From: Desulfuromonadaceae bacterium
Lineage (GTDB): Bacteria > Desulfobacterota > Desulfuromonadia > Geobacterales > Pseudopelobacteraceae
Reading direction: 5' to 3'
DNA: 64,000 bases
NCBI GenBank assembly: GCA_028712665.1
Contig: JAQTRC010000003.1
Location: 12,927-76,926, forward strand
The translations under genes and the position numbers were made by a program. Below are positions 1-64,000 of the stretch, in pieces (position 1 is the first letter of the stretch; every line of letters begins with the position of its first letter). Below the pieces are notes generated by a model. The model saw only the letters and a list, made by a program, of their open reading frames with translations. It had not been told where the DNA came from and made no database searches.

Positions 1-1796
1 TAATCTGCCGGCTGGGACAGGAAGGTCTCAAGGCATGGTATCGATACAATGCGGGACTTTATACCGCTTGCCGACATAATTTCGGCGGCTTCAACCGCCA
101 TGTGCAGTTCTGAACCGCTGGCCATTACGACAACGTCAGGCGCTCCGTCCGGGGAAACGGCGATATAACCCCCTTTGAGCGCATCTGCCGGGGTAAACGA
201 TTCGACCCTGGCTATCATAGGCAATTTTTGACGGGTCAGTATCAGGGCGGTCGGACCGCTGTACTGCAGGGCTGCCTGCCAGGCCAGAGCGGTTTCTATC
301 CCGTCGGCAGGTCGGATCACCTGCAGCCCCGGAATCAAACGGAGAGAGGCAACATGCTCTACCGGTTGATGCGTAGGTCCATCTTCACCGACAAAAAATG
401 AGTCATGAGTGAAGATGAAGATAGATTGAAGTTTCATCAGGGCCGAGAGCCGAAGTGACGGACGGCAATAATCGGAGAACACCAGGAAGGTTGCGCCGTA
501 GGGTATGAAACAACCATAAAGCGCCATGCCGTTGACGGCAGCAGCCATGGCATGTTCACGAATCCCGAAGTGCAGATTGCGGCCGCCGAAAGCTCCGGCC
601 TGAATTGAAGCAGACCCTTTGATATCGCTGTTGTTGGAGGGGGAAAGATCGGCCGAACCACCTGCAAGAGACGGAATCAGGGCTGCCGCCTTTTGCAGGA
701 CAGCACCCGACAGGGCGCGCGTTGCGCCATCTTTACCGGCCACCGCCGCCAACAGTTCTTCGGAGAGGTTCAGAGGGAGGTGTTTGTGCCACATTTCATC
801 CCACAACTTGGACTTTTCCGGGTTGGCGGCATGCCAGACCGCAAAACCACGCTGCCAGGAAGAATAGTTCTGTTTCAATTCATCAATCCGCAACTGGCAG
901 GCATCACGCACATCGTTCGGAATTTCAAAGAGGCCGTGCTGCCACCCAAGATTGGCCCTGGTAGCCGCGATTTCGTCCTTTCCGAGCGGCGAGCCGTGTG
1001 CACCGGAAGAATCCTGACATTTGGGACTGCCGAAGGCTATATGGGTTGTGGCTATGATTATCGAAGGGCGCCCCTTATCCGCTTTGGCGGCGGCAATGGC
1101 GGCTATGATCTGCTCGTAATTGTGGCCATCGATCTCCTGAACCTGCCAGCCGCAAGCTCCAAATCGCCCGGCAATATTCTCCGACCAGGCCAGATCGGTC
1201 TTACCCTCAATCGTAATTCTGTTGCTGTCGTATATATACACCAGATTTCCCAGTTTCAAATGCCCGGCCAGCGCAGCCGCCTCGTAGCTGATACCCTCCT
1301 GCAGATCGCCATCACCCACCAGGGCATAGACCATGTGGTTGATCGGACTGAAATCGGCGGTGTTGAAGCGTTCTCCAGCCATTTTTGAGGCAATAGCCAT
1401 CCCTACGCCATTGGCAAAACCTTGCCCCAGCGGCCCGGTCGTCACCTCAACGCCAACGGTGTGACCAAACTCCGGATGTCCCGGCGTTTTACTGCCCCAC
1501 TGCCGAAAATTTTTCAGTTCGTCGAGCGTGAGATCATAGCCGAACAGGTGTAGCAGCGAATAGAGCAGCATCGAGCCATGGCCGGCCGAAAGTATGAAAC
1601 GGTCGCGATTGGGCCACTCCGGATCTTCCGGATTAAAGGAAAGAAAATTGCCCCAGAGAGCAAAGGCGCAATCTGCCGCACCCATCGGGAGGCCCGGATG
1701 GCCGGAATTGGCCTTTTCAACGCCGTCGACAGATAGGAAACGGATGGCATCGGCACATTGCCGGGCCTTGTCGGATGAAATCATGATGTGGTGCAT
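1..1796 (-). CDS. tkt: transketolase, first ~598 codons (3' end runs off the window edge; not in ORF track)
   Basis: Reverse translation from the ATG at 1796 gives [39 protein letters not shown], the canonical transketolase N-terminus. Further in are GDGDLQEG and other TPP-binding motifs. The frame stays open to position 1. Confidence 0.9.
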
Positions 1797-1826
1797 TTAA
1801 TTCTTCCTTTCAGATAAGCTAAGATT

Positions 1827-2882
1827 TTATATAAAGTGATTAAAACCCTGAATTTGTACATCGCATGGGCTACCATCCCCATTGACACCCTTCACTCCCG
1901 GCAAGTTTGTTACTATACCAACAGAGGCCGCCTCAATGCCACATTTTTTCATGAAGGCGACAATTATTTCATGGTTCGCTTTCGGGGCTGTATAACAGAG
2001 TTCGTAATCTTCACCTCCGGAAAGCGCCAGAATGCTGGAATCGATGCTGAGGCTTGGAGCAAGTGAACGGAATTGGCTGGAAAGCGGAAGATCGGCGAGA
2101 CGTATGACCCCTCCGACGCCCGATTGTTCGGCGATATGGCCAAAATCGGCCAGAAGCCCGTCACTGATGTCGATCATGGCTGTCACAAGGCCGGACTCGG
2201 CAAGGGCCAGACCGGCGGAGCGGCGAGGTGTCGGGTCGAGCAGGCGGGATACGAGATACTCTCTCCCTTCGATTTTGGTCAGGGAACTTTCCGGTGGCTG
2301 AGTCGAGTCGAAACCATTCTCCATCAACTTCAATCCAAGCGCCGCATCACCCAAAGTGCCGGTAACCCATATTTCATCATCTGGAAACGCGCCGGAGCGG
2401 CGCAGGATAAGGTCAGGAAACTGTTCCCCGATGATCGTAACCGAGACGGCAAGGCCGTTCCGCGACGCGCAGGTGTCTCCACCGATCAGGCTGACCCCAT
2501 GTTCGGCAGCCATGGAGAGGAAACCGCGGGTAAAGTTATCCAGGAAATCGAGAGAAAGGTCGGCTGGAATTGCCAGAGAGAGTGTCGCCCAGCGGGGGAT
2601 GCCGCCCATGGCGGCAATGTCCGAAATATTGACCGCCAGTGATTTGCGCCCCAGACGATACGGATCATGCCAGGCATGGCGGAAATGCACGTCCTCCAGA
2701 AGCATGTCGGTGGAGGTTAAAAGCTGCATGCCGGGTGAAGGAACCGTTACCGCGGCATCGTCGCCTATGCCGGTGATGACGCCTGCACCCTGTCTAGATG
2801 CGGATGCAATTCGGGATATAAAACCGAATTCACCGATGGCGGAGAGTTTTTTAAATGGCTGTTCTTCAAGTGATATTGGCAT
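1827..2882 (-). CDS. thiL: thiamine-monophosphate kinase
   Basis: 351 aa. AIR-synthase-like fold motifs GIGDDAAV and LAVNISDIAAMGG are typical of ThiL. Confidence 0.85.
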   Translation of the reverse strand: MPISLEEQPFKKLSAIGEFGFISRIASASRQGAGVITGIGDDAAVTVPSPGMQLLTSTDMLLEDVHFRHAWHDPYRLGRKSLAVNISDIAAMGGIPRWATLSLAIPADLSLDFLDNFTRGFLSMAAEHGVSLIGGDTCASRNGLAVSVTIIGEQFPDLILRRSGAFPDDEIWVTGTLGDAALGLKLMENGFDSTQPPESSLTKIEGREYLVSRLLDPTPRRSAGLALAESGLVTAMIDISDGLLADFGHIAEQSGVGGVIRLADLPLSSQFRSLAPSLSIDSSILALSGGEDYELCYTAPKANHEIIVAFMKKCGIEAASVGIVTNLPGVKGVNGDGSPCDVQIQGFNHFI

Positions 2883-2954
2883 GTTATTTTGGAAAATCCA
2901 TTTTAATCATGATACCGTAACATTGTCCCTTTATCACTTATGTTTTCCCGACCG

Positions 2955-5426
2955 CTACCCTCGCACCCCTGCCGGGATCCCCTTGCCGGGACGCTGTTGT
3001 ATTTTAGGGTTGGAGAGAGTGGTGCGAGACTTTTTCGGCTGTTCCCTGGGAACCTTCGGAGCTGGTGGCGGGAACTTTTCCAGGGCCAGCCTGAGAGCCT
3101 CTCCAACCTCGGAAACCGGCACTATTTTAACCTTCTTCAGAATTTCCGGCGGAATATCCTCCAGGTCCTTCCTGTTCTGTTCGGGAATAATTACCAGCCG
3201 CATCCGGGAACGGACGGCAGCCAGTATCTTTTCCTTTAACCCCCCTATCGGGAGTACCTTGCCGCGCAGCGTCACTTCTCCGGTCATTGCGACATCTTTT
3301 CTTACCGGGATACGGCAGAGGATCGAAACCAGAGCCGTCGTCATGGCAACGCCTGCAGAGGGTCCATCCTTTGGTATTGCACCGGCCGGAACATGAACAT
3401 GAATCTCATTATCCTTGAAGATGTCCGGTTTCAGATTCATGGTATCGGCATGGGCCCTGATAAACGATAGAGCCGCCTGTACCGATTCCTTCATTACATC
3501 GCCCAGTTGACCGGTCAGAGTCAGCCCGGCCTTGCCGCTCATCAGAGTGGCCTCGATATGCAGAATTTCGCCTCCAACCGGGGTCCAGGCCAGGCCGTTT
3601 ACGACTCCGATCTCGTTCTTGTCCAGATCTTCCTCGCGCACGAACTTGGGGGCGCCCAGGTAGTTATGCAAGGTTTTGGCGGTTACCTTTACGAGACGCT
3701 GGTTACCCTCTGCCACCTTGCGTGCTACCTTGCGGCATACTTTGCCTATCTCCCGTTCCAGGTTACGCAACCCGGCCTCGCGGGTGTACTTGCCGATTAT
3801 ATCGCTGATAGATTCATCGTCAAAGCAGATATGTTTGGGTTTGAGACCGTTTTCTTTCGTCTGGCGCGGCACCAGATAACGCTTGGCGATCTCAAGTTTC
3901 TCCTCCTCGGTGTAGCCGGCCAGATTTATGACCTCCATACGGTCGCGCAGGGCGGACGGGATCGGGTCAATCTGATTGGCGGTAGCAACGAACATTACAT
4001 TTGCAAGGCTGAAGGGCTGGTTGATGTAATGGTCGGAGAAAGAGTGATTCTGCTCCGGGTCGAGTACCTCCAGAAGCGCCGAAGAGGGATCCCCCTTGTA
4101 GTCGTAGCCTAGTTTGTCCAGCTCATCCAGCATGAAAACGGGGTTGTTTGCTCCGGCCTGCTTCATCCCCTGCAGTATGCGCCCCGGCAGGGCGCCGATG
4201 TAGGTGCGGCGATGGCCGCGAATCTCCGCCTCGTCACGGACACCCCCAAGAGAAATACGCACAAACTTGCGATTCATGGCGCGAGCGATAGATTTGCCCA
4301 AGGATGTTTTACCAACACCCGGCGGCCCGACAAAGCAGAGAATCGGACCTTTCATCTTCTTTTTAAGCTTTCGCACCGCCAGAAATTCCAGGATGCGTTC
4401 CTTTATTTTGTCCAGATAGAAGTGGTCATCGTCCAGAATTTGTTTGGCGCGGACAATGTCTAGACTGTCACGGGTCGACTTGCTCCAGGGAAGCTCCACC
4501 ATCCAGTCCAGATAGGTGCGTATGATCCCCGCTTCACCGGCATCCGGATGCATGTTTTCGAGGCGGCCCAGCTGTTTAAGCGCCTCTTTCTGTACCGTTT
4601 CCGGCATCTTGGCCGCTTCGATGGCCTTCCTTATTTCGGCCATTTCCTCTTTGCCTTCATTATCTCCCAGTTCACTCTGAATGGCCTTCATCTGCTCGCG
4701 AAGGTAGTATTCCTTATGGTTTTTACCCATCTCCTCGCGGGCCGCGTTCTGAATTTTTACCTGTACGCTTAAAAGTTCCACTTCGCGGTTCAAAAACTCA
4801 TTGACCTTGGTCAGACGCACGATCGGATCGTTGATTTCAAGCAGCAGTTGGGCGTCGGCAACTTTAAGACCCAGATTGCTGGAGATCAGATCGGCCATGC
4901 TGCCAGGGTCCTGGATATTCTCAAGAATAACCATGACTTCGGGAGAAACCTGCTTTCCAAGTTCCACCACCTTGGCCAGCTGCTCGCGCACGGTGCGAAC
5001 CAGCGCCTCGATTTCCAGGGAAATATCCCCCATAGGGGTATCATACTGCCGCTCGGAACGAACCAGATAAAACGGACTGTCGGAGACATACTCCGTGATA
5101 CGGGCTTTGGCCAATCCCTGTACAAGTATCTTTACCCGCCCATCCGGCAATTTGAGCATCCGCATGATCATCGCAACCGTGCCAAATTCATATATCTTTT
5201 CTGGAGGCGGATCCTCATCGCCGATATCGTGCTGGGTTGCGAGCAGTATCATCCGGTCGCCGGCCAGGGCGCTGTCAACCGCCTTGACCGACATCTCGCG
5301 CCCGACGAATAGAGGAATGATCATGAAAGGGTAGACAACCACATCCCTGATCGGTAAAAGTGGCAGCAGCTCTGGAATTTTCAGTTCTTCCGTACTCTGT
5401 TCGGTATCGTTCTCAATCTCGCTCAA
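2955..5426 (-). CDS. lon: ATP-dependent Lon protease
   Basis: 823 aa. Contains a LON N-domain, Walker A GPPGVGKTS and the C-terminal protease motif PKDGPSAG. Confidence 0.97.
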   Translation of the reverse strand: MSEIENDTEQSTEELKIPELLPLLPIRDVVVYPFMIIPLFVGREMSVKAVDSALAGDRMILLATQHDIGDEDPPPEKIYEFGTVAMIMRMLKLPDGRVKILVQGLAKARITEYVSDSPFYLVRSERQYDTPMGDISLEIEALVRTVREQLAKVVELGKQVSPEVMVILENIQDPGSMADLISSNLGLKVADAQLLLEINDPIVRLTKVNEFLNREVELLSVQVKIQNAAREEMGKNHKEYYLREQMKAIQSELGDNEGKEEMAEIRKAIEAAKMPETVQKEALKQLGRLENMHPDAGEAGIIRTYLDWMVELPWSKSTRDSLDIVRAKQILDDDHFYLDKIKERILEFLAVRKLKKKMKGPILCFVGPPGVGKTSLGKSIARAMNRKFVRISLGGVRDEAEIRGHRRTYIGALPGRILQGMKQAGANNPVFMLDELDKLGYDYKGDPSSALLEVLDPEQNHSFSDHYINQPFSLANVMFVATANQIDPIPSALRDRMEVINLAGYTEEEKLEIAKRYLVPRQTKENGLKPKHICFDDESISDIIGKYTREAGLRNLEREIGKVCRKVARKVAEGNQRLVKVTAKTLHNYLGAPKFVREEDLDKNEIGVVNGLAWTPVGGEILHIEATLMSGKAGLTLTGQLGDVMKESVQAALSFIRAHADTMNLKPDIFKDNEIHVHVPAGAIPKDGPSAGVAMTTALVSILCRIPVRKDVAMTGEVTLRGKVLPIGGLKEKILAAVRSRMRLVIIPEQNRKDLEDIPPEILKKVKIVPVSEVGEALRLALEKFPPPAPKVPREQPKKSRTTLSNPKIQQRPGKGIPAGVRG

Positions 5427-5857
5427 TCTGCAATCTCCTTTATAGACACCAGTCTTTCACCGCACTTGGGACATACCACCCGCAACACCCCCAGGCGGTA
5501 TTCCGCCGTGATAGCAGCCGGTTCAACATTTACAGGGATAAGTACCGCATGGTGAAAACTGCCGTAGCTTCGTTCTACACAGATAAACTTGCCGTTGTTC
5601 TGCTCTCTCGGCCTATGAGCTTCCAGCACCAAAGTCAGTCCGCACATTTTGAGTGAAATGCTCTCCAAGACAAACCCGGGGAGGTCGAACTCGATGATGA
5701 TCTCACTGCAGGTTTCATACATGTCCATCTTCGGACGGTTTTCATCCTCTTCAAAGATGTCCCGCAGCTCAAGTGCTTGTAGCAGGTTTCGCATTTCGCC
5801 AATATGACGGCTGAAAATTTCCTGTTGAAACGGCTTTCTGCCACTGAATCTGGGCAT
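5423..5857 (-). CDS. Hsp20/alpha-crystallin family small heat-shock protein
   Basis: 144 aa with an alpha-crystallin-like core (DMYETCSEIIIEFDLPGF ... AEYRLGVLRV). Its stop overlaps the lon start by 4 nt. Confidence 0.7.
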   Translation of the reverse strand: MPRFSGRKPFQQEIFSRHIGEMRNLLQALELRDIFEEDENRPKMDMYETCSEIIIEFDLPGFVLESISLKMCGLTLVLEAHRPREQNNGKFICVERSYGSFHHAVLIPVNVEPAAITAEYRLGVLRVVCPKCGERLVSIKEIAD

Positions 5858-5933
5858 GGGGGCACCTGTAATGTAAAGGTAGTGAAGCCTTTAGTGTAAA
5901 ACCAATTTAGTCTCCATACATAAAACCAATAAG

Positions 5934-5962
5934 AAAGTAAACATTCCATCCGGCAAAGTCAA
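5934..5962 (-). promoter_or_regulatory. candidate sigma70 promoter for hsp20-lon
   Basis: The minus strand reads TTGACT, 17 nt, TACTTT, about 75 nt upstream of the hsp20 ATG. Confidence 0.35.
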
Positions 5963-6094
5963 GGGAGGCAATTTGCTTAATTTCGACATCAATGCGAATC
6001 AATTTAAAATTGACATTGACCATCCTATGCAATAGATAGGATGATTCAGATTCATGCAATTTGGGTTTACCAACCGGGAAACGGGGTACCAGCC

Positions 6095-8002
6095 ATGGAA
6101 AAATGGACCATCAGCGAATCCGCAAAGATATACAACATAGACAACTGGGGCTCGGATCTCTTCTCTATCAATAAAAAAGGGAATATCTGCGTCCACCCCT
6201 CGTCCAACTCCAAGCAATCCATCGACCTGCGCGATCTGGTGAACGACCTTATCAAGCGCAAGATTAAACCTCCAATTCTGCTCCGATTCATGGACATACT
6301 TCAGGGGCGTATCGCCTCCATAAACCGCGTCTTTAAAAACGCCATCCAGGATAACGACTACCCGGCCAAATATCAGACCTTCTATCCGATCAAGGTAAAT
6401 CAGCAGCGGCAGGTGGTCGAAGCCATCGCGGGTTACGGCAAACGTTACAATATCGGGCTTGAAGTCGGATCTAAACCGGAGCTGGTGGCCGCCATCTCTA
6501 TCTCCACCGGCAATGGCCTCCCGATCATATGCAACGGCTACAAGGACGCCGAGTACATCGAGACCGTGCTCTTCGCCACCAAAATCGGCTATGACATAAC
6601 CCTTGTGGTGGAGAAGCTCTTCGAGCTTGAAAAGATCGTGGAACTCTCCAAAAAAACCGGTATCCAGCCCAAGCTGGGCATCCGGGTCAAGCTCTCCTCC
6701 AAGGGTACAGGTAAATGGGCCACCTCCGGCGGAGAAGACGCCAAGTTCGGACTCCGCATGTCGGAGATCATCGCCGCCATCCGCATACTGGACGAGCAGG
6801 GAATGCTCGGATGCGTCAAGCTGCTGCACTCCCACATCGGCAGCCAGATAACCAAGATAGACAAGATCAAGACCGCCCTGATAGAGGTCACCCGTATCTA
6901 CACCGAGATGAAGAAGCTGGGGGTCGGGATCGAATTTCTGGATATCGGAGGGGGACTGGGGGTCGATTACGACGGTTCCAAATCGAGCTATTTTTCCAGC
7001 GTCAACTACACTATAGAAGAATACGCCAATGACGTTATCTACCAGATCAAGAACATCTGTGATGAGGCCGGCGTGGAATGTCCCAACATAATTTCCGAGT
7101 CGGGACGGGCAACCGTCGCGCACTACTCGGTTCTGGTAACCAATGTCCTGAACACAAACACCCAGAATCTGATGCCGGACTTCGAGGCGATGCTGGCCCA
7201 ATCGGAGAAGGTGGCCCCAACCGTCAAGAAGCTGATGGACATCTACAAGAGCATCGACCGCTACTCGCTGCGCGAGGACTATCACGACACTCTGCAGCTG
7301 ATCAACGAGGCGGTCAGCCTGTTCAACCTGGGATATCTGACCTTGAACGACCGTGCTATCGCCGAATGGCTCTACGCCAAGATCATCAAGAAGATCAACA
7401 GCATTGTGGAGAAAATCAAACCGATCCCCGAGGAGTTGCAGAACTTTCAGCTGCACCTGCGCCAGACCTATTTCGCCAATTTTTCACTCTTCCAGTCCAT
7501 ACCCGACTCCTGGGCAATAGATCAACTCTTCCCGATCATGCCACTTCAGCGGCTTAACCAGAAACCGGAAGTGATGGCCTCGATCGCAGATATCACCTGC
7601 GATTCGGACGGCGAGATCACCAGCTTCGTGGGGGAGCACGGACGCACCAAATCCCTGCCGCTGCACAAGATCAGGAAAGACGAGGATTACTACATAGGCT
7701 TCTTCCTGATCGGCGCCTACCAGGAGATCCTGGGCGACCTGCACAACCTGTTCGGCGACACCAATGCCGTCCATATCACCTTTAACAAAAAAACAGGTTA
7801 TATGATCGACACTGTGATAAACGGCGACGCCACCTGGGAGACCCTGAAATACGTCCAGTACAAAGGGCCGGAAATTCTGAAGCATGTCCGCGACAACCTG
7901 GAAAAGAGCGTGGCTTCGCGGAAGATCTCCATTGAGGAGAGCAGCCACTTCATCGAGCTGCTGGATAAGACACTGCTTGGCTATACCTATCTGGGGGAGT
8001 AA
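6095..8002 (+). CDS. speA: biosynthetic arginine decarboxylase
   Basis: The ORF track starts at 6041. The ATG at 6095 gives MEKWTISESAKIYNIDNWG, the typical SpeA N-terminus. PLP-dependent Orn/Arg decarboxylase motifs run throughout. Confidence 0.93.
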   Translation: MEKWTISESAKIYNIDNWGSDLFSINKKGNICVHPSSNSKQSIDLRDLVNDLIKRKIKPPILLRFMDILQGRIASINRVFKNAIQDNDYPAKYQTFYPIKVNQQRQVVEAIAGYGKRYNIGLEVGSKPELVAAISISTGNGLPIICNGYKDAEYIETVLFATKIGYDITLVVEKLFELEKIVELSKKTGIQPKLGIRVKLSSKGTGKWATSGGEDAKFGLRMSEIIAAIRILDEQGMLGCVKLLHSHIGSQITKIDKIKTALIEVTRIYTEMKKLGVGIEFLDIGGGLGVDYDGSKSSYFSSVNYTIEEYANDVIYQIKNICDEAGVECPNIISESGRATVAHYSVLVTNVLNTNTQNLMPDFEAMLAQSEKVAPTVKKLMDIYKSIDRYSLREDYHDTLQLINEAVSLFNLGYLTLNDRAIAEWLYAKIIKKINSIVEKIKPIPEELQNFQLHLRQTYFANFSLFQSIPDSWAIDQLFPIMPLQRLNQKPEVMASIADITCDSDGEITSFVGEHGRTKSLPLHKIRKDEDYYIGFFLIGAYQEILGDLHNLFGDTNAVHITFNKKTGYMIDTVINGDATWETLKYVQYKGPEILKHVRDNLEKSVASRKISIEESSHFIELLDKTLLGYTYLGE

Positions 8003-8143
8003 AACTCCGGTCGTCGCAATCCTTCCGGCAGGTTTTGCACCAAGCGCAAAGCACAGCTCAGCACCAGGCATTCAAACTCTGTCTGTTCAATACCCCTGTC
8101 TTGCCCGTTTTTTTTCGGCATCAGCACCTGATTTTGCAGGAAC

Positions 8144-8824
8144 CTAACGCAGGAATCGTACCACCCCCACCAAATAGGCGAAACGCTGGTCGGGACTGCT
8201 CCAGATGGAAAGCGCCGTATTGCCGTACTTTGAATTCAAGGCCTTTTGGGGATACCAGGGGTCCTGCTGTACGGTGACCGGAAATACCGGTGAATGCTTG
8301 GCAACTTCGGGCATGAACCAGTTAAGATTCTCTCCTGGATCATAGACTTTCCATGCCATCTGGTCAGACTTGAAAACCACCTGCCCGTTGATATCAACCG
8401 CAATCAGCATAAACCCGAAACTCCCTCCGCGACGACCGCCGACGGTGAAAACATCCCCCTGCCGCAAGACCGCAGAAGCAGAAAACGCGGGGAGTGGCGC
8501 CTCATCGCCACGGCTTTTGAAGGATGGTTCGTAGCGGCGTAAAGGGCGTCCGTTCAAATACAGATCGGCATCGTCCGCCATATGCCAGTAAATGGTGACC
8601 GGCATGCCGGGACCGGAGAGGGTGGCCGGCATGGCGCCGTCGCTACCGCCGATCTCGATATTTTTAATGTAACCAGGATCTTGCTGCAACTGCATGGACT
8701 GGGTCACTCCATTCCGGTACGTCACCGTGATATCCCCCCCGTAGACGAGCGCGCTTGAAGCGGCACTGCAGATTGCAAGGCAAAATAGTGACAGATACAT
8801 CTTCAGACGGCTGAAAAATAGCAT
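8144..8824 (-). CDS. hypothetical secreted protein
   Basis: 226 aa with an N-terminal signal peptide (LSLFCLAICSAASSALVYG). I recognise no family. Confidence 0.6.
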   Translation of the reverse strand: MLFFSRLKMYLSLFCLAICSAASSALVYGGDITVTYRNGVTQSMQLQQDPGYIKNIEIGGSDGAMPATLSGPGMPVTIYWHMADDADLYLNGRPLRRYEPSFKSRGDEAPLPAFSASAVLRQGDVFTVGGRRGGSFGFMLIAVDINGQVVFKSDQMAWKVYDPGENLNWFMPEVAKHSPVFPVTVQQDPWYPQKALNSKYGNTALSIWSSPDQRFAYLVGVVRFLR

Positions 8825-9022
8825 GATGACCTCCCTGTAACAGGATTAACTCCAGTAGCAATGATAGCAGGTTAACATAATTTTGCAACGTACCCGACCC
8901 GGACTGCATCTCCCCCGGAGTATCGCGGTACATTCTCAAATCAATGTCAGCGGCGCCCCAATTCTTGCGCTGCCGGCATGACTGTGCTATATGAAAGCCA
9001 CACCAAACGGAAAGGTTGAGAC

Positions 9023-10219
<1,197 letters not shown>

Positions 10220-10266
10220 CAGCTCGCTATGCGAGCAGATAGAGGTTTTCGTCCGTTGCGCTCACA

Positions 10267-10312
10267 GGTTGAGTTTGAGGGTTTTTGAATCTTCTCAACC
10301 TCAACCTCAACC
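10267..10312. repeat. short-repeat hairpin (GGTTGAG-type left arm, TCAACC x3 right arm)
   Basis: GGTTGAGTTTGAGGGTT, loop, CTCAACCTCAACCTCAACC, lying between the CANSDH stop and the nspC start. Confidence 0.8.
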
Positions 10313-10328
10313 TTAAACTGAGTTAGTT

Positions 10329-11483
10329 ATGACCGGTATCGACATCCCAAAAATCCTCGAACTTGCCCCCTCCCCCGCTTACGTGGTGGATCTGGGGAGG
10401 TTGCGCCATAACCTCGCCATCCTTGACGAGGTTCAGCAGCGGAGCGGAGCAAAGATCCTGATGGCGCTGAAAGCCTTCGCCATGTGGAGCGTCTTCCCGA
10501 TCATCCGGGAAACACTGCATGGCGTCTGTGCCAGTTCCCCCTGGGAGGCGCGTCTGGGGCGGGAAGAGTTCGGGCGCGAGGTGCACAGTTTTGCCGCCGC
10601 CTTCAAGGAGAGCGACGTTGTCGAACTGCTGGGCATCTCCAATCATCTGGTATTCAACTCCTTTGGCCAGCTGGAGCGTTTCCGGCCACGATGGGAGAGG
10701 GAACGGGGACGAGTCTCCATCGGTCTGCGGGTCAACCCGGAACACTCCGAGGGAGAGACCGAGATCTACGATCCCTGCGCCGCGAATTCGCGCCTTGGAA
10801 TTCCCCGGAAAGAGTTCGAGGGACGTTCCCTGAGCGGAGTCGAGGGGCTGCACTTCCACACTCTCTGCGAGCAGCTCTTCGAGCCGCTGGAGCGGACTGC
10901 ACAGGTTTTTGAAGAGAAGTTCGGGGAATTCCTGCCGCAGATGAAATGGCTGAACCTCGGGGGTGGACACCACATAACCCGCGAAGGGTACGACATCGAT
11001 GGCCTGGTGGAACTGGTAAAGCACTTCAAGGGTAAATACGGTCTGGAACTCTATCTGGAACCGGGAGAGGCGATAGCCATAGGCACCGGCATCCTGGTCG
11101 GAGAGGTCCTGGACATAGTCAACAACAAAATGGAGATTGCCATTCTGGACGTCTCAGCCACCTGTCACATGCCGGATATTCTGGAGATGCCCTATCGGCC
11201 CGCTCTTCTGGGCGGATTCGACGCAGGCGATAAAGCTCACACCTACCGGCTGGGGGGTCCTTCCTGCCTGGCAGGGGACATCATCGGCGACTGGTCGTTT
11301 GAACAGCCGCTCCGGACCGGCGACCGCCTGGTCTTTCTAGACATGTCTCACTACACAATGGTCAAGACCACCACTTTTAACGGCATCCAGCTTCCGGCCA
11401 TATGCACCTTCGAACCGGAAACCGGAGAGCTGAAGGTGATTCGCAGCTTCGGGTATGAGGACTTTAAACAACGATTATCGTAG
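10329..11483 (+). CDS. nspC: carboxynorspermidine/carboxyspermidine decarboxylase
   Basis: 384 aa. Group IV PLP decarboxylase fold with the typical NspC N-terminus (PSPAYVVDLGRLRHN) and CHMPD motif. Confidence 0.9.
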   Translation: MTGIDIPKILELAPSPAYVVDLGRLRHNLAILDEVQQRSGAKILMALKAFAMWSVFPIIRETLHGVCASSPWEARLGREEFGREVHSFAAAFKESDVVELLGISNHLVFNSFGQLERFRPRWERERGRVSIGLRVNPEHSEGETEIYDPCAANSRLGIPRKEFEGRSLSGVEGLHFHTLCEQLFEPLERTAQVFEEKFGEFLPQMKWLNLGGGHHITREGYDIDGLVELVKHFKGKYGLELYLEPGEAIAIGTGILVGEVLDIVNNKMEIAILDVSATCHMPDILEMPYRPALLGGFDAGDKAHTYRLGGPSCLAGDIIGDWSFEQPLRTGDRLVFLDMSHYTMVKTTTFNGIQLPAICTFEPETGELKVIRSFGYEDFKQRLS

Positions 11484-11488
11484 GGGAC

Positions 11489-11704
11489 ATGATTATGGCG
11501 CTGAACACGAAAATATGGATGACGGGTGCCTTGGAGTGGGTTGCCATCATTGACGATGAAGAGGTTTATCTGGGGAAACGTGAGGTGCCGTCGCCGCTCG
11601 ATGACGGGGATTCCTGGACCAACGAGCTCGGCGATATGTTCAAGGTAATTGACGGCGAAATCAAACTGGTCGGCAAGACCGAGCCCCCCCGGAAGTTCTG
11701 GTGA
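11489..11704 (+). CDS. small hypothetical protein
   Basis: 71 aa. It starts 5 nt after the nspC stop and overlaps the priA ORF start by 4 nt. No family recognised. Confidence 0.45.
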   Translation: MIMALNTKIWMTGALEWVAIIDDEEVYLGKREVPSPLDDGDSWTNELGDMFKVIDGEIKLVGKTEPPRKFW

Positions 11705-13983
11705 CATCAGCCGATGCATCCCTGCAGACAACAGTTGTTCTCCGCATGACAGAACCGCCCCGCATCATCGAAGTCGCCATTCCACTTTATCTGGACAGGA
11801 CTTTTCACTATCTGGTGCCTGAGAGACTCCTGGCAGAGGCCCTGCCCGGCCGGCGCGCCCTGGTTCCGTTCGGGCGGCGAAAGCTGACCGGCTACATCCT
11901 GGGGAGTCCGGCAGAGTCACAGGTCGAGAAGCCGAAAGAAATTCTGGAAGTGTTGGACAGTGAGCCTCTCTGGACCGGGAATGAGTACGAGTTTTTCCGC
12001 TGGGTGGCGTCTTATTATATGCATCCTCTCGGAGAAGTTCTGAAGACGGCGCTGCCGGCAGGCATAAATGTGCAGAGCCGCAAAGGGAGCTCCGGAGAAA
12101 ATGCTGCGCTGACCGTCGGAAAATCTGCACGCCGCGAAAAATTCTATCTCCCTGGGCACGGCTTGGAGCCTGCCAGATCGCCCGGTTCGAAGGCGCTGGA
12201 AATACTGATGGTCATCCGCGAATCCGGCGACCTGCCGGCGGAGATACTGAGAAAGAGGTTCGGCAACCCTGCTCCACAGCTGAAGAGACTCTGCGAACTC
12301 GGATTGGTTTCGGTTGAAGAGCGGGAAGTATACCGCGATCCTTTCAAAAACCATACAGTGACTCGTGATGAACCTCGAATTCTGCATACACATCAAAAAA
12401 GAGCCCTTGAGGCCATTTCCTCCTCTCTTGACCTGAATAAGTTTATGCCATTTCTACTGTATGGAGTTACCGGCAGCGGCAAGACTGAAGTATATCTGCA
12501 AGCCATCTCTAACGCCCTTAACCATGGGAAAAGCGCCCTGGTGCTTGTGCCGGAGATTGCGTTGACACCGCAGCTGACCGGGCGTTTCCAGGCCCGCTTT
12601 GGAGGGGGTATCGCAATTTTGCACAGCGGTCTCTCCGATGGCGAGCGTTATGATGAATGGCGGCGCATCAGGCGCGGTCTGGCTCGGATTGTCATCGGCG
12701 CCCGTTCGGCCGTTTTCGCCCCCTTGGAAAAGATCGGCATCATCATTGTAGATGAAGAGCATGAAGCCTCCTTCAAACAATCGGACGGCTTACGCTACAA
12801 TGCCCGGGATCTCGCACTGCTGCGCGGCAGAATGGAGCGGGCTGCCGTAGTGCTCGGTTCGGCTACACCACTGGTCACCAGCATCCATGCTGCCGCCGAA
12901 GGGAGGCTGACGCTGCTGGAACTGCCGGAGCGGGTCGAGAAACGCCCGATGCCTTCGGTTGATCTGATTGATATGAAGGGGAGCAAGGAGACCATCTCGG
13001 CGCCGCTCGGATTATTACTGGCTCAAACGGTCGAAAGCGGCCAGCAGGCCATTGTATTTCTGAACCGGCGGGGATTCGCCACATTTCTGCTCTGTAACGA
13101 CTGCGGGAAGCTGCTGGCCTGTCCCAACTGCTCGGTCACACTCACCTATCATCGCCAGCGAGGCCAGAGCGTCTGTCATTACTGCGATTATTCCGTTCCT
13201 GCGCCAGGCACCTGTCCATCCTGTGCTGCTGCCGAACTCAAAGAGCTGGGCGCAGGTACTGAAAAACTGGAACAGAATCTGAGAGAACAGCTCCCCAATG
13301 CGCGGATACTCCGGATGGATAGCGACACTACCTCCGGCAAGGGAAGCCACGAGCGCCTCCTTTCAAAGATGAACGACGGCACGGCCGATATTCTGGTCGG
13401 CACTCAGATGATCGCCAAAGGGCATGATTTTCCCGGTGTGACCCTTGTCGGGGTTATCAACGCAGAGACGAGCCTGGGGATGCCTGACTTCAGGGCGGCA
13501 GAACGGACCTATCAGCTTCTCTCGCAGGTCATCGGTCGGGCCGGGCGCGGCGAGAAACCGGGCCGGGTGCTTCTCCAGGCTTATGACACGGAACATTACG
13601 CTATCCGCTCGGCCGCCTCGCATGACGCAGCCCGGTTTTACACCCAGGAGCTGGAATTTCGCCGTGAGGCCGGCTACCCACCGTTCACGTTTCTTGCTCT
13701 CCTCGGCATTTCAGGCCTTTCCGAACAGACGGTTTCCGAGCATGCAGAAGAGACAGCCAGACTTCTGGCTCGTATCAAACTGGATCTAAAGGTTCGTATC
13801 GAACTGCTCGGTCCGGCGCCCTCTCCAATCTATCGCCTTCGGGGGCGATACCGCCGCCAGATTCTTCTAAAAGCGGCGACACGCGCCGACCTGCATCGCC
13901 TGATTCTGACCTGGCGACAAAAATCATGCGCCGTTTCGACGATCCGGGTGACAGTTGATATCGATCCGGTTGATTTAATGTAA
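11701..13983 (+). CDS. priA: primosomal protein N' (replication restart helicase)
   Basis: 760 aa. Contains Walker A GVTGSGKTE, DEEH, Cys-rich zinc motifs (CNDCG..CPNCS..CHYC..CPSC) and a C-terminal domain. The start is uncertain (GTG at 11701 or ATG at 11746). Confidence 0.93.
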   Translation: MTSADASLQTTVVLRMTEPPRIIEVAIPLYLDRTFHYLVPERLLAEALPGRRALVPFGRRKLTGYILGSPAESQVEKPKEILEVLDSEPLWTGNEYEFFRWVASYYMHPLGEVLKTALPAGINVQSRKGSSGENAALTVGKSARREKFYLPGHGLEPARSPGSKALEILMVIRESGDLPAEILRKRFGNPAPQLKRLCELGLVSVEEREVYRDPFKNHTVTRDEPRILHTHQKRALEAISSSLDLNKFMPFLLYGVTGSGKTEVYLQAISNALNHGKSALVLVPEIALTPQLTGRFQARFGGGIAILHSGLSDGERYDEWRRIRRGLARIVIGARSAVFAPLEKIGIIIVDEEHEASFKQSDGLRYNARDLALLRGRMERAAVVLGSATPLVTSIHAAAEGRLTLLELPERVEKRPMPSVDLIDMKGSKETISAPLGLLLAQTVESGQQAIVFLNRRGFATFLLCNDCGKLLACPNCSVTLTYHRQRGQSVCHYCDYSVPAPGTCPSCAAAELKELGAGTEKLEQNLREQLPNARILRMDSDTTSGKGSHERLLSKMNDGTADILVGTQMIAKGHDFPGVTLVGVINAETSLGMPDFRAAERTYQLLSQVIGRAGRGEKPGRVLLQAYDTEHYAIRSAASHDAARFYTQELEFRREAGYPPFTFLALLGISGLSEQTVSEHAEETARLLARIKLDLKVRIELLGPAPSPIYRLRGRYRRQILLKAATRADLHRLILTWRQKSCAVSTIRVTVDIDPVDLM

Positions 13984-14008
13984 TTGTATTTTTACTGCCT
14001 CGGAACAG

Positions 14009-15214
14009 TTGCGGAAATTAATTTGTCTGTTAGAGTTTACAGCGCGGAATAATTTCGTCCTATGCGAGGTCTGCGTGTCTGCTCAAAACTCCCCGATCCA
14101 CACCGACATAACAATACTCTTCGTTGAGGACGAACCCGCGACACGGGAACAGGTTTCGCGGGTTCTCGCCACACTGGGTTATCATCTTGTTGTCGCTGAA
14201 AACGGCAAAGAAGGACTTGACTCCTATATCGAGAACCCCGCGGATATAATCCTGACCGACATCATGATGCCCAAGATGAACGGCCTCGAGATGGCACGCA
14301 GAATTCGCGCCATCTCTTCAGATGCCCAGATCGTATGCATGACCGCCTTTAGCGACACAAGCGATCTGATCGAAGCGATTGAAATCGGCGTGAACCAGTT
14401 CGTACTCAAACCGGTTGAATTCAGTCATCTGCTGACAGCTCTCGACCGCTGCCGGGAAGTGATCGAACTGAAAAAAAGACACCGCAATCTGGAAGCCGAA
14501 AAACTGCGTGCAAGAAAGATGGAAGCTATCGGCATTCTTGCCGGTGGCATGGCACATGATTTCAACAATCTGCTCCAGGTAATACTGGGATATGTATCAC
14601 TGGCACGGATGAATGCCGAACCGGGCAGCAAGACTTTCGAATTGCTCGGAATCGCCGAGAATGCTTCCGAAACGGCCCGGGAGCTTGGCAAGCGTCTTCT
14701 GATTTTTGCCAAGGGGGGCGATGCCCACACGCAGACAACCGACATTAAACCTCTCATCAGAACCGCAATAGATGAAGAGCTTAGCGGATCTGGAGTTAAT
14801 TACTCCATTGAGATGCAGGAGAACCTCCCTCCGCTCAGAGTCGACATAGAACAGATTAAGCAGGTTTTTGCGCAACTGGCAGCCAATGCCCGGGAAGCGA
14901 TGCATCAAGGAGGTTTGCTCCGGATATCGGCTTCGACCATAAGCATCTCCAGAGAAGACAGCCTGCCAATTGAACCGGGAGAATATCTGCACATCGTTTT
15001 CGAAGATTCCGGAGTCGGGATCAAACCCGAAGACCTTCCAAATATTTTTGACCCCTACTTCACTACCAAGGAGATGGGATGCCAGAAAGGAATGGGGCTC
15101 GGACTGGCCCTCAGCCATTCAATAATCAGACACCATAAAGGCCAGATACTGGCGGAATCAACACCGGGAGAAGGAACCCTTATGCATATCTACCTGCCGG
15201 TTTCCGCTCCATAA
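14009..15214 (+). CDS. response-regulator receiver / histidine kinase fusion protein
   Basis: Receiver domain (ILFVEDEP...LTDIMMPKMNG), then an H-box (GGMAHDFNNLL) and HATPase_c (G-box GMGLGLA). The start is more likely the GTG at 14075 than the TTG at 14009. Confidence 0.85.
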   Translation: MRKLICLLEFTARNNFVLCEVCVSAQNSPIHTDITILFVEDEPATREQVSRVLATLGYHLVVAENGKEGLDSYIENPADIILTDIMMPKMNGLEMARRIRAISSDAQIVCMTAFSDTSDLIEAIEIGVNQFVLKPVEFSHLLTALDRCREVIELKKRHRNLEAEKLRARKMEAIGILAGGMAHDFNNLLQVILGYVSLARMNAEPGSKTFELLGIAENASETARELGKRLLIFAKGGDAHTQTTDIKPLIRTAIDEELSGSGVNYSIEMQENLPPLRVDIEQIKQVFAQLAANAREAMHQGGLLRISASTISISREDSLPIEPGEYLHIVFEDSGVGIKPEDLPNIFDPYFTTKEMGCQKGMGLGLALSHSIIRHHKGQILAESTPGEGTLMHIYLPVSAP

Positions 15215-15247
15215 TATAAAACCCGCCGATTCATTTTCCGCCTTCAG

Positions 15248-15285
15248 ACAACAAAGGCCGCTCTGTTCAAAGCGGCCTTTGTTGT
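15248..15285 (+). terminator. 15-bp perfect hairpin, probable terminator
   Basis: ACAACAAAGGCCGCT, 8-nt loop, AGCGGCCTTTGTTGT. It lies between the kinase gene and the ABC exporter gene. Confidence 0.55.
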
Positions 15286-15351
15286 GACATCAGACCATAA
15301 TTCTGTTAAGGTGCTCAACATCATTTATTTGAATCGCACGGACATATTCTT

Positions 15352-17232
15352 ATGAATCACAGCGGCATCTACGAAGAAGAAATAACCGGCAAAGCCTATG
15401 ACGGCGCGCTGCTGAAGCGTTTCGCCGGATACGTAGCTCCATATCGGGCCTCTATCGCCCTTGTGGTCCTGATTCTGCCGCTGGTGGCGGCCTGCCGTCT
15501 TGCCCAGCCCTGGATTATCAAGCTGGCCATAGACGGCCACATCATGACAGGAAAACTGACCGGGTTGGAAACCATTGCGCTGGCCTTCCTCGGCATCCTG
15601 CTGATCGAATCTCTGCTCTCTTTTCTGGAGGTCTACCTGCTGCAGTCGGTCGGGCAGAGGGTTATGTCCGACATGCGCTCGGAACTCTACCGTCACGTAA
15701 TGCACCTTCCTGTCACCTGGTTCGACAGGGTACCGGTCGGCAGCGCAGTCACACGCCTGACAAGTGATGTCGAGGTGCTCGGCGAGATGTTTGCCTCCGG
15801 CATCATCACCATCATCGGCGACATCCTGTTACTGATAGGTATTATCTCGGTCATGCTCTGGATGAATCTGAAACTCTCCCTGGTAACATTTTCCATTCTG
15901 CCGGTCCTCTTTTATGTGGCCTACGTTTTCAGGCGCCGGATGCGCCAATCTTTTCGGGAAGTGCGGGCCCGCCTCGGCTCTCTTAACGCCTTCCTCAACG
16001 AGTGCATCTCAGGCATAAGCGTTATACAGACATTTAACTGCGAGCGGGATGAGGAACGGCGTTTCAGCGAATTGAACGCATCATACCGCGATGCCAACAT
16101 GCCGGTCATCTTCTGGGATGCCTCACTTTACGCAATGGTTGAGGCGCTCTCATCTATTGCCGTAGCCTTGATTATCTGGTACGGCGGCGGAGAGATCGTC
16201 CGGGGCGCCCTCACCTTCGGCGTTCTGGTTGCCTTTATCCAGTACATAGAAAAATTCTTTTCACCCATCCGCGACCTCTCCGCCAAATATTCGGTAATGC
16301 AGGGTGCAATGGCCGCTATGGAGAGGATATTTGCGCTCCTGGACACACCGGCTCTTAACCCACTCTCCCATTCCCCCCTTCAATCTTCCTCCCGCGAAGG
16401 GGGGAAGCAAGGCTTGCTCTCTCCATCCGGGAGAGAGTTGGAGAGAGGTGCGGAAAGGGTTGGGGTGAGGATGGAGCCCGGCGGCACTGATCCGCTCCAG
16501 ATTCCTCCCCTGATAGAATTTCGCAATGTCTCCTTCTCCTACCAGGAGGGGAACGATATCCTGAAAGAGTTCAATCTTTCCGTTAATCGCGGTGAGCGCG
16601 TAGCACTTGTCGGAGAAAGCGGCGGCGGCAAAACCACCATCACCCGCCTTCTGGCCAGGCTTTATGAAATCGAACGGGGCAATATCCTTATAAACGGAAA
16701 CAATATCCGCGACCTCTCGCTGGATGATGTCCGCAGACGCATAGGCGTAGTGCTCCAGGACCCCTGCCTCTTCGCAGGAACCATCGAATTCAATATCTGC
16801 CTTGGAGATGAACCGGCCCGCCGCAGGGTTCGTCAGGCAGCAACTGCGGTCGGTGCTGATCGCTTTATTGAGCTGTTACCGAATGGGTATGATGAAGAAG
16901 TGCGTGAACGGGGCAACAACTTCTCGGTCGGCGAAAAGCAATTGATCTCATTTGCCCGCGCGGTGGCATTCGATCCGGAGATACTTGTCCTGGATGAAGC
17001 CACCGCCAGTATCGATTCAGCCTCCGAGCAAATGATACAGGAGGGTATCAGGGGTATGATGCAGGGGCGTACATCGCTCATCATTGCACATCGACTCTCG
17101 ACTATCCAGAACGCTGATCGTATCGTTACGATCCATCACGGAATCAAGGTTGAAGAAGGTACTCATGAAGAGCTTATCAACGCCCAGGGAGTATATTACA
17201 AACTTCACCAGCTGCAGTTCAATGGGATATAA
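15352..17232 (+). CDS. ABC exporter, fused permease/ATPase (MsbA-like)
   Basis: 626 aa. Six-TM domain, then Walker A GESGGGKTT, signature FSVGEKQ and Walker B ILVLDEA. The TMD-NBD linker carries a repeat-derived insert. Confidence 0.9.
   Translation: MNHSGIYEEEITGKAYDGALLKRFAGYVAPYRASIALVVLILPLVAACRLAQPWIIKLAIDGHIMTGKLTGLETIALAFLGILLIESLLSFLEVYLLQSVGQRVMSDMRSELYRHVMHLPVTWFDRVPVGSAVTRLTSDVEVLGEMFASGIITIIGDILLLIGIISVMLWMNLKLSLVTFSILPVLFYVAYVFRRRMRQSFREVRARLGSLNAFLNECISGISVIQTFNCERDEERRFSELNASYRDANMPVIFWDASLYAMVEALSSIAVALIIWYGGGEIVRGALTFGVLVAFIQYIEKFFSPIRDLSAKYSVMQGAMAAMERIFALLDTPALNPLSHSPLQSSSREGGKQGLLSPSGRELERGAERVGVRMEPGGTDPLQIPPLIEFRNVSFSYQEGNDILKEFNLSVNRGERVALVGESGGGKTTITRLLARLYEIERGNILINGNNIRDLSLDDVRRRIGVVLQDPCLFAGTIEFNICLGDEPARRRVRQAATAVGADRFIELLPNGYDEEVRERGNNFSVGEKQLISFARAVAFDPEILVLDEATASIDSASEQMIQEGIRGMMQGRTSLIIAHRLSTIQNADRIVTIHHGIKVEEGTHEELINAQGVYYKLHQLQFNGI
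16355..16475. repeat. palindromic REP-like element inserted in frame in the ABC exporter linker
   Basis: Two hairpins: CTTCCTCCCGCGAAGGGGGGAAG and CTCTCTCCATCCGGGAGAGAG. They are followed by GGGTTGGGGTGAGG and encode SPLQSSSREGGKQGLLSPSGRELERGAERVGVRM. Confidence 0.7.
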
Positions 17233-17238
17233 ACCAGG

Positions 17239-17267
17239 CCGTATGCAACTAAAGTTGCATACGGTTT
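17239..17267 (+). terminator. rho-independent terminator after the ABC exporter
   Basis: CCGTATGCAACT, loop, AGTTGCATACGG, followed by TTT. Confidence 0.7.
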
Positions 17268-17350
17268 ACAAACCTGATATTTTTGCTCAATAAGTACCTT
17301 TAGTAATTATTTTTCGTACTTACCCATTTTATCTGAGCCAGGAGTTTCTC

Positions 17351-18250
17351 ATGTGCACAACCTGCGGCTGCCCTGCCGGCGAAGATCACCACCACGAAGA
17401 TCATCATCAGAGCCATAGTCATGACCATAATGACGAGCAGAGCCACGATCACGACCATGCCCACAATGGTGCGATTCACAGGCACCCCCATAAGCATGGG
17501 CATAGCCACGAACATCGTGAAAAGGGAGATCAAACGGCCCATCATCATGGACACGACCACCCCCATGACCATCATCACCATGAGAAAGAGAGCGTAGTAC
17601 GCACGGTTATCTCGATAGAAGAAGATATCCTCTCCAAAAACAACCGTCTGGCATCCTTTAATCGCGCCCTCTTCAAAGAAAAGGGAATTTTTGTCCTCAA
17701 CCTGGTAAGTTCCCCTGGATCCGGTAAAACAAGCATTCTGGAGCATACCTTGCGCGACCTGTCCGGAAAGCTTCGCTTTGCCGTCATAGAAGGAGATCAG
17801 CAGACCGATAACGACGCCAAGCGCATCGCCGCCACAGGTGTTCCGGTGCGCCAGATCAATACCGGCGCCGGATGCCATCTGGACGCCCACATGATCATGC
17901 ACGGCACAGAGAATTTTGATCTCGACAACCTGGACGTCCTGCTGATCGAAAATGTCGGCAATTTGGTCTGCCCGGCCGCATTCGATCTGGGAGAACATCA
18001 CAAGGTTGCCGTTCTTTCCGTCACGGAAGGTGAGGATAAACCTCTCAAATATCCGCATATGTTCCGTAATTCGACCGTCATGCTTTTGAATAAGATCGAC
18101 CTGCTGCCACATCTCGATTTTGATCTGGAAAAGTGTACTGAATACGCGCGCCGCATCAATCCGGGTATTGTCATCTTTGAACTCTCGGCCCGGAGTGGCG
18201 AGGGGATGGAGGCCTGGTACCAGTGGCTGACAGCCGGGACACGACACTGA
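17351..18250 (+). CDS. hypB: hydrogenase nickel-incorporation GTPase HypB
   Basis: N-terminal CTTCGC nickel site, a ~75-aa His-rich tract, then a G3E GTPase (SSPGSGKTS, ENVGNLVCP). Confidence 0.95.
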   Translation: MCTTCGCPAGEDHHHEDHHQSHSHDHNDEQSHDHDHAHNGAIHRHPHKHGHSHEHREKGDQTAHHHGHDHPHDHHHHEKESVVRTVISIEEDILSKNNRLASFNRALFKEKGIFVLNLVSSPGSGKTSILEHTLRDLSGKLRFAVIEGDQQTDNDAKRIAATGVPVRQINTGAGCHLDAHMIMHGTENFDLDNLDVLLIENVGNLVCPAAFDLGEHHKVAVLSVTEGEDKPLKYPHMFRNSTVMLLNKIDLLPHLDFDLEKCTEYARRINPGIVIFELSARSGEGMEAWYQWLTAGTRH

Positions 18251-20628
18251 CATATCGTCGGCTCGACACTATACAGGGCATCGTTCAGGGGGTCGGATTC
18301 CGTCCTTTTGTTTATCGCCTGGCGCATGAACTCGGCTTGACCGGCTGGGTACGCAACACTCCAGCCGGGGTACTGCTTGAGATACAAGGTCCCGAAAACC
18401 TGCTGACCGCATTTGATGATGCAGTGCAAAATTCTCTGCCACCCCTGGCGGTAATAACATCCCATACCAGCCGGGATATCCCAACTATTGAAGAGGACTC
18501 TTTCAGAATACTCCCAAGCGCCGAAGGTGAAGCCGACATACAGATCGCCCCGGACTCCGCAATTTGTTCCGACTGCCTGCGGGAACTTTTTGATCCGACC
18601 GACCGGCGCTTCCGTTACCCGTTCATAACCTGCACAAACTGCGGCCCACGTTACAGCATCATCACCGGGACACCCTACGACCGCCCCAAAACCACCATGG
18701 CGGATTTCCCGCTCTGCCCGGAATGTTTGCGTGAATACAATGATCCTCTGGATCGGCGCTTTCATGCCCAACCGATTGCGTGCCATAGCTGCGGGCCGCA
18801 GGTGCGACTGGTAAAATCCCCCTCCCCGACCCTCCCCCTCCTGGGGAGGGAGCATTGCTCCTCCACCCAGCGGGGGGAGGTCGGAAGGGGGGAAGACGCC
18901 ATCAACCAGGCCATTTCCCTGCTTCAGCAAGGCTCTATCCTGGCTATCAAGGGGATCGGCGGCTACCATCTGGCCGTAGATGCCTGCAACCACGACGCAG
19001 TCCGGCAATTGCGGTTGCGCAAGAAGCGCGATGAAAAGCCGTTCGCCGTGATGGCGCAATCCCTTGAAGAAGCCAGAAAACTGGCTTTGATGAACGAGAT
19101 GGAAGAGCGTCTGATCTGTTCTCCGGAAACCCCGATTGTCATTGTCAGAAAACGTTCCGGATCTCCCGTGTCGTCACTGGTGGCCCCCGATAACGGCTGG
19201 GTCGGAGTGATGCTGCCGTATGCGCCGCTGCACCATCTGCTTTTTATGGGTACAGAAAAGGTTTTGGATTTTCCCCTTCAACCTTCAACCTTGAACCTTC
19301 AACCTTCCTTCACCGCTCTCGTCATGACAAGCGGCAATATCTCCGACGAACCGGTTGCCTTCGAGGATCGTGATGCCCTGAATCGCTTGTCCGGAATCGC
19401 CGACTACTTCCTGATTCACGACCGGCCCATACATATTCGCAGCGATGATTCTGTTATGCGCGTTTTTCAGGGGAGGCCGCTTTTTTATCGCCGCGCCAGG
19501 GGGTATGCCCCGCGCGCAGTAAAGCTTCCATTTCAGGTCGAGCCATTACTGGCGGTCGGGGCAGAATTAAAGAACGCCGTCTGCATTGCCAAAGGTGACA
19601 GGGCGTTCCTCAGCCAGCACATCGGCGATCTTCAGAATATTTCATCATACGACTCATTCTGTCATACTATTGAACATTTGTCCTGCATTCTTGAGATCAG
19701 GCCGTCCATCATTGCGGCTGATCTCCATCCGGATTACCTCTCCTCTCGATTTGCCGAAGATAGCGGCCGGCCGTTCATCAAAGTGCAGCATCATCATGCC
19801 CATTTAGCTTCCTGCATGGCTGAGAACGGGCTGGATGGCGACGTGATCGGAGTCATATTCGACGGCACCGGTTACGGATCTGACGGCACAATATGGGGGG
19901 GAGAGTTTCTCGTGGGCGGTTATGATGGTTATTGCAGGGCTGCACATTTCCGGGAAACTCCACTACCTGGTGGAGATGCCGCTGTCCGGGAACCATGGCG
20001 CATGGCCATGTCATATCTTCACCAGGCGTACGGCGATGCCGCTTTCAGGCTGGATCATCCTGTAGCGCGTCAACTCCCCGCAGAGGAACAGGGGATTTTT
20101 ACAACCATGCTCTGTCGCGGCCTCAATTCGCCGATGACCTCCAGTTGTGGCCGACTTTTTGATGCTGTTGCCGCACTGTTAAACTTACGACATAAAGTGT
20201 CGTATGATGGGCAGGCTGCAATTGAACTTGAGGCGCTGGCGGAAACAGTTGAGGATGTGGTTGCAGTGAGTTATCGATACACAATTTTATTCCATGATGA
20301 AGGCCCTGCAGAGCTGGACTTTTCCCCGATGTTTCGGGAAATTTTAGCCGATATGAATGCCGGCATACCGATCACCATAATCGCACTACGTTTTCATACC
20401 ACAATTGCTTCCGCCACTACTGACATCTGTCTGAATATCTCCGGCTCTTCCGGCCTTGACCGGATTATTCTCTCCGGCGGTGTTTTTCAGAATCGTCTTT
20501 TGACTGAATTGGTGTATACTGCCTTGGTAAAAAGGGGTCTACAGGTATTCACCCACCGTCTGGTCCCGCCGAACGATGGCGGTATCGCGCTGGGTCAAAC
20601 TGCTATCGCAGGAAGGAGAAAAATCTGA
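18223..20628 (+). CDS. hypF: carbamoyltransferase HypF
   Basis: 801 aa. Acylphosphatase domain (VQGVGFRPFVYRLA), two CxxC zinc-finger pairs, YrdC-like domain (IKGIGGYHLA) and Kae1-like domain. Start uncertain (GTG at 18223). Confidence 0.95.
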   Translation: MADSRDTTLTYRRLDTIQGIVQGVGFRPFVYRLAHELGLTGWVRNTPAGVLLEIQGPENLLTAFDDAVQNSLPPLAVITSHTSRDIPTIEEDSFRILPSAEGEADIQIAPDSAICSDCLRELFDPTDRRFRYPFITCTNCGPRYSIITGTPYDRPKTTMADFPLCPECLREYNDPLDRRFHAQPIACHSCGPQVRLVKSPSPTLPLLGREHCSSTQRGEVGRGEDAINQAISLLQQGSILAIKGIGGYHLAVDACNHDAVRQLRLRKKRDEKPFAVMAQSLEEARKLALMNEMEERLICSPETPIVIVRKRSGSPVSSLVAPDNGWVGVMLPYAPLHHLLFMGTEKVLDFPLQPSTLNLQPSFTALVMTSGNISDEPVAFEDRDALNRLSGIADYFLIHDRPIHIRSDDSVMRVFQGRPLFYRRARGYAPRAVKLPFQVEPLLAVGAELKNAVCIAKGDRAFLSQHIGDLQNISSYDSFCHTIEHLSCILEIRPSIIAADLHPDYLSSRFAEDSGRPFIKVQHHHAHLASCMAENGLDGDVIGVIFDGTGYGSDGTIWGGEFLVGGYDGYCRAAHFRETPLPGGDAAVREPWRMAMSYLHQAYGDAAFRLDHPVARQLPAEEQGIFTTMLCRGLNSPMTSSCGRLFDAVAALLNLRHKVSYDGQAAIELEALAETVEDVVAVSYRYTILFHDEGPAELDFSPMFREILADMNAGIPITIIALRFHTTIASATTDICLNISGSSGLDRIILSGGVFQNRLLTELVYTALVKRGLQVFTHRLVPPNDGGIALGQTAIAGRRKI
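18816..18892. repeat. nested palindromic C/G-rich element inserted in frame in hypF
   Basis: ATCCCCCTCCCCGACCCTCCCCCTCCTGGGGAGGG...GGGGGGAGGTCGGAAGGGGGGAA. It encodes SPSPTLPLLGREHCSSTQRGEVGRGE between the zinc-finger and YrdC domains. Confidence 0.7.
19275..19309. repeat. CCTTCAA-type heptamer tandem repeat (5 units) inside hypF
   Basis: CCTTCAA CCTTCAA CCTTGAA CCTTCAA CCTTCCT, translated as FPLQPSTLNLQPSF just before the conserved VMTSGN motif. Confidence 0.8.
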
Positions 20629-20629
20629 C

Positions 20630-20860
20630 ATGTGTCTTGGCGTTCCGATGAAAATTCTGAGTAAAGAAGGTGACAGCGTCATTGCCGAAGTTGATGGCGT
20701 GCAGAGAGCGGCGAGCGTCATGCTGCTGGGTGAAGATGTAACCGTTGGGGACTATGTTATCGTTCATGCCGGTTTTGCTATTTCGAGGCTTGATGAAGAA
20801 TATGCCGTGGAGACACTGCGTCTGATGCGGGAAGTCTTTTTAAGCGAGGATATGGCATGA
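20630..20860 (+). CDS. hypC: hydrogenase assembly chaperone HypC
   Basis: The ATG at 20630 gives MCLGVPMKI, the invariant HypC N-terminus, with an AGGAGA ribosome-binding site upstream. The ORF-track start at 20576 is too early. Confidence 0.93.
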   Translation: MCLGVPMKILSKEGDSVIAEVDGVQRAASVMLLGEDVTVGDYVIVHAGFAISRLDEEYAVETLRLMREVFLSEDMA

Positions 20861-21948
20861 ATTTTCAGGACGAATTCCGGGATCGCGGGCTGGTTCAAAA
20901 CATGGCGGCCAATATCCGCCGGATGGCTGATCAGTTGAAATCTCCGGTCAACTTCATGGAGGTCTGCGGCACCCATACCATGTCGATCTATCAGTACGGC
21001 ATCCGCTCACTGCTTCCGGATAATGTCCGACTAGTTTCCGGACCAGGCTGTCCGGTCTGCGTGACACCGATCGGATATGTAGACAAGGCGGTGGCCTGCG
21101 CTGCCGATCCCCACAACATTGTCGCCACCTTTGGAGACATGCTGAGGGTTCCGGGGAGTTACTCATCCTTGATGGAGCAAAGGGCGGAGGGCGCCGACAT
21201 ACGCATCGTCTACTCTCCGCTTGATGCTGTTTCGTTGGCGAAGAACAATCCTGAACGGAGGGTCGTTTTTCTGGGGGTTGGATTCGAGACTACCGCCCCG
21301 ACGATTGCAGCCAGCATTCTGGAGGCTGCCCGTCAGAAACTGACCAACTACTGCGTGCTGGCCTCACACAAAACCATCCCGATACCGATGGAGATTCTGA
21401 GCGGCGATCCGGAACTAAATCTCAAGGGGTACCTCTGCCCGGCCCATGTCAGCACGGTTATCGGCGGGGTCGCATACAGGCCGCTGGCGGAGAATCACAA
21501 TATCCCCTGCGTTGTCACCGGTTTTGAACCGGCCGATGTCATGCAGGGGATTGAGATGCTTCTAGCCCAGCTGCTGAGCGGTAAAAGCAAGGTTGAGATT
21601 CAATACAGCCGTGCGGTTTCATGGAATGGGAATTTGAAAGCACAATCAATCCTGAACAAGCTTTTTGAACCGTGCGACGCCGCCTGGCGAGGTCTGGGCG
21701 TTTTACCCGGCACAGGTTTGGGGATCAGGGCTGAATATGCGCAGTTCGATGCCGAGCGGATTCTGACGCTGGACGTGCCGGAACCGATTGAAAACCCGGC
21801 CTGCCTCTGCGGGGAAGTATTAAAGGGTAAACTCCCACCCTTCGATTGCCCGCTGTTTTCAACACTCTGCACGCCTGAATCGCCGGTCGGCGCCTGCATG
21901 GTTTCCAGCGAAGGGACCTGCGCTGCGGCATATAAATATGGGAGATAA
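20857..21948 (+). CDS. hypD: hydrogenase maturation protein HypD
   Basis: 363 aa with motifs CGTHT, GPGCPVCV and GFETT. ATGA overlap with hypC. Confidence 0.95.
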   Translation: MNFQDEFRDRGLVQNMAANIRRMADQLKSPVNFMEVCGTHTMSIYQYGIRSLLPDNVRLVSGPGCPVCVTPIGYVDKAVACAADPHNIVATFGDMLRVPGSYSSLMEQRAEGADIRIVYSPLDAVSLAKNNPERRVVFLGVGFETTAPTIAASILEAARQKLTNYCVLASHKTIPIPMEILSGDPELNLKGYLCPAHVSTVIGGVAYRPLAENHNIPCVVTGFEPADVMQGIEMLLAQLLSGKSKVEIQYSRAVSWNGNLKAQSILNKLFEPCDAAWRGLGVLPGTGLGIRAEYAQFDAERILTLDVPEPIENPACLCGEVLKGKLPPFDCPLFSTLCTPESPVGACMVSSEGTCAAAYKYGR

Positions 21949-21952
21949 CGGC

Positions 21953-22852
21953 ATGATTACCATGCAGGAACTTCGTGACCATTACCGTTTCACCGATCAG
22001 GACGCCGAACTGCTCCGGTCGCTCCAACCACTGGCGGAACTGAACCGGGAGCGCTTTTCGATTGAATTTTATGACTATCTCTACAGCCTCCCGGAAACGG
22101 CGGCCATCCTCAACAACAGCAATCGCCCGCGTCTGCGGGAAATGCATATCAATTGGTTCATGGCCCTCTTTACCGGTACCTATGACAATCACTACATGAA
22201 TCATCTGACACGCATCGGCTATGCCCATGTCAAGGTCGGCCTCAGCGTCCACTTTGTTAATGCGGCCATGAACCAGATCCGGCACTTCCTGTTGGGGCTG
22301 ATTGATGACCATTATTCTGATCGCGAGCAACGCCGCATGCTGCGTGAAGCGGTCGAAAAAATCCTCGATATGAATCTTGATGTGATGAGTACCTCCTATC
22401 GTGATGAAGAGATGAAAAAGGTTTTCTTATCGCGCAAGGTCGAATCTTTGCTGATAAAGGCAACGGAGCGCTTCACCTATGGCCTGAACCTGGCTTTGGT
22501 ACTGGCGCTCGCCGGCGTTTCCATCTCGGTTGTCATCCTGTTTGTCTGGGATATTCTCCATATTTTCAAAGGGAATATGGAGAAAGGAATACTCTCGGCA
22601 CTTGGATCACTGTTGATTCTCTGGATGATGATCGAGCTGATGTACAACGAGATAAAAAACCTCAAAGGGGGCAAATTCAATATTCTGGTTTTCATCGGGG
22701 TAATTATTGTTGCGATGATCCGCGAGATACTTATTTCGACCCTGCGCAAAGACGACCTCACCACTCAGGTCTTTCTGGCCGGCACCCTGCTGATCCTGGG
22801 AGTGGTATACTACCTGGTGTCACTGGCCCATAAAGATCATTCAAAGGTTTGA
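21953..22852 (+). CDS. protoglobin-domain protein fused to a PsiE-like membrane domain
   Basis: The N-terminal ~150 aa resemble a globin-coupled-sensor/protoglobin domain (FTDQDAELLRSL...GYAHVKVGL). The C-terminal ~130 aa have four TM helices with a PsiE-like motif (LILWMMIELM...VIIVAMIREILI). The ATG at 21953 follows a GGGAGA ribosome-binding site inside the hypD end; an alternative ATG lies at 21938. Confidence 0.6.
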   Translation: MITMQELRDHYRFTDQDAELLRSLQPLAELNRERFSIEFYDYLYSLPETAAILNNSNRPRLREMHINWFMALFTGTYDNHYMNHLTRIGYAHVKVGLSVHFVNAAMNQIRHFLLGLIDDHYSDREQRRMLREAVEKILDMNLDVMSTSYRDEEMKKVFLSRKVESLLIKATERFTYGLNLALVLALAGVSISVVILFVWDILHIFKGNMEKGILSALGSLLILWMMIELMYNEIKNLKGGKFNILVFIGVIIVAMIREILISTLRKDDLTTQVFLAGTLLILGVVYYLVSLAHKDHSKV

Positions 22853-22855
22853 CCG

Positions 22856-23440
22856 GTGGGATCCTTCTCCCACATCCTGGCCGGTTTTTCACTCGGATTT
22901 CGTCATCGCCGCGAACTGCGGCGGCTGTTAGACAACACCCCGCATAATTTCTGCATCCTGGATCTCGACCCCGAGGCTTTACGCTCTTCGGGGGTCGCAA
23001 TACTTGCGCTCGATTTTGACGGCGTTCTCTCCCATCATGGCGCCCCTGCTCCACTTCCCGAGACTACCGCATGGTTGAAGCGCTGCGAAGCACTCTTCGG
23101 CGGCGGTCGGCTCTTCATTCTCTCCAATAAGCCGACCGACGGACGAAAACAGTGGTTTGCAAAACATTTTCCAAAAATCCGCTTCGTTTCCGATGTCCGG
23201 AAAAAACCGTATCCGGACGGCCTTAAAAAAGCGGCGGAACTCGCCGGAGTCCCACTCTCTTCAATCATGATGGTCGATGACCGCCTGCTGACCGGCTGCC
23301 TGGCCGCGCTGGTCGCAGGCGCTCTCCCCTGTTACATCAGGCGGCCATATGTATCGTTCCGTCATCGTACTTTTTCTGAACTCTTCTTTTCAACTCTTCG
23401 CATTCTTGAACGCTGCTTTGTAAAGACAATCACACCCTAA
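22856..23440 (+). CDS. HAD-superfamily phosphatase (YqeG-like, subfamily IIIA)
   Basis: 194 aa with motifs LDFDGVL, SNK and MVDDRLLTG. GTG start 3 nt after the preceding stop. Confidence 0.65.
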   Translation: MGSFSHILAGFSLGFRHRRELRRLLDNTPHNFCILDLDPEALRSSGVAILALDFDGVLSHHGAPAPLPETTAWLKRCEALFGGGRLFILSNKPTDGRKQWFAKHFPKIRFVSDVRKKPYPDGLKKAAELAGVPLSSIMMVDDRLLTGCLAALVAGALPCYIRRPYVSFRHRTFSELFFSTLRILERCFVKTITP

Positions 23441-23446
23441 TAATCT

Positions 23447-24931
23447 TCACTTCCCCAATGCCTTCTCGATCCGTTCGCAGAGAGTCTTCAGCACCTTGAT
23501 GCGGGCATAATACTTGTCATTGGCCTCGACCAGCGTCCAGGGGGCTATATCGGTGCTGGTGCGGTCAATCATGTCACAGACCGCCCGCTCATACTCGTCC
23601 CACTTCTCCCGGTTGCGCCAGTCTTCGTCGGTGATTTTGTAGCGTTTGAATCCGATCTTCTCCCGCTCCTTGAAGCGCCTTAACTGCTCTTCCTTCGTGA
23701 TGGAAAGCCAGAATTTTAGGACGACCGTTTTGTTACGGACCATCTGCTCTTCAAAATCGTTGATTTCACCGTAGGCCCTCATCCAGTCCTTGTGCTCGCA
23801 GTACCCCTCCACCCGCTCCACCAGAACGCGTCCGTACCAGGTGCGGTCAAAGATGGCAAAGCGGCTTCTACGTGGGATATTGCGCCAAAAACGCCACATA
23901 TAGGGCTGGGCGCGCTCTTCCTCGGTCGGAGCCGCCACCGGTATGACCCGGTATTGGCGGGCATCCAGCGCCTGGATGATGCGACGTATACTGCCACCCT
24001 TTCCGGCCGCGTCGTTCCCTTCAAAAGCCACCACAACCGCCAGTTTTTTAAAGTCGGGATGTCTTGTCAGCAGATTCAGCTTCCCCTGATATTTTTCCAG
24101 TTCACTTTCGAAATCGGCTTTCTTCAGTTTTTTCGACATGTCCAACGTTTGCAGTATCAGCAGGTTGTCAATGGTAGGCATTATGGGGGGAATCGGCTCC
24201 TCGTGGCGTGGGGCTTCAGGTGCGTCCAGGCGCTGGCGCATGGCATTGACGATGGCTTTGCCGATGGTCAGATAGCGGTAACGCGGGTCGGTTCCTTCGA
24301 CGATTGTCCATGGCGACTCAGCCGTACTGGTGGTACGCAGCATCCGTTCGGATACTTGCCGGAATTTGTCGTACTGTTTGTAATGATCCCAGTCCGTATC
24401 GGTAACTCTCCAACGGGTTTTGGGATCTTTTTCAAGAAGTTTCAGACGCTTTTTCTGCTCGCCTTGCGATAGGTGGAGCCAGAATTTCAGAACCAGCGCC
24501 CCTTCGTCGCAGAGCATCTTTTCGAAGCGGATGATCCGCTCCAACCGCTGATCCAGTTCTGCATTCTTGATCGTACCGTAGACATTTTCGACAAGCGGCG
24601 CGGAGTACCAGGTACCGATAAAGACGCCGACCTTGCCGCGCGGTGGAAGAACCCTCCAGTAACGCCACATCTGGGGCCGTTCCAGCTCCTCATCAGTCAG
24701 GTCGCGCAGGGCGTGAGTCTCGATGTGACGGGGGTCCATCCACTCGTTGAGAAGATTGACAGTTTCACCCTTCCCGGCGCAATCCACCCCGGCTACTAAA
24801 ATGATGACCGGGAACTTTTTGGACTGGAACAGGTCCAGCTGGGCATCCAGCAATCCCTCCCGCAATTCGGGGATCTCTTTCTTCCAGAGTTCCTTGCTTA
24901 TTTTGTGGCCCAGTTCTGCGGATTCAAACAT
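23447..24931 (-). CDS. ppk2: two-domain polyphosphate kinase 2 (polyphosphate:AMP phosphotransferase type)
   Basis: Two PPK2 repeats, each with a Walker A-like motif (GVDCAGKGE and GNDAAGKGG). The ATG at 24931 is preceded by GGGAGGG; the ORF-track start at 24973 is less likely. Confidence 0.88.
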   Translation of the reverse strand: MFESAELGHKISKELWKKEIPELREGLLDAQLDLFQSKKFPVIILVAGVDCAGKGETVNLLNEWMDPRHIETHALRDLTDEELERPQMWRYWRVLPPRGKVGVFIGTWYSAPLVENVYGTIKNAELDQRLERIIRFEKMLCDEGALVLKFWLHLSQGEQKKRLKLLEKDPKTRWRVTDTDWDHYKQYDKFRQVSERMLRTTSTAESPWTIVEGTDPRYRYLTIGKAIVNAMRQRLDAPEAPRHEEPIPPIMPTIDNLLILQTLDMSKKLKKADFESELEKYQGKLNLLTRHPDFKKLAVVVAFEGNDAAGKGGSIRRIIQALDARQYRVIPVAAPTEEERAQPYMWRFWRNIPRRSRFAIFDRTWYGRVLVERVEGYCEHKDWMRAYGEINDFEEQMVRNKTVVLKFWLSITKEEQLRRFKEREKIGFKRYKITDEDWRNREKWDEYERAVCDMIDRTSTDIAPWTLVEANDKYYARIKVLKTLCERIEKALGK

Positions 24932-24985
24932 GTTTCCCTCCCGGATGTACAGCCTGAACAACCTGGGAAGCATTATACCATCAAA

Positions 24986-25798
24986 TTACTTTCCCGCCAG
25001 TTCCTTTGATTTACGGCAGGCCGCCTCGACTGCATCCATCAGCAAGCCTCGAAAACCGCCTTTCTCCAGGGCATGGAGACCGGCAATTGTAGTGCCCCCC
25101 GGCGAGGTTACTTTTTCCTTCAGTAAAGCAGGATGTTCGCCCGTCTCCACGACCATCCGCGCCGAACCGAGAACAGTCTGTGCCGCCAGCCGGGCTGCGA
25201 CATCTCTGGGAAGACCGTTTTTTACCCCAGCATCGGACAGGGCTTCGATGAAGGTAAAGACATAGGCCGGGCCGCTGGCGGAAAGGGCGGTCACTGCGTC
25301 CATCTGTTTTTCTTCGACAGAGACGGCAGTACCTATCAGGGCAAAGATCTGCCTGACCAGATCAAGGTCATCCTCGGAGGAGTTTCGCCCGGCGCAGACT
25401 GCGGTCGCTCCGGCGCCTATCAGGGCCGGAGTATTGGGCATTGCCCTTACTACACGGCAACCGGGCGCCAGATTCCCCTCAATCTTTGAGCATTGTATGC
25501 CGGCCATGATCGATATGACCAGATTATCGATTGTGATACCCGGTTCAAGCTGGTCAAGGACGCCGTCCGCCTGTTGCGGCTTGACCGCCAGTACGATCAC
25601 TTCTCCCCACCGTGCAGCTTCAAGAACCCCCTCAACGACATGGACATTTGGAAAGCGGGCCATGATCTCATCCCGGCGCTTCGGGTTGATTTCGGCCACA
25701 CAGATGCCAACTCCCGCTTCTTCCCGCATCAGTCCCTGCATGATAGCTTCGGCCATGTTTCCACCGCCGATGAAGGCAATTTTAGCAACTTTCAACAT
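24986..25798 (-). CDS. proC: pyrroline-5-carboxylate reductase
   Basis: 270 aa with IAFIGGGNMAEA Rossmann motif and SPGGTT motif. Confidence 0.93.
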   Translation of the reverse strand: MLKVAKIAFIGGGNMAEAIMQGLMREEAGVGICVAEINPKRRDEIMARFPNVHVVEGVLEAARWGEVIVLAVKPQQADGVLDQLEPGITIDNLVISIMAGIQCSKIEGNLAPGCRVVRAMPNTPALIGAGATAVCAGRNSSEDDLDLVRQIFALIGTAVSVEEKQMDAVTALSASGPAYVFTFIEALSDAGVKNGLPRDVAARLAAQTVLGSARMVVETGEHPALLKEKVTSPGGTTIAGLHALEKGGFRGLLMDAVEAACRKSKELAGK

Positions 25799-25817
25799 TT
25801 AGTCCCCCTATACCGTT

Positions 25818-26198
25818 TCAGTTTACACTGCTTCTCGTGACCATAACCACACCAACACAGATCAAACAGATGCCTGCCCAGCGCATCGGGCTGACGTTCT
25901 CCCCCAGATACCACTGCGCCAAAAAGGCAACCACGATGTAACTGAGCGCCTGTAGCGGCAGGGCAACAGAGAGATCTTCCCACGACAGGACAGCCAACCA
26001 GAGGCCAAAGTAAACAGCCTGCATCGCTGTACCCAGTATCAGCCTCCAGTTGGTAAGCGCCTTTAAAGCCGTGTCGATGATTTGTCTGAGGCCCATCGTT
26101 GATATGTCACCGGAGCTTTTCATCCCCAGCGTCAGAAAAATATCGCCGACCGCTCCGGCAGTTATTGCTATAATCATGACGATCAACGTCTTCAGCAT
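25818..26198 (-). CDS. small EamA-like (DMT superfamily, 4-TM half-size) membrane protein
   Basis: 126 aa with four predicted TM helices, of the ArnE/ArnF-like size class. Overlaps the hpnK stop by 7 nt. Confidence 0.6.
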   Translation of the reverse strand: MLKTLIVMIIAITAGAVGDIFLTLGMKSSGDISTMGLRQIIDTALKALTNWRLILGTAMQAVYFGLWLAVLSWEDLSVALPLQALSYIVVAFLAQWYLGENVSPMRWAGICLICVGVVMVTRSSVN

Positions 26199-27052
26199 TT
26201 CACTTCTCCACGGTAATTTTGAACTGTTATCTGCAACTGTTTCAGTTTGCTTTTCACGGTTGAACTGGTGATGGCCGCCAGTTCCATTTCGTGCCTGTAA
26301 TCCGGCATCCGGCGGGATATCTCCGCATCCGGCAGAACGCCCGGATGGAAATATATCTCAGTCAATCCGTCGGATAAGTTATCTATGATGTTCAGGATGT
26401 AAGCTTCCGTCATCCTTCCGGAGTTGAACAATCCCTTGACCTCTTCGGCATAACTTATTCCAAGATTGTCGAGCTCTGGACCGGTTCTGTCAGCCAGAGT
26501 TCCAAATATGATCCGCTCAACAGTTTTTCCAAGCCGCCGCTCCCGGTCAAATTTCAGATTCTGGGAGAGTCGCTCCTGAGAGAGCCGAAAACTCTTGATG
26601 CCGTACTGCGGCATCAATTCCGCCAGAATCCGGAAGATGGTGGGATGCAGATGTATGTTCAAGTGGCCGTCAATGTGACTGAGAGGAATACCGGCATCAA
26701 CCACCTTTTCAATCTGTGCCTCAATCTCCCGTTTGAGTTGGCAGTAAAGCCCCCTGTCGAAAAAATAGCGCATACCGGAGGCCACCGGGTTGTCTCTGAA
26801 GTTGCCTGCAGCGTCCACCAGCCCCGGTATCTCTTTCCGGGTCAGTACCGACCTCCCCTGCAGAAGGGTCAGGTGGAGCCCGATCTGAAGCCCGGGGTTC
26901 CGTCTGGCGATAAGTAGTGCCTCATCAAAAGCTGCGGCGCCCGGCATGATCGAAGCACAGGTCAGAATGCCTTCCCGCCACCCCTTTTCAACTGCGAGAT
27001 TGACCCCTGGTGACAAACCGAAATCGTCGGAGGTGATTATTATCCGCTTCAT
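26192..27052 (-). CDS. hpnK: YdjC-family deacetylase, hopanoid-associated HpnK
   Basis: The ATG at 27052 gives MKRIIITSDDFGLSPGVN, the YdjC/ChbG signature. It starts 4 nt after the hpnJ stop. The ORF-track start at 27151 overlaps hpnJ and is unlikely. Confidence 0.75.
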   Translation of the reverse strand: MKRIIITSDDFGLSPGVNLAVEKGWREGILTCASIMPGAAAFDEALLIARRNPGLQIGLHLTLLQGRSVLTRKEIPGLVDAAGNFRDNPVASGMRYFFDRGLYCQLKREIEAQIEKVVDAGIPLSHIDGHLNIHLHPTIFRILAELMPQYGIKSFRLSQERLSQNLKFDRERRLGKTVERIIFGTLADRTGPELDNLGISYAEEVKGLFNSGRMTEAYILNIIDNLSDGLTEIYFHPGVLPDAEISRRMPDYRHEMELAAITSSTVKSKLKQLQITVQNYRGEVKC

Positions 27053-27056
27053 ATGA

Positions 27057-28490
27057 TTACTTGCAATCCGAGCAGGAATCCTTCCGTTTGCGCATATACG
27101 CGAGGTACTGCTTCCCTTCTTTGAGGAGCTTCCTCCGTTCCTCGCCATCAACTATCATCCGGCCGATGCTGCGCAGGATATATTTGGGGCGGAAATAGAA
27201 TTTGTCGTAGAATTCCTCGACCGAGTTGAAAATTTCTGAGTTGGAGAGATTCGGATAGTTGATGACACATTTCTGGTGGCCGGTGTCGTCGATGAAGTTG
27301 TCCGATGAAATCCAGCCATTCTCCTTGCAGAGATCGTAGAACTCGGTCCCTGGATAGGGAGAGGCAAGCGAGGCCTGGATCGAGTTAAGATCCATATCTT
27401 TCGCAAACTGGATGGTCTCACGGATGGTTTCTTTGGTCTCACCCGGAAGTCCCATGATAAAGGCGCCATGGATTGAGAGTCCGAGCTTCTTGCAGTCCCT
27501 CGTGAACTGAACAGCCTGCTCTTTTGTTACACCCTTCTTGATATTCTTCAGTATCTGAGCATTACCGCTCTCATAGCCGACCACCAGGTGACGCAGTCCG
27601 GCCTCGCGCATGATCCTCAAGGTTTCGTAATCGGTATTGGCCCTGGCGTTGATTGCCCAGGAAATTCCGAGAGGCTTGATAAGACGGGCAATTTCCTGTG
27701 CGTGCTGCCTGTTGGCGGTGAAGGTGTCGTCGTCGAAGGAGAGTTCCCGCATCTCGGGTATATTTTGAGTGATCCATTTTATCTCCTCAAAGACATTCTG
27801 GGGGGTCCGGGTGCGCATCCGTTGCCCGGAAAAGGTCTGGGGCCAGAGGCAGTAGATACATTTTGAAGGGCAGCCTCGACTGGAGTAGATCGATACATAG
27901 GGACTCTTGAAATGGGGTATGACGTATTCACTGATCGGCAGGTCGCGTTTGTAAATCGGGGCAACAAATGGCAACGCGTCCAGATCCTCTATCATTGGCC
28001 GATCAGCGGTGTGTATGATACTCCCCTCTTGCAGAAAGGTGATGCCGTCCACCTTGTTCCATGCGCGCCCTTCGCACAACTCTTTGGTGGAATAGTCGAA
28101 TTCGCCGCGGCAGACGATGTCAATGCACCCTTTTCCGGCTCGAAGTGATTCTTCGGGCAAAATGGTAACGTGCGGGCCGGTCAGAACAGTCACTATGCCC
28201 GGCTTTACCTCTTTTATACGGCGCGCGGTCTCAATGTCGATCATGAGGGTGGGTGTTGAGGTATACATTACCACCATATCGAAGTCACGGGCTATTTCAA
28301 GGCACTTTTCCAGATCGAATTTCTGTACCGGGGCGTCCACTACCCGGCTCCCTTCAATCATGGCGGCAGGAAAACAGAGCCAGGTGGGATACCAGAACGA
28401 GGTCACTTCACGGGAGGCCTGGTATCTTGCGCCGGCGCCACCGTCAAAGTCCTCGAAGGTAGGTGGATTTAAAAAAAGCGGTTTCATCAC
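27057..28490 (-). CDS. hpnJ: B12-binding radical SAM protein, hopanoid-associated HpnJ
   Basis: 477 aa. The N-terminus LFLNPPTFEDFDGGAGARYQASREVTSFWYPTWL is characteristic of HpnJ. Radical SAM cluster motif CPSKCIYC. Confidence 0.8.
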   Translation of the reverse strand: MMKPLFLNPPTFEDFDGGAGARYQASREVTSFWYPTWLCFPAAMIEGSRVVDAPVQKFDLEKCLEIARDFDMVVMYTSTPTLMIDIETARRIKEVKPGIVTVLTGPHVTILPEESLRAGKGCIDIVCRGEFDYSTKELCEGRAWNKVDGITFLQEGSIIHTADRPMIEDLDALPFVAPIYKRDLPISEYVIPHFKSPYVSIYSSRGCPSKCIYCLWPQTFSGQRMRTRTPQNVFEEIKWITQNIPEMRELSFDDDTFTANRQHAQEIARLIKPLGISWAINARANTDYETLRIMREAGLRHLVVGYESGNAQILKNIKKGVTKEQAVQFTRDCKKLGLSIHGAFIMGLPGETKETIRETIQFAKDMDLNSIQASLASPYPGTEFYDLCKENGWISSDNFIDDTGHQKCVINYPNLSNSEIFNSVEEFYDKFYFRPKYILRSIGRMIVDGEERRKLLKEGKQYLAYMRKRKDSCSDCK

Positions 28491-28582
28491 AACTCCTTAT
28501 CAGCAAATAGATAGAAACAAATAGCAGGTATCCTGCCGAAAAGTCAAGGTTTACCGGCTATGCCAGACAATAGATACTCAAT

Positions 28583-28611
28583 GAAAACGGGGTACCCGAT
28601 CCGGATACCCC
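28583..28611 (-). terminator. rho-independent terminator after the ComEA-like gene
   Basis: The minus strand reads CGGGGTA, loop, TACCCCG, followed by TTTTC. Confidence 0.65.
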
Positions 28612-28639
28612 GCGAGGTTAAGGCCGCCTTGAGGTGCCG

Positions 28640-29011
28640 CTATTTTTTTGCCTGCTTGGCTATGATCAAATCCTTGACCTTCTCATATACCGGTCCGGGC
28701 AGAATATTACGCGACTTGAGCTGGCTCTTGTTGGCATATGGCCGCCCTACGACAATCTTGGCGGCATACGCGTCGCCGAGGCCGGGGATAGCCTTCAGTT
28801 CCGCATCGGTGGCGCTGTTGATATCGACCAGAACGCCTTTGGCCGCTTTCTCCCCGACCGGTTTGGAATCTGCTTTCTTTTCTGCCGGTTTGGCGACTTC
28901 GGCCTTGGGAAGCGCCTTCTTGTCGGTCTTGGCATCGGCGGCAAAAGAGATGCTGGTGGCCAGGGTCAGTGCGATTACCGTCAAGAGCGTTCTAAAGATC
29001 TTATTTTTCAT
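28640..29011 (-). CDS. secreted helix-hairpin-helix (ComEA-like) DNA-binding protein
   Basis: 123 aa with a signal peptide, a Lys/Ala-rich linker and an HhH motif (INSATDAELKAIPGLGDAYAAKIV). Confidence 0.7.
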   Translation of the reverse strand: MKNKIFRTLLTVIALTLATSISFAADAKTDKKALPKAEVAKPAEKKADSKPVGEKAAKGVLVDINSATDAELKAIPGLGDAYAAKIVVGRPYANKSQLKSRNILPGPVYEKVKDLIIAKQAKK

Positions 29012-29192
29012 ATTCTCCTCCAGTTGAGTTTATTGGTGCCTGCTACTATCAGGAATCGGAGTTTTTGTCAACGCCACGAAGAACTGGCACCCCTCATTGC
29101 AAGAAGTTCTTTTCCAATGCCTGCCGGGTGTGGTAGGTAAGCGTATATAATTTTTCTGTTTCAATGAAACCGAATACTATTTAAAAAGGGGT

Positions 29193-29573
29193 ATGACCAT
29201 GAGCATCAAAAAACCGGAATTAACTTTCAAGTATGTCTTCAACTACGGCTACAACCCATCGTATGTGAACGGAGCCCAGGGTGGTTTTTCGCCCAGGGGT
29301 GAGATGGTGATCAACTTTTATCTCGAACGCCAGCCGCTTCCGGACTCCATGACTCACGAGATCACACCCGAAGGGGCAATAGGGCGCGAAACCGCCGTAG
29401 AGCCTAAAGATCTCTCCAGCAGCATGGTCCGCTTCATAGACACCGGCGTGGTTATGAGCTATGAAAACGCGCGCGTCTTTCATTCCTGGATGGGTGACAA
29501 GCTGCGCGAACTTGAAGAAATTCACAAAGCACAGGCAGCCTTTGAAAAAACCGAACATGGCGGACAGGCATAA
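29193..29573 (+). CDS. hypothetical protein (possibly DUF3467-like)
   Basis: 126 aa with a GGGG ribosome-binding site upstream. The motif YVNGAQGGFSPRGEMVINFYLE only weakly resembles DUF3467. Confidence 0.5.
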   Translation: MTMSIKKPELTFKYVFNYGYNPSYVNGAQGGFSPRGEMVINFYLERQPLPDSMTHEITPEGAIGRETAVEPKDLSSSMVRFIDTGVVMSYENARVFHSWMGDKLRELEEIHKAQAAFEKTEHGGQA

Positions 29574-29577
29574 AGAA

Positions 29578-29729
29578 GGTTGAGGGTTGAGGGTTCAAGG
29601 TTGAGGGTTCAAGGTTGAGGGTTCAAGGTTGAGGGTTGAGGGTTGAGGGTTGAGGGTTCAAGGTTGAAGGTTGAAGGTTGAAGGTTGGGAGTTGAGGGCT
29701 TTGATATTCTCAACTCTCAACTCTCAACT
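29578..29729. repeat. heptamer tandem-repeat array with a short inverted arm
   Basis: 17 contiguous 7-mers (GGTTGAG / GGTTCAA / GGTTGAA variants) at 29578..29696, a 12-nt spacer, then CTCAACT x3 at 29709..29729. Confidence 0.95.
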
Positions 29730-29755
29730 CTTATCGATTTTCGAGGTATTAGTGG

Positions 29756-30520
29756 ATGGCTGCAAAATTCTTCATAAACATAGCCCTTATGCTGTCGGTT
29801 GCAATATTTCTGCACGGTCTCGTCGCGACCGCAGCCGCCTTCCCGGTCCCGGAGCGCCTGGAGTTCGATATCTCCTACGCCGGCATTCCGGCCGGTCATG
29901 CCGTCCAGGAGGTAGAACAGGTCGGGAACGAACTGCATATAATCTCAACTGCAAAATCAGCCGAATGGCTCAGCATATTCTTTCCGGTCGATGACAGAAT
30001 CGAGTCCATCCTCGTTTCCGGCGCCCCCCCTTTGCATATCGGTGTTCCACGCTTGTACCGCGAACGCATTCGAGAAGGGGGGACACGTTTCAATAAGGAA
30101 GCGCTCTTTGACCGTCAGAAGCTTGAAGTCAATACACGGGATTTCATCAAGAAAAACGAAACGACATCGGCGATAACCCAAAAAACTTATGACACGCTCT
30201 CCAGCTTTTTTTACTTCCGCTCCATGCCGCTCCATGTTGGAACATCCTATTTTATAGAGATCTTCGATTGCAAAAAACTGTGGAACACCGAGGTGCAGGT
30301 GTTACGGCGCGAAGAGATAGAAACGGCACTCGGCAGGTTCAAGACCGTGGTTATCAAGCCACTCTTAAAATCGGAAGGGATCTTCGCCCGAACCGGCGAA
30401 ATGTACATCTGGCTGACCGACGACGAGCGACGAATTCCGATACTGATGAAATCCAAGGTCAAAATCGGAAGTATCACCGCCACCCTTGTTGGCGGCAGTT
30501 ACTGGAATGTCCGGAAATAA
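29756..30520 (+). CDS. DUF3108-like exported protein
   Basis: 254 aa with a signal peptide and the ERLEFDISYAGIPAG motif typical of DUF3108. Confidence 0.6.
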   Translation: MAAKFFINIALMLSVAIFLHGLVATAAAFPVPERLEFDISYAGIPAGHAVQEVEQVGNELHIISTAKSAEWLSIFFPVDDRIESILVSGAPPLHIGVPRLYRERIREGGTRFNKEALFDRQKLEVNTRDFIKKNETTSAITQKTYDTLSSFFYFRSMPLHVGTSYFIEIFDCKKLWNTEVQVLRREEIETALGRFKTVVIKPLLKSEGIFARTGEMYIWLTDDERRIPILMKSKVKIGSITATLVGGSYWNVRK

Positions 30521-30636
30521 TTTTTACTTCTTCAACGCCCCGCCATTGACCACTTTTCCACTTTGATGATGCTTCAAAACATGCTATACAGATGTCGCTT
30601 GCAAACTTCGCTTGATACATAATCTGTCAGGAGCTC

Positions 30637-31386
30637 ATGATGATCATCTTCAACGGCGTGCATAAATGGTTTAAGAGCCTGCACGTCCTCAACGACATCA
30701 ACCTTCATGTGACCCAGGGGGAGGTTCTGGTGGTCTGTGGCCCGTCCGGATCCGGGAAATCAACCCTGATTAGAACCATAAACCAACTGGAACCGATCAA
30801 TGAGGGTTCTTTGATTGTTGACGGCAATAACCTCTCCGATAAAAAGACCGACATTAACAAACTGCGGGCAGAGATAGGCTTCGTTTTCCAGCAGTTTAAC
30901 CTCTATCCGCATCTCTCGGTTATCAATAACATTACACTGGCGCCGATCAAGATTCGCAAAATCCCCAAGGCAGAGGCTGAAAAACAGGCTATGGCACTTC
31001 TGGAACGGGTCGGTCTGGCCGAAAAACGAGACGCATACCCGCTACAGCTCTCAGGTGGACAGCAGCAGCGGGTTGCAATTGCCCGCGGCCTGGCGATGAA
31101 ACCCCGCATCATGCTTTTCGACGAGCCGACTTCGGCTCTCGACCCGGAGATGATTGGCGAGGTTCTGGCGGTAATGAAAGACCTTGCCCTTTCCGGCATG
31201 ACGATGGTGGTCGTAACCCACGAAATGGGCTTTGCCCGTGAAGTATCCCACCGGGTAGTTTTCATGGATTATGGAGTCATACTGGAAGAGGCGACTCCCG
31301 AAGATTTTTTCATGAGACCCAAACACGAACGAGCACAGCAGTTTCTGCGCCAACTCTTGACGCCGATGCAGGCTGGGTGTCCCTGA
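30637..31386 (+). CDS. polar amino-acid ABC transporter ATP-binding protein
   Basis: Walker [10 protein letters not shown], signature LSGGQQQR and Walker [13 protein letters not shown]. GlnQ/HisP-like. Confidence 0.93.
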
Positions 31387-31432
31387 TTCCGGTTTTCCGG
31401 AAATCTCAACCATCACTAAAGGAGGAAGCAAA

Positions 31433-32239
31433 ATGAAAAAACTGGCAATGTTGTTTATGATCATGGTTCTTGCGGCATTCACGTCCAAAGCCGCTCTGGC
31501 CGGTGACACTCTGGCGGACGCAAAGAAGAAAGGGGTTCTTGTAGTCGGCTGCAAGGATTCACTCCCCCCCTTCGGCTACATCGATGAGAAAACCCGCAAG
31601 ATCGTTGGCTACGATATCGATTTTGTAAACGCAATTGCCAAAAAAATGGGGGTCAAAGTCGAACTGAAGCCGGTTACCTCCGCCAGTCGCATGCCCCAGC
31701 TGCAGGAGGGTCACATCGACATCATTGCCGCTACCATGACAAAGAATGCCGAGCGCGCCAAGGTCATCGACTTCAGCCATACCTACTTCTTCACCGGGCA
31801 GAAATTCATCACCAAAAAGGGAAGTGTCAAGAGTCTGAAGGATCTCGAAGGAAAACGAATCGGCACCGCCAAAGGCTCCACCTCCGAACAGAACGCCAAA
31901 AAGGCTATCCCTACTGCAACAATTCTCTCATTTGACGACTATCCCCAGGCTTTGCTGGCATTGGAGCAGGGCAAGGTTCAAGCTGTGACAACAGATGAAT
32001 CGATACTGATCGGTATTTTGGACAAGGCGCCGGATAAGAGCAAATATGAGATTCCAAACATCCAGATTTCCGATGAGCCTTACGGACTCGGCATGCGCAA
32101 GGGTGACAAGAACCTCGTCGACTTTGTCAACAAGACGATCCTGGATATGGAGAAGAGCGGCGAAGCTGCCAAGATTTTCAACAAGTGGTTCAGCCAATAC
32201 AATCTGCATCGTTCCTTCAAGATCACGGCAGACAAATAG
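31433..32239 (+). CDS. amino-acid ABC transporter substrate-binding protein (family 3)
   Basis: 268 aa with a signal peptide and the SBP_bac_3 pattern (PPFGYIDE...GYDIDF). Confidence 0.88.
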   Translation: MKKLAMLFMIMVLAAFTSKAALAGDTLADAKKKGVLVVGCKDSLPPFGYIDEKTRKIVGYDIDFVNAIAKKMGVKVELKPVTSASRMPQLQEGHIDIIAATMTKNAERAKVIDFSHTYFFTGQKFITKKGSVKSLKDLEGKRIGTAKGSTSEQNAKKAIPTATILSFDDYPQALLALEQGKVQAVTTDESILIGILDKAPDKSKYEIPNIQISDEPYGLGMRKGDKNLVDFVNKTILDMEKSGEAAKIFNKWFSQYNLHRSFKITADK

Positions 32240-32311
32240 AAAACAGCTGAAGAAGCAGGTAGAGATAGAGAATAAGTTTTTCACTCTATCTCTACCTCCG
32301 AAGGGCGTCCT

Positions 32312-33019
32312 GTGCTCAACTACAAATTCGACTGGTCGATTATAACCTCCGGCAAGTATTTTGACTGGCTTCTATCCGGACTGGTGACGACTCTCAAGCT
32401 GTCGGCCATCTCGATCGTACTGGCCTTCATCCTGGGGCTCATAATTGCCGTCATGCGTATGGCGCATAACAAACCGCTCCGCTGGTTCGCTCACGCCTAT
32501 CTGGAGTTTTTTCGTAATACCCCGCTACTGGTGCAGATTTTCTTCTGGTATTTCGGATCCTATAAAATTCTTCCGACCGTTGTTAATGACTGGCTTAACG
32601 AAACCGGATTTGAATTCGCCGCTGCCGCCATCGCACTGACCATTTACACATCGGCCTTTATCGCCGAGGACATCCGCTCCGGTGTTCTATCAATACCGAA
32701 GGAACAGATGGAAGCCTCACGCAGCGCCGGTTTCTCTTATTTGCGGTCAATGCAGTACATCGTACTGCCGCAGGCGGTCCGCATTACGATTCCGCCACTG
32801 GTCAACCAGTTCCTCAATCTGGCCAAGAACTCTTCTCTTGCGATGACTATCGGCGTCATGGAGATGACCTATCAGGCCCGCCAGGTTGAAAGTTACACTT
32901 TCAAGGGTTTCGAGGCTTTTACCGCAGCAACGGTTGTCTATCTGGTTCTGTCGATCGTCATCACCTCTCTGGTCAATCTCTACAACGAAAAAGTTTTGAA
33001 CGTACACAAGGCGGCCTGA
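32312..33019 (+). CDS. amino-acid ABC transporter permease
   Basis: 235 aa of HisM/GlnP type with an EAA loop (EASRSAGFSYLRSMQYIVLPQA). GTG start. Confidence 0.88.
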   Translation: MLNYKFDWSIITSGKYFDWLLSGLVTTLKLSAISIVLAFILGLIIAVMRMAHNKPLRWFAHAYLEFFRNTPLLVQIFFWYFGSYKILPTVVNDWLNETGFEFAAAAIALTIYTSAFIAEDIRSGVLSIPKEQMEASRSAGFSYLRSMQYIVLPQAVRITIPPLVNQFLNLAKNSSLAMTIGVMEMTYQARQVESYTFKGFEAFTAATVVYLVLSIVITSLVNLYNEKVLNVHKAA

Positions 33020-33020
33020 T

Positions 33021-33719
33021 ATGGAACCGTTCTTAAATTTTTCGGTCATCACCGACAATTTCACCTACTTCATGATCGGTCGCTTTCCACACGGGCCACT
33101 CGGAGGGGTTGGATTAACGCTTTACCTCGCTTTTGTTTCCTGCATCCTCTCATTCTTCGGTGGTTTGATTCTGGGACTCTTAAGCATCACCCGCTTCCCT
33201 CTTGTTCGATATCCGGCCCTGGCATTCATAAACCTTGTCCGCGGCATGCCGCTTCTGATGGTCATCTTCTGGATGTATTTTTTGCTTCCGGCCCTATTCG
33301 GCAAGGTCGCTGAAAATAATACGGTCATTATGGCTTTGACCCTCTTCACTTCGGCCTACATGTCACGCATAGTGATAGCGGGCATAGAAGGGATTCCCAA
33401 AGGACAGACGGAAGCAGCCCTCTCAACCGGTCTCAAATCATGGCAGGTCATGTTATACGTGGTTCTTCCGCAGGGCCTCCGCAACATGATCCCCTCTTTT
33501 GTCAACCAGTTCGTCTCGCTGATAAAGGATACCTCACTGGCCTTCATCGTCGGCGTTTCCGAACTGACTCACGTCGCGACCCAGATCAACAACCGGACCA
33601 TGGCTTTCCCGACCGAGATATTCATCTTCATCGCCATCGTTTACTTCATCCTCTGCTTCGCCTTCACTACTCTTTCCCGCTGGCTGGAACAGCGCCTCTC
33701 CTGGTCCAAAGCCATTTAG
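33021..33719 (+). CDS. amino-acid ABC transporter permease
   Basis: 232 aa. Second permease paralog with an EAA loop (EAALSTGLKSWQVMLYVVLPQG). Confidence 0.88.
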   Translation: MEPFLNFSVITDNFTYFMIGRFPHGPLGGVGLTLYLAFVSCILSFFGGLILGLLSITRFPLVRYPALAFINLVRGMPLLMVIFWMYFLLPALFGKVAENNTVIMALTLFTSAYMSRIVIAGIEGIPKGQTEAALSTGLKSWQVMLYVVLPQGLRNMIPSFVNQFVSLIKDTSLAFIVGVSELTHVATQINNRTMAFPTEIFIFIAIVYFILCFAFTTLSRWLEQRLSWSKAI

Positions 33720-33734
33720 GAAACAAAACCTACC

Positions 33735-34490
33735 GTGGCCTCTGAAATCCTCCTGCCTCTCCTCTTCGGAGCAGCCTTTATCGCCGGCCTGATCGATTCA
33801 ATCGCAGGCGGCGGCGGACTGATTACCGTCCCGGTCTTGATGGGTATCGGACTGCCGCCTCAAGTGGCTCTCGGCACCAACAAGCTCCAGGCATCTTTCG
33901 GCTCCGGCAGCGCCATGCTGCATTTTGTGCGTGCGGGCACAGTCCGGCTGAATGACTGCTGGTACGGCATTCTCTGGACGGCGATCGGGGCGGCTCTCGG
34001 CGTCTGGGCGGTACAACTCCTGGATGCTACACTGCTCAAACATCTGATTCCCTGGCTGTTGGCGGCCATAGCGCTCTATACCCTGCTTTCACCCCGTTTG
34101 GGTGCGGAAGATTCCCATTCCAGAATGAAGTCCGGCCTGTTTTACCTGCCGTTCGGACTTGCCATCGGTTTTTATGACGGTTTCTTCGGCCCGGGAACCG
34201 GTTCTTTCTGGACAATGGCGCTTATGATGCTGCTGGGCTACTCCATGATGCGAGCAACCGCAACCACCAAGGTAATGAACTTTACCAGCAACTTTGTGGC
34301 GCTGATCTTCTTTCTTTCGGTCGGGCAGGTACGATTCGTTGAGGGGATTGTAATGGGGGCAGGGCAGTTTATTGGGGCGCGGATCGGATCAAAACTGGTC
34401 ATCAAACGTGGCACAGCATTTATAAGGCCGGTGTTCATCACGATGGTACTGGCATTGGTCGTGCGGTTGATCTATCTAAACTTCAAATAA
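33735..34490 (+). CDS. TauE/SafE (TSUP) family anion exporter
   Basis: 251 aa, multi-TM, with a GGGGLITVP motif near the N-terminus. Confidence 0.8.
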   Translation: MASEILLPLLFGAAFIAGLIDSIAGGGGLITVPVLMGIGLPPQVALGTNKLQASFGSGSAMLHFVRAGTVRLNDCWYGILWTAIGAALGVWAVQLLDATLLKHLIPWLLAAIALYTLLSPRLGAEDSHSRMKSGLFYLPFGLAIGFYDGFFGPGTGSFWTMALMMLLGYSMMRATATTKVMNFTSNFVALIFFLSVGQVRFVEGIVMGAGQFIGARIGSKLVIKRGTAFIRPVFITMVLALVVRLIYLNFK

Positions 34491-34517
34491 AGCATATTCC
34501 AATTTCAAATCAGGGAT

Positions 34518-34832
34518 CTACTCGCCGGAAAAATATTCCCCCAGCACACCTCTGGAATGCTCGTCGTCATGGCAGTGAATACAAAGATTCTCCCAGTTCG
34601 ATCCGTCTGGCGGATTGTTCTGATGATTCCCATCCCTGTGATGTACCGTCAGCAGGTTCAGGCTGGCTGAGTCGAACTCCCGGCCGCACTTTGCACAGAC
34701 CGGGCCGTGAATTTTCAGGGATTTAGTCCGGTAGTTCGAGTTGCTGTCAACCTCGCCACGCATCCGTTTGAGAATTGCCGCTGCCTCATCGGCGCTGGGA
34801 AGGGTGACTGTTCTGGGGCCTCGTGATCTCAT
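34518..34832 (-). CDS. yajD: HNH-motif protein YajD
   Basis: CAKCGREF...LTVHHRDGNHQNNPPDGSNWENLCIHCHDDEH closely parallels E. coli YajD. Confidence 0.8.
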   Translation of the reverse strand: MRSRGPRTVTLPSADEAAAILKRMRGEVDSNSNYRTKSLKIHGPVCAKCGREFDSASLNLLTVHHRDGNHQNNPPDGSNWENLCIHCHDDEHSRGVLGEYFSGE

Positions 34833-34908
34833 CTGCTGTTCCCTTTTAATCTGTTGTTTTCTCCCTGTTGTCGCGGGGATTGCCTACTTAACCCACCGGT
34901 TCGGATCG

Positions 34909-36876
34909 TTAAGCCGCATATGAAGGATCCTGCCTCTCTTCAGTAACCGTATGGGAAGCCAGTTCTATCCTGAATTCGGCGCCCCCGTCAATATTCCTCG
35001 CTGTCAGCAGTCCCCCCATATTCTGTTCGATGATCACCTTGGACATGTACAATCCGATGCCGGTTCCCTTCCCGACCTCCTTGGTACTGAAGTATGGGTC
35101 AAATATTTTGGGAAGTATTTCTTCTTCAATCCCGCCACCATTGTCCCAGATCGTCAGAACGGCGCGACCCTCCTCACAGAAAGCCCTGACCCGGATGCAG
35201 GGAGCAGCTACCATCCGCTCCGTGAGGACATCTTTTGCATTGTTCAGAATGTTCAGTATCACTTGGGAGTATTCGTTAGGATAACCGAACGCGTTTATGG
35301 CGCCGCGCACTTCAATATCCGAGGATATCTTGAGGTGCCCGAAGTTGCCCGATACCAGGGCCAATGTTCTTTGCAGCAGATCAATAATCGAGATGCTTGT
35401 CTTTTGTTTGTCGTTGCGGAAAAAATAGCGGAAATCGTCAATTGTACGGGACATGAACAGGATAGTATCCATCGCCTTCTCATTTTCGACCGTCATCTCC
35501 TCCAAGGTGAGTTGCCCGGATTCATAACTTAACTTGATATTCTGAACTATCAAACCTATGTTATTCAAAGGCTGCCGCCATTGGTGGGCAATGCTGTTAA
35601 TCATCTCCCCCATAGCCGCATGGCGGCTCTGCTGGATCAGCATCTGATCCTTCTGCCTGATCTCGCGAAGTGAATTGGCAATACGTTCCTCCAGCGAATT
35701 GTTCAAGGCCTCAAGCTGCTGTTGCTTGGCCACCAGCGCCTCCTGCGCCATCTGCCGTTCCGCCATCTCCTCCTCAAGCATGACAGTCTGTTTATGCAAG
35801 TCTTCCTGCTGCTGGTCCAGAGTATTCAGCATATTATTGAACGTAGTTGCCAGGACCCCGATCTCGTCCTTGGTCTGTATCTTTATCAGCCGTTCATTCT
35901 CATATTTATTCGGCAGCTGCTCCATATGGAGTTTCACCGCTGCAAGGGGTCTCATAAGATGCTTCATGATGAACCAGGTGAGAAACAGCAGGGTGAACGT
36001 GCAAGCAACAGTTGCTATACCGAAATAGCGATTTGTCCTCTCAAGAGGTGCGTACACTTCCGATGTTGGGAAATTTGCAACCAGAATCCAGGAAGTCATG
36101 CTCAGACGCTTGGCGGAGGCGAGCATCGGAATACCGTACGAGGTTATTGTTTCGCCGCTTCCTTCGAAACCATTGAAGGCCTTGTCAAAAAACTTGTTAA
36201 CCCCCGGCGGAGCGGCAGGCTTCATGATTCTCGCCCTCTCGGGATGCACTATCATGGTACGATTGCTGTCGGTGATGTAGAGGTATCCCCCCTTGCCTAC
36301 TCTGGTAGTGGAGAGCTCCGCCAGAAAATTTCCACCCAACAGGTCGAGGCTACCGGTCATCATGCCGGTCAAATTCCCGCGCTTGTCAAAAATCGGCACA
36401 GTCATCACGATGGCGGGCTGGCCGGGAGTGTGGGTGGAAAAGTAGGGGTCGGATATGACCGGCTTTTGGCCGTTAACGGTTTTTTGGACCCACTCCCGGA
36501 ACCAGAGCTCTTTTCCCCGCCGATTTGGGCGATAGGGGCTTTCGACAATCAATCTCCCCTCTCTATTTATGAAGAAGATGCCGTTATCGAAGATCGAAAG
36601 CAGCCCGACATTTCCGTCGAGAAATCTCTGACCTTTGTCCGGATTAACGAATACATCGCCGGGAGCAACAGCGGCGACCGCGATCAGGGCGTTCTGAGCG
36701 ATCTTGAGTTTATCGTCGATATTGTGTGCCTGGCTCAAGACGAGGGAACGTTGCTGTGTCGCAATCGATTCCTTAAAAGAGCGTTCAAAGGAGGAGAGGG
36801 TAAAATAGGAAGCTGTAGTAACAAACAGGACGAACAGAAGGGAAACCGCAAGCGCAATTTTGGTCTTAAGACTCAT
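34909..36876 (-). CDS. sensor histidine kinase with periplasmic Cache-like domain
   Basis: 655 aa. TM helix, a ~260-aa periplasmic domain, second TM helix, HAMP, coiled coil, H-box (INSIAHQWRQPL) and HATPase_c. Confidence 0.88.
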   Translation of the reverse strand: MSLKTKIALAVSLLFVLFVTTASYFTLSSFERSFKESIATQQRSLVLSQAHNIDDKLKIAQNALIAVAAVAPGDVFVNPDKGQRFLDGNVGLLSIFDNGIFFINREGRLIVESPYRPNRRGKELWFREWVQKTVNGQKPVISDPYFSTHTPGQPAIVMTVPIFDKRGNLTGMMTGSLDLLGGNFLAELSTTRVGKGGYLYITDSNRTMIVHPERARIMKPAAPPGVNKFFDKAFNGFEGSGETITSYGIPMLASAKRLSMTSWILVANFPTSEVYAPLERTNRYFGIATVACTFTLLFLTWFIMKHLMRPLAAVKLHMEQLPNKYENERLIKIQTKDEIGVLATTFNNMLNTLDQQQEDLHKQTVMLEEEMAERQMAQEALVAKQQQLEALNNSLEERIANSLREIRQKDQMLIQQSRHAAMGEMINSIAHQWRQPLNNIGLIVQNIKLSYESGQLTLEEMTVENEKAMDTILFMSRTIDDFRYFFRNDKQKTSISIIDLLQRTLALVSGNFGHLKISSDIEVRGAINAFGYPNEYSQVILNILNNAKDVLTERMVAAPCIRVRAFCEEGRAVLTIWDNGGGIEEEILPKIFDPYFSTKEVGKGTGIGLYMSKVIIEQNMGGLLTARNIDGGAEFRIELASHTVTEERQDPSYAA

Positions 36877-36964
36877 ATCCGGTCCCCAAAATTTTCTAAC
36901 CGCAGTTGTATACCGTACAGTACAACCTGAAAAGAATCAAGAGAACATAAATACCTCTTTTTTG

Positions 36965-37567
36965 CTACCCGTTCAACAATTTAACCGTCGCCCGTCCATC
37001 GGCATAATAGTCGATGATATTCAGGCAACCATAGTTCTGCTCGATGTTGAACATCGCGGTCAGAGGCGCTCCTATCGCATTCAGCAGCACAATGCGGTTG
37101 ACCCCGCCATGCCCGACAACCAGAACTTCCTGCCCCTTGTGGCGATCTACAATCTCTTTAATGACCGGTATTACCCGCGCTTCTACGTCAAGCATACGTT
37201 CACCTTCCGGCACCCGATAGTTGACCAGGTCAGCAAGTCGAGCCCGCCACTCCTCAGGCCACTTCGCCTTGATTTCCAGCCAGGTCAAACCCTCCCAGAC
37301 GCCGATATTCAGCTCGCGCAGTTCACGCCTGGCAACCGGCTCTATGCCGAACTTCCGGCAGATGATCTCTGCACCGGTTGTACAACGCGACAGGTCGCTA
37401 CTGTAGCAAGCCGAAATTCCGGCGTCCAGGAGGCGCTCCTTCAGCATATGGTACTGTTCGACGCCGACATCGGTGAGCGCCACGTCAGCCTGGCCGTTGT
37501 AGCGGGGCTGATCGTATCCGGCGACCTGGCCATGGCGAATGAGGTAAATACGGGTATGAGGCGTCAT
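36965..37567 (-). CDS. cobC: alpha-ribazole phosphatase (histidine phosphatase family)
   Basis: 200 aa with the RHG motif (IYLIRHGQV). Context is directly downstream of cobS. Confidence 0.8.
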   Translation of the reverse strand: MTPHTRIYLIRHGQVAGYDQPRYNGQADVALTDVGVEQYHMLKERLLDAGISACYSSDLSRCTTGAEIICRKFGIEPVARRELRELNIGVWEGLTWLEIKAKWPEEWRARLADLVNYRVPEGERMLDVEARVIPVIKEIVDRHKGQEVLVVGHGGVNRIVLLNAIGAPLTAMFNIEQNYGCLNIIDYYADGRATVKLLNG

Positions 37568-37601
37568 TGTTTACTCCAATGCAAAGCGACACATCTTGGT
37601 A

Positions 37602-38336
37602 CTACAGCGTTGCCGAAATAACTATCAGAACAATAGCTTCGTTGAGCTCACTTATGCAGCCGACCGTATCGCCGGTTAATCCTCCCAGCTTGCGCTGAAA
37701 AAAGAGTCGGCCGGCGCCGGTGAAAAGGCAGAGTGCGGCCATGGCGAGCATCCCTTTGAAACCGAGCAGACAGGCGCTGGCAACTGCTGTTGTTAGCGCT
37801 GCAAGAATAAGTGTTACAGTCCCCGTTCCCCGGGCAAAAGTTGCGCCCAGGCCATCCTGCCGGGCATGGCGGGCTCCGGTCAGTACAAGCACCTGTCCAA
37901 AACGGGCCAGGGCCGGGAAGAGTAGCAGCGCCTGCCATTTGAGTTCGTTCGGCACCGCCAGCAGCGCCTGCCACTTCAAGAGCAGAACCAGCACCAGTCC
38001 GACCGCTCCGACCGCGCCCACCTGTGAATCCTTCATTACCGCCAGGAAGCGCTCCCTCCCGCCACGAGCCGCCAGTCCGTCGCAGACATCTGCCAGGCCG
38101 TCCAGATGCAACCCACCGGTCAGAGCCGCCAGAGCGGCGACCAGCAGTGCATCGCATAGCGGGCGGGTCAGCAAGGGAGAGATCAGCCAGTTCAACCCGG
38201 CCAGCAGGGCGCCAATCGTCAATCCGGCCAAAGGAAAGAGTGCGGTCGAACGTCCCAGATCCTCCTTTTCGCACCGGGTGTCGAAGGGGAGCGGGATGAT
38301 GGTCAAAAATTGAAAGGCGATCAAAAAATGGCGCAT
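37602..38336 (-). CDS. cobS: adenosylcobinamide-GDP ribazoletransferase (cobalamin synthase)
   Basis: 244 aa, polytopic. N-terminus FQFLTIIPLP and the GGLHLDGLADVCDG motif. Confidence 0.9.
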   Translation of the reverse strand: MRHFLIAFQFLTIIPLPFDTRCEKEDLGRSTALFPLAGLTIGALLAGLNWLISPLLTRPLCDALLVAALAALTGGLHLDGLADVCDGLAARGGRERFLAVMKDSQVGAVGAVGLVLVLLLKWQALLAVPNELKWQALLLFPALARFGQVLVLTGARHARQDGLGATFARGTGTVTLILAALTTAVASACLLGFKGMLAMAALCLFTGAGRLFFQRKLGGLTGDTVGCISELNEAIVLIVISATL

Positions 38337-38469
38337 GGCATATCAATTACCACAGGGGAGTGAACCGGAACAGTAAAAAGTGGCGAATAACCGTCAGATA
38401 GCGGCAAGAAACCTGGAGCATCGGCCTGTTGCCGGTGGGGAGGATCTTCATGATCATTGCATTATCCTG

Positions 38470-38612
38470 AAAACAGATTTTGCCACAGAGGCACAGAGTC
38501 ACGGAGTGAATCGATGGCAGAAAGTCTATAATGCTTTTTTGGCTTACCCCCAAAAGACTTTTGTTTTGTCTTCATGGTCTTTCTCTGTGCCTCCGTGTCT
38601 CTGCGGCAGACT
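38470..38612. repeat. MITE/REP-like element with inverted CTCTGTGCCTC/CTCCGTG motifs
   Basis: GCCACAGAGGCACAGAGTCACGGAG at 38482..38506 faces CTCTGTGCCTCCGTGTCTCTGCGGC at 38583..38607. It lies inside a 290-bp non-coding gap in the cob operon. Confidence 0.55.
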
Positions 38613-38626
38613 TCCGTTAATCAAGA

Positions 38627-39961
38627 TTAAATCTTGTCCCCCTTCAAATCTGCGGCAAACAACTTTCCCGCACCGCGAGAGGCGCAGAAATCGCCGCACA
38701 TGGTGCAGGTGGCCTCGTCCTCCGGTCTGCGACTCTCCCTGATGGCGAGGGCATCCTCCGGATAGAGCGCCAGCTCGAACTGCTTCTCCCAGTTCAGGTC
38801 GCGGCGCGCCTTGGACATCTCTTTATCACGCTGGCGCCCCTTCTCCGGATATTTGTTCATATCGCCGATGTAGGCCGCAATTTTGGCCGCCTTGACCCCC
38901 ATCCGCACGTCCTCCTCGTTCGGGAGAGCCAGGTGCTCGGACGGGGTTATGTAGCAGATCAGATCGGCCCCGAAACGACTCGATTGGGCAGCGCCAATAG
39001 CGGCGGTGATATGGTCGAAACCGGGGGCCACGTCGGTTGCGATCGGGCCGAGCATATAGTACGGCGCGCCGCCGCTCATCCTTTTTTGCAGCTGGATGTT
39101 CCCCTCGATCTCGTCCAGAGGCAGATGTCCCGGCCCTTCCACCAGCATCTGGCACCCCATCTCGCGGCCGATCTCTGCAAGTTCGCAATTGAAGATCAAC
39201 TCCTGGGTCTGGACCCGGTCCGATGAGTCGTGAATCGCTCCGGCCCTGAGGCCGTTACCGAGAGAGAGCACGGTGTCGTACTTTTTCAGGATTGAGACCA
39301 CCCTGTCAAATTTCTCGTAGAGCGGGTTTTCACGGTTGTTGGCGATCATCCAGGCCACCATGGAAACTCCCCCTTTGGAAACCAGTCCGCCGTAACGGTA
39401 CCCCTGCTTGCGCAGCCGCTCGATGGTGCAGAGGTTGATACCGCAGTGCACAGCCATGAAGGCCATGCCGTCTGCGCACTGCCTCTCGATGATGTCGAAC
39501 AGCATCTCCTCGTCCAGCTTGTTCGGGTCTCCGTATTTACGGGCCGCCTCGCAGAAAGCCTGATAGAGCGGCACGTTGCCGACCGGAAGATCGACAGCGG
39601 CGACTACCTCCCGCCTGACCCGATCGAGGTCGCCGCCGACGGAGAGTTCCATAAGGGTGTCGGCCCCGGATTCCTCTGCTGCGAGAGCCTTCCTGATCTC
39701 AGCCCCATAGTCGATGATATCCGAGGAGGTGCCGATGGAGGCGTTGACCTTGGTGGAAAGTCCCTTGCCGATCCCGGCGATGCGGCCCGGCTTGCGGTTC
39801 TGGTTCCAGGGGATGACTATCTTACCTTCAGCCACCATTTTACGGATGTATTCAACATCGAGCTCTTCGTTAACGGCTACTGTCTGCATCTGAGCGGTGA
39901 TGAAGCCCTGCCGGGCGGATTCGATCTGCGTCAACATCGGTTCATTCCTCTCATCTCTCAT
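38627..39961 (-). CDS. bzaF: ThiC-family radical SAM enzyme, predicted 5-hydroxybenzimidazole synthase
   Basis: 444 aa ThiC homolog with a C-terminal Cys motif CTMCGDFC. It is embedded between cobT and cobS, downstream of a cobalamin riboswitch. Confidence 0.7.
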   Translation of the reverse strand: MRDERNEPMLTQIESARQGFITAQMQTVAVNEELDVEYIRKMVAEGKIVIPWNQNRKPGRIAGIGKGLSTKVNASIGTSSDIIDYGAEIRKALAAEESGADTLMELSVGGDLDRVRREVVAAVDLPVGNVPLYQAFCEAARKYGDPNKLDEEMLFDIIERQCADGMAFMAVHCGINLCTIERLRKQGYRYGGLVSKGGVSMVAWMIANNRENPLYEKFDRVVSILKKYDTVLSLGNGLRAGAIHDSSDRVQTQELIFNCELAEIGREMGCQMLVEGPGHLPLDEIEGNIQLQKRMSGGAPYYMLGPIATDVAPGFDHITAAIGAAQSSRFGADLICYITPSEHLALPNEEDVRMGVKAAKIAAYIGDMNKYPEKGRQRDKEMSKARRDLNWEKQFELALYPEDALAIRESRRPEDEATCTMCGDFCASRGAGKLFAADLKGDKI

Positions 39962-39978
39962 CTCTCATCATCGCCTTT

Positions 39979-41046
39979 TCACCCCTGCGATACCCCGGCC
40001 TGCTCGAAGGTCGCCATCTCTTTCAACAGCTTCACTCCGGCATCGATCAGGGTCATGGCCAAAGCGGCGCCTGTTCCTTCGCCAAGGCGGAGTTTGAGAT
40101 CAAGGATCGGTTCAACACCGATCCGCTCCAGCATGAAGCTATGGCCGATTTCTACCGACTGGTGGGCGGCGAATATGTAATCACGCACATTGGGATGCAG
40201 CTCCGAAGCGATCAGGGCTCCGGCCGTGGAGATGAAGCCATCGATCACCACCGGAATCGAGTTGGCGGCACAACCAAGCACCAATCCTGCAATAGCGGCT
40301 ATTTCGAACCCGCCAACCTTGGAAAGAACGTCAAGAGGATCTTTAGGGTCCGGGTTATTGACGGCAAGTCCAAGTTCGATTACCCGTACCTTATTGAGCA
40401 GGGCTGCATCGCCTATACCGGTGCCGCGGTGTGTGACCTCCGACACTTTTTTGCCGGATATGGCCGCTATAATGGCAGATGACGGCGTGGTGTTGCCGAT
40501 CCCCATCTCGCCGGTGCCGACCAGCCCCACCCCTTCAGCATGGCACTTGTCAGCCAGCTCGATTCCGACAAAGAGTGCGGCCTGCATCTCTTCGCGGGTC
40601 ATGGCCGGCCCCTTTGCAAAATTTCGGGTACCTCGTGCAACTTTTTTGCGTATCAGTCCGGCTGTATCGGCAAAGTCATAATCGACCCCGACATCAACCA
40701 CCCGCACCTCGGCCCCTGCATGACGCGCGAGGACGTTGATCCCCGCGCCTCCCGCCAGGAAATTAAAAACCATCTGCGCTGTTACTTCCTTGGGAAATAG
40801 CGAGACCCCCTCTTCTACGACCCCATGGTCAGCGGCAAAGGTAAAAATAACTCTCTTCGAGATATCCGGCTGCCGGCTGCCTCTGATACCGACAATACGG
40901 CAGGCAAACTCTTCCAGCCTCCCAAGCGAGCCAAGCGGCTTGGTCTTGTTGTCCAGAAGAAGCTGGGCCTGCTGTAGAAGATCGGGGCTGACCGGTTTAA
41001 TGCGTTCGAGCGTGTTTTTTATTTTATCCATATAATTCCCTTTCAT
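39979..41046 (-). CDS. cobT: nicotinate-nucleotide--dimethylbenzimidazole phosphoribosyltransferase
   Basis: 355 aa with motifs GEMGIGNTT and EGTGA. ATGA overlap with the cobU stop. Confidence 0.93.
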
Positions 41047-41576
41047 TTCAGTTTTAACGGAATCCCGCTGATAACGACATGGACCTCCGTCGCCGACGCT
41101 GCCAGTATTTGATTGGTCTTGCCGGCAATATCCCGGAACAGTCGCGCAAGGTTATTTTCCGGCACGATACCCATTCCCAACTCGTTTGACACCATTATTA
41201 CCGGCGTAACCATCCCGTGCAGAGTCGTTTTCAGACGCTGCACATCTTCGAAAATGCTGGCCTCGATATCTTCGCCGGATTGTTCATACTTGAGCAGCAG
41301 ATTGGAAAGCCAGAGTGTGATGCAGTCCACCAGTACAGCCCGATACTGACCATCACAGCGTGCCAGGGCCTGAGCGAGGTGAATCGGCTCCTCGATCGTC
41401 CTCCACTCCGCTCCGCGCCGTTCTATATGTCTGCTTACGCGCTCATCCATCTCTATATCCAGAGCCTGCGCCGTTGCCAGATAAGCGAGCTGCGCGCCGA
41501 AATTACGCGTCACTTTTTCGGCAAAGGCGCTCTTGCCGCTGCGTGCTCCACCGGTTATGAAGATAGTGTGTGACAT
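41043..41576 (-). CDS. cobU: adenosylcobinamide kinase / adenosylcobinamide-phosphate guanylyltransferase
   Basis: 177 aa with P-loop [10 protein letters not shown]. Confidence 0.92.
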
Positions 41577-41643
41577 AGTAACCCTCCTGAACTTTGATAA
41601 ACTGAAATTATCTCCATCATGAAATTGCAGAGTGAAACTCAGC

Positions 41644-41731
41644 GTTGTCCGGTTTGGTATTTGCAGTTGCCTAAAAGTCCCACCTCCCCTTGCGGGAGGG
41701 GAGGCTTAATGCAAAGAGCAAACCGGACACT
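41644..41731. repeat. nested palindromic element in the cob leader
   Basis: Outer arms GTTGTCCGGTTTGG and CAAACCGGACAC enclose the inner hairpin CCTCCCCTTGCGGGAGGGGAGG. Confidence 0.65.
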
Positions 41732-41743
41732 GCAGAGTAAAAC

Positions 41744-41773
41744 TAAAAAACCCCTGTCCGTGGTGGACAAGGG
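41744..41773 (-). terminator. riboswitch expression-platform terminator
   Basis: The minus strand reads CCCTTGTCC, ACCACG, GACAGGG, followed by GTTTTTTAGTTTT. Confidence 0.8.
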
Positions 41774-41839
41774 CTCGAAGCAACGGGGAATATACAACCC
41801 GACCTCGGCCCCTCTTTCCACGGAGGTTCCAGAAAGCGT

Positions 41840-42000
41840 CGGAATGGCAGGTTTCCTGGCTTCAGGGTCATCTTACTAGCCGCGCCTTCCCAAAATTACT
41901 TTCAGTGGCCGCTGCGGTTTTCATCGCCTGTTACAGTTGCGGGACAGCGAGGGGGTCGCACCCTCTTCCCTATTATCCGTGCCTTGAGCGGCACGGCACC
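41840..42000 (-). ncRNA. cobalamin (B12) riboswitch
   Basis: The minus strand contains AAUAGGGAAGAGGGUGCGA...CCCGCAACUGUAA, then GCCACUG...GGGAAGGCG, then the B12 box AGCCAGGAAACCUGCC. Confidence 0.9.
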
Positions 42001-42033
42001 AAAACCGTGTGTGATGTAACAATTGTAAGGAGG

Positions 42034-42062
42034 TATGTAACAGGCAGGAGGCATAAAGTCAA
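42034..42062 (-). promoter_or_regulatory. candidate sigma70 promoter of the cob operon
   Basis: The minus strand reads TTGACT, 17 nt, TACATA, just upstream of the riboswitch. Confidence 0.35.
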
Positions 42063-42101
42063 AACCAAAAAGAATATCCGATATTTTTTTGCTTTTACCC
42101 C

Positions 42102-42130
42102 TTGATTTTTTAAAGTCGGCTGTTTATATT
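42102..42130 (+). promoter_or_regulatory. groESL sigma70 promoter
   Basis: TTGATT, 17 nt, TATATT, immediately upstream of CIRCE. Confidence 0.6.
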
Positions 42131-42137
42131 CCCGATG

Positions 42138-42164
42138 TTAGCACTCAGCCGACTTGAGTGCTAA
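42138..42164 (+). promoter_or_regulatory. CIRCE operator (HrcA binding site)
   Basis: TTAGCACTC-AGCCGACTT-GAGTGCTAA is a perfect match to the 9-N9-9 CIRCE consensus. Confidence 0.95.
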
Positions 42165-42212
42165 CATTGTCTCTACCAACACACCACCAAAAGATAGAAA
42201 GGAGAAGTAACG

Positions 42213-42500
42213 ATGAATTTAAGACCGCTCCAAGACCGCATCATTGTAAAGAGAGTAGAAGAAGAGACCAAAACGGCAGGAGGTCTTTTCATTCCTGAGA
42301 CCGCTAAAGAGAAGCCGCAGCGCGGCAAAATTGTTGCCGCCGGCAACGGCAAAAAAACGGAAGAGGGCAAAGTGTTGCCGCTCGATGTTAAGGTTGGCGA
42401 CGTAGTCTTGTTTGGAAAATATGCCGGCACAGAAGTTAAAGTTGATGGCGAAGAGTACTTGATGATGCGCGAAGACGACCTTCTGGCTGTTGTAGAATAG
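42213..42500 (+). CDS. groES: co-chaperonin GroES
   Basis: 95 aa starting [14 protein letters not shown]... Confidence 0.98.
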
Positions 42501-42528
42501 GGAAACATAAAATAAATAACCACTATAA

Positions 42529-44199
<1,671 letters not shown>

Positions 44200-44227
44200 C
44201 CCAATCAGCCATAAACCATTTACCATG

Positions 44228-44258
44228 AAAGGCCGGGAGCGTTATGCTTCCGGCCTTT
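44228..44258 (+). terminator. rho-independent terminator after groEL
   Basis: AAAGGCCGGGAGC, GTTAT, GCTTCCGGCCTTT, followed by ATATTT. Confidence 0.8.
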
Positions 44259-44337
44259 ATATTTCAAAACGGTTGCCACTTGGGCCCAAGCGGCACTATT
44301 ATGCAGTAGATCATACTATTTGAGAGTTAAGGAGGGG

Positions 44338-44658
44338 ATGATGGATTTAACAGGGAAAGCGCTGACAATGAGTGATCTGGTGGCCTATCAGGACGGTTCG
44401 GTGGTAAGCAAGACATTGATCGACAAAAAAATCGGGACCTTGACAATGTTTTCTTTCGGCGAGGGGCAAGGGCTTTCGGAGCACACCGCACCATTTGACG
44501 CATTCGTTCAGATTGTTGATGGGGAGGCTGAAGTAATCATTAACGGAGAAGGGCAAACAGTTTCAACCGGTCAGATGATCATCATGCCGGCCAACATCCC
44601 CCATGAGCTGAAAGCGGTTAAGCCGTTCAAGATGCTGCTGGTCATGATAAGGGCGTAG
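44338..44658 (+). CDS. cupin-domain protein
   Basis: About 106 aa. AAGGAGG ribosome-binding site before the ATG at 44338. Cupin motifs (GLSEHTAPFDAFVQIVDGEAEV...MPANIPH). Confidence 0.75.
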   Translation: MMDLTGKALTMSDLVAYQDGSVVSKTLIDKKIGTLTMFSFGEGQGLSEHTAPFDAFVQIVDGEAEVIINGEGQTVSTGQMIIMPANIPHELKAVKPFKMLLVMIRA

Positions 44659-44701
44659 CGGAAGGGGTTCGGATCGGCTCTTTCACTCCAGAGTGAGACC
44701 A

Positions 44702-46645
44702 TCACTCCGCCTGCTGCATGACCCTCGATAATTCCGCCTCAAGCAGATTCATGCTGTACGGTTTCCGGATTAATCCGGAAGGGGCTTGACCGGTGGTGGT
44801 GCGCCCACCCAGTTCCTCTTCATTGAAGCCGCTGGCAAGGATTACCTTTGTGTCCGGCCTGATATTGTAAATTTCGTTCATCGCAGCTATTCCATCCATG
44901 TTCGGCATGGTCAGATCCATCAGAACGACAGCAATATCGTCCGAATGTTCACGGAATTTAGCGACCGCATCGACGCCGTCATGGGCGGTAATAACCCTGA
45001 AGCCGCAGAGCTTGACCATCTTGGTACAGACTTTAAGGACGGACTTTTCATCATCCACCACCAGGGCCAGACCGGAATGCGTGGTCAAAGGCATGGTGTC
45101 TATAACCGATGCAGACGTAACCTGTTCTTGATCCGTGGCAGGGAGTGAGGATTCCGAAACCGGGAACAGCGCCCTGAAGGTTGTCCCCTTGCCAGGTTTG
45201 CTCTCCACAAACAGGGCTCCGCGGTGTGTCCTCATTATCCCCATGACCGCCGACATTCCAAGTCCACGTCCGGTAAACTTCGTTGTAAAGAAGGGGTCGA
45301 AGATCAGTTTTATCGTTTCCTTGCTCATGCCGCAGCCGTTATCGCTGACCTCCAGGTACGCAAAGCGCCCCGGCAACGGTTTCTCCTCCAGCAGACTGGA
45401 GGCCAGAAAAGTTTGGTCGCAATCCTGGATGCCGGTGGTGAGCTTTATAATGCCCGGCTGCTCTTCAATCGATTCGGCGGCGTTGGTGATCAGATTCATC
45501 ACCACCTGCTGAATTTGGGCTTCACATGCCAAAATGGTCGGCAGTTCCGGAGAGAGGGACAGTTTCATCGAAGCGCCTGCCAGGACTACCGTATTAAGCA
45601 TTTCAGTATTATCCATGACCAGATGATTCAGGTTCACTTCCTCTTTGGTAATAAATCCGACGCCCACATAGGTCAGCATCAAGCTGGTAAGATGAGCTGC
45701 ATGCCTGCCCGAGTTCAAAGCATTTGCGAGATACTTTTGGGACTTCGAACTTGGAGCAAGCCCCATCGAGGCCAGCTCAATATTGCCGAGAATAGACTGC
45801 AAAAGGTTGTTGAAATCGTGGGCAATACCTCCCGCCATAACTCCCAGACTCTCCAGTTTCTGTGTTTGCAACATCTGACGTTCAAGATTCAAACGCTCTT
45901 CCTGGAGGCGGGAATTCTCCTCGCTTCGTTGTTGCAATTCGGTAGCCAGGTTATTGACGGCAACAGCCGCCCGACCCGGTTCATCATTGGTTACAATGTT
46001 GATCCGGGAGGTAAAGTCACCGTTATGCACGGCCTCTATTCCCTTCATAAGGGCATTAAAAGAGCCGGTGACCTGACGTAATACAATATGGCAGAACAGG
46101 GATACCGTCAGCCAGAAGAGAAAGGAAATGCTGACGGAGAATATAATCACATTGCGGACAGCAGCTGACAGGTCGGCCGTTCCACGCACAATTCGCACGG
46201 TTCCGATCTTGGTTCTGGAAGCTTCATGGCCACCGGTAAAGGATGAATCGACCGAATAGGTCAGGGGGTTACTGAACACTTCCACCGTTTGGCTTATCAA
46301 CCCGATTGATTTGGAATCGTCCGGCGAACCGACGAAGGCCAGGAGTTTGCCATCCGGATCGTTGATTACTACCGCGCTGATTTCCGGAGCCTGAGCCGCC
46401 CTCTCTGCCAACTGCCTCAGCAGATCGCGATTTCCGGCATACAGCGGAAGCCTGGCGGACTCGCCCAATTGCTCCGTACGCAGCTTGAGCTGTTCGTTAG
46501 CTGCGAGTCGTTTTTCTTGAATTACAGAGACAATGTACAGAAAGCACAACGTGCAGGCGATCAGAAAGGTCAGCAGGGAAAATATCGAGAAGAGTTTGAA
46601 TTGAAAACTGGATCGAAAGCTTGACGATCGTTCTGGTGGTGACAT
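44702..46645 (-). CDS. hybrid sensor histidine kinase (TM, periplasmic domain, TM, HAMP, HisKA, HATPase_c, REC)
   Basis: 647 aa. Two TM helices flank a ~140-aa periplasmic segment. H-box GGIAHDFNNLL, G-box GRGLGMS and a C-terminal receiver (LVVDDE...LMDLTMPNMDG). Confidence 0.9.
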   Translation of the reverse strand: MSPPERSSSFRSSFQFKLFSIFSLLTFLIACTLCFLYIVSVIQEKRLAANEQLKLRTEQLGESARLPLYAGNRDLLRQLAERAAQAPEISAVVINDPDGKLLAFVGSPDDSKSIGLISQTVEVFSNPLTYSVDSSFTGGHEASRTKIGTVRIVRGTADLSAAVRNVIIFSVSISFLFWLTVSLFCHIVLRQVTGSFNALMKGIEAVHNGDFTSRINIVTNDEPGRAAVAVNNLATELQQRSEENSRLQEERLNLERQMLQTQKLESLGVMAGGIAHDFNNLLQSILGNIELASMGLAPSSKSQKYLANALNSGRHAAHLTSLMLTYVGVGFITKEEVNLNHLVMDNTEMLNTVVLAGASMKLSLSPELPTILACEAQIQQVVMNLITNAAESIEEQPGIIKLTTGIQDCDQTFLASSLLEEKPLPGRFAYLEVSDNGCGMSKETIKLIFDPFFTTKFTGRGLGMSAVMGIMRTHRGALFVESKPGKGTTFRALFPVSESSLPATDQEQVTSASVIDTMPLTTHSGLALVVDDEKSVLKVCTKMVKLCGFRVITAHDGVDAVAKFREHSDDIAVVLMDLTMPNMDGIAAMNEIYNIRPDTKVILASGFNEEELGGRTTTGQAPSGLIRKPYSMNLLEAELSRVMQQAE

Positions 46646-46749
46646 GATCAGTCTCTCAGGCAGCTTATGGTTTGTAAATCAGGCCCGCACAAATATTATA
46701 CATTGCATGGTTCTAACGATTGGTATCACGACCTGATTGTCTATTGCAA

Positions 46750-47616
46750 CTAAAAACCATCCCCTTCGACTGATTGTCCCAGACGCTTCAACACAACGGG
46801 ATTGCTCCTGGGTATAATATTTTTCGGAAAAGCAAGCGGTATGCTGCCAATAGGGTCGCCGTTCAGAATCGCCGAGACCATGGCGCTGGCCTGACGCCCC
46901 AGGCTGATTCGGTCTATTTCAAGGACGACCGCCGCACCCAGCCCCAGATAATTGCCGGCAAAAGAGACGACCGGTATGGCCTGATCCTGTCCGAAACGGA
47001 AATATGCCTCGGTTGTTTCCCTGGTCACCGCTGTGCTGTCCGGCAGCATCCAGAGAGCATCCACCTTGCGGTCCAGCGTCGAAAGCCGTTCTATTGTCTC
47101 ACGGGGTTCGGATATTTCGCGGGTCACCAGTTCGATTCCGGTCGCTTCGGCGGCCTTGCGGGCCAGATGAAGGTACCAGCCGCTCCTGGCCGGATTGTAG
47201 ATTACGCCTACGCGTCTGGTTTTCATGGCCTGGAACATTCTGATACTGCGTTCCGGATGAACGAACATACCGATGCCGGTCAGGTTGGGGTGTAAAGCCT
47301 TCCGGCCATGGATGCCGAGCGACATTACGGTTACCACCGGAGTCTGCGGAACCTTGCGGGCCACTGTCAGGGCGGCGTCCCCCACGGCGAGTATCAGCGT
47401 CGGACGATCCTCGCGCACAATCCGGACAATATCCACCTCGGCATAGTCGGAGAGCACGATCACCCGACGTGAGACGGCACTATCGGCGCGGAAGCCCTTC
47501 AGCACCTCATCGTAGGCCTGATCGCGGCGACTCTGGAGCACCAGGACGTCATAGGCCTGGGCCAGAGAGGGGAGCAGGGTCGCCAGGGCGAGTATCAGAG
47601 AGACAAGGTATCTCAT
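46750..47616 (-). CDS. orphan periplasmic binding protein, ABC_sub_bind (PF04392/COG2984)-like, copy 1
   Basis: 288 aa with a signal peptide. Motifs NLTGIG, RRVGVIYNP, VDALWMLPD and IPVVSF match the ABC_sub_bind pattern. There is no permease or ATPase nearby. 1-nt overlap (TGATG) with the receptor gene. Confidence 0.75.
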   Translation of the reverse strand: MRYLVSLILALATLLPSLAQAYDVLVLQSRRDQAYDEVLKGFRADSAVSRRVIVLSDYAEVDIVRIVREDRPTLILAVGDAALTVARKVPQTPVVTVMSLGIHGRKALHPNLTGIGMFVHPERSIRMFQAMKTRRVGVIYNPARSGWYLHLARKAAEATGIELVTREISEPRETIERLSTLDRKVDALWMLPDSTAVTRETTEAYFRFGQDQAIPVVSFAGNYLGLGAAVVLEIDRISLGRQASAMVSAILNGDPIGSIPLAFPKNIIPRSNPVVLKRLGQSVEGDGF

Positions 47617-49451
47617 CAGAAGCTCACCCTCATTCCGCCTTCGAACCAGCGGCCGGGATTCGGAACCATATCATACTGGTACTGACCGTTGCTGAAGAGG
47701 TTCCGGCCGGAGAAGAACAGTTCCAGCGAACTGTTCTCGCGCTTGAAGAGGATCGCCCCCAGGTGCAGATCCCACAGCAGACCGCCGTAACGAGGGTTGT
47801 CTCCCGGCATGGAGTTCCAGTTGATATGGCTGCCGGTCAAGAGGGCGCGATAGGTTTTGTCGTCATACCGCAGGGAGAGTTTGACGGTGTGACGCGGGGC
47901 ATAATTGACCTGCGCGCCGTCGCTGCTGCGGGTGGTGTCTACGAAGGTGTATCCGGCCCCTAGTGAGGTATTCCAGAGCGGGGTGGTGCGGAGTTCGGCC
48001 TCAGCCCCCAAGGCTTCGTGCCGTTCCACATCCTTCCCCCATGTCTCATTGCGGAAGACGGTTCCCTTCAGCCAGAGATAGGGTACTGAGGTGCTCTCCA
48101 TGCCGATCTGGGTGGTCCAGATCTTCTCCGATGGCTTGTCCACGTCAAGAAACTGAGGCACGCCATAGCCACGGGCGGCATAGGCCCGCAGCATGGTAGT
48201 CTCGCTGGCCTGCCAGGTGCCCCCCAAAGAGTAGCTGTACTGGTCCCCTGCGGTCTGGGTGTGGTCGAAGCGGACTCCGGGGGTGACGCTGAAGCTCCCC
48301 AGCGTGACGGTGTCGTTCAGGTAGGCGCCCCAACGATCGGCAGCCCTGCTGAAAGGACTGTAGGTTGAACCGTCCATGGTGTTGCTGTTATTCTCCAGAT
48401 GGCTGTAGTCGCCACCCGTCACCAGCAGGTCATTATCCCCGCGCCGGACCAGTTTGATACTGGCGCCGCTGACCTGGTTGCTGAAACTGCCGGTGGGGAG
48501 ATCGGGCTGCCAAGTGAGGCCATCGCTGATGTTGAACCAGGAAGTATCGCCTTTCAGAAATGAGTGGCGAGCGCTGAATTCCAATTCCAGCCGCTCGCTG
48601 AGCGGCTGGCGCAGGCCGATGTTGGCGAAGAGCAGGCTTTTGTCCTGATTCTCCTTCAGATCATAGGCCGGGATGAAGAGATCCCCCTGCCTGATCTGGC
48701 TGCGGTTGAAGGTGGCGTAGAGCCGGCCGCTGCCGGGGAGATCCCAGGTCAGTCGGGCATGGGCGTTGGTGGAGGCGTTCTGGGTATTGGGGAGGATGCC
48801 GTTGCTCCCCAGGAAACCGCCCGATAGGTAGTACCCCAGTCTTCCGCTGCTGCCGGAGAGTTCCAGGGAACTGTCGGCGGTGGTCCGCTCGCCGATGGAG
48901 GCGCTGGCAGTGCCGGAGAGGGTGCGGTCTTGCACCGGAGCCTTGGTGATAACGTTGATCACCCCGGCCAGGGCCGAGCCCCAGGCCGCAGAAGCAGCTC
49001 CTTTGACGATCTCGACCCGCTCGATGATCCGGGCCGGAATCAGGGTGGTTTCGGAGTAATTGTCCCCAAGATTGGTTATTGAGAGCCCGTCCACAAAGAC
49101 CTGGACGTGTTGGAAGCTGGAACTTTGGATAAAAGTGTAGGCGGTGATGCCGGGACCGCCGTTGTGCAAAACCTGGATGCCGGGGATTGTATCGAGAATG
49201 TCGGCCAGGGTATGGGCGTTCATGGCCGCGATGTCGGCGAAGGTTATAACGGTGACGTTCTCGGCGGTCTGGGAGAGCGGCTTGGGGGCGCGGCTGGCTG
49301 TGGAGGCGCTCTCCTGCCAGGCGCTGAACAGTTCGAGGGTATCCTCGTCGTCCGGCTCGGCGGCTAAAACCGTACAGGGCAGGAGCACGATCATCAACCA
49401 GATGACAGAAAACAATCCCCGCAGGGTATGTAAAGGTGAGAAATTTGACAT
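47616..49451 (-). CDS. TonB-dependent outer-membrane receptor, copy 1
   Basis: 611 aa with a signal peptide, a plug domain (ENVTVIT...IERVEIVKGAASAAWGS), a beta-barrel and a terminal Phe. Confidence 0.9.
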   Translation of the reverse strand: MSNFSPLHTLRGLFSVIWLMIVLLPCTVLAAEPDDEDTLELFSAWQESASTASRAPKPLSQTAENVTVITFADIAAMNAHTLADILDTIPGIQVLHNGGPGITAYTFIQSSSFQHVQVFVDGLSITNLGDNYSETTLIPARIIERVEIVKGAASAAWGSALAGVINVITKAPVQDRTLSGTASASIGERTTADSSLELSGSSGRLGYYLSGGFLGSNGILPNTQNASTNAHARLTWDLPGSGRLYATFNRSQIRQGDLFIPAYDLKENQDKSLLFANIGLRQPLSERLELEFSARHSFLKGDTSWFNISDGLTWQPDLPTGSFSNQVSGASIKLVRRGDNDLLVTGGDYSHLENNSNTMDGSTYSPFSRAADRWGAYLNDTVTLGSFSVTPGVRFDHTQTAGDQYSYSLGGTWQASETTMLRAYAARGYGVPQFLDVDKPSEKIWTTQIGMESTSVPYLWLKGTVFRNETWGKDVERHEALGAEAELRTTPLWNTSLGAGYTFVDTTRSSDGAQVNYAPRHTVKLSLRYDDKTYRALLTGSHINWNSMPGDNPRYGGLLWDLHLGAILFKRENSSLELFFSGRNLFSNGQYQYDMVPNPGRWFEGGMRVSF

Positions 49452-49539
49452 GGCGTTAGCGTTAGCGTTGTAGTATACATATTTCAGTCCGGTTGTCCAC
49501 CGGTTATGTTATGTAAATCCACACGCAAGGGGGGTGAAC

Positions 49540-49644
49540 ATGATGCAGGAAACACACGAGGAACTGTTGGTGCTGGAAGAGGGCCACGAGGTTGGTGTTG
49601 TAAATTCGTGCTGCTCGGCAGCGCAAAATGCAAAGCTCAAGTAG
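49540..49644 (+). CDS. candidate RiPP precursor peptide (34 aa, not in ORF track)
   Basis: Ribosome-binding site AAGGGGGG ends 5 nt before the ATG. Translation: MMQETHEELLVLEEGHEVGVVNSCCSAAQNAKLK, i.e. an acidic leader-like half and a Cys-Cys core-like half. It is divergent from receptor copy 1 and on the same strand as the rSAM/SPASM gene. Confidence 0.5.
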   Translation: MMQETHEELLVLEEGHEVGVVNSCCSAAQNAKLK

Positions 49645-49653
49645 TCGTCACGA

Positions 49654-49676
49654 CCGGGAGGGCGTGTCCCTCCCGG
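49654..49676 (+). terminator. GC-rich hairpin 10 nt after the peptide stop (possible terminator or stabiliser, no U-tract)
   Basis: CCGGGAGGG, CGTGT, CCCTCCCGG. Confidence 0.4.
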
Positions 49677-49787
49677 CTGCCCCATCGAAATATCCCCGCC
49701 GGTTTATCCGCGACATCCATAATCGTGCCAAAATACAAAATGCACAAAGAAGGTATCAGCATTTCATGGGGGGGGTGAGTATGTTTT

Positions 49788-50093
49788 TTATGCGGCTTTC
49801 ATCGGGTGTTCCTTCAAGTATGTCCGCAGCGCCTCATTCATGCGAGTCTGCCAGCCTTTGCCGGTAGACTTGAAAGTCGTGAGAATATCCCGGTCAAGCC
49901 GAACTGTCTGCAGCTCTTTAACGCCGCTGCCCAGCTTGCGGCCTGATTTGGGCGCCAGCATCCCGTCCGCAACTTCTTTGCCTAAAATCTCATGCAGCAC
50001 TTCCCGTGCAGGCCGGGCATTTTTGAAATCCTCGGCAGTCCATTCCGGGTTTTCGTCATCAATCAAGCATGGATTCGGTTTGGTTGTTGCCAT
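49788..50093 (-). CDS. brnA: BrnA-family antitoxin
   Basis: 101 aa. The C-terminus VRLDRDILTTFKSTGKGWQTRMNEALRTYL matches the BrnA RHH-like pattern. Confidence 0.8.
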   Translation of the reverse strand: MATTKPNPCLIDDENPEWTAEDFKNARPAREVLHEILGKEVADGMLAPKSGRKLGSGVKELQTVRLDRDILTTFKSTGKGWQTRMNEALRTYLKEHPMKAA

Positions 50094-50346
50094 GTTCTTT
50101 TACCTCTCTATTGTTAGCTTTTCTAAGACTTATGACGTGAATCCCGCCGTTTCTGGGAGTTATCACCGCAACATGCAGACGCTCACCAATATAACCAAAA
50201 ACCCTGAAGCGTCTTTCGCCATAATCCTTTCGGGTGTCTTCTCTGACTACGGAATTATCCCAGTCGATACTTGCAAACAGCTCGAAAGAAAGGCCGCGCT
50301 CTTCAATGTTTCTGCTGTTTTTGACTTCATTATAAGTAATCTTCAC
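50059..50346 (-). CDS. brnT: BrnT-family (DUF497) ribonuclease toxin
   Basis: 95 aa. The pattern N..ERGLSFE...DYGERRF...HVISLRKAN is typical of BrnT. Overlaps brnA by 35 nt. Confidence 0.8.
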   Translation of the reverse strand: MKITYNEVKNSRNIEERGLSFELFASIDWDNSVVREDTRKDYGERRFRVFGYIGERLHVAVITPRNGGIHVISLRKANNREVKEHGNNQTESMLD

Positions 50347-50375
50347 AACAATATTTGTAACAACATATTCAACTC

Positions 50376-51740
50376 ATGTCAATGGAGAAAACCCGGGCTG
50401 CAACCCGTTGCAACCCATCATTACCACCGATCGAAAGGGCATCGTCCATGGAACTTACCCACTACCACAAAATCTACCCCATACCTGACAAACCGGGGCG
50501 GCTGCTGCTGGTCGCCACCCGTCGCTGCTCTCTTCTTGAGCTTTCCGAGGCGCTGTGGGACAAGCTCTGCAACGGCGGCGAGCTGACCCAAAAGGAACTG
50601 GAGACTTTTATCCGCCTGGGGGTGCTGGTGGAAAGCCGCGCCGACGAACGGGAAGAGATGCGGGGCACCTTTGACACCATAAACAGCTCAAGCCGACGCT
50701 TTGAGGTGACGGCGGCCCTGACCCTGGAGTGCAATCTGGCCTGCCCCTACTGTTTCGAAGATCCCTTCCGGGGGCGTTTCGTGATGAGCGCGGAGACCGC
50801 CGGCCTTCTGGTGCAGCTCCTCTGCGAGCGGATGTCCGCCGGTCTGGATGTATTGGTGGATTTCTACGGCGGCGAGGCTTTGATGCGGCTCGATCTGCTG
50901 CGGGGGATCGCCGCGCGCTTGAAGGATGCAGCCAGCCTCCACGGAGTAACCTTTGCCTTCAACCTCTTCTCCAACGGTGTCCTGCTGACCCGCAACGTGG
51001 TGGAGGAACTGCTGCCGCTGGGGCTGGCGGCGGTGCGGACAACCCTGGACGGCCCCCCCGACATCCACGACGCCCAGCGTCCGTTCGTCTCCGGCAAGGG
51101 GAGTTTTGACGTTATCCTGAAAAACCTGGTCTCGGTGCATGATATAGTGGCGCTGGATCTTGGGGGGAACTACACCTGCGAGAATTACCGCCGCTTCCCC
51201 GAGCTGCTGGATATCATGTTGGAGGCGGGAATCGACCCAGCACGGCTGAAAGGGGTCGATTTTTCGCCGGTCATGCCGAAGGCGGACGGCAGCGTGTCCG
51301 GCGATTTCGGTTCCGCCTGCGCATGTACGGGAGAGGCATGGGTAATTGAGGCCAACCTGTTTCTGCGGGATGAAATCATCCGGCGTGGCTTCCCGACTTC
51401 AAAGCTTCAGGCGAGCGCCTGCATGATCGAGTTCGCCAACGATATCGTGGTGGGATATGATGGTTCGTTCTATAAATGCCCGGTGTTCATGGGAGACCAG
51501 GAGATGCGGGTAGGGAGTCTGGCCGAGGGGATAGGCGACTACCGCCAATCCCACAACATGGACGTCTGGAAGAGCGACGAATGCCTGGAGTGCGCCTATC
51601 TGCCGCTCTGCTTCGGCGGCTGCCGATTCTTTCGCAAGTTGAAGAGCGGAGCGATCGATGGTGTTGACTGTCGCCGAACGATGCTGGACGCCTCGCTGGA
51701 GCGGATCGTCCGGCAGGATCTGTCGTTGAAGCGGCAGTAG
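50376..51740 (+). CDS. radical SAM/SPASM-domain peptide maturase
   Basis: CNLACPYC (CX3CX2C). SPASM motifs CX13GX4C (CMIEFANDIVVGYDGSFYKC) and CX2CX5CX3C (CLECAYLPLCFGGC). About 70 aa of RRE/PqqD-like N-terminal domain. The likely true start is the ATG at 50448 (MELTHYHKIYP). Confidence 0.88.
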   Translation: MSMEKTRAATRCNPSLPPIERASSMELTHYHKIYPIPDKPGRLLLVATRRCSLLELSEALWDKLCNGGELTQKELETFIRLGVLVESRADEREEMRGTFDTINSSSRRFEVTAALTLECNLACPYCFEDPFRGRFVMSAETAGLLVQLLCERMSAGLDVLVDFYGGEALMRLDLLRGIAARLKDAASLHGVTFAFNLFSNGVLLTRNVVEELLPLGLAAVRTTLDGPPDIHDAQRPFVSGKGSFDVILKNLVSVHDIVALDLGGNYTCENYRRFPELLDIMLEAGIDPARLKGVDFSPVMPKADGSVSGDFGSACACTGEAWVIEANLFLRDEIIRRGFPTSKLQASACMIEFANDIVVGYDGSFYKCPVFMGDQEMRVGSLAEGIGDYRQSHNMDVWKSDECLECAYLPLCFGGCRFFRKLKSGAIDGVDCRRTMLDASLERIVRQDLSLKRQ

Positions 51741-51877
51741 TTTGTTCAGCGATTCCCTTATAGAAGAATTCCATCTCTGGCCGGTTGTCCGGAGCGCTCG
51801 TTCCCGGGATTCTACATTTGTATGACTTTAACGAATTGGTATCATGGCCTGATTGCCCGCTGCAACTAAAAACCACC

Positions 51878-52735
51878 CTACTCGACTGATTGCCGGAGGC
51901 GCTTCAATACAACGGGATTACCTTTGGGCATTATGTTTTTTGGAAAAGCAAGCGGTCTGCTGCCGATAGGATCGTCCTCAAAAATTGCCGAGATCAGGGC
52001 GTTGGCCTGACGCCCCAGGCCGATTCGGTCTATTTCTAGCACGGCAGCTGCGCCAAGTTCCAGATAAGTTGCTGCAAAGGATACCACCGGCACACCCAGA
52101 TCCTGACCGAATCGGAAATAGGCCTCGGTTGTTTCCCGGGTAATGGCGGTAGTGTCAGGGATCATCCAGAGCGCATCCACTTTGTCCGCCAGGGAAGAGA
52201 TTTGGGCCAGCGTCTCGGATGATCTTGAGACCTCGCGGGTCACCAGTGTTATTCCGGCCGCCTGTGCCGCATTTTGAGCAAGCCGCAGGTACCAGCCGCT
52301 TTTGGCTGGATCGTAGATAAGGCCAACCCGCCTGGCTTTCATGCTCTTGAAAATGCTGATGTAGCGTTCCGGCGAAACGAACATACCGATGCCGGTCAGA
52401 TTGGAACGTGAAGACTTTTTGTCATGAATTCCGAGCGCCATAAGAGCGACCACCGGGATATGCTGTACCTTGCAGGCCTCTTTCAAGGCGGCGTCCCCCA
52501 AGGCCAGGATTAGCCTGGGGCGATCCTCGCGCACAATCCTGGATACGTCCAGATAGGAGTAATCGGAGAGCACCATCAGGCGGTAGCTGGCACTGTTCCC
52601 GGCACGGAAGCCTTTCAGCGCCTCCTCGTAACCGGTGTCGCGCCGACTCTGCAGCACCAGCACGTCGTAAGCCTGGGCAATGGTGGGGAGCAGGGTCGCC
52701 ATGGCGAGTATGATATAGATTAAGAGGGCTCGCAT
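51878..52735 (-). CDS. orphan periplasmic binding protein, ABC_sub_bind-like, copy 2
   Basis: The ATG at 52735 gives MRALLIYIILAMATLLPTIAQA, a signal peptide, with the same 1-nt TGATG overlap as copy 1. Collinear with copy 1 along the whole length, roughly two-thirds identical by eye. Confidence 0.75.
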   Translation of the reverse strand: MRALLIYIILAMATLLPTIAQAYDVLVLQSRRDTGYEEALKGFRAGNSASYRLMVLSDYSYLDVSRIVREDRPRLILALGDAALKEACKVQHIPVVALMALGIHDKKSSRSNLTGIGMFVSPERYISIFKSMKARRVGLIYDPAKSGWYLRLAQNAAQAAGITLVTREVSRSSETLAQISSLADKVDALWMIPDTTAITRETTEAYFRFGQDLGVPVVSFAATYLELGAAAVLEIDRIGLGRQANALISAIFEDDPIGSRPLAFPKNIMPKGNPVVLKRLRQSVE

Positions 52736-54606
52736 CAGAACTTCACCCTTAATCCGCCTTCGAACCATCGGGGAGCATTTACGCGGTAATCATCTGTGTA
52801 TTGAGCGTTATTGAAGAGATTGCGCCCGGAGAAAAACAGTTCCGACTCCACGCCTGCGCAATTTGGGAGCTTTTGCGAGATGTGAAGATCCCACTCCATC
52901 TGCCTGTCGTGGACGCTGTTCCCGGCATCGGACGGCCAGTTGACATGCGAACCGGTAATGTTTGCCTGAAACCCTCTCCTGACATTGTCATAGTGGAGGG
53001 CAATCCTTGTGGAACTGATCGGGATATACGGAATGCGGAGATCGGTTTTTTTGTCCCGAACGTCACTGTAAGTGTAGCCTGCTCTAAGGGAGAAGTCATA
53101 AAAGGGGACTGTGCGCCCTTCGATTTCAAATCCCCGTCTTACCTCCTTGGTTTCGGCGCTGCCAATCGCTGACATAGGGTAGTCCGACGGGACAACGAAG
53201 CTCTGAATGTTCCAGGTGTAACTGTAAAAGAGAGTCCCTTTCAGCCAGAGCAACGGGATGTCACTGGTTTCAATCCCGGACTGCAAGGTAAAGATATTCT
53301 GCAGGCTGTCCTTAAAGTTAGTCATGGGGAGGCTGTATCCCCTCGCAGCATAGGCACGGAGCAGAGTCTTCTCCGTAAACTGCCAGGTTGCCCCAAGATG
53401 GTAACTGGTTGCAACTTGTTCATTATCTCCGATATGGTCTAACCGTACCCCCGTCAGCAAGGTCAGATCGCCGATGGAATAGCTTCCATTAACATATGTC
53501 CCGTAGCGATTCATGTCCCGGTTGAAATTCATGTAGGAAAATCCGAGTAGCGGTTCACTGACGGAGACTTTGTCATGCAGATACTCAAACCCGGCAGCCA
53601 GATTGGTTCTGCGGTCTCCCCAGGTGAGTTTGGCGGCAACCTGTTCCGAATCGGTCCGATTCTTTGCATCAACTATCGTGATGGCTTCAGACATGATGTA
53701 CTTTCGCCAGATATCTTTCCTCATTACAGAAGAAAAGAGTTCCAGGTTGAGCCGGTCATTTATCGGGTATTCGAATCTAAGATACGCGGACGCATAGCGT
53801 GAACCGGTCGGAACAAGAGTATCAGGCATTATAGACGCATTATCGTAACCATAGTTGAACTCCCTGTCGCGGTAGTCGGCGGCAAATGTCAGCCTCCCCT
53901 TGTTAGGCAAGTCATAGGTTAACTTGCCAATGCCGTGATTAAGGGTAACCATGTTCCCCGGACGCAACCCGTTGGAGTTGAAACGACCGCCATCTATATA
54001 ATAACCCAGCCTCCCCTTTTTACCGCTTACTCCGCCACGCAGATCCGAAGTTCCGAGATCCCCGTAAGAGGCCGAAGCGATCCCTTTCAGATTTGCGTTC
54101 TCCGGATCACGCGTGATAACATTTACCGCACCTCCAAGCGCCGGGCCCCAGGCGACAGACGCAGCACCCTTGACAATCTCGATCCGTTCTATCCGCTGGA
54201 CCGGGATCATCCCGAGATCGGGGCTGTCATCCACCCCGAAGAGGTTCTGTGGAACACCATCGATCAGAAGCAGAACCTGATTGTTCATCGCGCCGTTAAT
54301 TGTAAATGCTACCGCACTACCCGGCGTCCTCATCTGGAAAAGCTGGATACCGGAGACCGTCTGCAGCACCTCATCCAGGGTATGGGCATTTATGCGGGCT
54401 ATGTCGTCCGCTGTGATTACCGTGACGTTTTCGGCGATTAAAGACGCGGGGCGGGGGATTTTGTAAGAAGGAATGTTTGTATCTTTACCATCACCGTCAA
54501 GGCCAAGGGCGCTTTCCACGGCATTATCTTCTCCCCGGGCCGGAAAAGCAGTCAATGCCGGGCAGAGCAGCAGAAACAACAGCAGCAGCCTTGTGGGAAA
54601 TCTCAT
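52735..54606 (-). CDS. TonB-dependent outer-membrane receptor, copy 2
   Basis: About 623 aa from the ATG at 54606 (the ORF track uses TTG at 54612). Signal peptide, plug (ENVTVIT...IERIEIVKGAASVAWG), barrel and terminal Phe. Confidence 0.9.
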   Translation of the reverse strand: MRFPTRLLLLFLLLCPALTAFPARGEDNAVESALGLDGDGKDTNIPSYKIPRPASLIAENVTVITADDIARINAHTLDEVLQTVSGIQLFQMRTPGSAVAFTINGAMNNQVLLLIDGVPQNLFGVDDSPDLGMIPVQRIERIEIVKGAASVAWGPALGGAVNVITRDPENANLKGIASASYGDLGTSDLRGGVSGKKGRLGYYIDGGRFNSNGLRPGNMVTLNHGIGKLTYDLPNKGRLTFAADYRDREFNYGYDNASIMPDTLVPTGSRYASAYLRFEYPINDRLNLELFSSVMRKDIWRKYIMSEAITIVDAKNRTDSEQVAAKLTWGDRRTNLAAGFEYLHDKVSVSEPLLGFSYMNFNRDMNRYGTYVNGSYSIGDLTLLTGVRLDHIGDNEQVATSYHLGATWQFTEKTLLRAYAARGYSLPMTNFKDSLQNIFTLQSGIETSDIPLLWLKGTLFYSYTWNIQSFVVPSDYPMSAIGSAETKEVRRGFEIEGRTVPFYDFSLRAGYTYSDVRDKKTDLRIPYIPISSTRIALHYDNVRRGFQANITGSHVNWPSDAGNSVHDRQMEWDLHISQKLPNCAGVESELFFSGRNLFNNAQYTDDYRVNAPRWFEGGLRVKF

Positions 54607-54772
54607 CTGCAAGGAAAAACCTCTAAGTTTTGATTACTTGATTGATATGACCTAACACAACTGGTGGCAAGTTGTCCAGTGCATATGATATTATTCAAAA
54701 AATTGGTGCTACTGCTGCGTAAAGAATATAATGGCGATACTAATCTTTCTGCAAGCATGATATATAATCCTG

Positions 54773-54895
54773 GAAGTCAGGAGCCGGAATTTGAGGAGTC
54801 AGAATAAACAGGGCAGCAACTAAGATATTTATGGCACAAAAACAGTGGAATTGTAGCAGCGGCCCCATCTTTTCTTCTGACTTCTGACTTCTGAA
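54773..54895. repeat. heptamer-repeat inverted arms (GAAGTCAG / GAGTCAGAA versus TTCTGAC x3)
   Basis: TTCTGAC TTCTGAC TTCTGAA at 54875..54895. Complementary GAAGTCAG and GAGTCAGAA lie at 54773..54804. Confidence 0.55.
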
Positions 54896-54917
54896 TACAT
54901 TTACAATGGAGTTTGTC

Positions 54918-55865
54918 ATGAACAAAACCGCCGTGCTGCTGCTCCAGATGGGGGGGCCGGATTCGCTCGACGCCATAGAGCCTTTTCTGTTTAATCTCTT
55001 CTCCGACCGGGATATCATCCGGATCGGACCGGCTTTTCTGCAACCGCTGATCGCACGTTTCATCTCCCGCCGCCGCAGTGATAAAGTCAAAAAATATTAC
55101 AGTCAGATCGGCGGCAGATCCCCAATCCGTGAGCTTACCGAGCAACAGGCCGCCGAGTTGGAGAAAGTTCTGGGTGATGGCTATCGTTGTTTCGTGGCTA
55201 TGCGATATTCCAGGCCCGATACAAGCGAAGCCTTGGCCTCCATACGACGTGAAGGGATCAGCAAGGTAATTGTCCTCTCGCTTTACCCGCATTTCTCCAG
55301 GGCGACTACAGGCTCCAGTATAAATGAACTGGAGCGGGTTCTGGCTCGATCTAATACTAAAACTGACCTGACCTACATACGCCACTATTACGACCACCCC
55401 GCCTATATCGCTGCCCTGTCAGAAAAAATCGAGCGGGGGTTGGCCGGCTTTGCCGATCGCAGCAAAGTTCCGCTTCTCTTCTCGGCCCATGGATTGCCGC
55501 AATCATTCATCGACTCGGGCGATCCCTACCTCGATCATATCCGGACCACCGTGCGATTGACCATGGAGAACTTTGGCGGTGTCTCGCACCACATCTCCTT
55601 CCAATCCCGCGCCGGTCCGGTCAAGTGGCTGGAGCCATCCACCGAAGCCAAAATAGCCGAGCTGGCCGCTGCCGGCTGCAAACAACTACTGATGGTGCCA
55701 ATCTCTTTTGTCTCGGACCATATCGAAACGCTCTACGAAATTGATATTCAATACCGTGACGAGGCTGCGGCTCTCGGCGTTACCGATTTTCGGCGCACCG
55801 AAGCTCTTAACAGCTCACCGGCCTTTATTTCCTGCCTGGCGGGACTGGTTCGCCCGGCGCAATAA
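54918..55865 (+). CDS. hemH: ferrochelatase
   Basis: The ATG at 54918 gives [14 protein letters not shown]. Motifs SAHGLP and FVSDHIETL. Confidence 0.93.
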
Positions 55866-55950
55866 AATATTTTTCGGCGGTTGGACATTATAAATGGAGG
55901 GGTGCAATGGCGGTTCCTGCGGCAGCAGTTAGTACCGGTTTTCACCCCGG

Positions 55951-55979
55951 TTGATTTCAGATCTGTTTTGTCGTATAGT
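55951..55979 (+). promoter_or_regulatory. candidate sigma70 promoter for the cyclophilin gene
   Basis: TTGATT, 17 nt, TATAGT, about 40 nt before the ATG at 56019. Confidence 0.5.
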
Positions 55980-56018
55980 CGCCCCCTCTTTTTGTACCGA
56001 CACTATCTGGAGGATGTC

Positions 56019-56609
56019 ATGCTGAAAAAACTGTTGTTTGCCGTCCTGGCGTTATTACTGGCAACCGGAATCGCCTTCGCAGAAGAGAATATTAATCCTG
56101 TTGTAAATATGGATACTTTAGTCATTATGGAGACTACTCTGGGTAATATCAAAATTGAACTCTTCGATAAGGAAGCCCCGATAAGCGTCAGAAACTTTCT
56201 GGAGTACTCCAAAAACGGTTTTTACAACGACACTATATTCCACCGTGTCATCCCCGGTTTCATGGTTCAGGGTGGTGGATTTACTTCGGATCGCAAACAG
56301 AAGCCGACCAGGGGCCCCATCAAGAACGAGGCTGCCAACGGTCTCAAGAACGACCGCGGCACAGTTGCAATGGCCAGAACTCCTTTCCCTGACAGCGCCA
56401 CATCCCAGTTTTTTATCAATGTTGTGAATAATAAAATGCTTAATCGCCCTAATCCTGACGGCGCCGGATATGCCGTTTTTGGAAAAGTTGTCGAAGGAAT
56501 GGACGTGGTCGACAAAATCGTCAATCTCAAGACACGGAATATGGGCGCGGGTTTCCAGAACTGGCCGGAAACTCCGGTCTTCATCAGGTTGGTCAAGGTT
56601 TTAAAATAG
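56019..56609 (+). CDS. periplasmic cyclophilin-type peptidyl-prolyl isomerase
   Basis: The ATG at 56019 (GGAGGA ribosome-binding site) gives a signal peptide MLKKLLFAVLALLLATGIAFA. Motifs FHRVIPGFMVQGG and SQFFIN. Confidence 0.92.
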   Translation: MLKKLLFAVLALLLATGIAFAEENINPVVNMDTLVIMETTLGNIKIELFDKEAPISVRNFLEYSKNGFYNDTIFHRVIPGFMVQGGGFTSDRKQKPTRGPIKNEAANGLKNDRGTVAMARTPFPDSATSQFFINVVNNKMLNRPNPDGAGYAVFGKVVEGMDVVDKIVNLKTRNMGAGFQNWPETPVFIRLVKVLK

Positions 56610-56627
56610 AGGCGTACCGGAGGTTTT

Positions 56628-57281
56628 ATGAGCTTGACTGAAGAACTCGTCTGCTGGTCTCACGAGCAGAAATGCAGGAAAGCGGTTGAATCGTTGTGCA
56701 ATCACGGTTTTACCGCTCTGTTCTGTCCAACTCCCCAGGATGCCGCCGATTATATCATCGCCACGGCGGCGGATTCCGGGACTGTCGGCTTTGGCGGTTC
56801 AATGTCCGTAGCCGGTCTGGGAGTTGAGGCGCGCCTGAAGGAACTTGGCAAGGAGATACTGAACCACGGCAACCCTGGCCTGACCATCGAGCAGCGACTT
56901 GAGATCATGCGCCGCCAACTGACCTGCGACCTCTTCCTGTCCGGCTGTAATGCAGTGACTTTGAATGGGGAGTTGATCAATATCGATGCAACCGGCAACC
57001 GGGTGGCATCAATGTTCTTCGGTCCGCGCAGGGTGATAGTTGTCGCCGGGCGGAATAAACTTGTGGATGGCACTGTCCAGGATGCCATCGTCCGTGTCAA
57101 GAGTTGGGCCACCCCTCCCAACTCCAAGAGACTCGGTTTCAAAACCCCCTGTGCCAGCACCGGCTTTTGCAACGATTGCAACTCACCCGAAAGGCTCTGC
57201 CGGGTAACTACCATAATCGATCGCAAGCCCCGTTTTACTGATGTTAGAGTGCTGGTGGTCAATGCCGATATGGGTTTTTAG
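56628..57281 (+). CDS. LUD-domain (LutC/YkgG-like, DUF162) protein
   Basis: 217 aa with a G-rich nucleotide-like motif GFGGSMS and a C-terminal Cys cluster CASTGFCNDCNSPERLC. Confidence 0.6.
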   Translation: MSLTEELVCWSHEQKCRKAVESLCNHGFTALFCPTPQDAADYIIATAADSGTVGFGGSMSVAGLGVEARLKELGKEILNHGNPGLTIEQRLEIMRRQLTCDLFLSGCNAVTLNGELINIDATGNRVASMFFGPRRVIVVAGRNKLVDGTVQDAIVRVKSWATPPNSKRLGFKTPCASTGFCNDCNSPERLCRVTTIIDRKPRFTDVRVLVVNADMGF

Positions 57282-57317
57282 TATTATGAGCCTGCTCCCT
57301 GACATTTAACCCAGTTT

Positions 57318-58085
57318 TTGCCCTTAAATCAGGCAGCTTTTTCGACTCTGAAAGAGATAAACGTGAAGCCGTTTATTCAAGCCGTTCTCGATTTTCTATC
57401 CCCTCCGCTCTGTCACATCTGCCGCTCGTTTATTCAGGGTGCCGGTGAACTACATATCTGTACGGAGTGCCGTGACCGCTTGCCGCTGGTCAAACCTCCG
57501 CTCTGTAAGATCTGTGGAATCCCGTTTATTGGTGCGGGGGGGAACCATATCTGTGGACAATGTCAAACCGAGCCACCGCACTTTGACTCTGCGCTGGCGC
57601 ACCTCCTCTATGAAGAGTCGGCCCGTGACCTGATACACAGTTTCAAGTACAGTCACAAAACACACCTGCGGCGACCACTGGCCCTGCTGGCTCTGGAAGG
57701 TTTGACTGAATTCATATCCGACCGTACGCCGGATGTAATAATTCCGGTTCCTTTGCACCGATCCCGTCTGAGGAGCAGGGGCTTCAACCAGGCGGTTCTG
57801 CTGGGGGAACTCTTCTCATCGCGACTATCGGTACCGATGTTGATTGACGGACTCAGAAGGACCAGACAGACTGAACCGCAGATAGAACTTTCGGCGGATG
57901 ATCGCAGGATCAATGTAAAGGGTGCATTCGCAATTAACAGGCTTGGCGGTATATTGGAGAAACGGATTCTGTTACTGGATGATGTAATGACCACCGGCAG
58001 CACCGTCAATGAATGCGCCAAGGTTCTAAAAAAAGCCGGCGCCGATTCAGTAATTGTCGTTACTCTGGCCCGCACTGCAAAATAG
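57318..58085 (+). CDS. comF: ComF-family phosphoribosyltransferase-domain protein
   Basis: N-terminal double CxxC zinc motifs and a C-terminal PRTase motif LLLDDVMTTGST. The GTG at 57363 is the more likely start. Confidence 0.85.
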   Translation: MPLNQAAFSTLKEINVKPFIQAVLDFLSPPLCHICRSFIQGAGELHICTECRDRLPLVKPPLCKICGIPFIGAGGNHICGQCQTEPPHFDSALAHLLYEESARDLIHSFKYSHKTHLRRPLALLALEGLTEFISDRTPDVIIPVPLHRSRLRSRGFNQAVLLGELFSSRLSVPMLIDGLRRTRQTEPQIELSADDRRINVKGAFAINRLGGILEKRILLLDDVMTTGSTVNECAKVLKKAGADSVIVVTLARTAK

Positions 58086-58203
58086 ACCGCTTTCTCACAA
58101 CAGATTCATTGTTTAATGATCCATAACATGGTTTATCTTCTTGACAGTTTAAGTATGATTAAGTAAACGTCGTCAAGTATATATTCCGCACTGGAGGAAC
58201 GTT

Positions 58204-58680
58204 ATGCGCCTTTCAACAAAAAGCAGATATGGTCTGCGGGCTCTGTTTGACATCGCCTACAACTGCGGCAGCACCCCGACCCAAATACAGGACATTTCAC
58301 GTCGCCAGCAGATTTCACCCCGCTATCTGGAACAGATTTTCCAAAACCTGAAACGCGCCGGGATATTAAAGAGCAAGCGCGGACCTCAAGGTGGTTATGC
58401 CCTCGCCAGAGATCCGGGTGAGATTACCGTTCTTGAAATATTGAACGCTACAGAACAGGATGTACTGCTGGTAGAGTGCGCCGGCACTACCCCAAAGAAA
58501 CGAAAACGGAAGACGGAATGCCCTTTTGAGGGTCAATGCGTCACCCAGAGCGTTTGGGAAGAGGCCAGCACTCTTCTTAACACTCTCTTTAAAGGAATAA
58601 CTCTGCAGACCCTCTGCCAGAGAGGACACGATATGGGAATGAAAAAAGAGCAGGACCCACGCGTAATGTACTACATATAA
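58204..58680 (+). CDS. Rrf2-family transcriptional regulator
   Basis: MRLSTKSRYGLRALFDIA... with a wHTH and Cys residues (CAG...C..QC) that could bind an Fe-S cluster. Confidence 0.88.
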   Translation: MRLSTKSRYGLRALFDIAYNCGSTPTQIQDISRRQQISPRYLEQIFQNLKRAGILKSKRGPQGGYALARDPGEITVLEILNATEQDVLLVECAGTTPKKRKRKTECPFEGQCVTQSVWEEASTLLNTLFKGITLQTLCQRGHDMGMKKEQDPRVMYYI

Positions 58681-58711
58681 TAGAGATGATAACTTTTCAT
58701 CTGTTCGGATT

Positions 58712-58740
58712 ACGCCCCTTTCGGGGCGTTTTGTCGTTTG
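58712..58740 (+). terminator. rho-independent terminator after the Rrf2 gene
   Basis: ACGCCCC, TTTC, GGGGCGT, followed by TTTGTCGTTT. Confidence 0.85.
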
Positions 58741-58765
58741 GCGGGAACACGAGGAAATAATATAA

Positions 58766-59587
58766 ATGAACTCACAAGAACGAAAATATGAAAAACTTAA
58801 ACAAATCCTGAATGAGATGGGATCCGTACTGGTGGCCTATTCCGGTGGAGTGGATTCGACTCTGCTTTTAAAAGCGGCATTTGATGAACTTGCAGGAGAT
58901 GCCGCTGCAATAACTATCGATGCTCCGTTTCACAGCCGCCGGGAGATATCCGAGGCGCGCAAGATAGCAACTTTGATTGGCGTAGGGCACATTGTACATG
59001 ACGCCCGCCTTATCGATATGACCCCGCTGGAGCATAATCCCACGGATCGCTGCTATATCTGCAAGAAGATCGTATTTAAAATCTGCCGGGAACTCGCAGA
59101 ACAAAATGGCTTCTCCTTCCTGGTTGACGGCAGCAATGCCGACGACCTTCTCGACTACCGTCCAGGCCGGCGCGCCCTGATTGAACTCGGAGTAAGAAGC
59201 CCATTGCAGGAGGCGGGGTTGTCAAAAGCAGAGATAAGGGATTTGAGCCGAACCCTTGGATTGAATACATGGGACAAACCTGCCCTGGCCTGTCTGCTGA
59301 CCCGCTTTCCTCACGGCGTTCAAATCAATACCGCAAAGTTGGCGATGGTTGAAAAGGGAGAGGATTTTCTGAGAGAGATTGGTTTCGGGCAACTCCGGGT
59401 AAGATTTCATGGAGAGAGTGCGCTGATCGAACTTGAGCAAAACGAGATGCCGAGATTTATGGCGGAAGAAATCAGACTAAAAGTGGCGGCAAATTTTCAT
59501 TCATTCGGTTTTAAACGTATAGCGCTTGACCTTGAAGGTTACCGATGCGGCTCGATGAACCCTGAATCTGATAAAATAGACACTTAA
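58766..59587 (+). CDS. larE: PP-loop ATP pyrophosphatase, LarE-like sulfur transferase
   Basis: 273 aa with PP-loop AYSGGVDS and a conserved Cys in CYICK. Confidence 0.7.
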
Positions 59588-59608
59588 TTCCAATTTCAAA
59601 TTGCGGAA

Positions 59609-60058
59609 TTACAGGTCCAGAATCATCGCGTTCTCGTCACAATCGGGAAACTTGACACATTTGATGCAATCCCCCCAGACCTTGTGGGGCAGTTCAGATT
59701 TGTCCACCAGCTGGAAACCGAATTTAGCAAAGAAATCAGGTTTATAGGTCAGGCAGAATAACCGCCCGAGTCCTATTTCGCGAGCCTCGGCTATGCAGGC
59801 CTGCACCAGCCGGCTACCGATTCCCTTTCGGCCGGCATCTTCGGATACAGCCACCGAACGAACTTCCGCCAGGTCATCCCAGACGATATGCAGAGCGGCC
59901 GTTCCGAGCAGCCTGTCACCTTCCACGGCAACGTAGAAATCGCGAAGAGATTCATACAACTCCGACAATGAACGGGAGAGCATATCCCCCCTGTTTGCAT
60001 AGTTAGTCAGCAGTTTTTGGATATCTTTCACATCTCCCATCTCTGCTTTTCGGATCAT
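59609..60058 (-). CDS. GNAT-family N-acetyltransferase (ArgA-like short form)
   Basis: 149 aa with acetyl-CoA motif RKGIGSRLV. Confidence 0.8.
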   Translation of the reverse strand: MIRKAEMGDVKDIQKLLTNYANRGDMLSRSLSELYESLRDFYVAVEGDRLLGTAALHIVWDDLAEVRSVAVSEDAGRKGIGSRLVQACIAEAREIGLGRLFCLTYKPDFFAKFGFQLVDKSELPHKVWGDCIKCVKFPDCDENAMILDL

Positions 60059-60072
60059 GATAATCTCCCTGT

Positions 60073-60558
60073 CTAAGGTATGCCGACCGTTACCATCAAG
60101 GGCTTCAGCACCCTGATCAGTTCTGACGGTTTCATGCCGACCAGATAACCCCGCTTGCCGCCGTTGATGTAGATATATTCCAGGCTGGCGATGCTTTCTT
60201 CAATATAGACCGGCATCCGGCGACGCGTACCGAAGGGAGAGGTTCCCCCGACCAGATAACCGGTATGCTTTTGTGCAGTATCAGGCGAGCAGGGTGAAAC
60301 CTGCTTTACACAAATGATGCGGGCAAGCTCCTTCGTCGATACCTGCCTGTCGCCATGCATCAGAATGATCAGCGGCTGCCTGGCATCATCCTCCATCACG
60401 AGGGTCTTGATAACGGAATGTTCGTCGAGCCCCAGCTCACGGGAGGAAACCGACGTTCCCCCTTTTTCTTCGTAGGCGTAGAGATGATCCGTGAAATCAA
60501 CTTTTTCGGACCGTAACTGTCGCACAGCAGCGGTGATTGGTGGTTTTTCTTTTGCCAT
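60073..60558 (-). CDS. ybaK: Cys-tRNA(Pro)/Cys-tRNA(Cys) deacylase YbaK
   Basis: 161 aa of the YbaK/EbsC family (KTLVM...GGTSPFG). Confidence 0.85.
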   Translation of the reverse strand: MAKEKPPITAAVRQLRSEKVDFTDHLYAYEEKGGTSVSSRELGLDEHSVIKTLVMEDDARQPLIILMHGDRQVSTKELARIICVKQVSPCSPDTAQKHTGYLVGGTSPFGTRRRMPVYIEESIASLEYIYINGGKRGYLVGMKPSELIRVLKPLMVTVGIP

Positions 60559-60559
60559 A

Positions 60560-61603
60560 TCAACAAATTCTGGGGAGTTGTTCTCCCGTCAGCATCTCGA
60601 CCGACCGCATCCCGCCAATGCTGGTTTCCATTCTTACCCTTCCTGCCGGAGCGGCCTCAACTGAACCTATAATGGCGGCATTGGCGCCTAGCGGGTGACT
60701 TCTGATTGTCGCCAAAGCTGCTTCGGCAGCGTCTGCGGCCACAAAGGCCAGCAGCTTCCCCTCGTTTGCTACAAAAAGAGGGTCGAGCCCGAGGATCGAA
60801 CAGACACCGCGCACAGCCGTTTTGATCGGCAACGCCTCCTCGCGCAGGGTAATCGAAACCTCCGACTGTTGAGCTATCTCTTTTATTGTAGTAGCCACGC
60901 CCCCCCTGGTCGGATCGCGCAGGACATGCAGAGCATTGCCGCAAGCGCCGATTATTTGCGACACCAGGCCGTTCAACGCGGCAGAATCACTGATAACATC
61001 CGTGCCGACATCAAGACCTTCGCGAGCGGCCATGACGGCTATACCGTGGTCGCCAACAGTCCCGTTGATGATTACGGCATCTCCCGGGCGGGCATTGGCG
61101 CCGTGGATCGTAAAGTCATGCTCTATAACACCGATACCGGAAGTGGTTATGAATATCTTGTCGGCCTTGCCGCGCGGAACGACCTTCGTATCGCCGGTGA
61201 CTATTTTCAGACCGGCCGCGTCTGCGGCCCCTCTCATATCCTCGAGAATTCTCTTCAGATCCGTTTTGCCGAAGCCTTCCTCTATTATGAGACCTACACT
61301 GAGCCAAAGCGGTCTGGCTCCCATCATTGCAAGGTCGTTCACCGTACCGTGTACCGCCAGACTTCCGATGGTGCCCCCCGGAAAAAAGATCGGGTCGACT
61401 ACAAAAGAATCGGTGGTAAATGTCAGTCGTCCGGCAACAGGCTCCAAAATTGCCGCGTCGTTCTGTGCGGATTGTACCGCTCCACTGACAATCGGGATTA
61501 TCAGTTCATTCAGGAGTTGGTGTGAAAGCCTGCCTCCACTACCGTGACCAAGGAGAATCAGGTCTTTATTCACGCTCATTTTTGTCTCCGATATTACTGT
61601 CAA
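60560..61603 (-). CDS. hypE: hydrogenase maturation protein HypE
   Basis: 347 aa with a PurM-like fold, N-terminal GHGSGG and the diagnostic C-terminal PRIC. Confidence 0.95.
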   Translation of the reverse strand: MTVISETKMSVNKDLILLGHGSGGRLSHQLLNELIIPIVSGAVQSAQNDAAILEPVAGRLTFTTDSFVVDPIFFPGGTIGSLAVHGTVNDLAMMGARPLWLSVGLIIEEGFGKTDLKRILEDMRGAADAAGLKIVTGDTKVVPRGKADKIFITTSGIGVIEHDFTIHGANARPGDAVIINGTVGDHGIAVMAAREGLDVGTDVISDSAALNGLVSQIIGACGNALHVLRDPTRGGVATTIKEIAQQSEVSITLREEALPIKTAVRGVCSILGLDPLFVANEGKLLAFVAADAAEAALATIRSHPLGANAAIIGSVEAAPAGRVRMETSIGGMRSVEMLTGEQLPRIC

Positions 61604-62631
61604 CCGGCCAGGAGTTCGTTGACTTTAGCCATTACCTGAAACGCATCCGCTACATACAGCACATCAGCCTTACCTTGAGCCCATCCGCAGCTCGCATCGG
61701 TATTGATCGCCCGGCGTTCGTTGATGAAACGCCATCCGACAGCATGCGGCTCTTCGCCGTGGCAGCAGGTAGCCAGACCCTTGGGGTGACGCGGCGTGGA
61801 ACCGGTCTGGCCGACCTGGTTCAGGTGACTCATGAAGGGGAGGACCGGCACCCCTTCCACCGACTGGTCAACCAGTGATTTACTACTGCCGAGTGATGAA
61901 TTGCAGTTTGCCAGAAAACCAAGTATCCGCTCTCCGGCTTCATTTAGATGCAGCTCTCCGTCGGCCTGTTTTTTTGTCCAGCCTGCACCCGCGACAAAAA
62001 GTACATCGGCATTTGGACGAATAGTCCGGGCATTGGTTGAAGGCGCCTGAATACCAATGACCTTTGTGCGAAGAAGGTTCTCACCGAGCTCAACCGCCAG
62101 GTTTTCCAGAGTGGTTGTGCCAGGTTCTCCCTGCCAGGCTGGGAAGACCCCGCCATCTAACAGTAAAAACCAGGGGCGCTGCATACGGGTGAGGGTTGCC
62201 ATCATTCGCTGCCGGTAGTACCAGCGCTGGATGGAAAGCTTCCCGTCGGCAGCGTCCATACCGGTGACATGGGTTTCTATGCGTCCCTTCAGTCGCTGGA
62301 CAACGCCCGGAAGCGAGCGGGAAAACCGTAATGTAGCAGGCGCAATGACAATAGTGGCCTCGGCGCTCCTCGCAATGGCCTCGACCGCCGCAGCGTCGGA
62401 TGCGTAGCGGGAAACCTCAAATTCCGCCCCTGCAACGGAGAGAAAGCGGGTTGCCCCGCACGTCGCGACACTCTCTGCCGCGGGTTTGACATTCTGGCCG
62501 ATGAGACCGACCGAGAGGGTCGCACCATCAAGTTGCTGAACAAGGCGGACGGCTGCGCCCAGGGCCTCGAGAGCCACGCTAGGCAGATTACCGTCAGGTT
62601 GCGTATGGGCGATGCACAGTATCTTTTCCAT
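61600..62631 (-). CDS. etfA: electron transfer flavoprotein alpha subunit (FixB-like)
   Basis: 343 aa. C-terminal FAD-binding region (VGQTGSTP...INTDA...ADVLYVAD). Its stop overlaps the hypE start by 4 nt. Confidence 0.8.
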   Translation of the reverse strand: MEKILCIAHTQPDGNLPSVALEALGAAVRLVQQLDGATLSVGLIGQNVKPAAESVATCGATRFLSVAGAEFEVSRYASDAAAVEAIARSAEATIVIAPATLRFSRSLPGVVQRLKGRIETHVTGMDAADGKLSIQRWYYRQRMMATLTRMQRPWFLLLDGGVFPAWQGEPGTTTLENLAVELGENLLRTKVIGIQAPSTNARTIRPNADVLFVAGAGWTKKQADGELHLNEAGERILGFLANCNSSLGSSKSLVDQSVEGVPVLPFMSHLNQVGQTGSTPRHPKGLATCCHGEEPHAVGWRFINERRAINTDASCGWAQGKADVLYVADAFQVMAKVNELLAG

Positions 62632-62657
62632 CAGATTCCTCCATCAAAATATTAATA

Positions 62658-63467
62658 CTATCCCTTGATCCAATCTACAATTTCACGGGCTATTTCGTCG
62701 GGAGGCATATCCCTTACTATCCTGGTTTCCCGCCGTTGCTTCGGAAGTTCTACGGAGAGGAAGGATACTCCCTCCGCCCCTACCTTTGCCGGCAAGGCTT
62801 TCTGCAGGGCCGGCATGACAGTGCGCATGTTCGCCATCCCGATTTGCGGATTATTGGGGGGCTCCGGAAGGTTTCCGGTTGCCCAGGCGAGCAGAGCCGG
62901 AGCGGCGGCGCAGACCGACACCTGATACTGTCCCCCTTCGCTCCGTTCGAGGATCTTCAGAGTTCCGTCCGGCTGAACCACGAGTTCGTCAACACCGAGG
63001 AACTGATCCGTTATTCCGAGCTGCTCTCCGACCATCTGCATTGTTACGCCGGCATCCCTCGAAGCAGAGGCGCAGCCGCCGAATAGCAATAGACGTGAAC
63101 GGTCAAGACCTTGAATGGTTTCAATCCCTCCTGCCAGAACGGAAGCAACTTCACAGGGATCGGTGAATCCCCCTGCCGGCCCGTCAAGCACCACCAGTTC
63201 GAAAGAGACCTTCTGGGCGATCGACATCATCAATTGCTGCAGTTTCTGTTTAGGGCCGAGACTGACCAGCCAAACCTTGCTGCCCGGCATGTTTTTAGCC
63301 AGGTGTGCCGCCTCGTACAGCGCATGGCCGGCCCAGGGATCGAGAACCGCCGGCAGCATCATTTCGTTTTTCAGTGACGGACCTGTCGGCCCCTCAACCG
63401 GGGCCAGGGTTTGCAGCGGGTCGGGGACGATGCTCCCGCAGACAACAATGTGATATCCTCCGTCCAT
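62658..63467 (-). CDS. etfB: electron transfer flavoprotein beta subunit (FixA-like)
   Basis: 269 aa with an ETF beta-type fold pattern (IVVCGSIVPD...LLLFGG). Confidence 0.75.
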   Translation of the reverse strand: MDGGYHIVVCGSIVPDPLQTLAPVEGPTGPSLKNEMMLPAVLDPWAGHALYEAAHLAKNMPGSKVWLVSLGPKQKLQQLMMSIAQKVSFELVVLDGPAGGFTDPCEVASVLAGGIETIQGLDRSRLLLFGGCASASRDAGVTMQMVGEQLGITDQFLGVDELVVQPDGTLKILERSEGGQYQVSVCAAAPALLAWATGNLPEPPNNPQIGMANMRTVMPALQKALPAKVGAEGVSFLSVELPKQRRETRIVRDMPPDEIAREIVDWIKG

Positions 63468-63500
63468 TCCGTTATCTCCTTGTAATGTAAATCAGGTATT

Positions 63501-63586
63501 GAGGCTGAAGGCTGAAGGTTGTTAGGAAAAACAAAAATATGTAAATATTATACAGGTTTTTACCTTCAGCCTTCACTCTTCAGCCT
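63501..63586. repeat. heptamer-repeat hairpin (GGCTGAA x2 versus TTCAGCC-type arm)
   Basis: GAGGCTGAAGGCTGAAGGTTG, about 40-nt AT-rich loop, ACCTTCAGCCTTCACTCTTCAGCC. It lies between the ETF-QO and etfB genes. Confidence 0.85.
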
Positions 63587-63610
63587 GTTCATTTGTATTT
63601 TCATAATTCG

Positions 63611-64000
63611 TCAGTTTTCGGCGGAGTGCAGTCCTCCCGCACCCGCCCGAAAATCGATATTGCAGCGTTCACCGTCCGCTTCGAGCGGTTTGGTGCAGTT
63701 CCAGATGCAGGCGCCGCAATGCACGCACTTTTCCCGGTCGAACTGCGGCGCTCCCCCTCCCTCTCTGTACGTAAGGGCTTGGCCGGAACAGATCTCCACG
63801 CATAGTTGCGGGCAACAGCTATCACACAGTTTCGGGTCAATAACCACTACGTGATCGGCATAGCCGGGAGCAGCCTGAACCTTTCCCCCCATCAGCAGGG
63901 CATCCTGCTGGGAGATGAGGAGTTTGCCGTCAAGAGGGATTTGAGGCCAGCCGAGCTGGTCCATTACGGTGTCAGAGAGGGAAGTCCCCTTGGTAACGGC
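63611..64000 (-). CDS. ETF:quinone oxidoreductase (FixC/FixX-like), C-terminal part; 5' end outside the window
   Basis: The frame is open to the window edge. C-terminal ferredoxin-like Cys motifs CDSCCPQLCVEIC and CVHCGACIWNC. Confidence 0.75.
   Translation of the reverse strand, partial: AVTKGTSLSDTVMDQLGWPQIPLDGKLLISQQDALLMGGKVQAAPGYADHVVVIDPKLCDSCCPQLCVEICSGQALTYREGGGAPQFDREKCVHCGACIWNCTKPLEADGERCNIDFRAGAGGLHSAEN

Follow-up and report, generated by a model that had tools for sequence, protein, structure and literature searches.

The geopeptide system of Geobacter and relatives is defined computationally, as a two-gene arrangement of a maturase (TIGR04280) and a precursor peptide (TIGR04229), and the maturase model is graded by NCBIfam as a hypothetical equivalog. 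No paper on the system was found in the literature searched on geopeptide/TIGR04280, on Geobacter SPASM/ranthipeptide and on PF04392/COG2984. The CteB/SCIFF maturase (TIGR03974; PDB 5WGG, 5WHY) consists of a peptide-binding domain at the N-terminus, a core of the radical SAM type and a SPASM domain with two clusters, and is encoded next to a short Cys-containing precursor. The RRE is a three-stranded antiparallel β-sheet followed by three α-helices, a description which also fits SkfB's N-terminal domain, and in CteB the Aux I site is left open for the substrate (PMC6231123). The PapB (freyrasin), QhpD, CefB, TIGR04463 and Clo7bot enzymes all act on cysteine-bearing peptides or proteins, and PapB and QhpD make non-alpha thioethers; the thioether chemistry of these SPASM families was taken from PMC10114670. 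The anaerobic sulfatase maturases (anSME; TIGR03942; PDB 4K36-4K39) have a radical SAM core and a SPASM domain with the full cysteine set, but lack an N-terminal domain. Finally, in methanobactin operons a RiPP is accompanied by a periplasmic binding protein and by MbnT, a dedicated TonB-dependent transporter (PMC3621798).

The window, by which we mean the whole 64,000-nucleotide stretch of a Desulfuromonadaceae genome that was analysed, very probably holds a geopeptide RiPP system made up of a TIGR04280 maturase and a geopeptide-type precursor (Table 1). The taxonomic group, the two-gene arrangement, the leader motif and the Cys pair are all those of the computationally defined system. Along its whole length the maturase matched the NCBIfam model called "geopeptide radical SAM maturase" with 637 bits (cutoff 400), far above chance, and a 100% identical protein already carries this name at NCBI. 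It is therefore an ordinary, already named member of the geopeptide family, and the finding is known at the level of annotation. A reading made from the sequence alone had proposed a RiPP maturase, and the RiPP family came out as the best HMM; a best match to a sulfatase maturase or another non-RiPP SPASM family, named beforehand as contrary to that proposal, did not occur. The maturase is 76-83% identical to its closest relatives and has 842 homologues at E<=1e-20. The titles of the 45 orthologous loci are nearly all from Geobacter, Pelobacter, Desulfuromonadales or unclassified Deltaproteobacteria.

Table 1. Features of the geopeptide locus and its surroundings, in window coordinates. Residues are in the numbering of the 430-aa maturase.
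Feature	Coordinates	Strand	Evidence or remark
Hybrid histidine kinase	44702..46645	-	HAMP, HisKA, HATPase, REC
Periplasmic binding protein PF04392 (ABC_sub_bind), signal peptide	46750..47616	-	conserved beside receptor in orthologous loci
TonB-dependent receptor, cassette 1, clade I	47616..49451	-	Pfam Plug and TonB_dep_Rec_b-barrel
Geopeptide-type precursor gene, 34 aa, MMQETHEELLVLEEGHEVGVVNSCCSAAQNAKLK	49540..49644	+	ORF, RBS aaggggggtga, synteny
Perfect 9-bp hairpin CCGGGAGGG-cgtgt-CCCTCCCGG	49654..49676	+	10 nt past precursor stop
Direct repeat, 10 nt, first copy CCCATCGAAA	49681..49690		brackets insert
Inserted cassette, brnA antitoxin and brnT toxin	49691..50426	-	Pfam; between precursor and maturase
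brnA antitoxin	49788..50093	-	Pfam BrnA_antitoxin PF14384, 80.5 bits (gathering 26.1)
brnT toxin	50059..50346	-	Pfam BrnT_toxin PF04365, 70.6 bits (gathering 34.5)
Weak promoter-like site	50342..50369		just upstream of maturase
Direct repeat, 10 nt, second copy CCGATCGAAA	50427..50436		brackets insert
Geopeptide radical SAM/SPASM maturase, probable CDS, 430 aa	50448..51740	+	TIGR04280, AF2 model, CteB match
Predicted N-terminal RRE-like domain, residues 1-82	50448..50693	+	AF2 model
CX3CX2C (CNLACPYC), radical SAM [4Fe-4S] ligands, residues 95-102	50730..50753	+	motif, invariance, Pfam
Auxiliary-cluster region and SPASM domain, C291 to C408	51318..51671	+	eight invariant cysteines
CX13GX4C, residues 325-344	51420..51479	+	C325-X13-G-X4-C344
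CX2CX5CX3C, residues 379-392	51582..51623	+	C379-X2-C382-X5-C388-X3-C392
Downstream Cys408	51669..51671	+
Second cassette, receptor 2 and binding protein 2	51878..54612	-	Pfam, clade assignment
PF04392 binding protein 2	51878 to ~52735	-
TonB-dependent receptor 2, clade II	52735..54612	-

The reading frame first assigned to the maturase, 50376..51740 on the plus strand, is indeed present as a maximal ORF of 454 aa, but its start has to be revised. The CDS most likely begins at position 50448 rather than 50376, since residues 25-451 of the ORF align to positions 1-427 of the 428 in TIGR04280, all 48 of 48 aligned homologues begin at the residue corresponding to M25, the identical protein in GenBank has a length of 430 aa, and the sequence GAAAGGG lies 8 nt upstream of this ATG. 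The HMMs ranking next after TIGR04280 were all those of peptide maturases: CefB (127 bits), TIGR04463 (126), Clo7bot (118), PapB (110), nif11 (100) and SCIFF (98). By its sequence the maturase is related to the PapB, SCIFF and QhpD thioether families and belongs to none of them by curated cutoff (NF047865, 110 against 340 bits; TIGR03974, 98 against 425; TIGR03906, 91 against 453), and it was far below the cutoffs of CefB, TIGR04463 and Clo7bot as well. A structure predicted by AF2 from a 49-sequence alignment (pLDDT 83.5) had CteB as its best PDB fold match in Foldseek (E 1.6e-20, 462 columns), although the two proteins share only about 19-20% identity.

The enzyme is a three-cluster radical SAM/SPASM protein with an extra N-terminal domain. 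The cluster motifs that had been picked out from the sequence alone, that is CNLACPYC and a complete SPASM signature ending in a downstream Cys, were all found, and there is an additional Cys291 upstream of CX13GX4C. All three radical SAM cysteines (C95, C99 and C102) and all eight C-terminal ones were invariant in the 49-sequence alignment. Pfam Radical_SAM matched with 39.7 bits and the NCBIfam SPASM domain TIGR04085 with E 1.1e-13. With eight C-terminal cysteines present, the two auxiliary clusters may have all their ligands, as they do in anSME and SuiB, in contrast to the open Aux I site of CteB. The loop 276-293 bearing C291 was of low confidence in the apo AF2 model.

The SPASM architecture is shared with enzymes of the anSME, PqqE, MftC or QhpD type, which act on a protein or cofactor, and anSME structures were good fold matches of the model (E ~2e-13). 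Nevertheless, it is extremely improbable that the maturase is one of these, and such an assignment is effectively refuted already. The sulfatase maturase model TIGR03942 scored 57.7 bits against a cutoff of 349, which places the protein outside that family, and the score for QhpD was likewise a small part of its cutoff. The anSME alignments spanned ~380 columns and left out the N-terminal domain that the CteB alignment included, and a dedicated small peptide gene is conserved beside the maturase. No sulfatase gene was present within ~12 kb on either side, as the sequence-only reading had stated in setting sulfatase maturases aside, and there were no dehydrogenase subunit, PQQ or mycofactocin genes nearby. 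The neighbours are instead the kinase, binding proteins, TonB receptors, BrnT/A, ferrochelatase, cyclophilin, GroEL, CobU/CobT and a ThiC-like gene.

The N-terminal domain had been proposed to be a PqqD/RRE winged-helix element of about 70 residues, for which the stretch SLLELSEALWDKLCNGGELTQKELETFIRLGVLVES was quoted. This stretch is present in the maturase, but 94 residues precede the first cluster cysteine at the corrected start. In the AF2 model the domain was predicted with confidence (pLDDT ~87-95) and consisted of strands at residues 7-11, 18-23 and 28-33 followed by helices at 34-42, 48-56, 64-72 and 74-81. This βββ-ααα(α) topology of residues 1-82 agrees with the definition of the RRE fold, and Foldseek alignments of the maturase model to the RRE-bearing proteins CteB, SuiB and SkfB covered the whole targets. 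R25-R26-C27 in this domain was invariant in the alignment. The searches for PqqD and for solved RRE domains were negative. Pfam PqqD (PF05402) matched neither the full maturase nor any of 26 N-terminal domains at E<=10, a profile of the domain found just chance matches among PDB sequences (RPB9, E ~0.1), and a poor single-sequence AF2 model of the isolated domain (pLDDT 69) gave nothing below E 0.8 in Foldseek. Against 1.84 billion proteins the profile had 87 matches; nine of the ten long ones that were scanned belonged to TIGR04280 and the remaining one had no NCBIfam match, so that the profile provides no bridge to PqqD. When divergent TIGR04280 members were used, the HMMs of the CefB and FlmE/OhkG maturases aligned from residues 1-5 onward, and those of CcpM, HxsB and RumMC from residues 10-20. 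An RRE-like character of the domain is supported by predicted structure; the relationship to PqqD did not find a counterpart in the sequence and profile searches.

A 34-aa candidate peptide, already noticed in the sequence-only reading, is encoded upstream of the maturase. Its leader is acidic and contains LLVLEEG; a spacer of 8 residues separates this motif from the Cys pair CC, after which comes a tail of 9 residues with AKLK at its end. In 42 of the 45 orthologous loci the gene immediately before the maturase encodes a precursor of the same architecture, and the motif was found nowhere else in 79 loci and the window. The 42 peptides, which are 27-44 residues long, follow a common plan of an acidic leader with φxφL(D/E)EG, a spacer of 8-9 residues, an invariant Cys pair and a short K/R tail; within the core, only the Cys pair and a K/R close to the C-terminus are invariant. 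The precursor-maturase pair has been conserved in Geobacter, Pelobacter and Desulfuromonadales. The precursor model TIGR04229 (cutoff 30 bits) did not match the window peptide even at E<=10, and peptides of the clade with LEVLDEG and a 9-residue spacer scored 32.7, 27.1 and 23.6 bits. Its cutoff is reached within one clade only, and the model thus covers just part of the precursor family; the clade of the window, with LxVLEEG, an 8-residue spacer and an AK-hydrophobic end, is left unscored. The homology of the window peptide to geopeptide precursors therefore rests on synteny and motif. Its exact sequence was found only in a Logan assembly. Two small ORFs just past the maturase, one at 51742-51825 and one, likewise of 34 aa, at 51785-51889, were also considered as precursors and rejected, having no family match and no counterpart in the orthologues.

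The reaction catalyzed is probably thioether formation, as judged from the nearest families. In the proposed sequence of events the leader motif would add a β-strand to the sheet of the predicted RRE-like domain, and this docking would place the core, 8-9 residues beyond, in the active site. At the CX3CX2C cluster SAM would be cleaved reductively to a 5'-deoxyadenosyl radical, which would remove hydrogen from carbon in one of the core residues; one or both thiols of the Cys pair would then trap the substrate radical to give thioether ring(s) of the ranthipeptide or sactipeptide type, the two SPASM clusters taking away the electron. The named families nearest to the maturase (CefB, TIGR04463, PapB, SCIFF, QhpD) are Cys-rich-peptide or thioether enzymes, and CteB was the top structural match. 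The same peptide could also undergo another radical reaction, such as oxidation of Cys to formylglycine or thioaldehyde, as by a sulfatase maturase, a C-C or C-N cross-link with the conserved Lys/Arg, or epimerisation. SPASM enzymes catalyse many different reactions (PMC10114670). Moreover, the eight cysteines may ligate both auxiliary clusters in the manner of anSME and SuiB, the scores to characterised thioether families were far under their cutoffs, and no conserved acceptor residue for a thioether was evident in the 42 tails, where the invariant core is the Cys pair with K/R. The substrates of the PapB, QhpD, CefB, TIGR04463 and Clo7bot enzymes, by comparison, contain recurring Cys motifs and defined Asp/Glu/Asn acceptors, which the geopeptide tail lacks, and the window substrate has two cysteines against six in that of CteB. 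Aromatic residues are absent from the core tail in 41 of 42 precursors and rare in the spacer, which excludes cyclophane or Trp/Tyr cross-links. Given the nature of the nearest families, we regard another reaction as rather unlikely and retain thioether formation as the probable chemistry.

In the window, unlike the known geopeptide arrangement, the two genes are split by a 736-nt insert in the opposite orientation to both. It carries brnT and brnA, which overlap by 35 nt and qualify as a BrnT/BrnA type II toxin-antitoxin system. None of the 45 orthologous loci had a match to BrnT or BrnA, and the insert DNA gave just an uninformative 63-nt match to plasmids. The insert is bracketed by a 10-nt direct repeat; if it is removed with one repeat copy, the distance from the precursor stop to the maturase ATG becomes 57 nt, and the same gap is 50-75 nt in most orthologues. 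The sequence thus suggests that the cassette was inserted between the two genes, and that this happened in the present window alone; such an insertion appears to be new. The hairpin between precursor and insert is likely an attenuator or a transcript-stabilising stem. L003 and L001 have a hairpin in the corresponding place (L003 with a T-run and z -3.5, L001 with z -4.7); the fold of the window hairpin was no better than that of shuffled sequences (z -0.7). Expression of the maturase is uncertain, because the insert puts ~800 nt of antisense genes between it and the precursor promoter. It could be argued that the system is inactive or decaying in this genome, the insert having uncoupled the maturase from that promoter: the antisense insert is unique among 46 loci, and the hairpin together with convergent transcription would lower read-through. 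We consider this improbable, as both ORFs are intact, the maturase keeps every invariant residue at the level of identity to its nearest relatives given above, and a promoter-like site lies directly upstream of it.

Divergently from the precursor, across an intergenic gap of 88 nt, begins an operon of a TonB-dependent receptor, a PF04392 binding protein, whose gene start overlaps the receptor stop codon (TGATG), and a hybrid histidine kinase in which two TM segments around a ~115-aa loop precede the HAMP, HisKA, HATPase and REC domains. A divergent TonB receptor with binding protein and kinase genes was found in 41 of the 45 orthologous loci, and a kinase match lies downstream of the binding-protein gene in most loci extending far enough. 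The adjacency held down to 47% maturase identity, while genes on the other flank were not conserved (at most 4 of 40 loci). No conserved exporter, leader peptidase or tailoring gene was found downstream or nearby in the orthologous loci. Such an operon accompanying the precursor-maturase pair, as seen by sequence comparison, appears to be new. So does a second putative relationship, in which the receptor clade tracks the tail type of the peptide: tails with the motif [KR][ILV] were seen in 15 of 16 loci with clade-I receptors and in 1 of 24 with clade-II receptors, counts which are uncorrected for shared ancestry. L004-L007, L017 and L029 are nested in the maturase clade whose other members have clade-I receptors, yet they have clade-II receptors and the other tail type. 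A second cassette, with its own receptor and binding protein and without its own kinase or precursor, lies downstream of the maturase in the window; L034 and L038 likewise have a second cassette on that side of the maturase.

The biological role suggested by this link to a receptor is put forward tentatively: the geopeptide may be a secreted, radical-SAM-cross-linked ligand with its own TonB receptor, PF04392 protein and hybrid kinase. The small cross-linked peptide would exit the cell and re-enter the periplasm via the adjacent receptor, and the PF04392 protein would bind it there and modulate the kinase. A peptide returned and bound in this way would be a self-produced extracellular ligand, one that signals or one that carries metal and is sensed when it comes back. 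A described parallel is methanobactin, a ribosomal peptide encoded next to its own TonB receptor and periplasmic binding protein, with cysteines in a key role. It differs in being made by the MbnBC enzymes, which are not radical SAM proteins, and in sigma/anti-sigma regulation instead of a hybrid histidine kinase. The CteB system resembles the maturase and precursor of the window, which are distinguished from it by their Gram-negative host and the receptor operon.

A possibility that we weigh just as seriously is that the operon does not receive the peptide, having been co-inherited with the peptide genes or regulating them according to a different ligand (a metal or corrinoid, for instance), in which case the peptide would act elsewhere, for example as an antimicrobial or intracellular product. 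BtuB and haem/siderophore receptor models gave the receptors their highest, if weak, scores, the lack of a conserved exporter would fit, and the second cassette of the window carries no peptide, so such cassettes occur on their own. The correlation of tail and receptor could stem from shared descent as well. However, the operon stays adjacent down to 47% maturase identity while the other flank is not conserved, and within one maturase clade the receptor clade and the tail type have switched together at least once.

The identification of the maturase rediscovers a curated family and so changes little; its surroundings weigh more than its identity. As TIGR04229 misses the precursor clade of the window, such genes go unannotated. 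A short precursor and a single enzyme make a system that is easily reconstituted. The near-universal pairing with receptor, binding protein and kinase, together with the match of tail and receptor, provides a testable hypothesis for geopeptide function in metal-reducing Geobacterales. If the geopeptide is indeed a returning ligand, Geobacter and relatives would have a RiPP that serves as an autocrine or quorum-type signal or as a metallophore that is sensed; receptor specificity would be determined by the C-terminal tail, and extra cassettes such as the second one of the window would detect the other tail type from neighbouring species.

The maturase belongs to a known, curated family, in which it is a typical protein that already carries a name. 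In the NCBIfam HMM scan it matched TIGR04280, "geopeptide radical SAM maturase", with 637 bits over the whole model (cutoff 400), and in NCBI a 430-aa protein of 100% identity, from a Desulfuromonadaceae MAG, is already named geopeptide maturase. The next-best models were all of peptide maturases: CefB (127 bits), TIGR04463 (126), Clo7bot (118), PapB (110), nif11-type (100), SCIFF (98) and QhpD (91). The anaerobic sulfatase maturase was rejected, as its model gave 57.7 bits against a cutoff of 349, its Foldseek alignment covered just ~380 columns, i.e. without the N-terminal domain, and no sulfatase gene was found in the neighbourhood. Since the best model was neither that of a sulfatase maturase nor of another non-RiPP SPASM family, the interpretation of the sequence-only reading, a maturase of ribosomal peptides, stands. 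The other neighbours were GroEL, ferrochelatase, cyclophilin and a cobU-cobT-thiC-like operon under a cobalamin riboswitch; this operon is unrelated to the peptide system, and its ThiC-like gene beside cobT may be of the anaerobic benzimidazole synthase type.

NCBIfam grades TIGR04280 as "hypothetical equivalog", and no paper in the literature library searched names it or geopeptide. At E<=1e-20 there were 842 homologues. The genome scan gave 45 orthologous loci, 47-79% identical. Their titles are, with few exceptions, Geobacter, Pelobacter, Oryzomonas, Geobacteraceae, Desulfuromonadales or unclassified Deltaproteobacteria; one contig pair stems from a MAG labelled Pedobacter. Three family proteins of ~720 aa outside the window (P0131, P0151, P0190) share a C-terminal extension of ~290 residues with no Pfam match, in which RY-x-D[DN]FID-x-ALWP is conserved in all three and DDxxD in two; P0190 lacks the CX3CX2C motif.

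The ORF claimed in the sequence-only reading was present, but its start codon has to be shifted to 50448, because the TIGR04280 alignment and all homologues among 49 aligned family members begin at ORF residue 25 or its equivalent, the identical database protein has 430 aa, and GAAAGGG lies 8 nt 5' of this ATG with no comparable site at 50376. All the cysteine motifs named earlier were located, and the three radical SAM and all eight C-terminal cysteines were invariant in the 49 sequences. The NCBIfam SPASM model (E 1.1e-13) and Pfam Radical_SAM also matched. The protein is a radical SAM/SPASM enzyme with three clusters and an additional N-terminal domain.

Features of the window (residues are those of the maturase from the corrected start)
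Feature	Position	Strand	Remark
cobU-cobT-thiC-family operon	38627-41576	-	
Cobalamin riboswitch	41829-42018	-	114 bits; upstream of cobU-cobT-thiC-family operon
Hybrid histidine kinase	44702-46645	-	periplasmic loop ~115 residues
PF04392 periplasmic binding protein	46750-47616	-	start overlaps receptor stop
TonB-dependent receptor	47616-49451	-	
TTGTCCA box	49493-49499		
Precursor	49540-49644	+	34 aa
Insert with repeats	49681-50436		
brnA	49788-50093	-	opposite to precursor and maturase
brnT	50059-50346	-	opposite to precursor and maturase
Weak promoter-like site	50342-50369		
Maximal maturase ORF	50376-51740	+	454 aa
Maturase, corrected	50448-51740	+	430 aa
CNLACPYC (CX3CX2C)	residues 95-102		
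C-X13-G-X4-C	residues 325-344		
C-X2-C-X5-C-X3-C	residues 379-392		
Additional Cys	residues 408, 291		downstream, upstream
Second receptor/PF04392 cassette	51878-54612		clade II; downstream of maturase; no kinase or peptide

An extension before the radical SAM core was confirmed, but as a domain of residues 1-82 rather than about 70 residues. In an AlphaFold2 model computed from the alignment of 49 sequences (mean pLDDT 83.5) this domain was confident, with block means of ~87-95, and was predicted as β7-11, β18-23, β28-33, α34-42, α48-56, α64-72 and α74-81. An RRE is defined by three helices after an antiparallel sheet of three strands, to which the leader adds one more, and three strands with four helices make up the SkfB N-terminal domain (PMC6231123). 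The predicted order of elements is that of an RRE, with close likeness to SkfB. CteB was the top PDB match by Foldseek (E 1.6e-20, 462 alignment columns, target 421 residues), and the alignments with the RRE-bearing SuiB and SkfB spanned the full length. Pfam PqqD matched neither the full-length maturase nor the family N-terminal domains, the domain profile had no match among PDB sequences, and a poor single-sequence model of the isolated domain gave no useful match. Against 1.84 billion representative proteins the profile gave 87 matches; ten long ones were scanned, of which nine were TIGR04280 members and one had no NCBIfam match. In divergent family members, however, the match to the CefB and FlmE/OhkG HMMs starts at residues 1-5 and that to the CcpM, HxsB and RumMC HMMs at residues 10-20, so the domain has homologues at the N-termini of other peptide maturases. 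Thus the proposed PqqD/RRE element probably holds as a predicted RRE-like fold, but not as PqqD sequence similarity. Arg-Arg-Cys, which opens the third β-strand (residues 25-27, nt 50520-50528), was invariant in 49/49 aligned members; a conserved Cys in a peptide-binding domain is unusual.

The precursor ORF, MMQETHEELLVLEEGHEVGVVNSCCSAAQNAKLK, is preceded by a strong RBS, and 10 nt 3' of its stop codon there is a perfect 9-bp hairpin. A single small gene of this design lies directly 5' of the maturase and co-directional with it in 42 of the 45 orthologous loci, mostly with a gap of 50-75 nt; two of the three exceptions have almost no upstream sequence (L009) or foreign upstream sequence (L012). 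The design comprises an acidic N-terminus, the leader motif [LIVM]x[LIVM][LIVM][DESA][EDK]G, a spacer that is 8 residues long in 21 peptides and 9 in 18, a Cys pair (CC in 34, CxC in five, CCC in two) and a tail, 6-10 residues long and mostly of small ones, in which Lys/Arg lies 1-3 positions before the end. The motif was found nowhere else in 79 loci and the window. The TIGR04229 precursor model (22 positions, cutoff 30 bits) was compared with the peptides of L001-L021, L039, L040 and the window. It registered solely the clade with LEVLDEG and a 9-residue spacer (32.7, 27.1 and 23.6 bits), where one of four peptides tested reached the cutoff, and did not match the window peptide, whose exact sequence occurs in a 15-billion-protein collection solely from a Logan assembly, without a name. 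The window precursor is therefore a divergent, effectively unannotated member, and in public genomes the other main clade of precursors probably escapes annotation.

A TTGTCCA box 41-47 nt 5' of the precursor ATG was seen in 19 of 42 loci (range listed: window, L001-L020, L029, L039, L040), in L010, L013, L015, L016 and L039 within the palindrome TGTCCA-N6-8-TGGACA; other-clade loci show another palindrome, CCCATCC...GGATGGG, in the equivalent position. The box may be an operator or promoter element. In L039 the precursor and maturase genes are separated by a co-directional 212-aa SAM-dependent methyltransferase-like gene (5339-5977), possibly for a tailoring enzyme.

The brnT/brnA cassette between precursor and maturase was present in the window only (0/45 orthologous loci), and both flanking genes are intact. 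It is bordered by a 10-nt direct repeat, CCCATCGAAA (49681-49690) and CCGATCGAAA (50427-50436), identical at 9/10 positions, and removal of the insert with one copy leaves a gap of 57 nt, like that of most orthologues. As repeats of such length arise by chance in the stretch, their position is suggestive of insertion, not proof.

The receptor, binding protein and kinase form a minus-strand operon, divergently transcribed 88 nt 5' of the precursor. A receptor held the equivalent position and orientation in 41/45 orthologous loci, followed by binding protein and kinase wherever the contig was long enough; beyond the maturase no genes were conserved, any one being common to at most 4/40 loci. Both the Cys-pair peptide and the receptor/sensor operon are co-conserved with the maturase. 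Receptors formed two clades in a neighbour-joining tree, and the comparison of tails with receptors (L001-L043, L064 and window) placed the tail motif [KR][ILV] in 15/16 clade-I versus 1/24 clade-II loci (Fisher 6e-9, not corrected for phylogeny). Six loci (L004-L007, L017, L029) nest among clade-I loci in the maturase tree but have clade-II receptors and Arg/Lys-plus-small tails, so receptor and tail type were switched jointly at least once. A second cassette like that of the window is also carried by L034 and L038; the clade of the window's second receptor elsewhere pairs with Arg-plus-small-tail peptides, and the window encodes no such tail.

As to chemistry, the leader motif would dock as a β-strand onto the N-terminal domain, the 5'-deoxyadenosyl radical would take hydrogen from a core carbon, and one or both Cys would trap the resulting radical, so that thioether ring(s) form, with the auxiliary clusters as electron acceptors. 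We give thioether formation an even chance, because the nearest HMM families are Cys-rich-peptide or thioether enzymes (PMC10114670), CteB is the top fold match, and aromatic acceptors are almost wholly missing from the precursor cores. Against it, the precursors have no conserved thioether acceptor residue, and CteB has an open iron site, whereas the maturase with its full eight Cys may have none.

We propose, at somewhat below even likelihood, that the product serves as ligand for the neighbouring receptor, binding protein and kinase. Methanobactin operons contain a TonB transporter and a binding protein (PMC3621798), analogous to the receptor and PF04392 protein here; because the binding protein is accompanied by a kinase and no permease, signalling rather than import is read. 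What is added to this family is an unannotated precursor, a conserved receptor/sensor partnership with co-variation of tail and receptor, and a toxin-antitoxin insertion.
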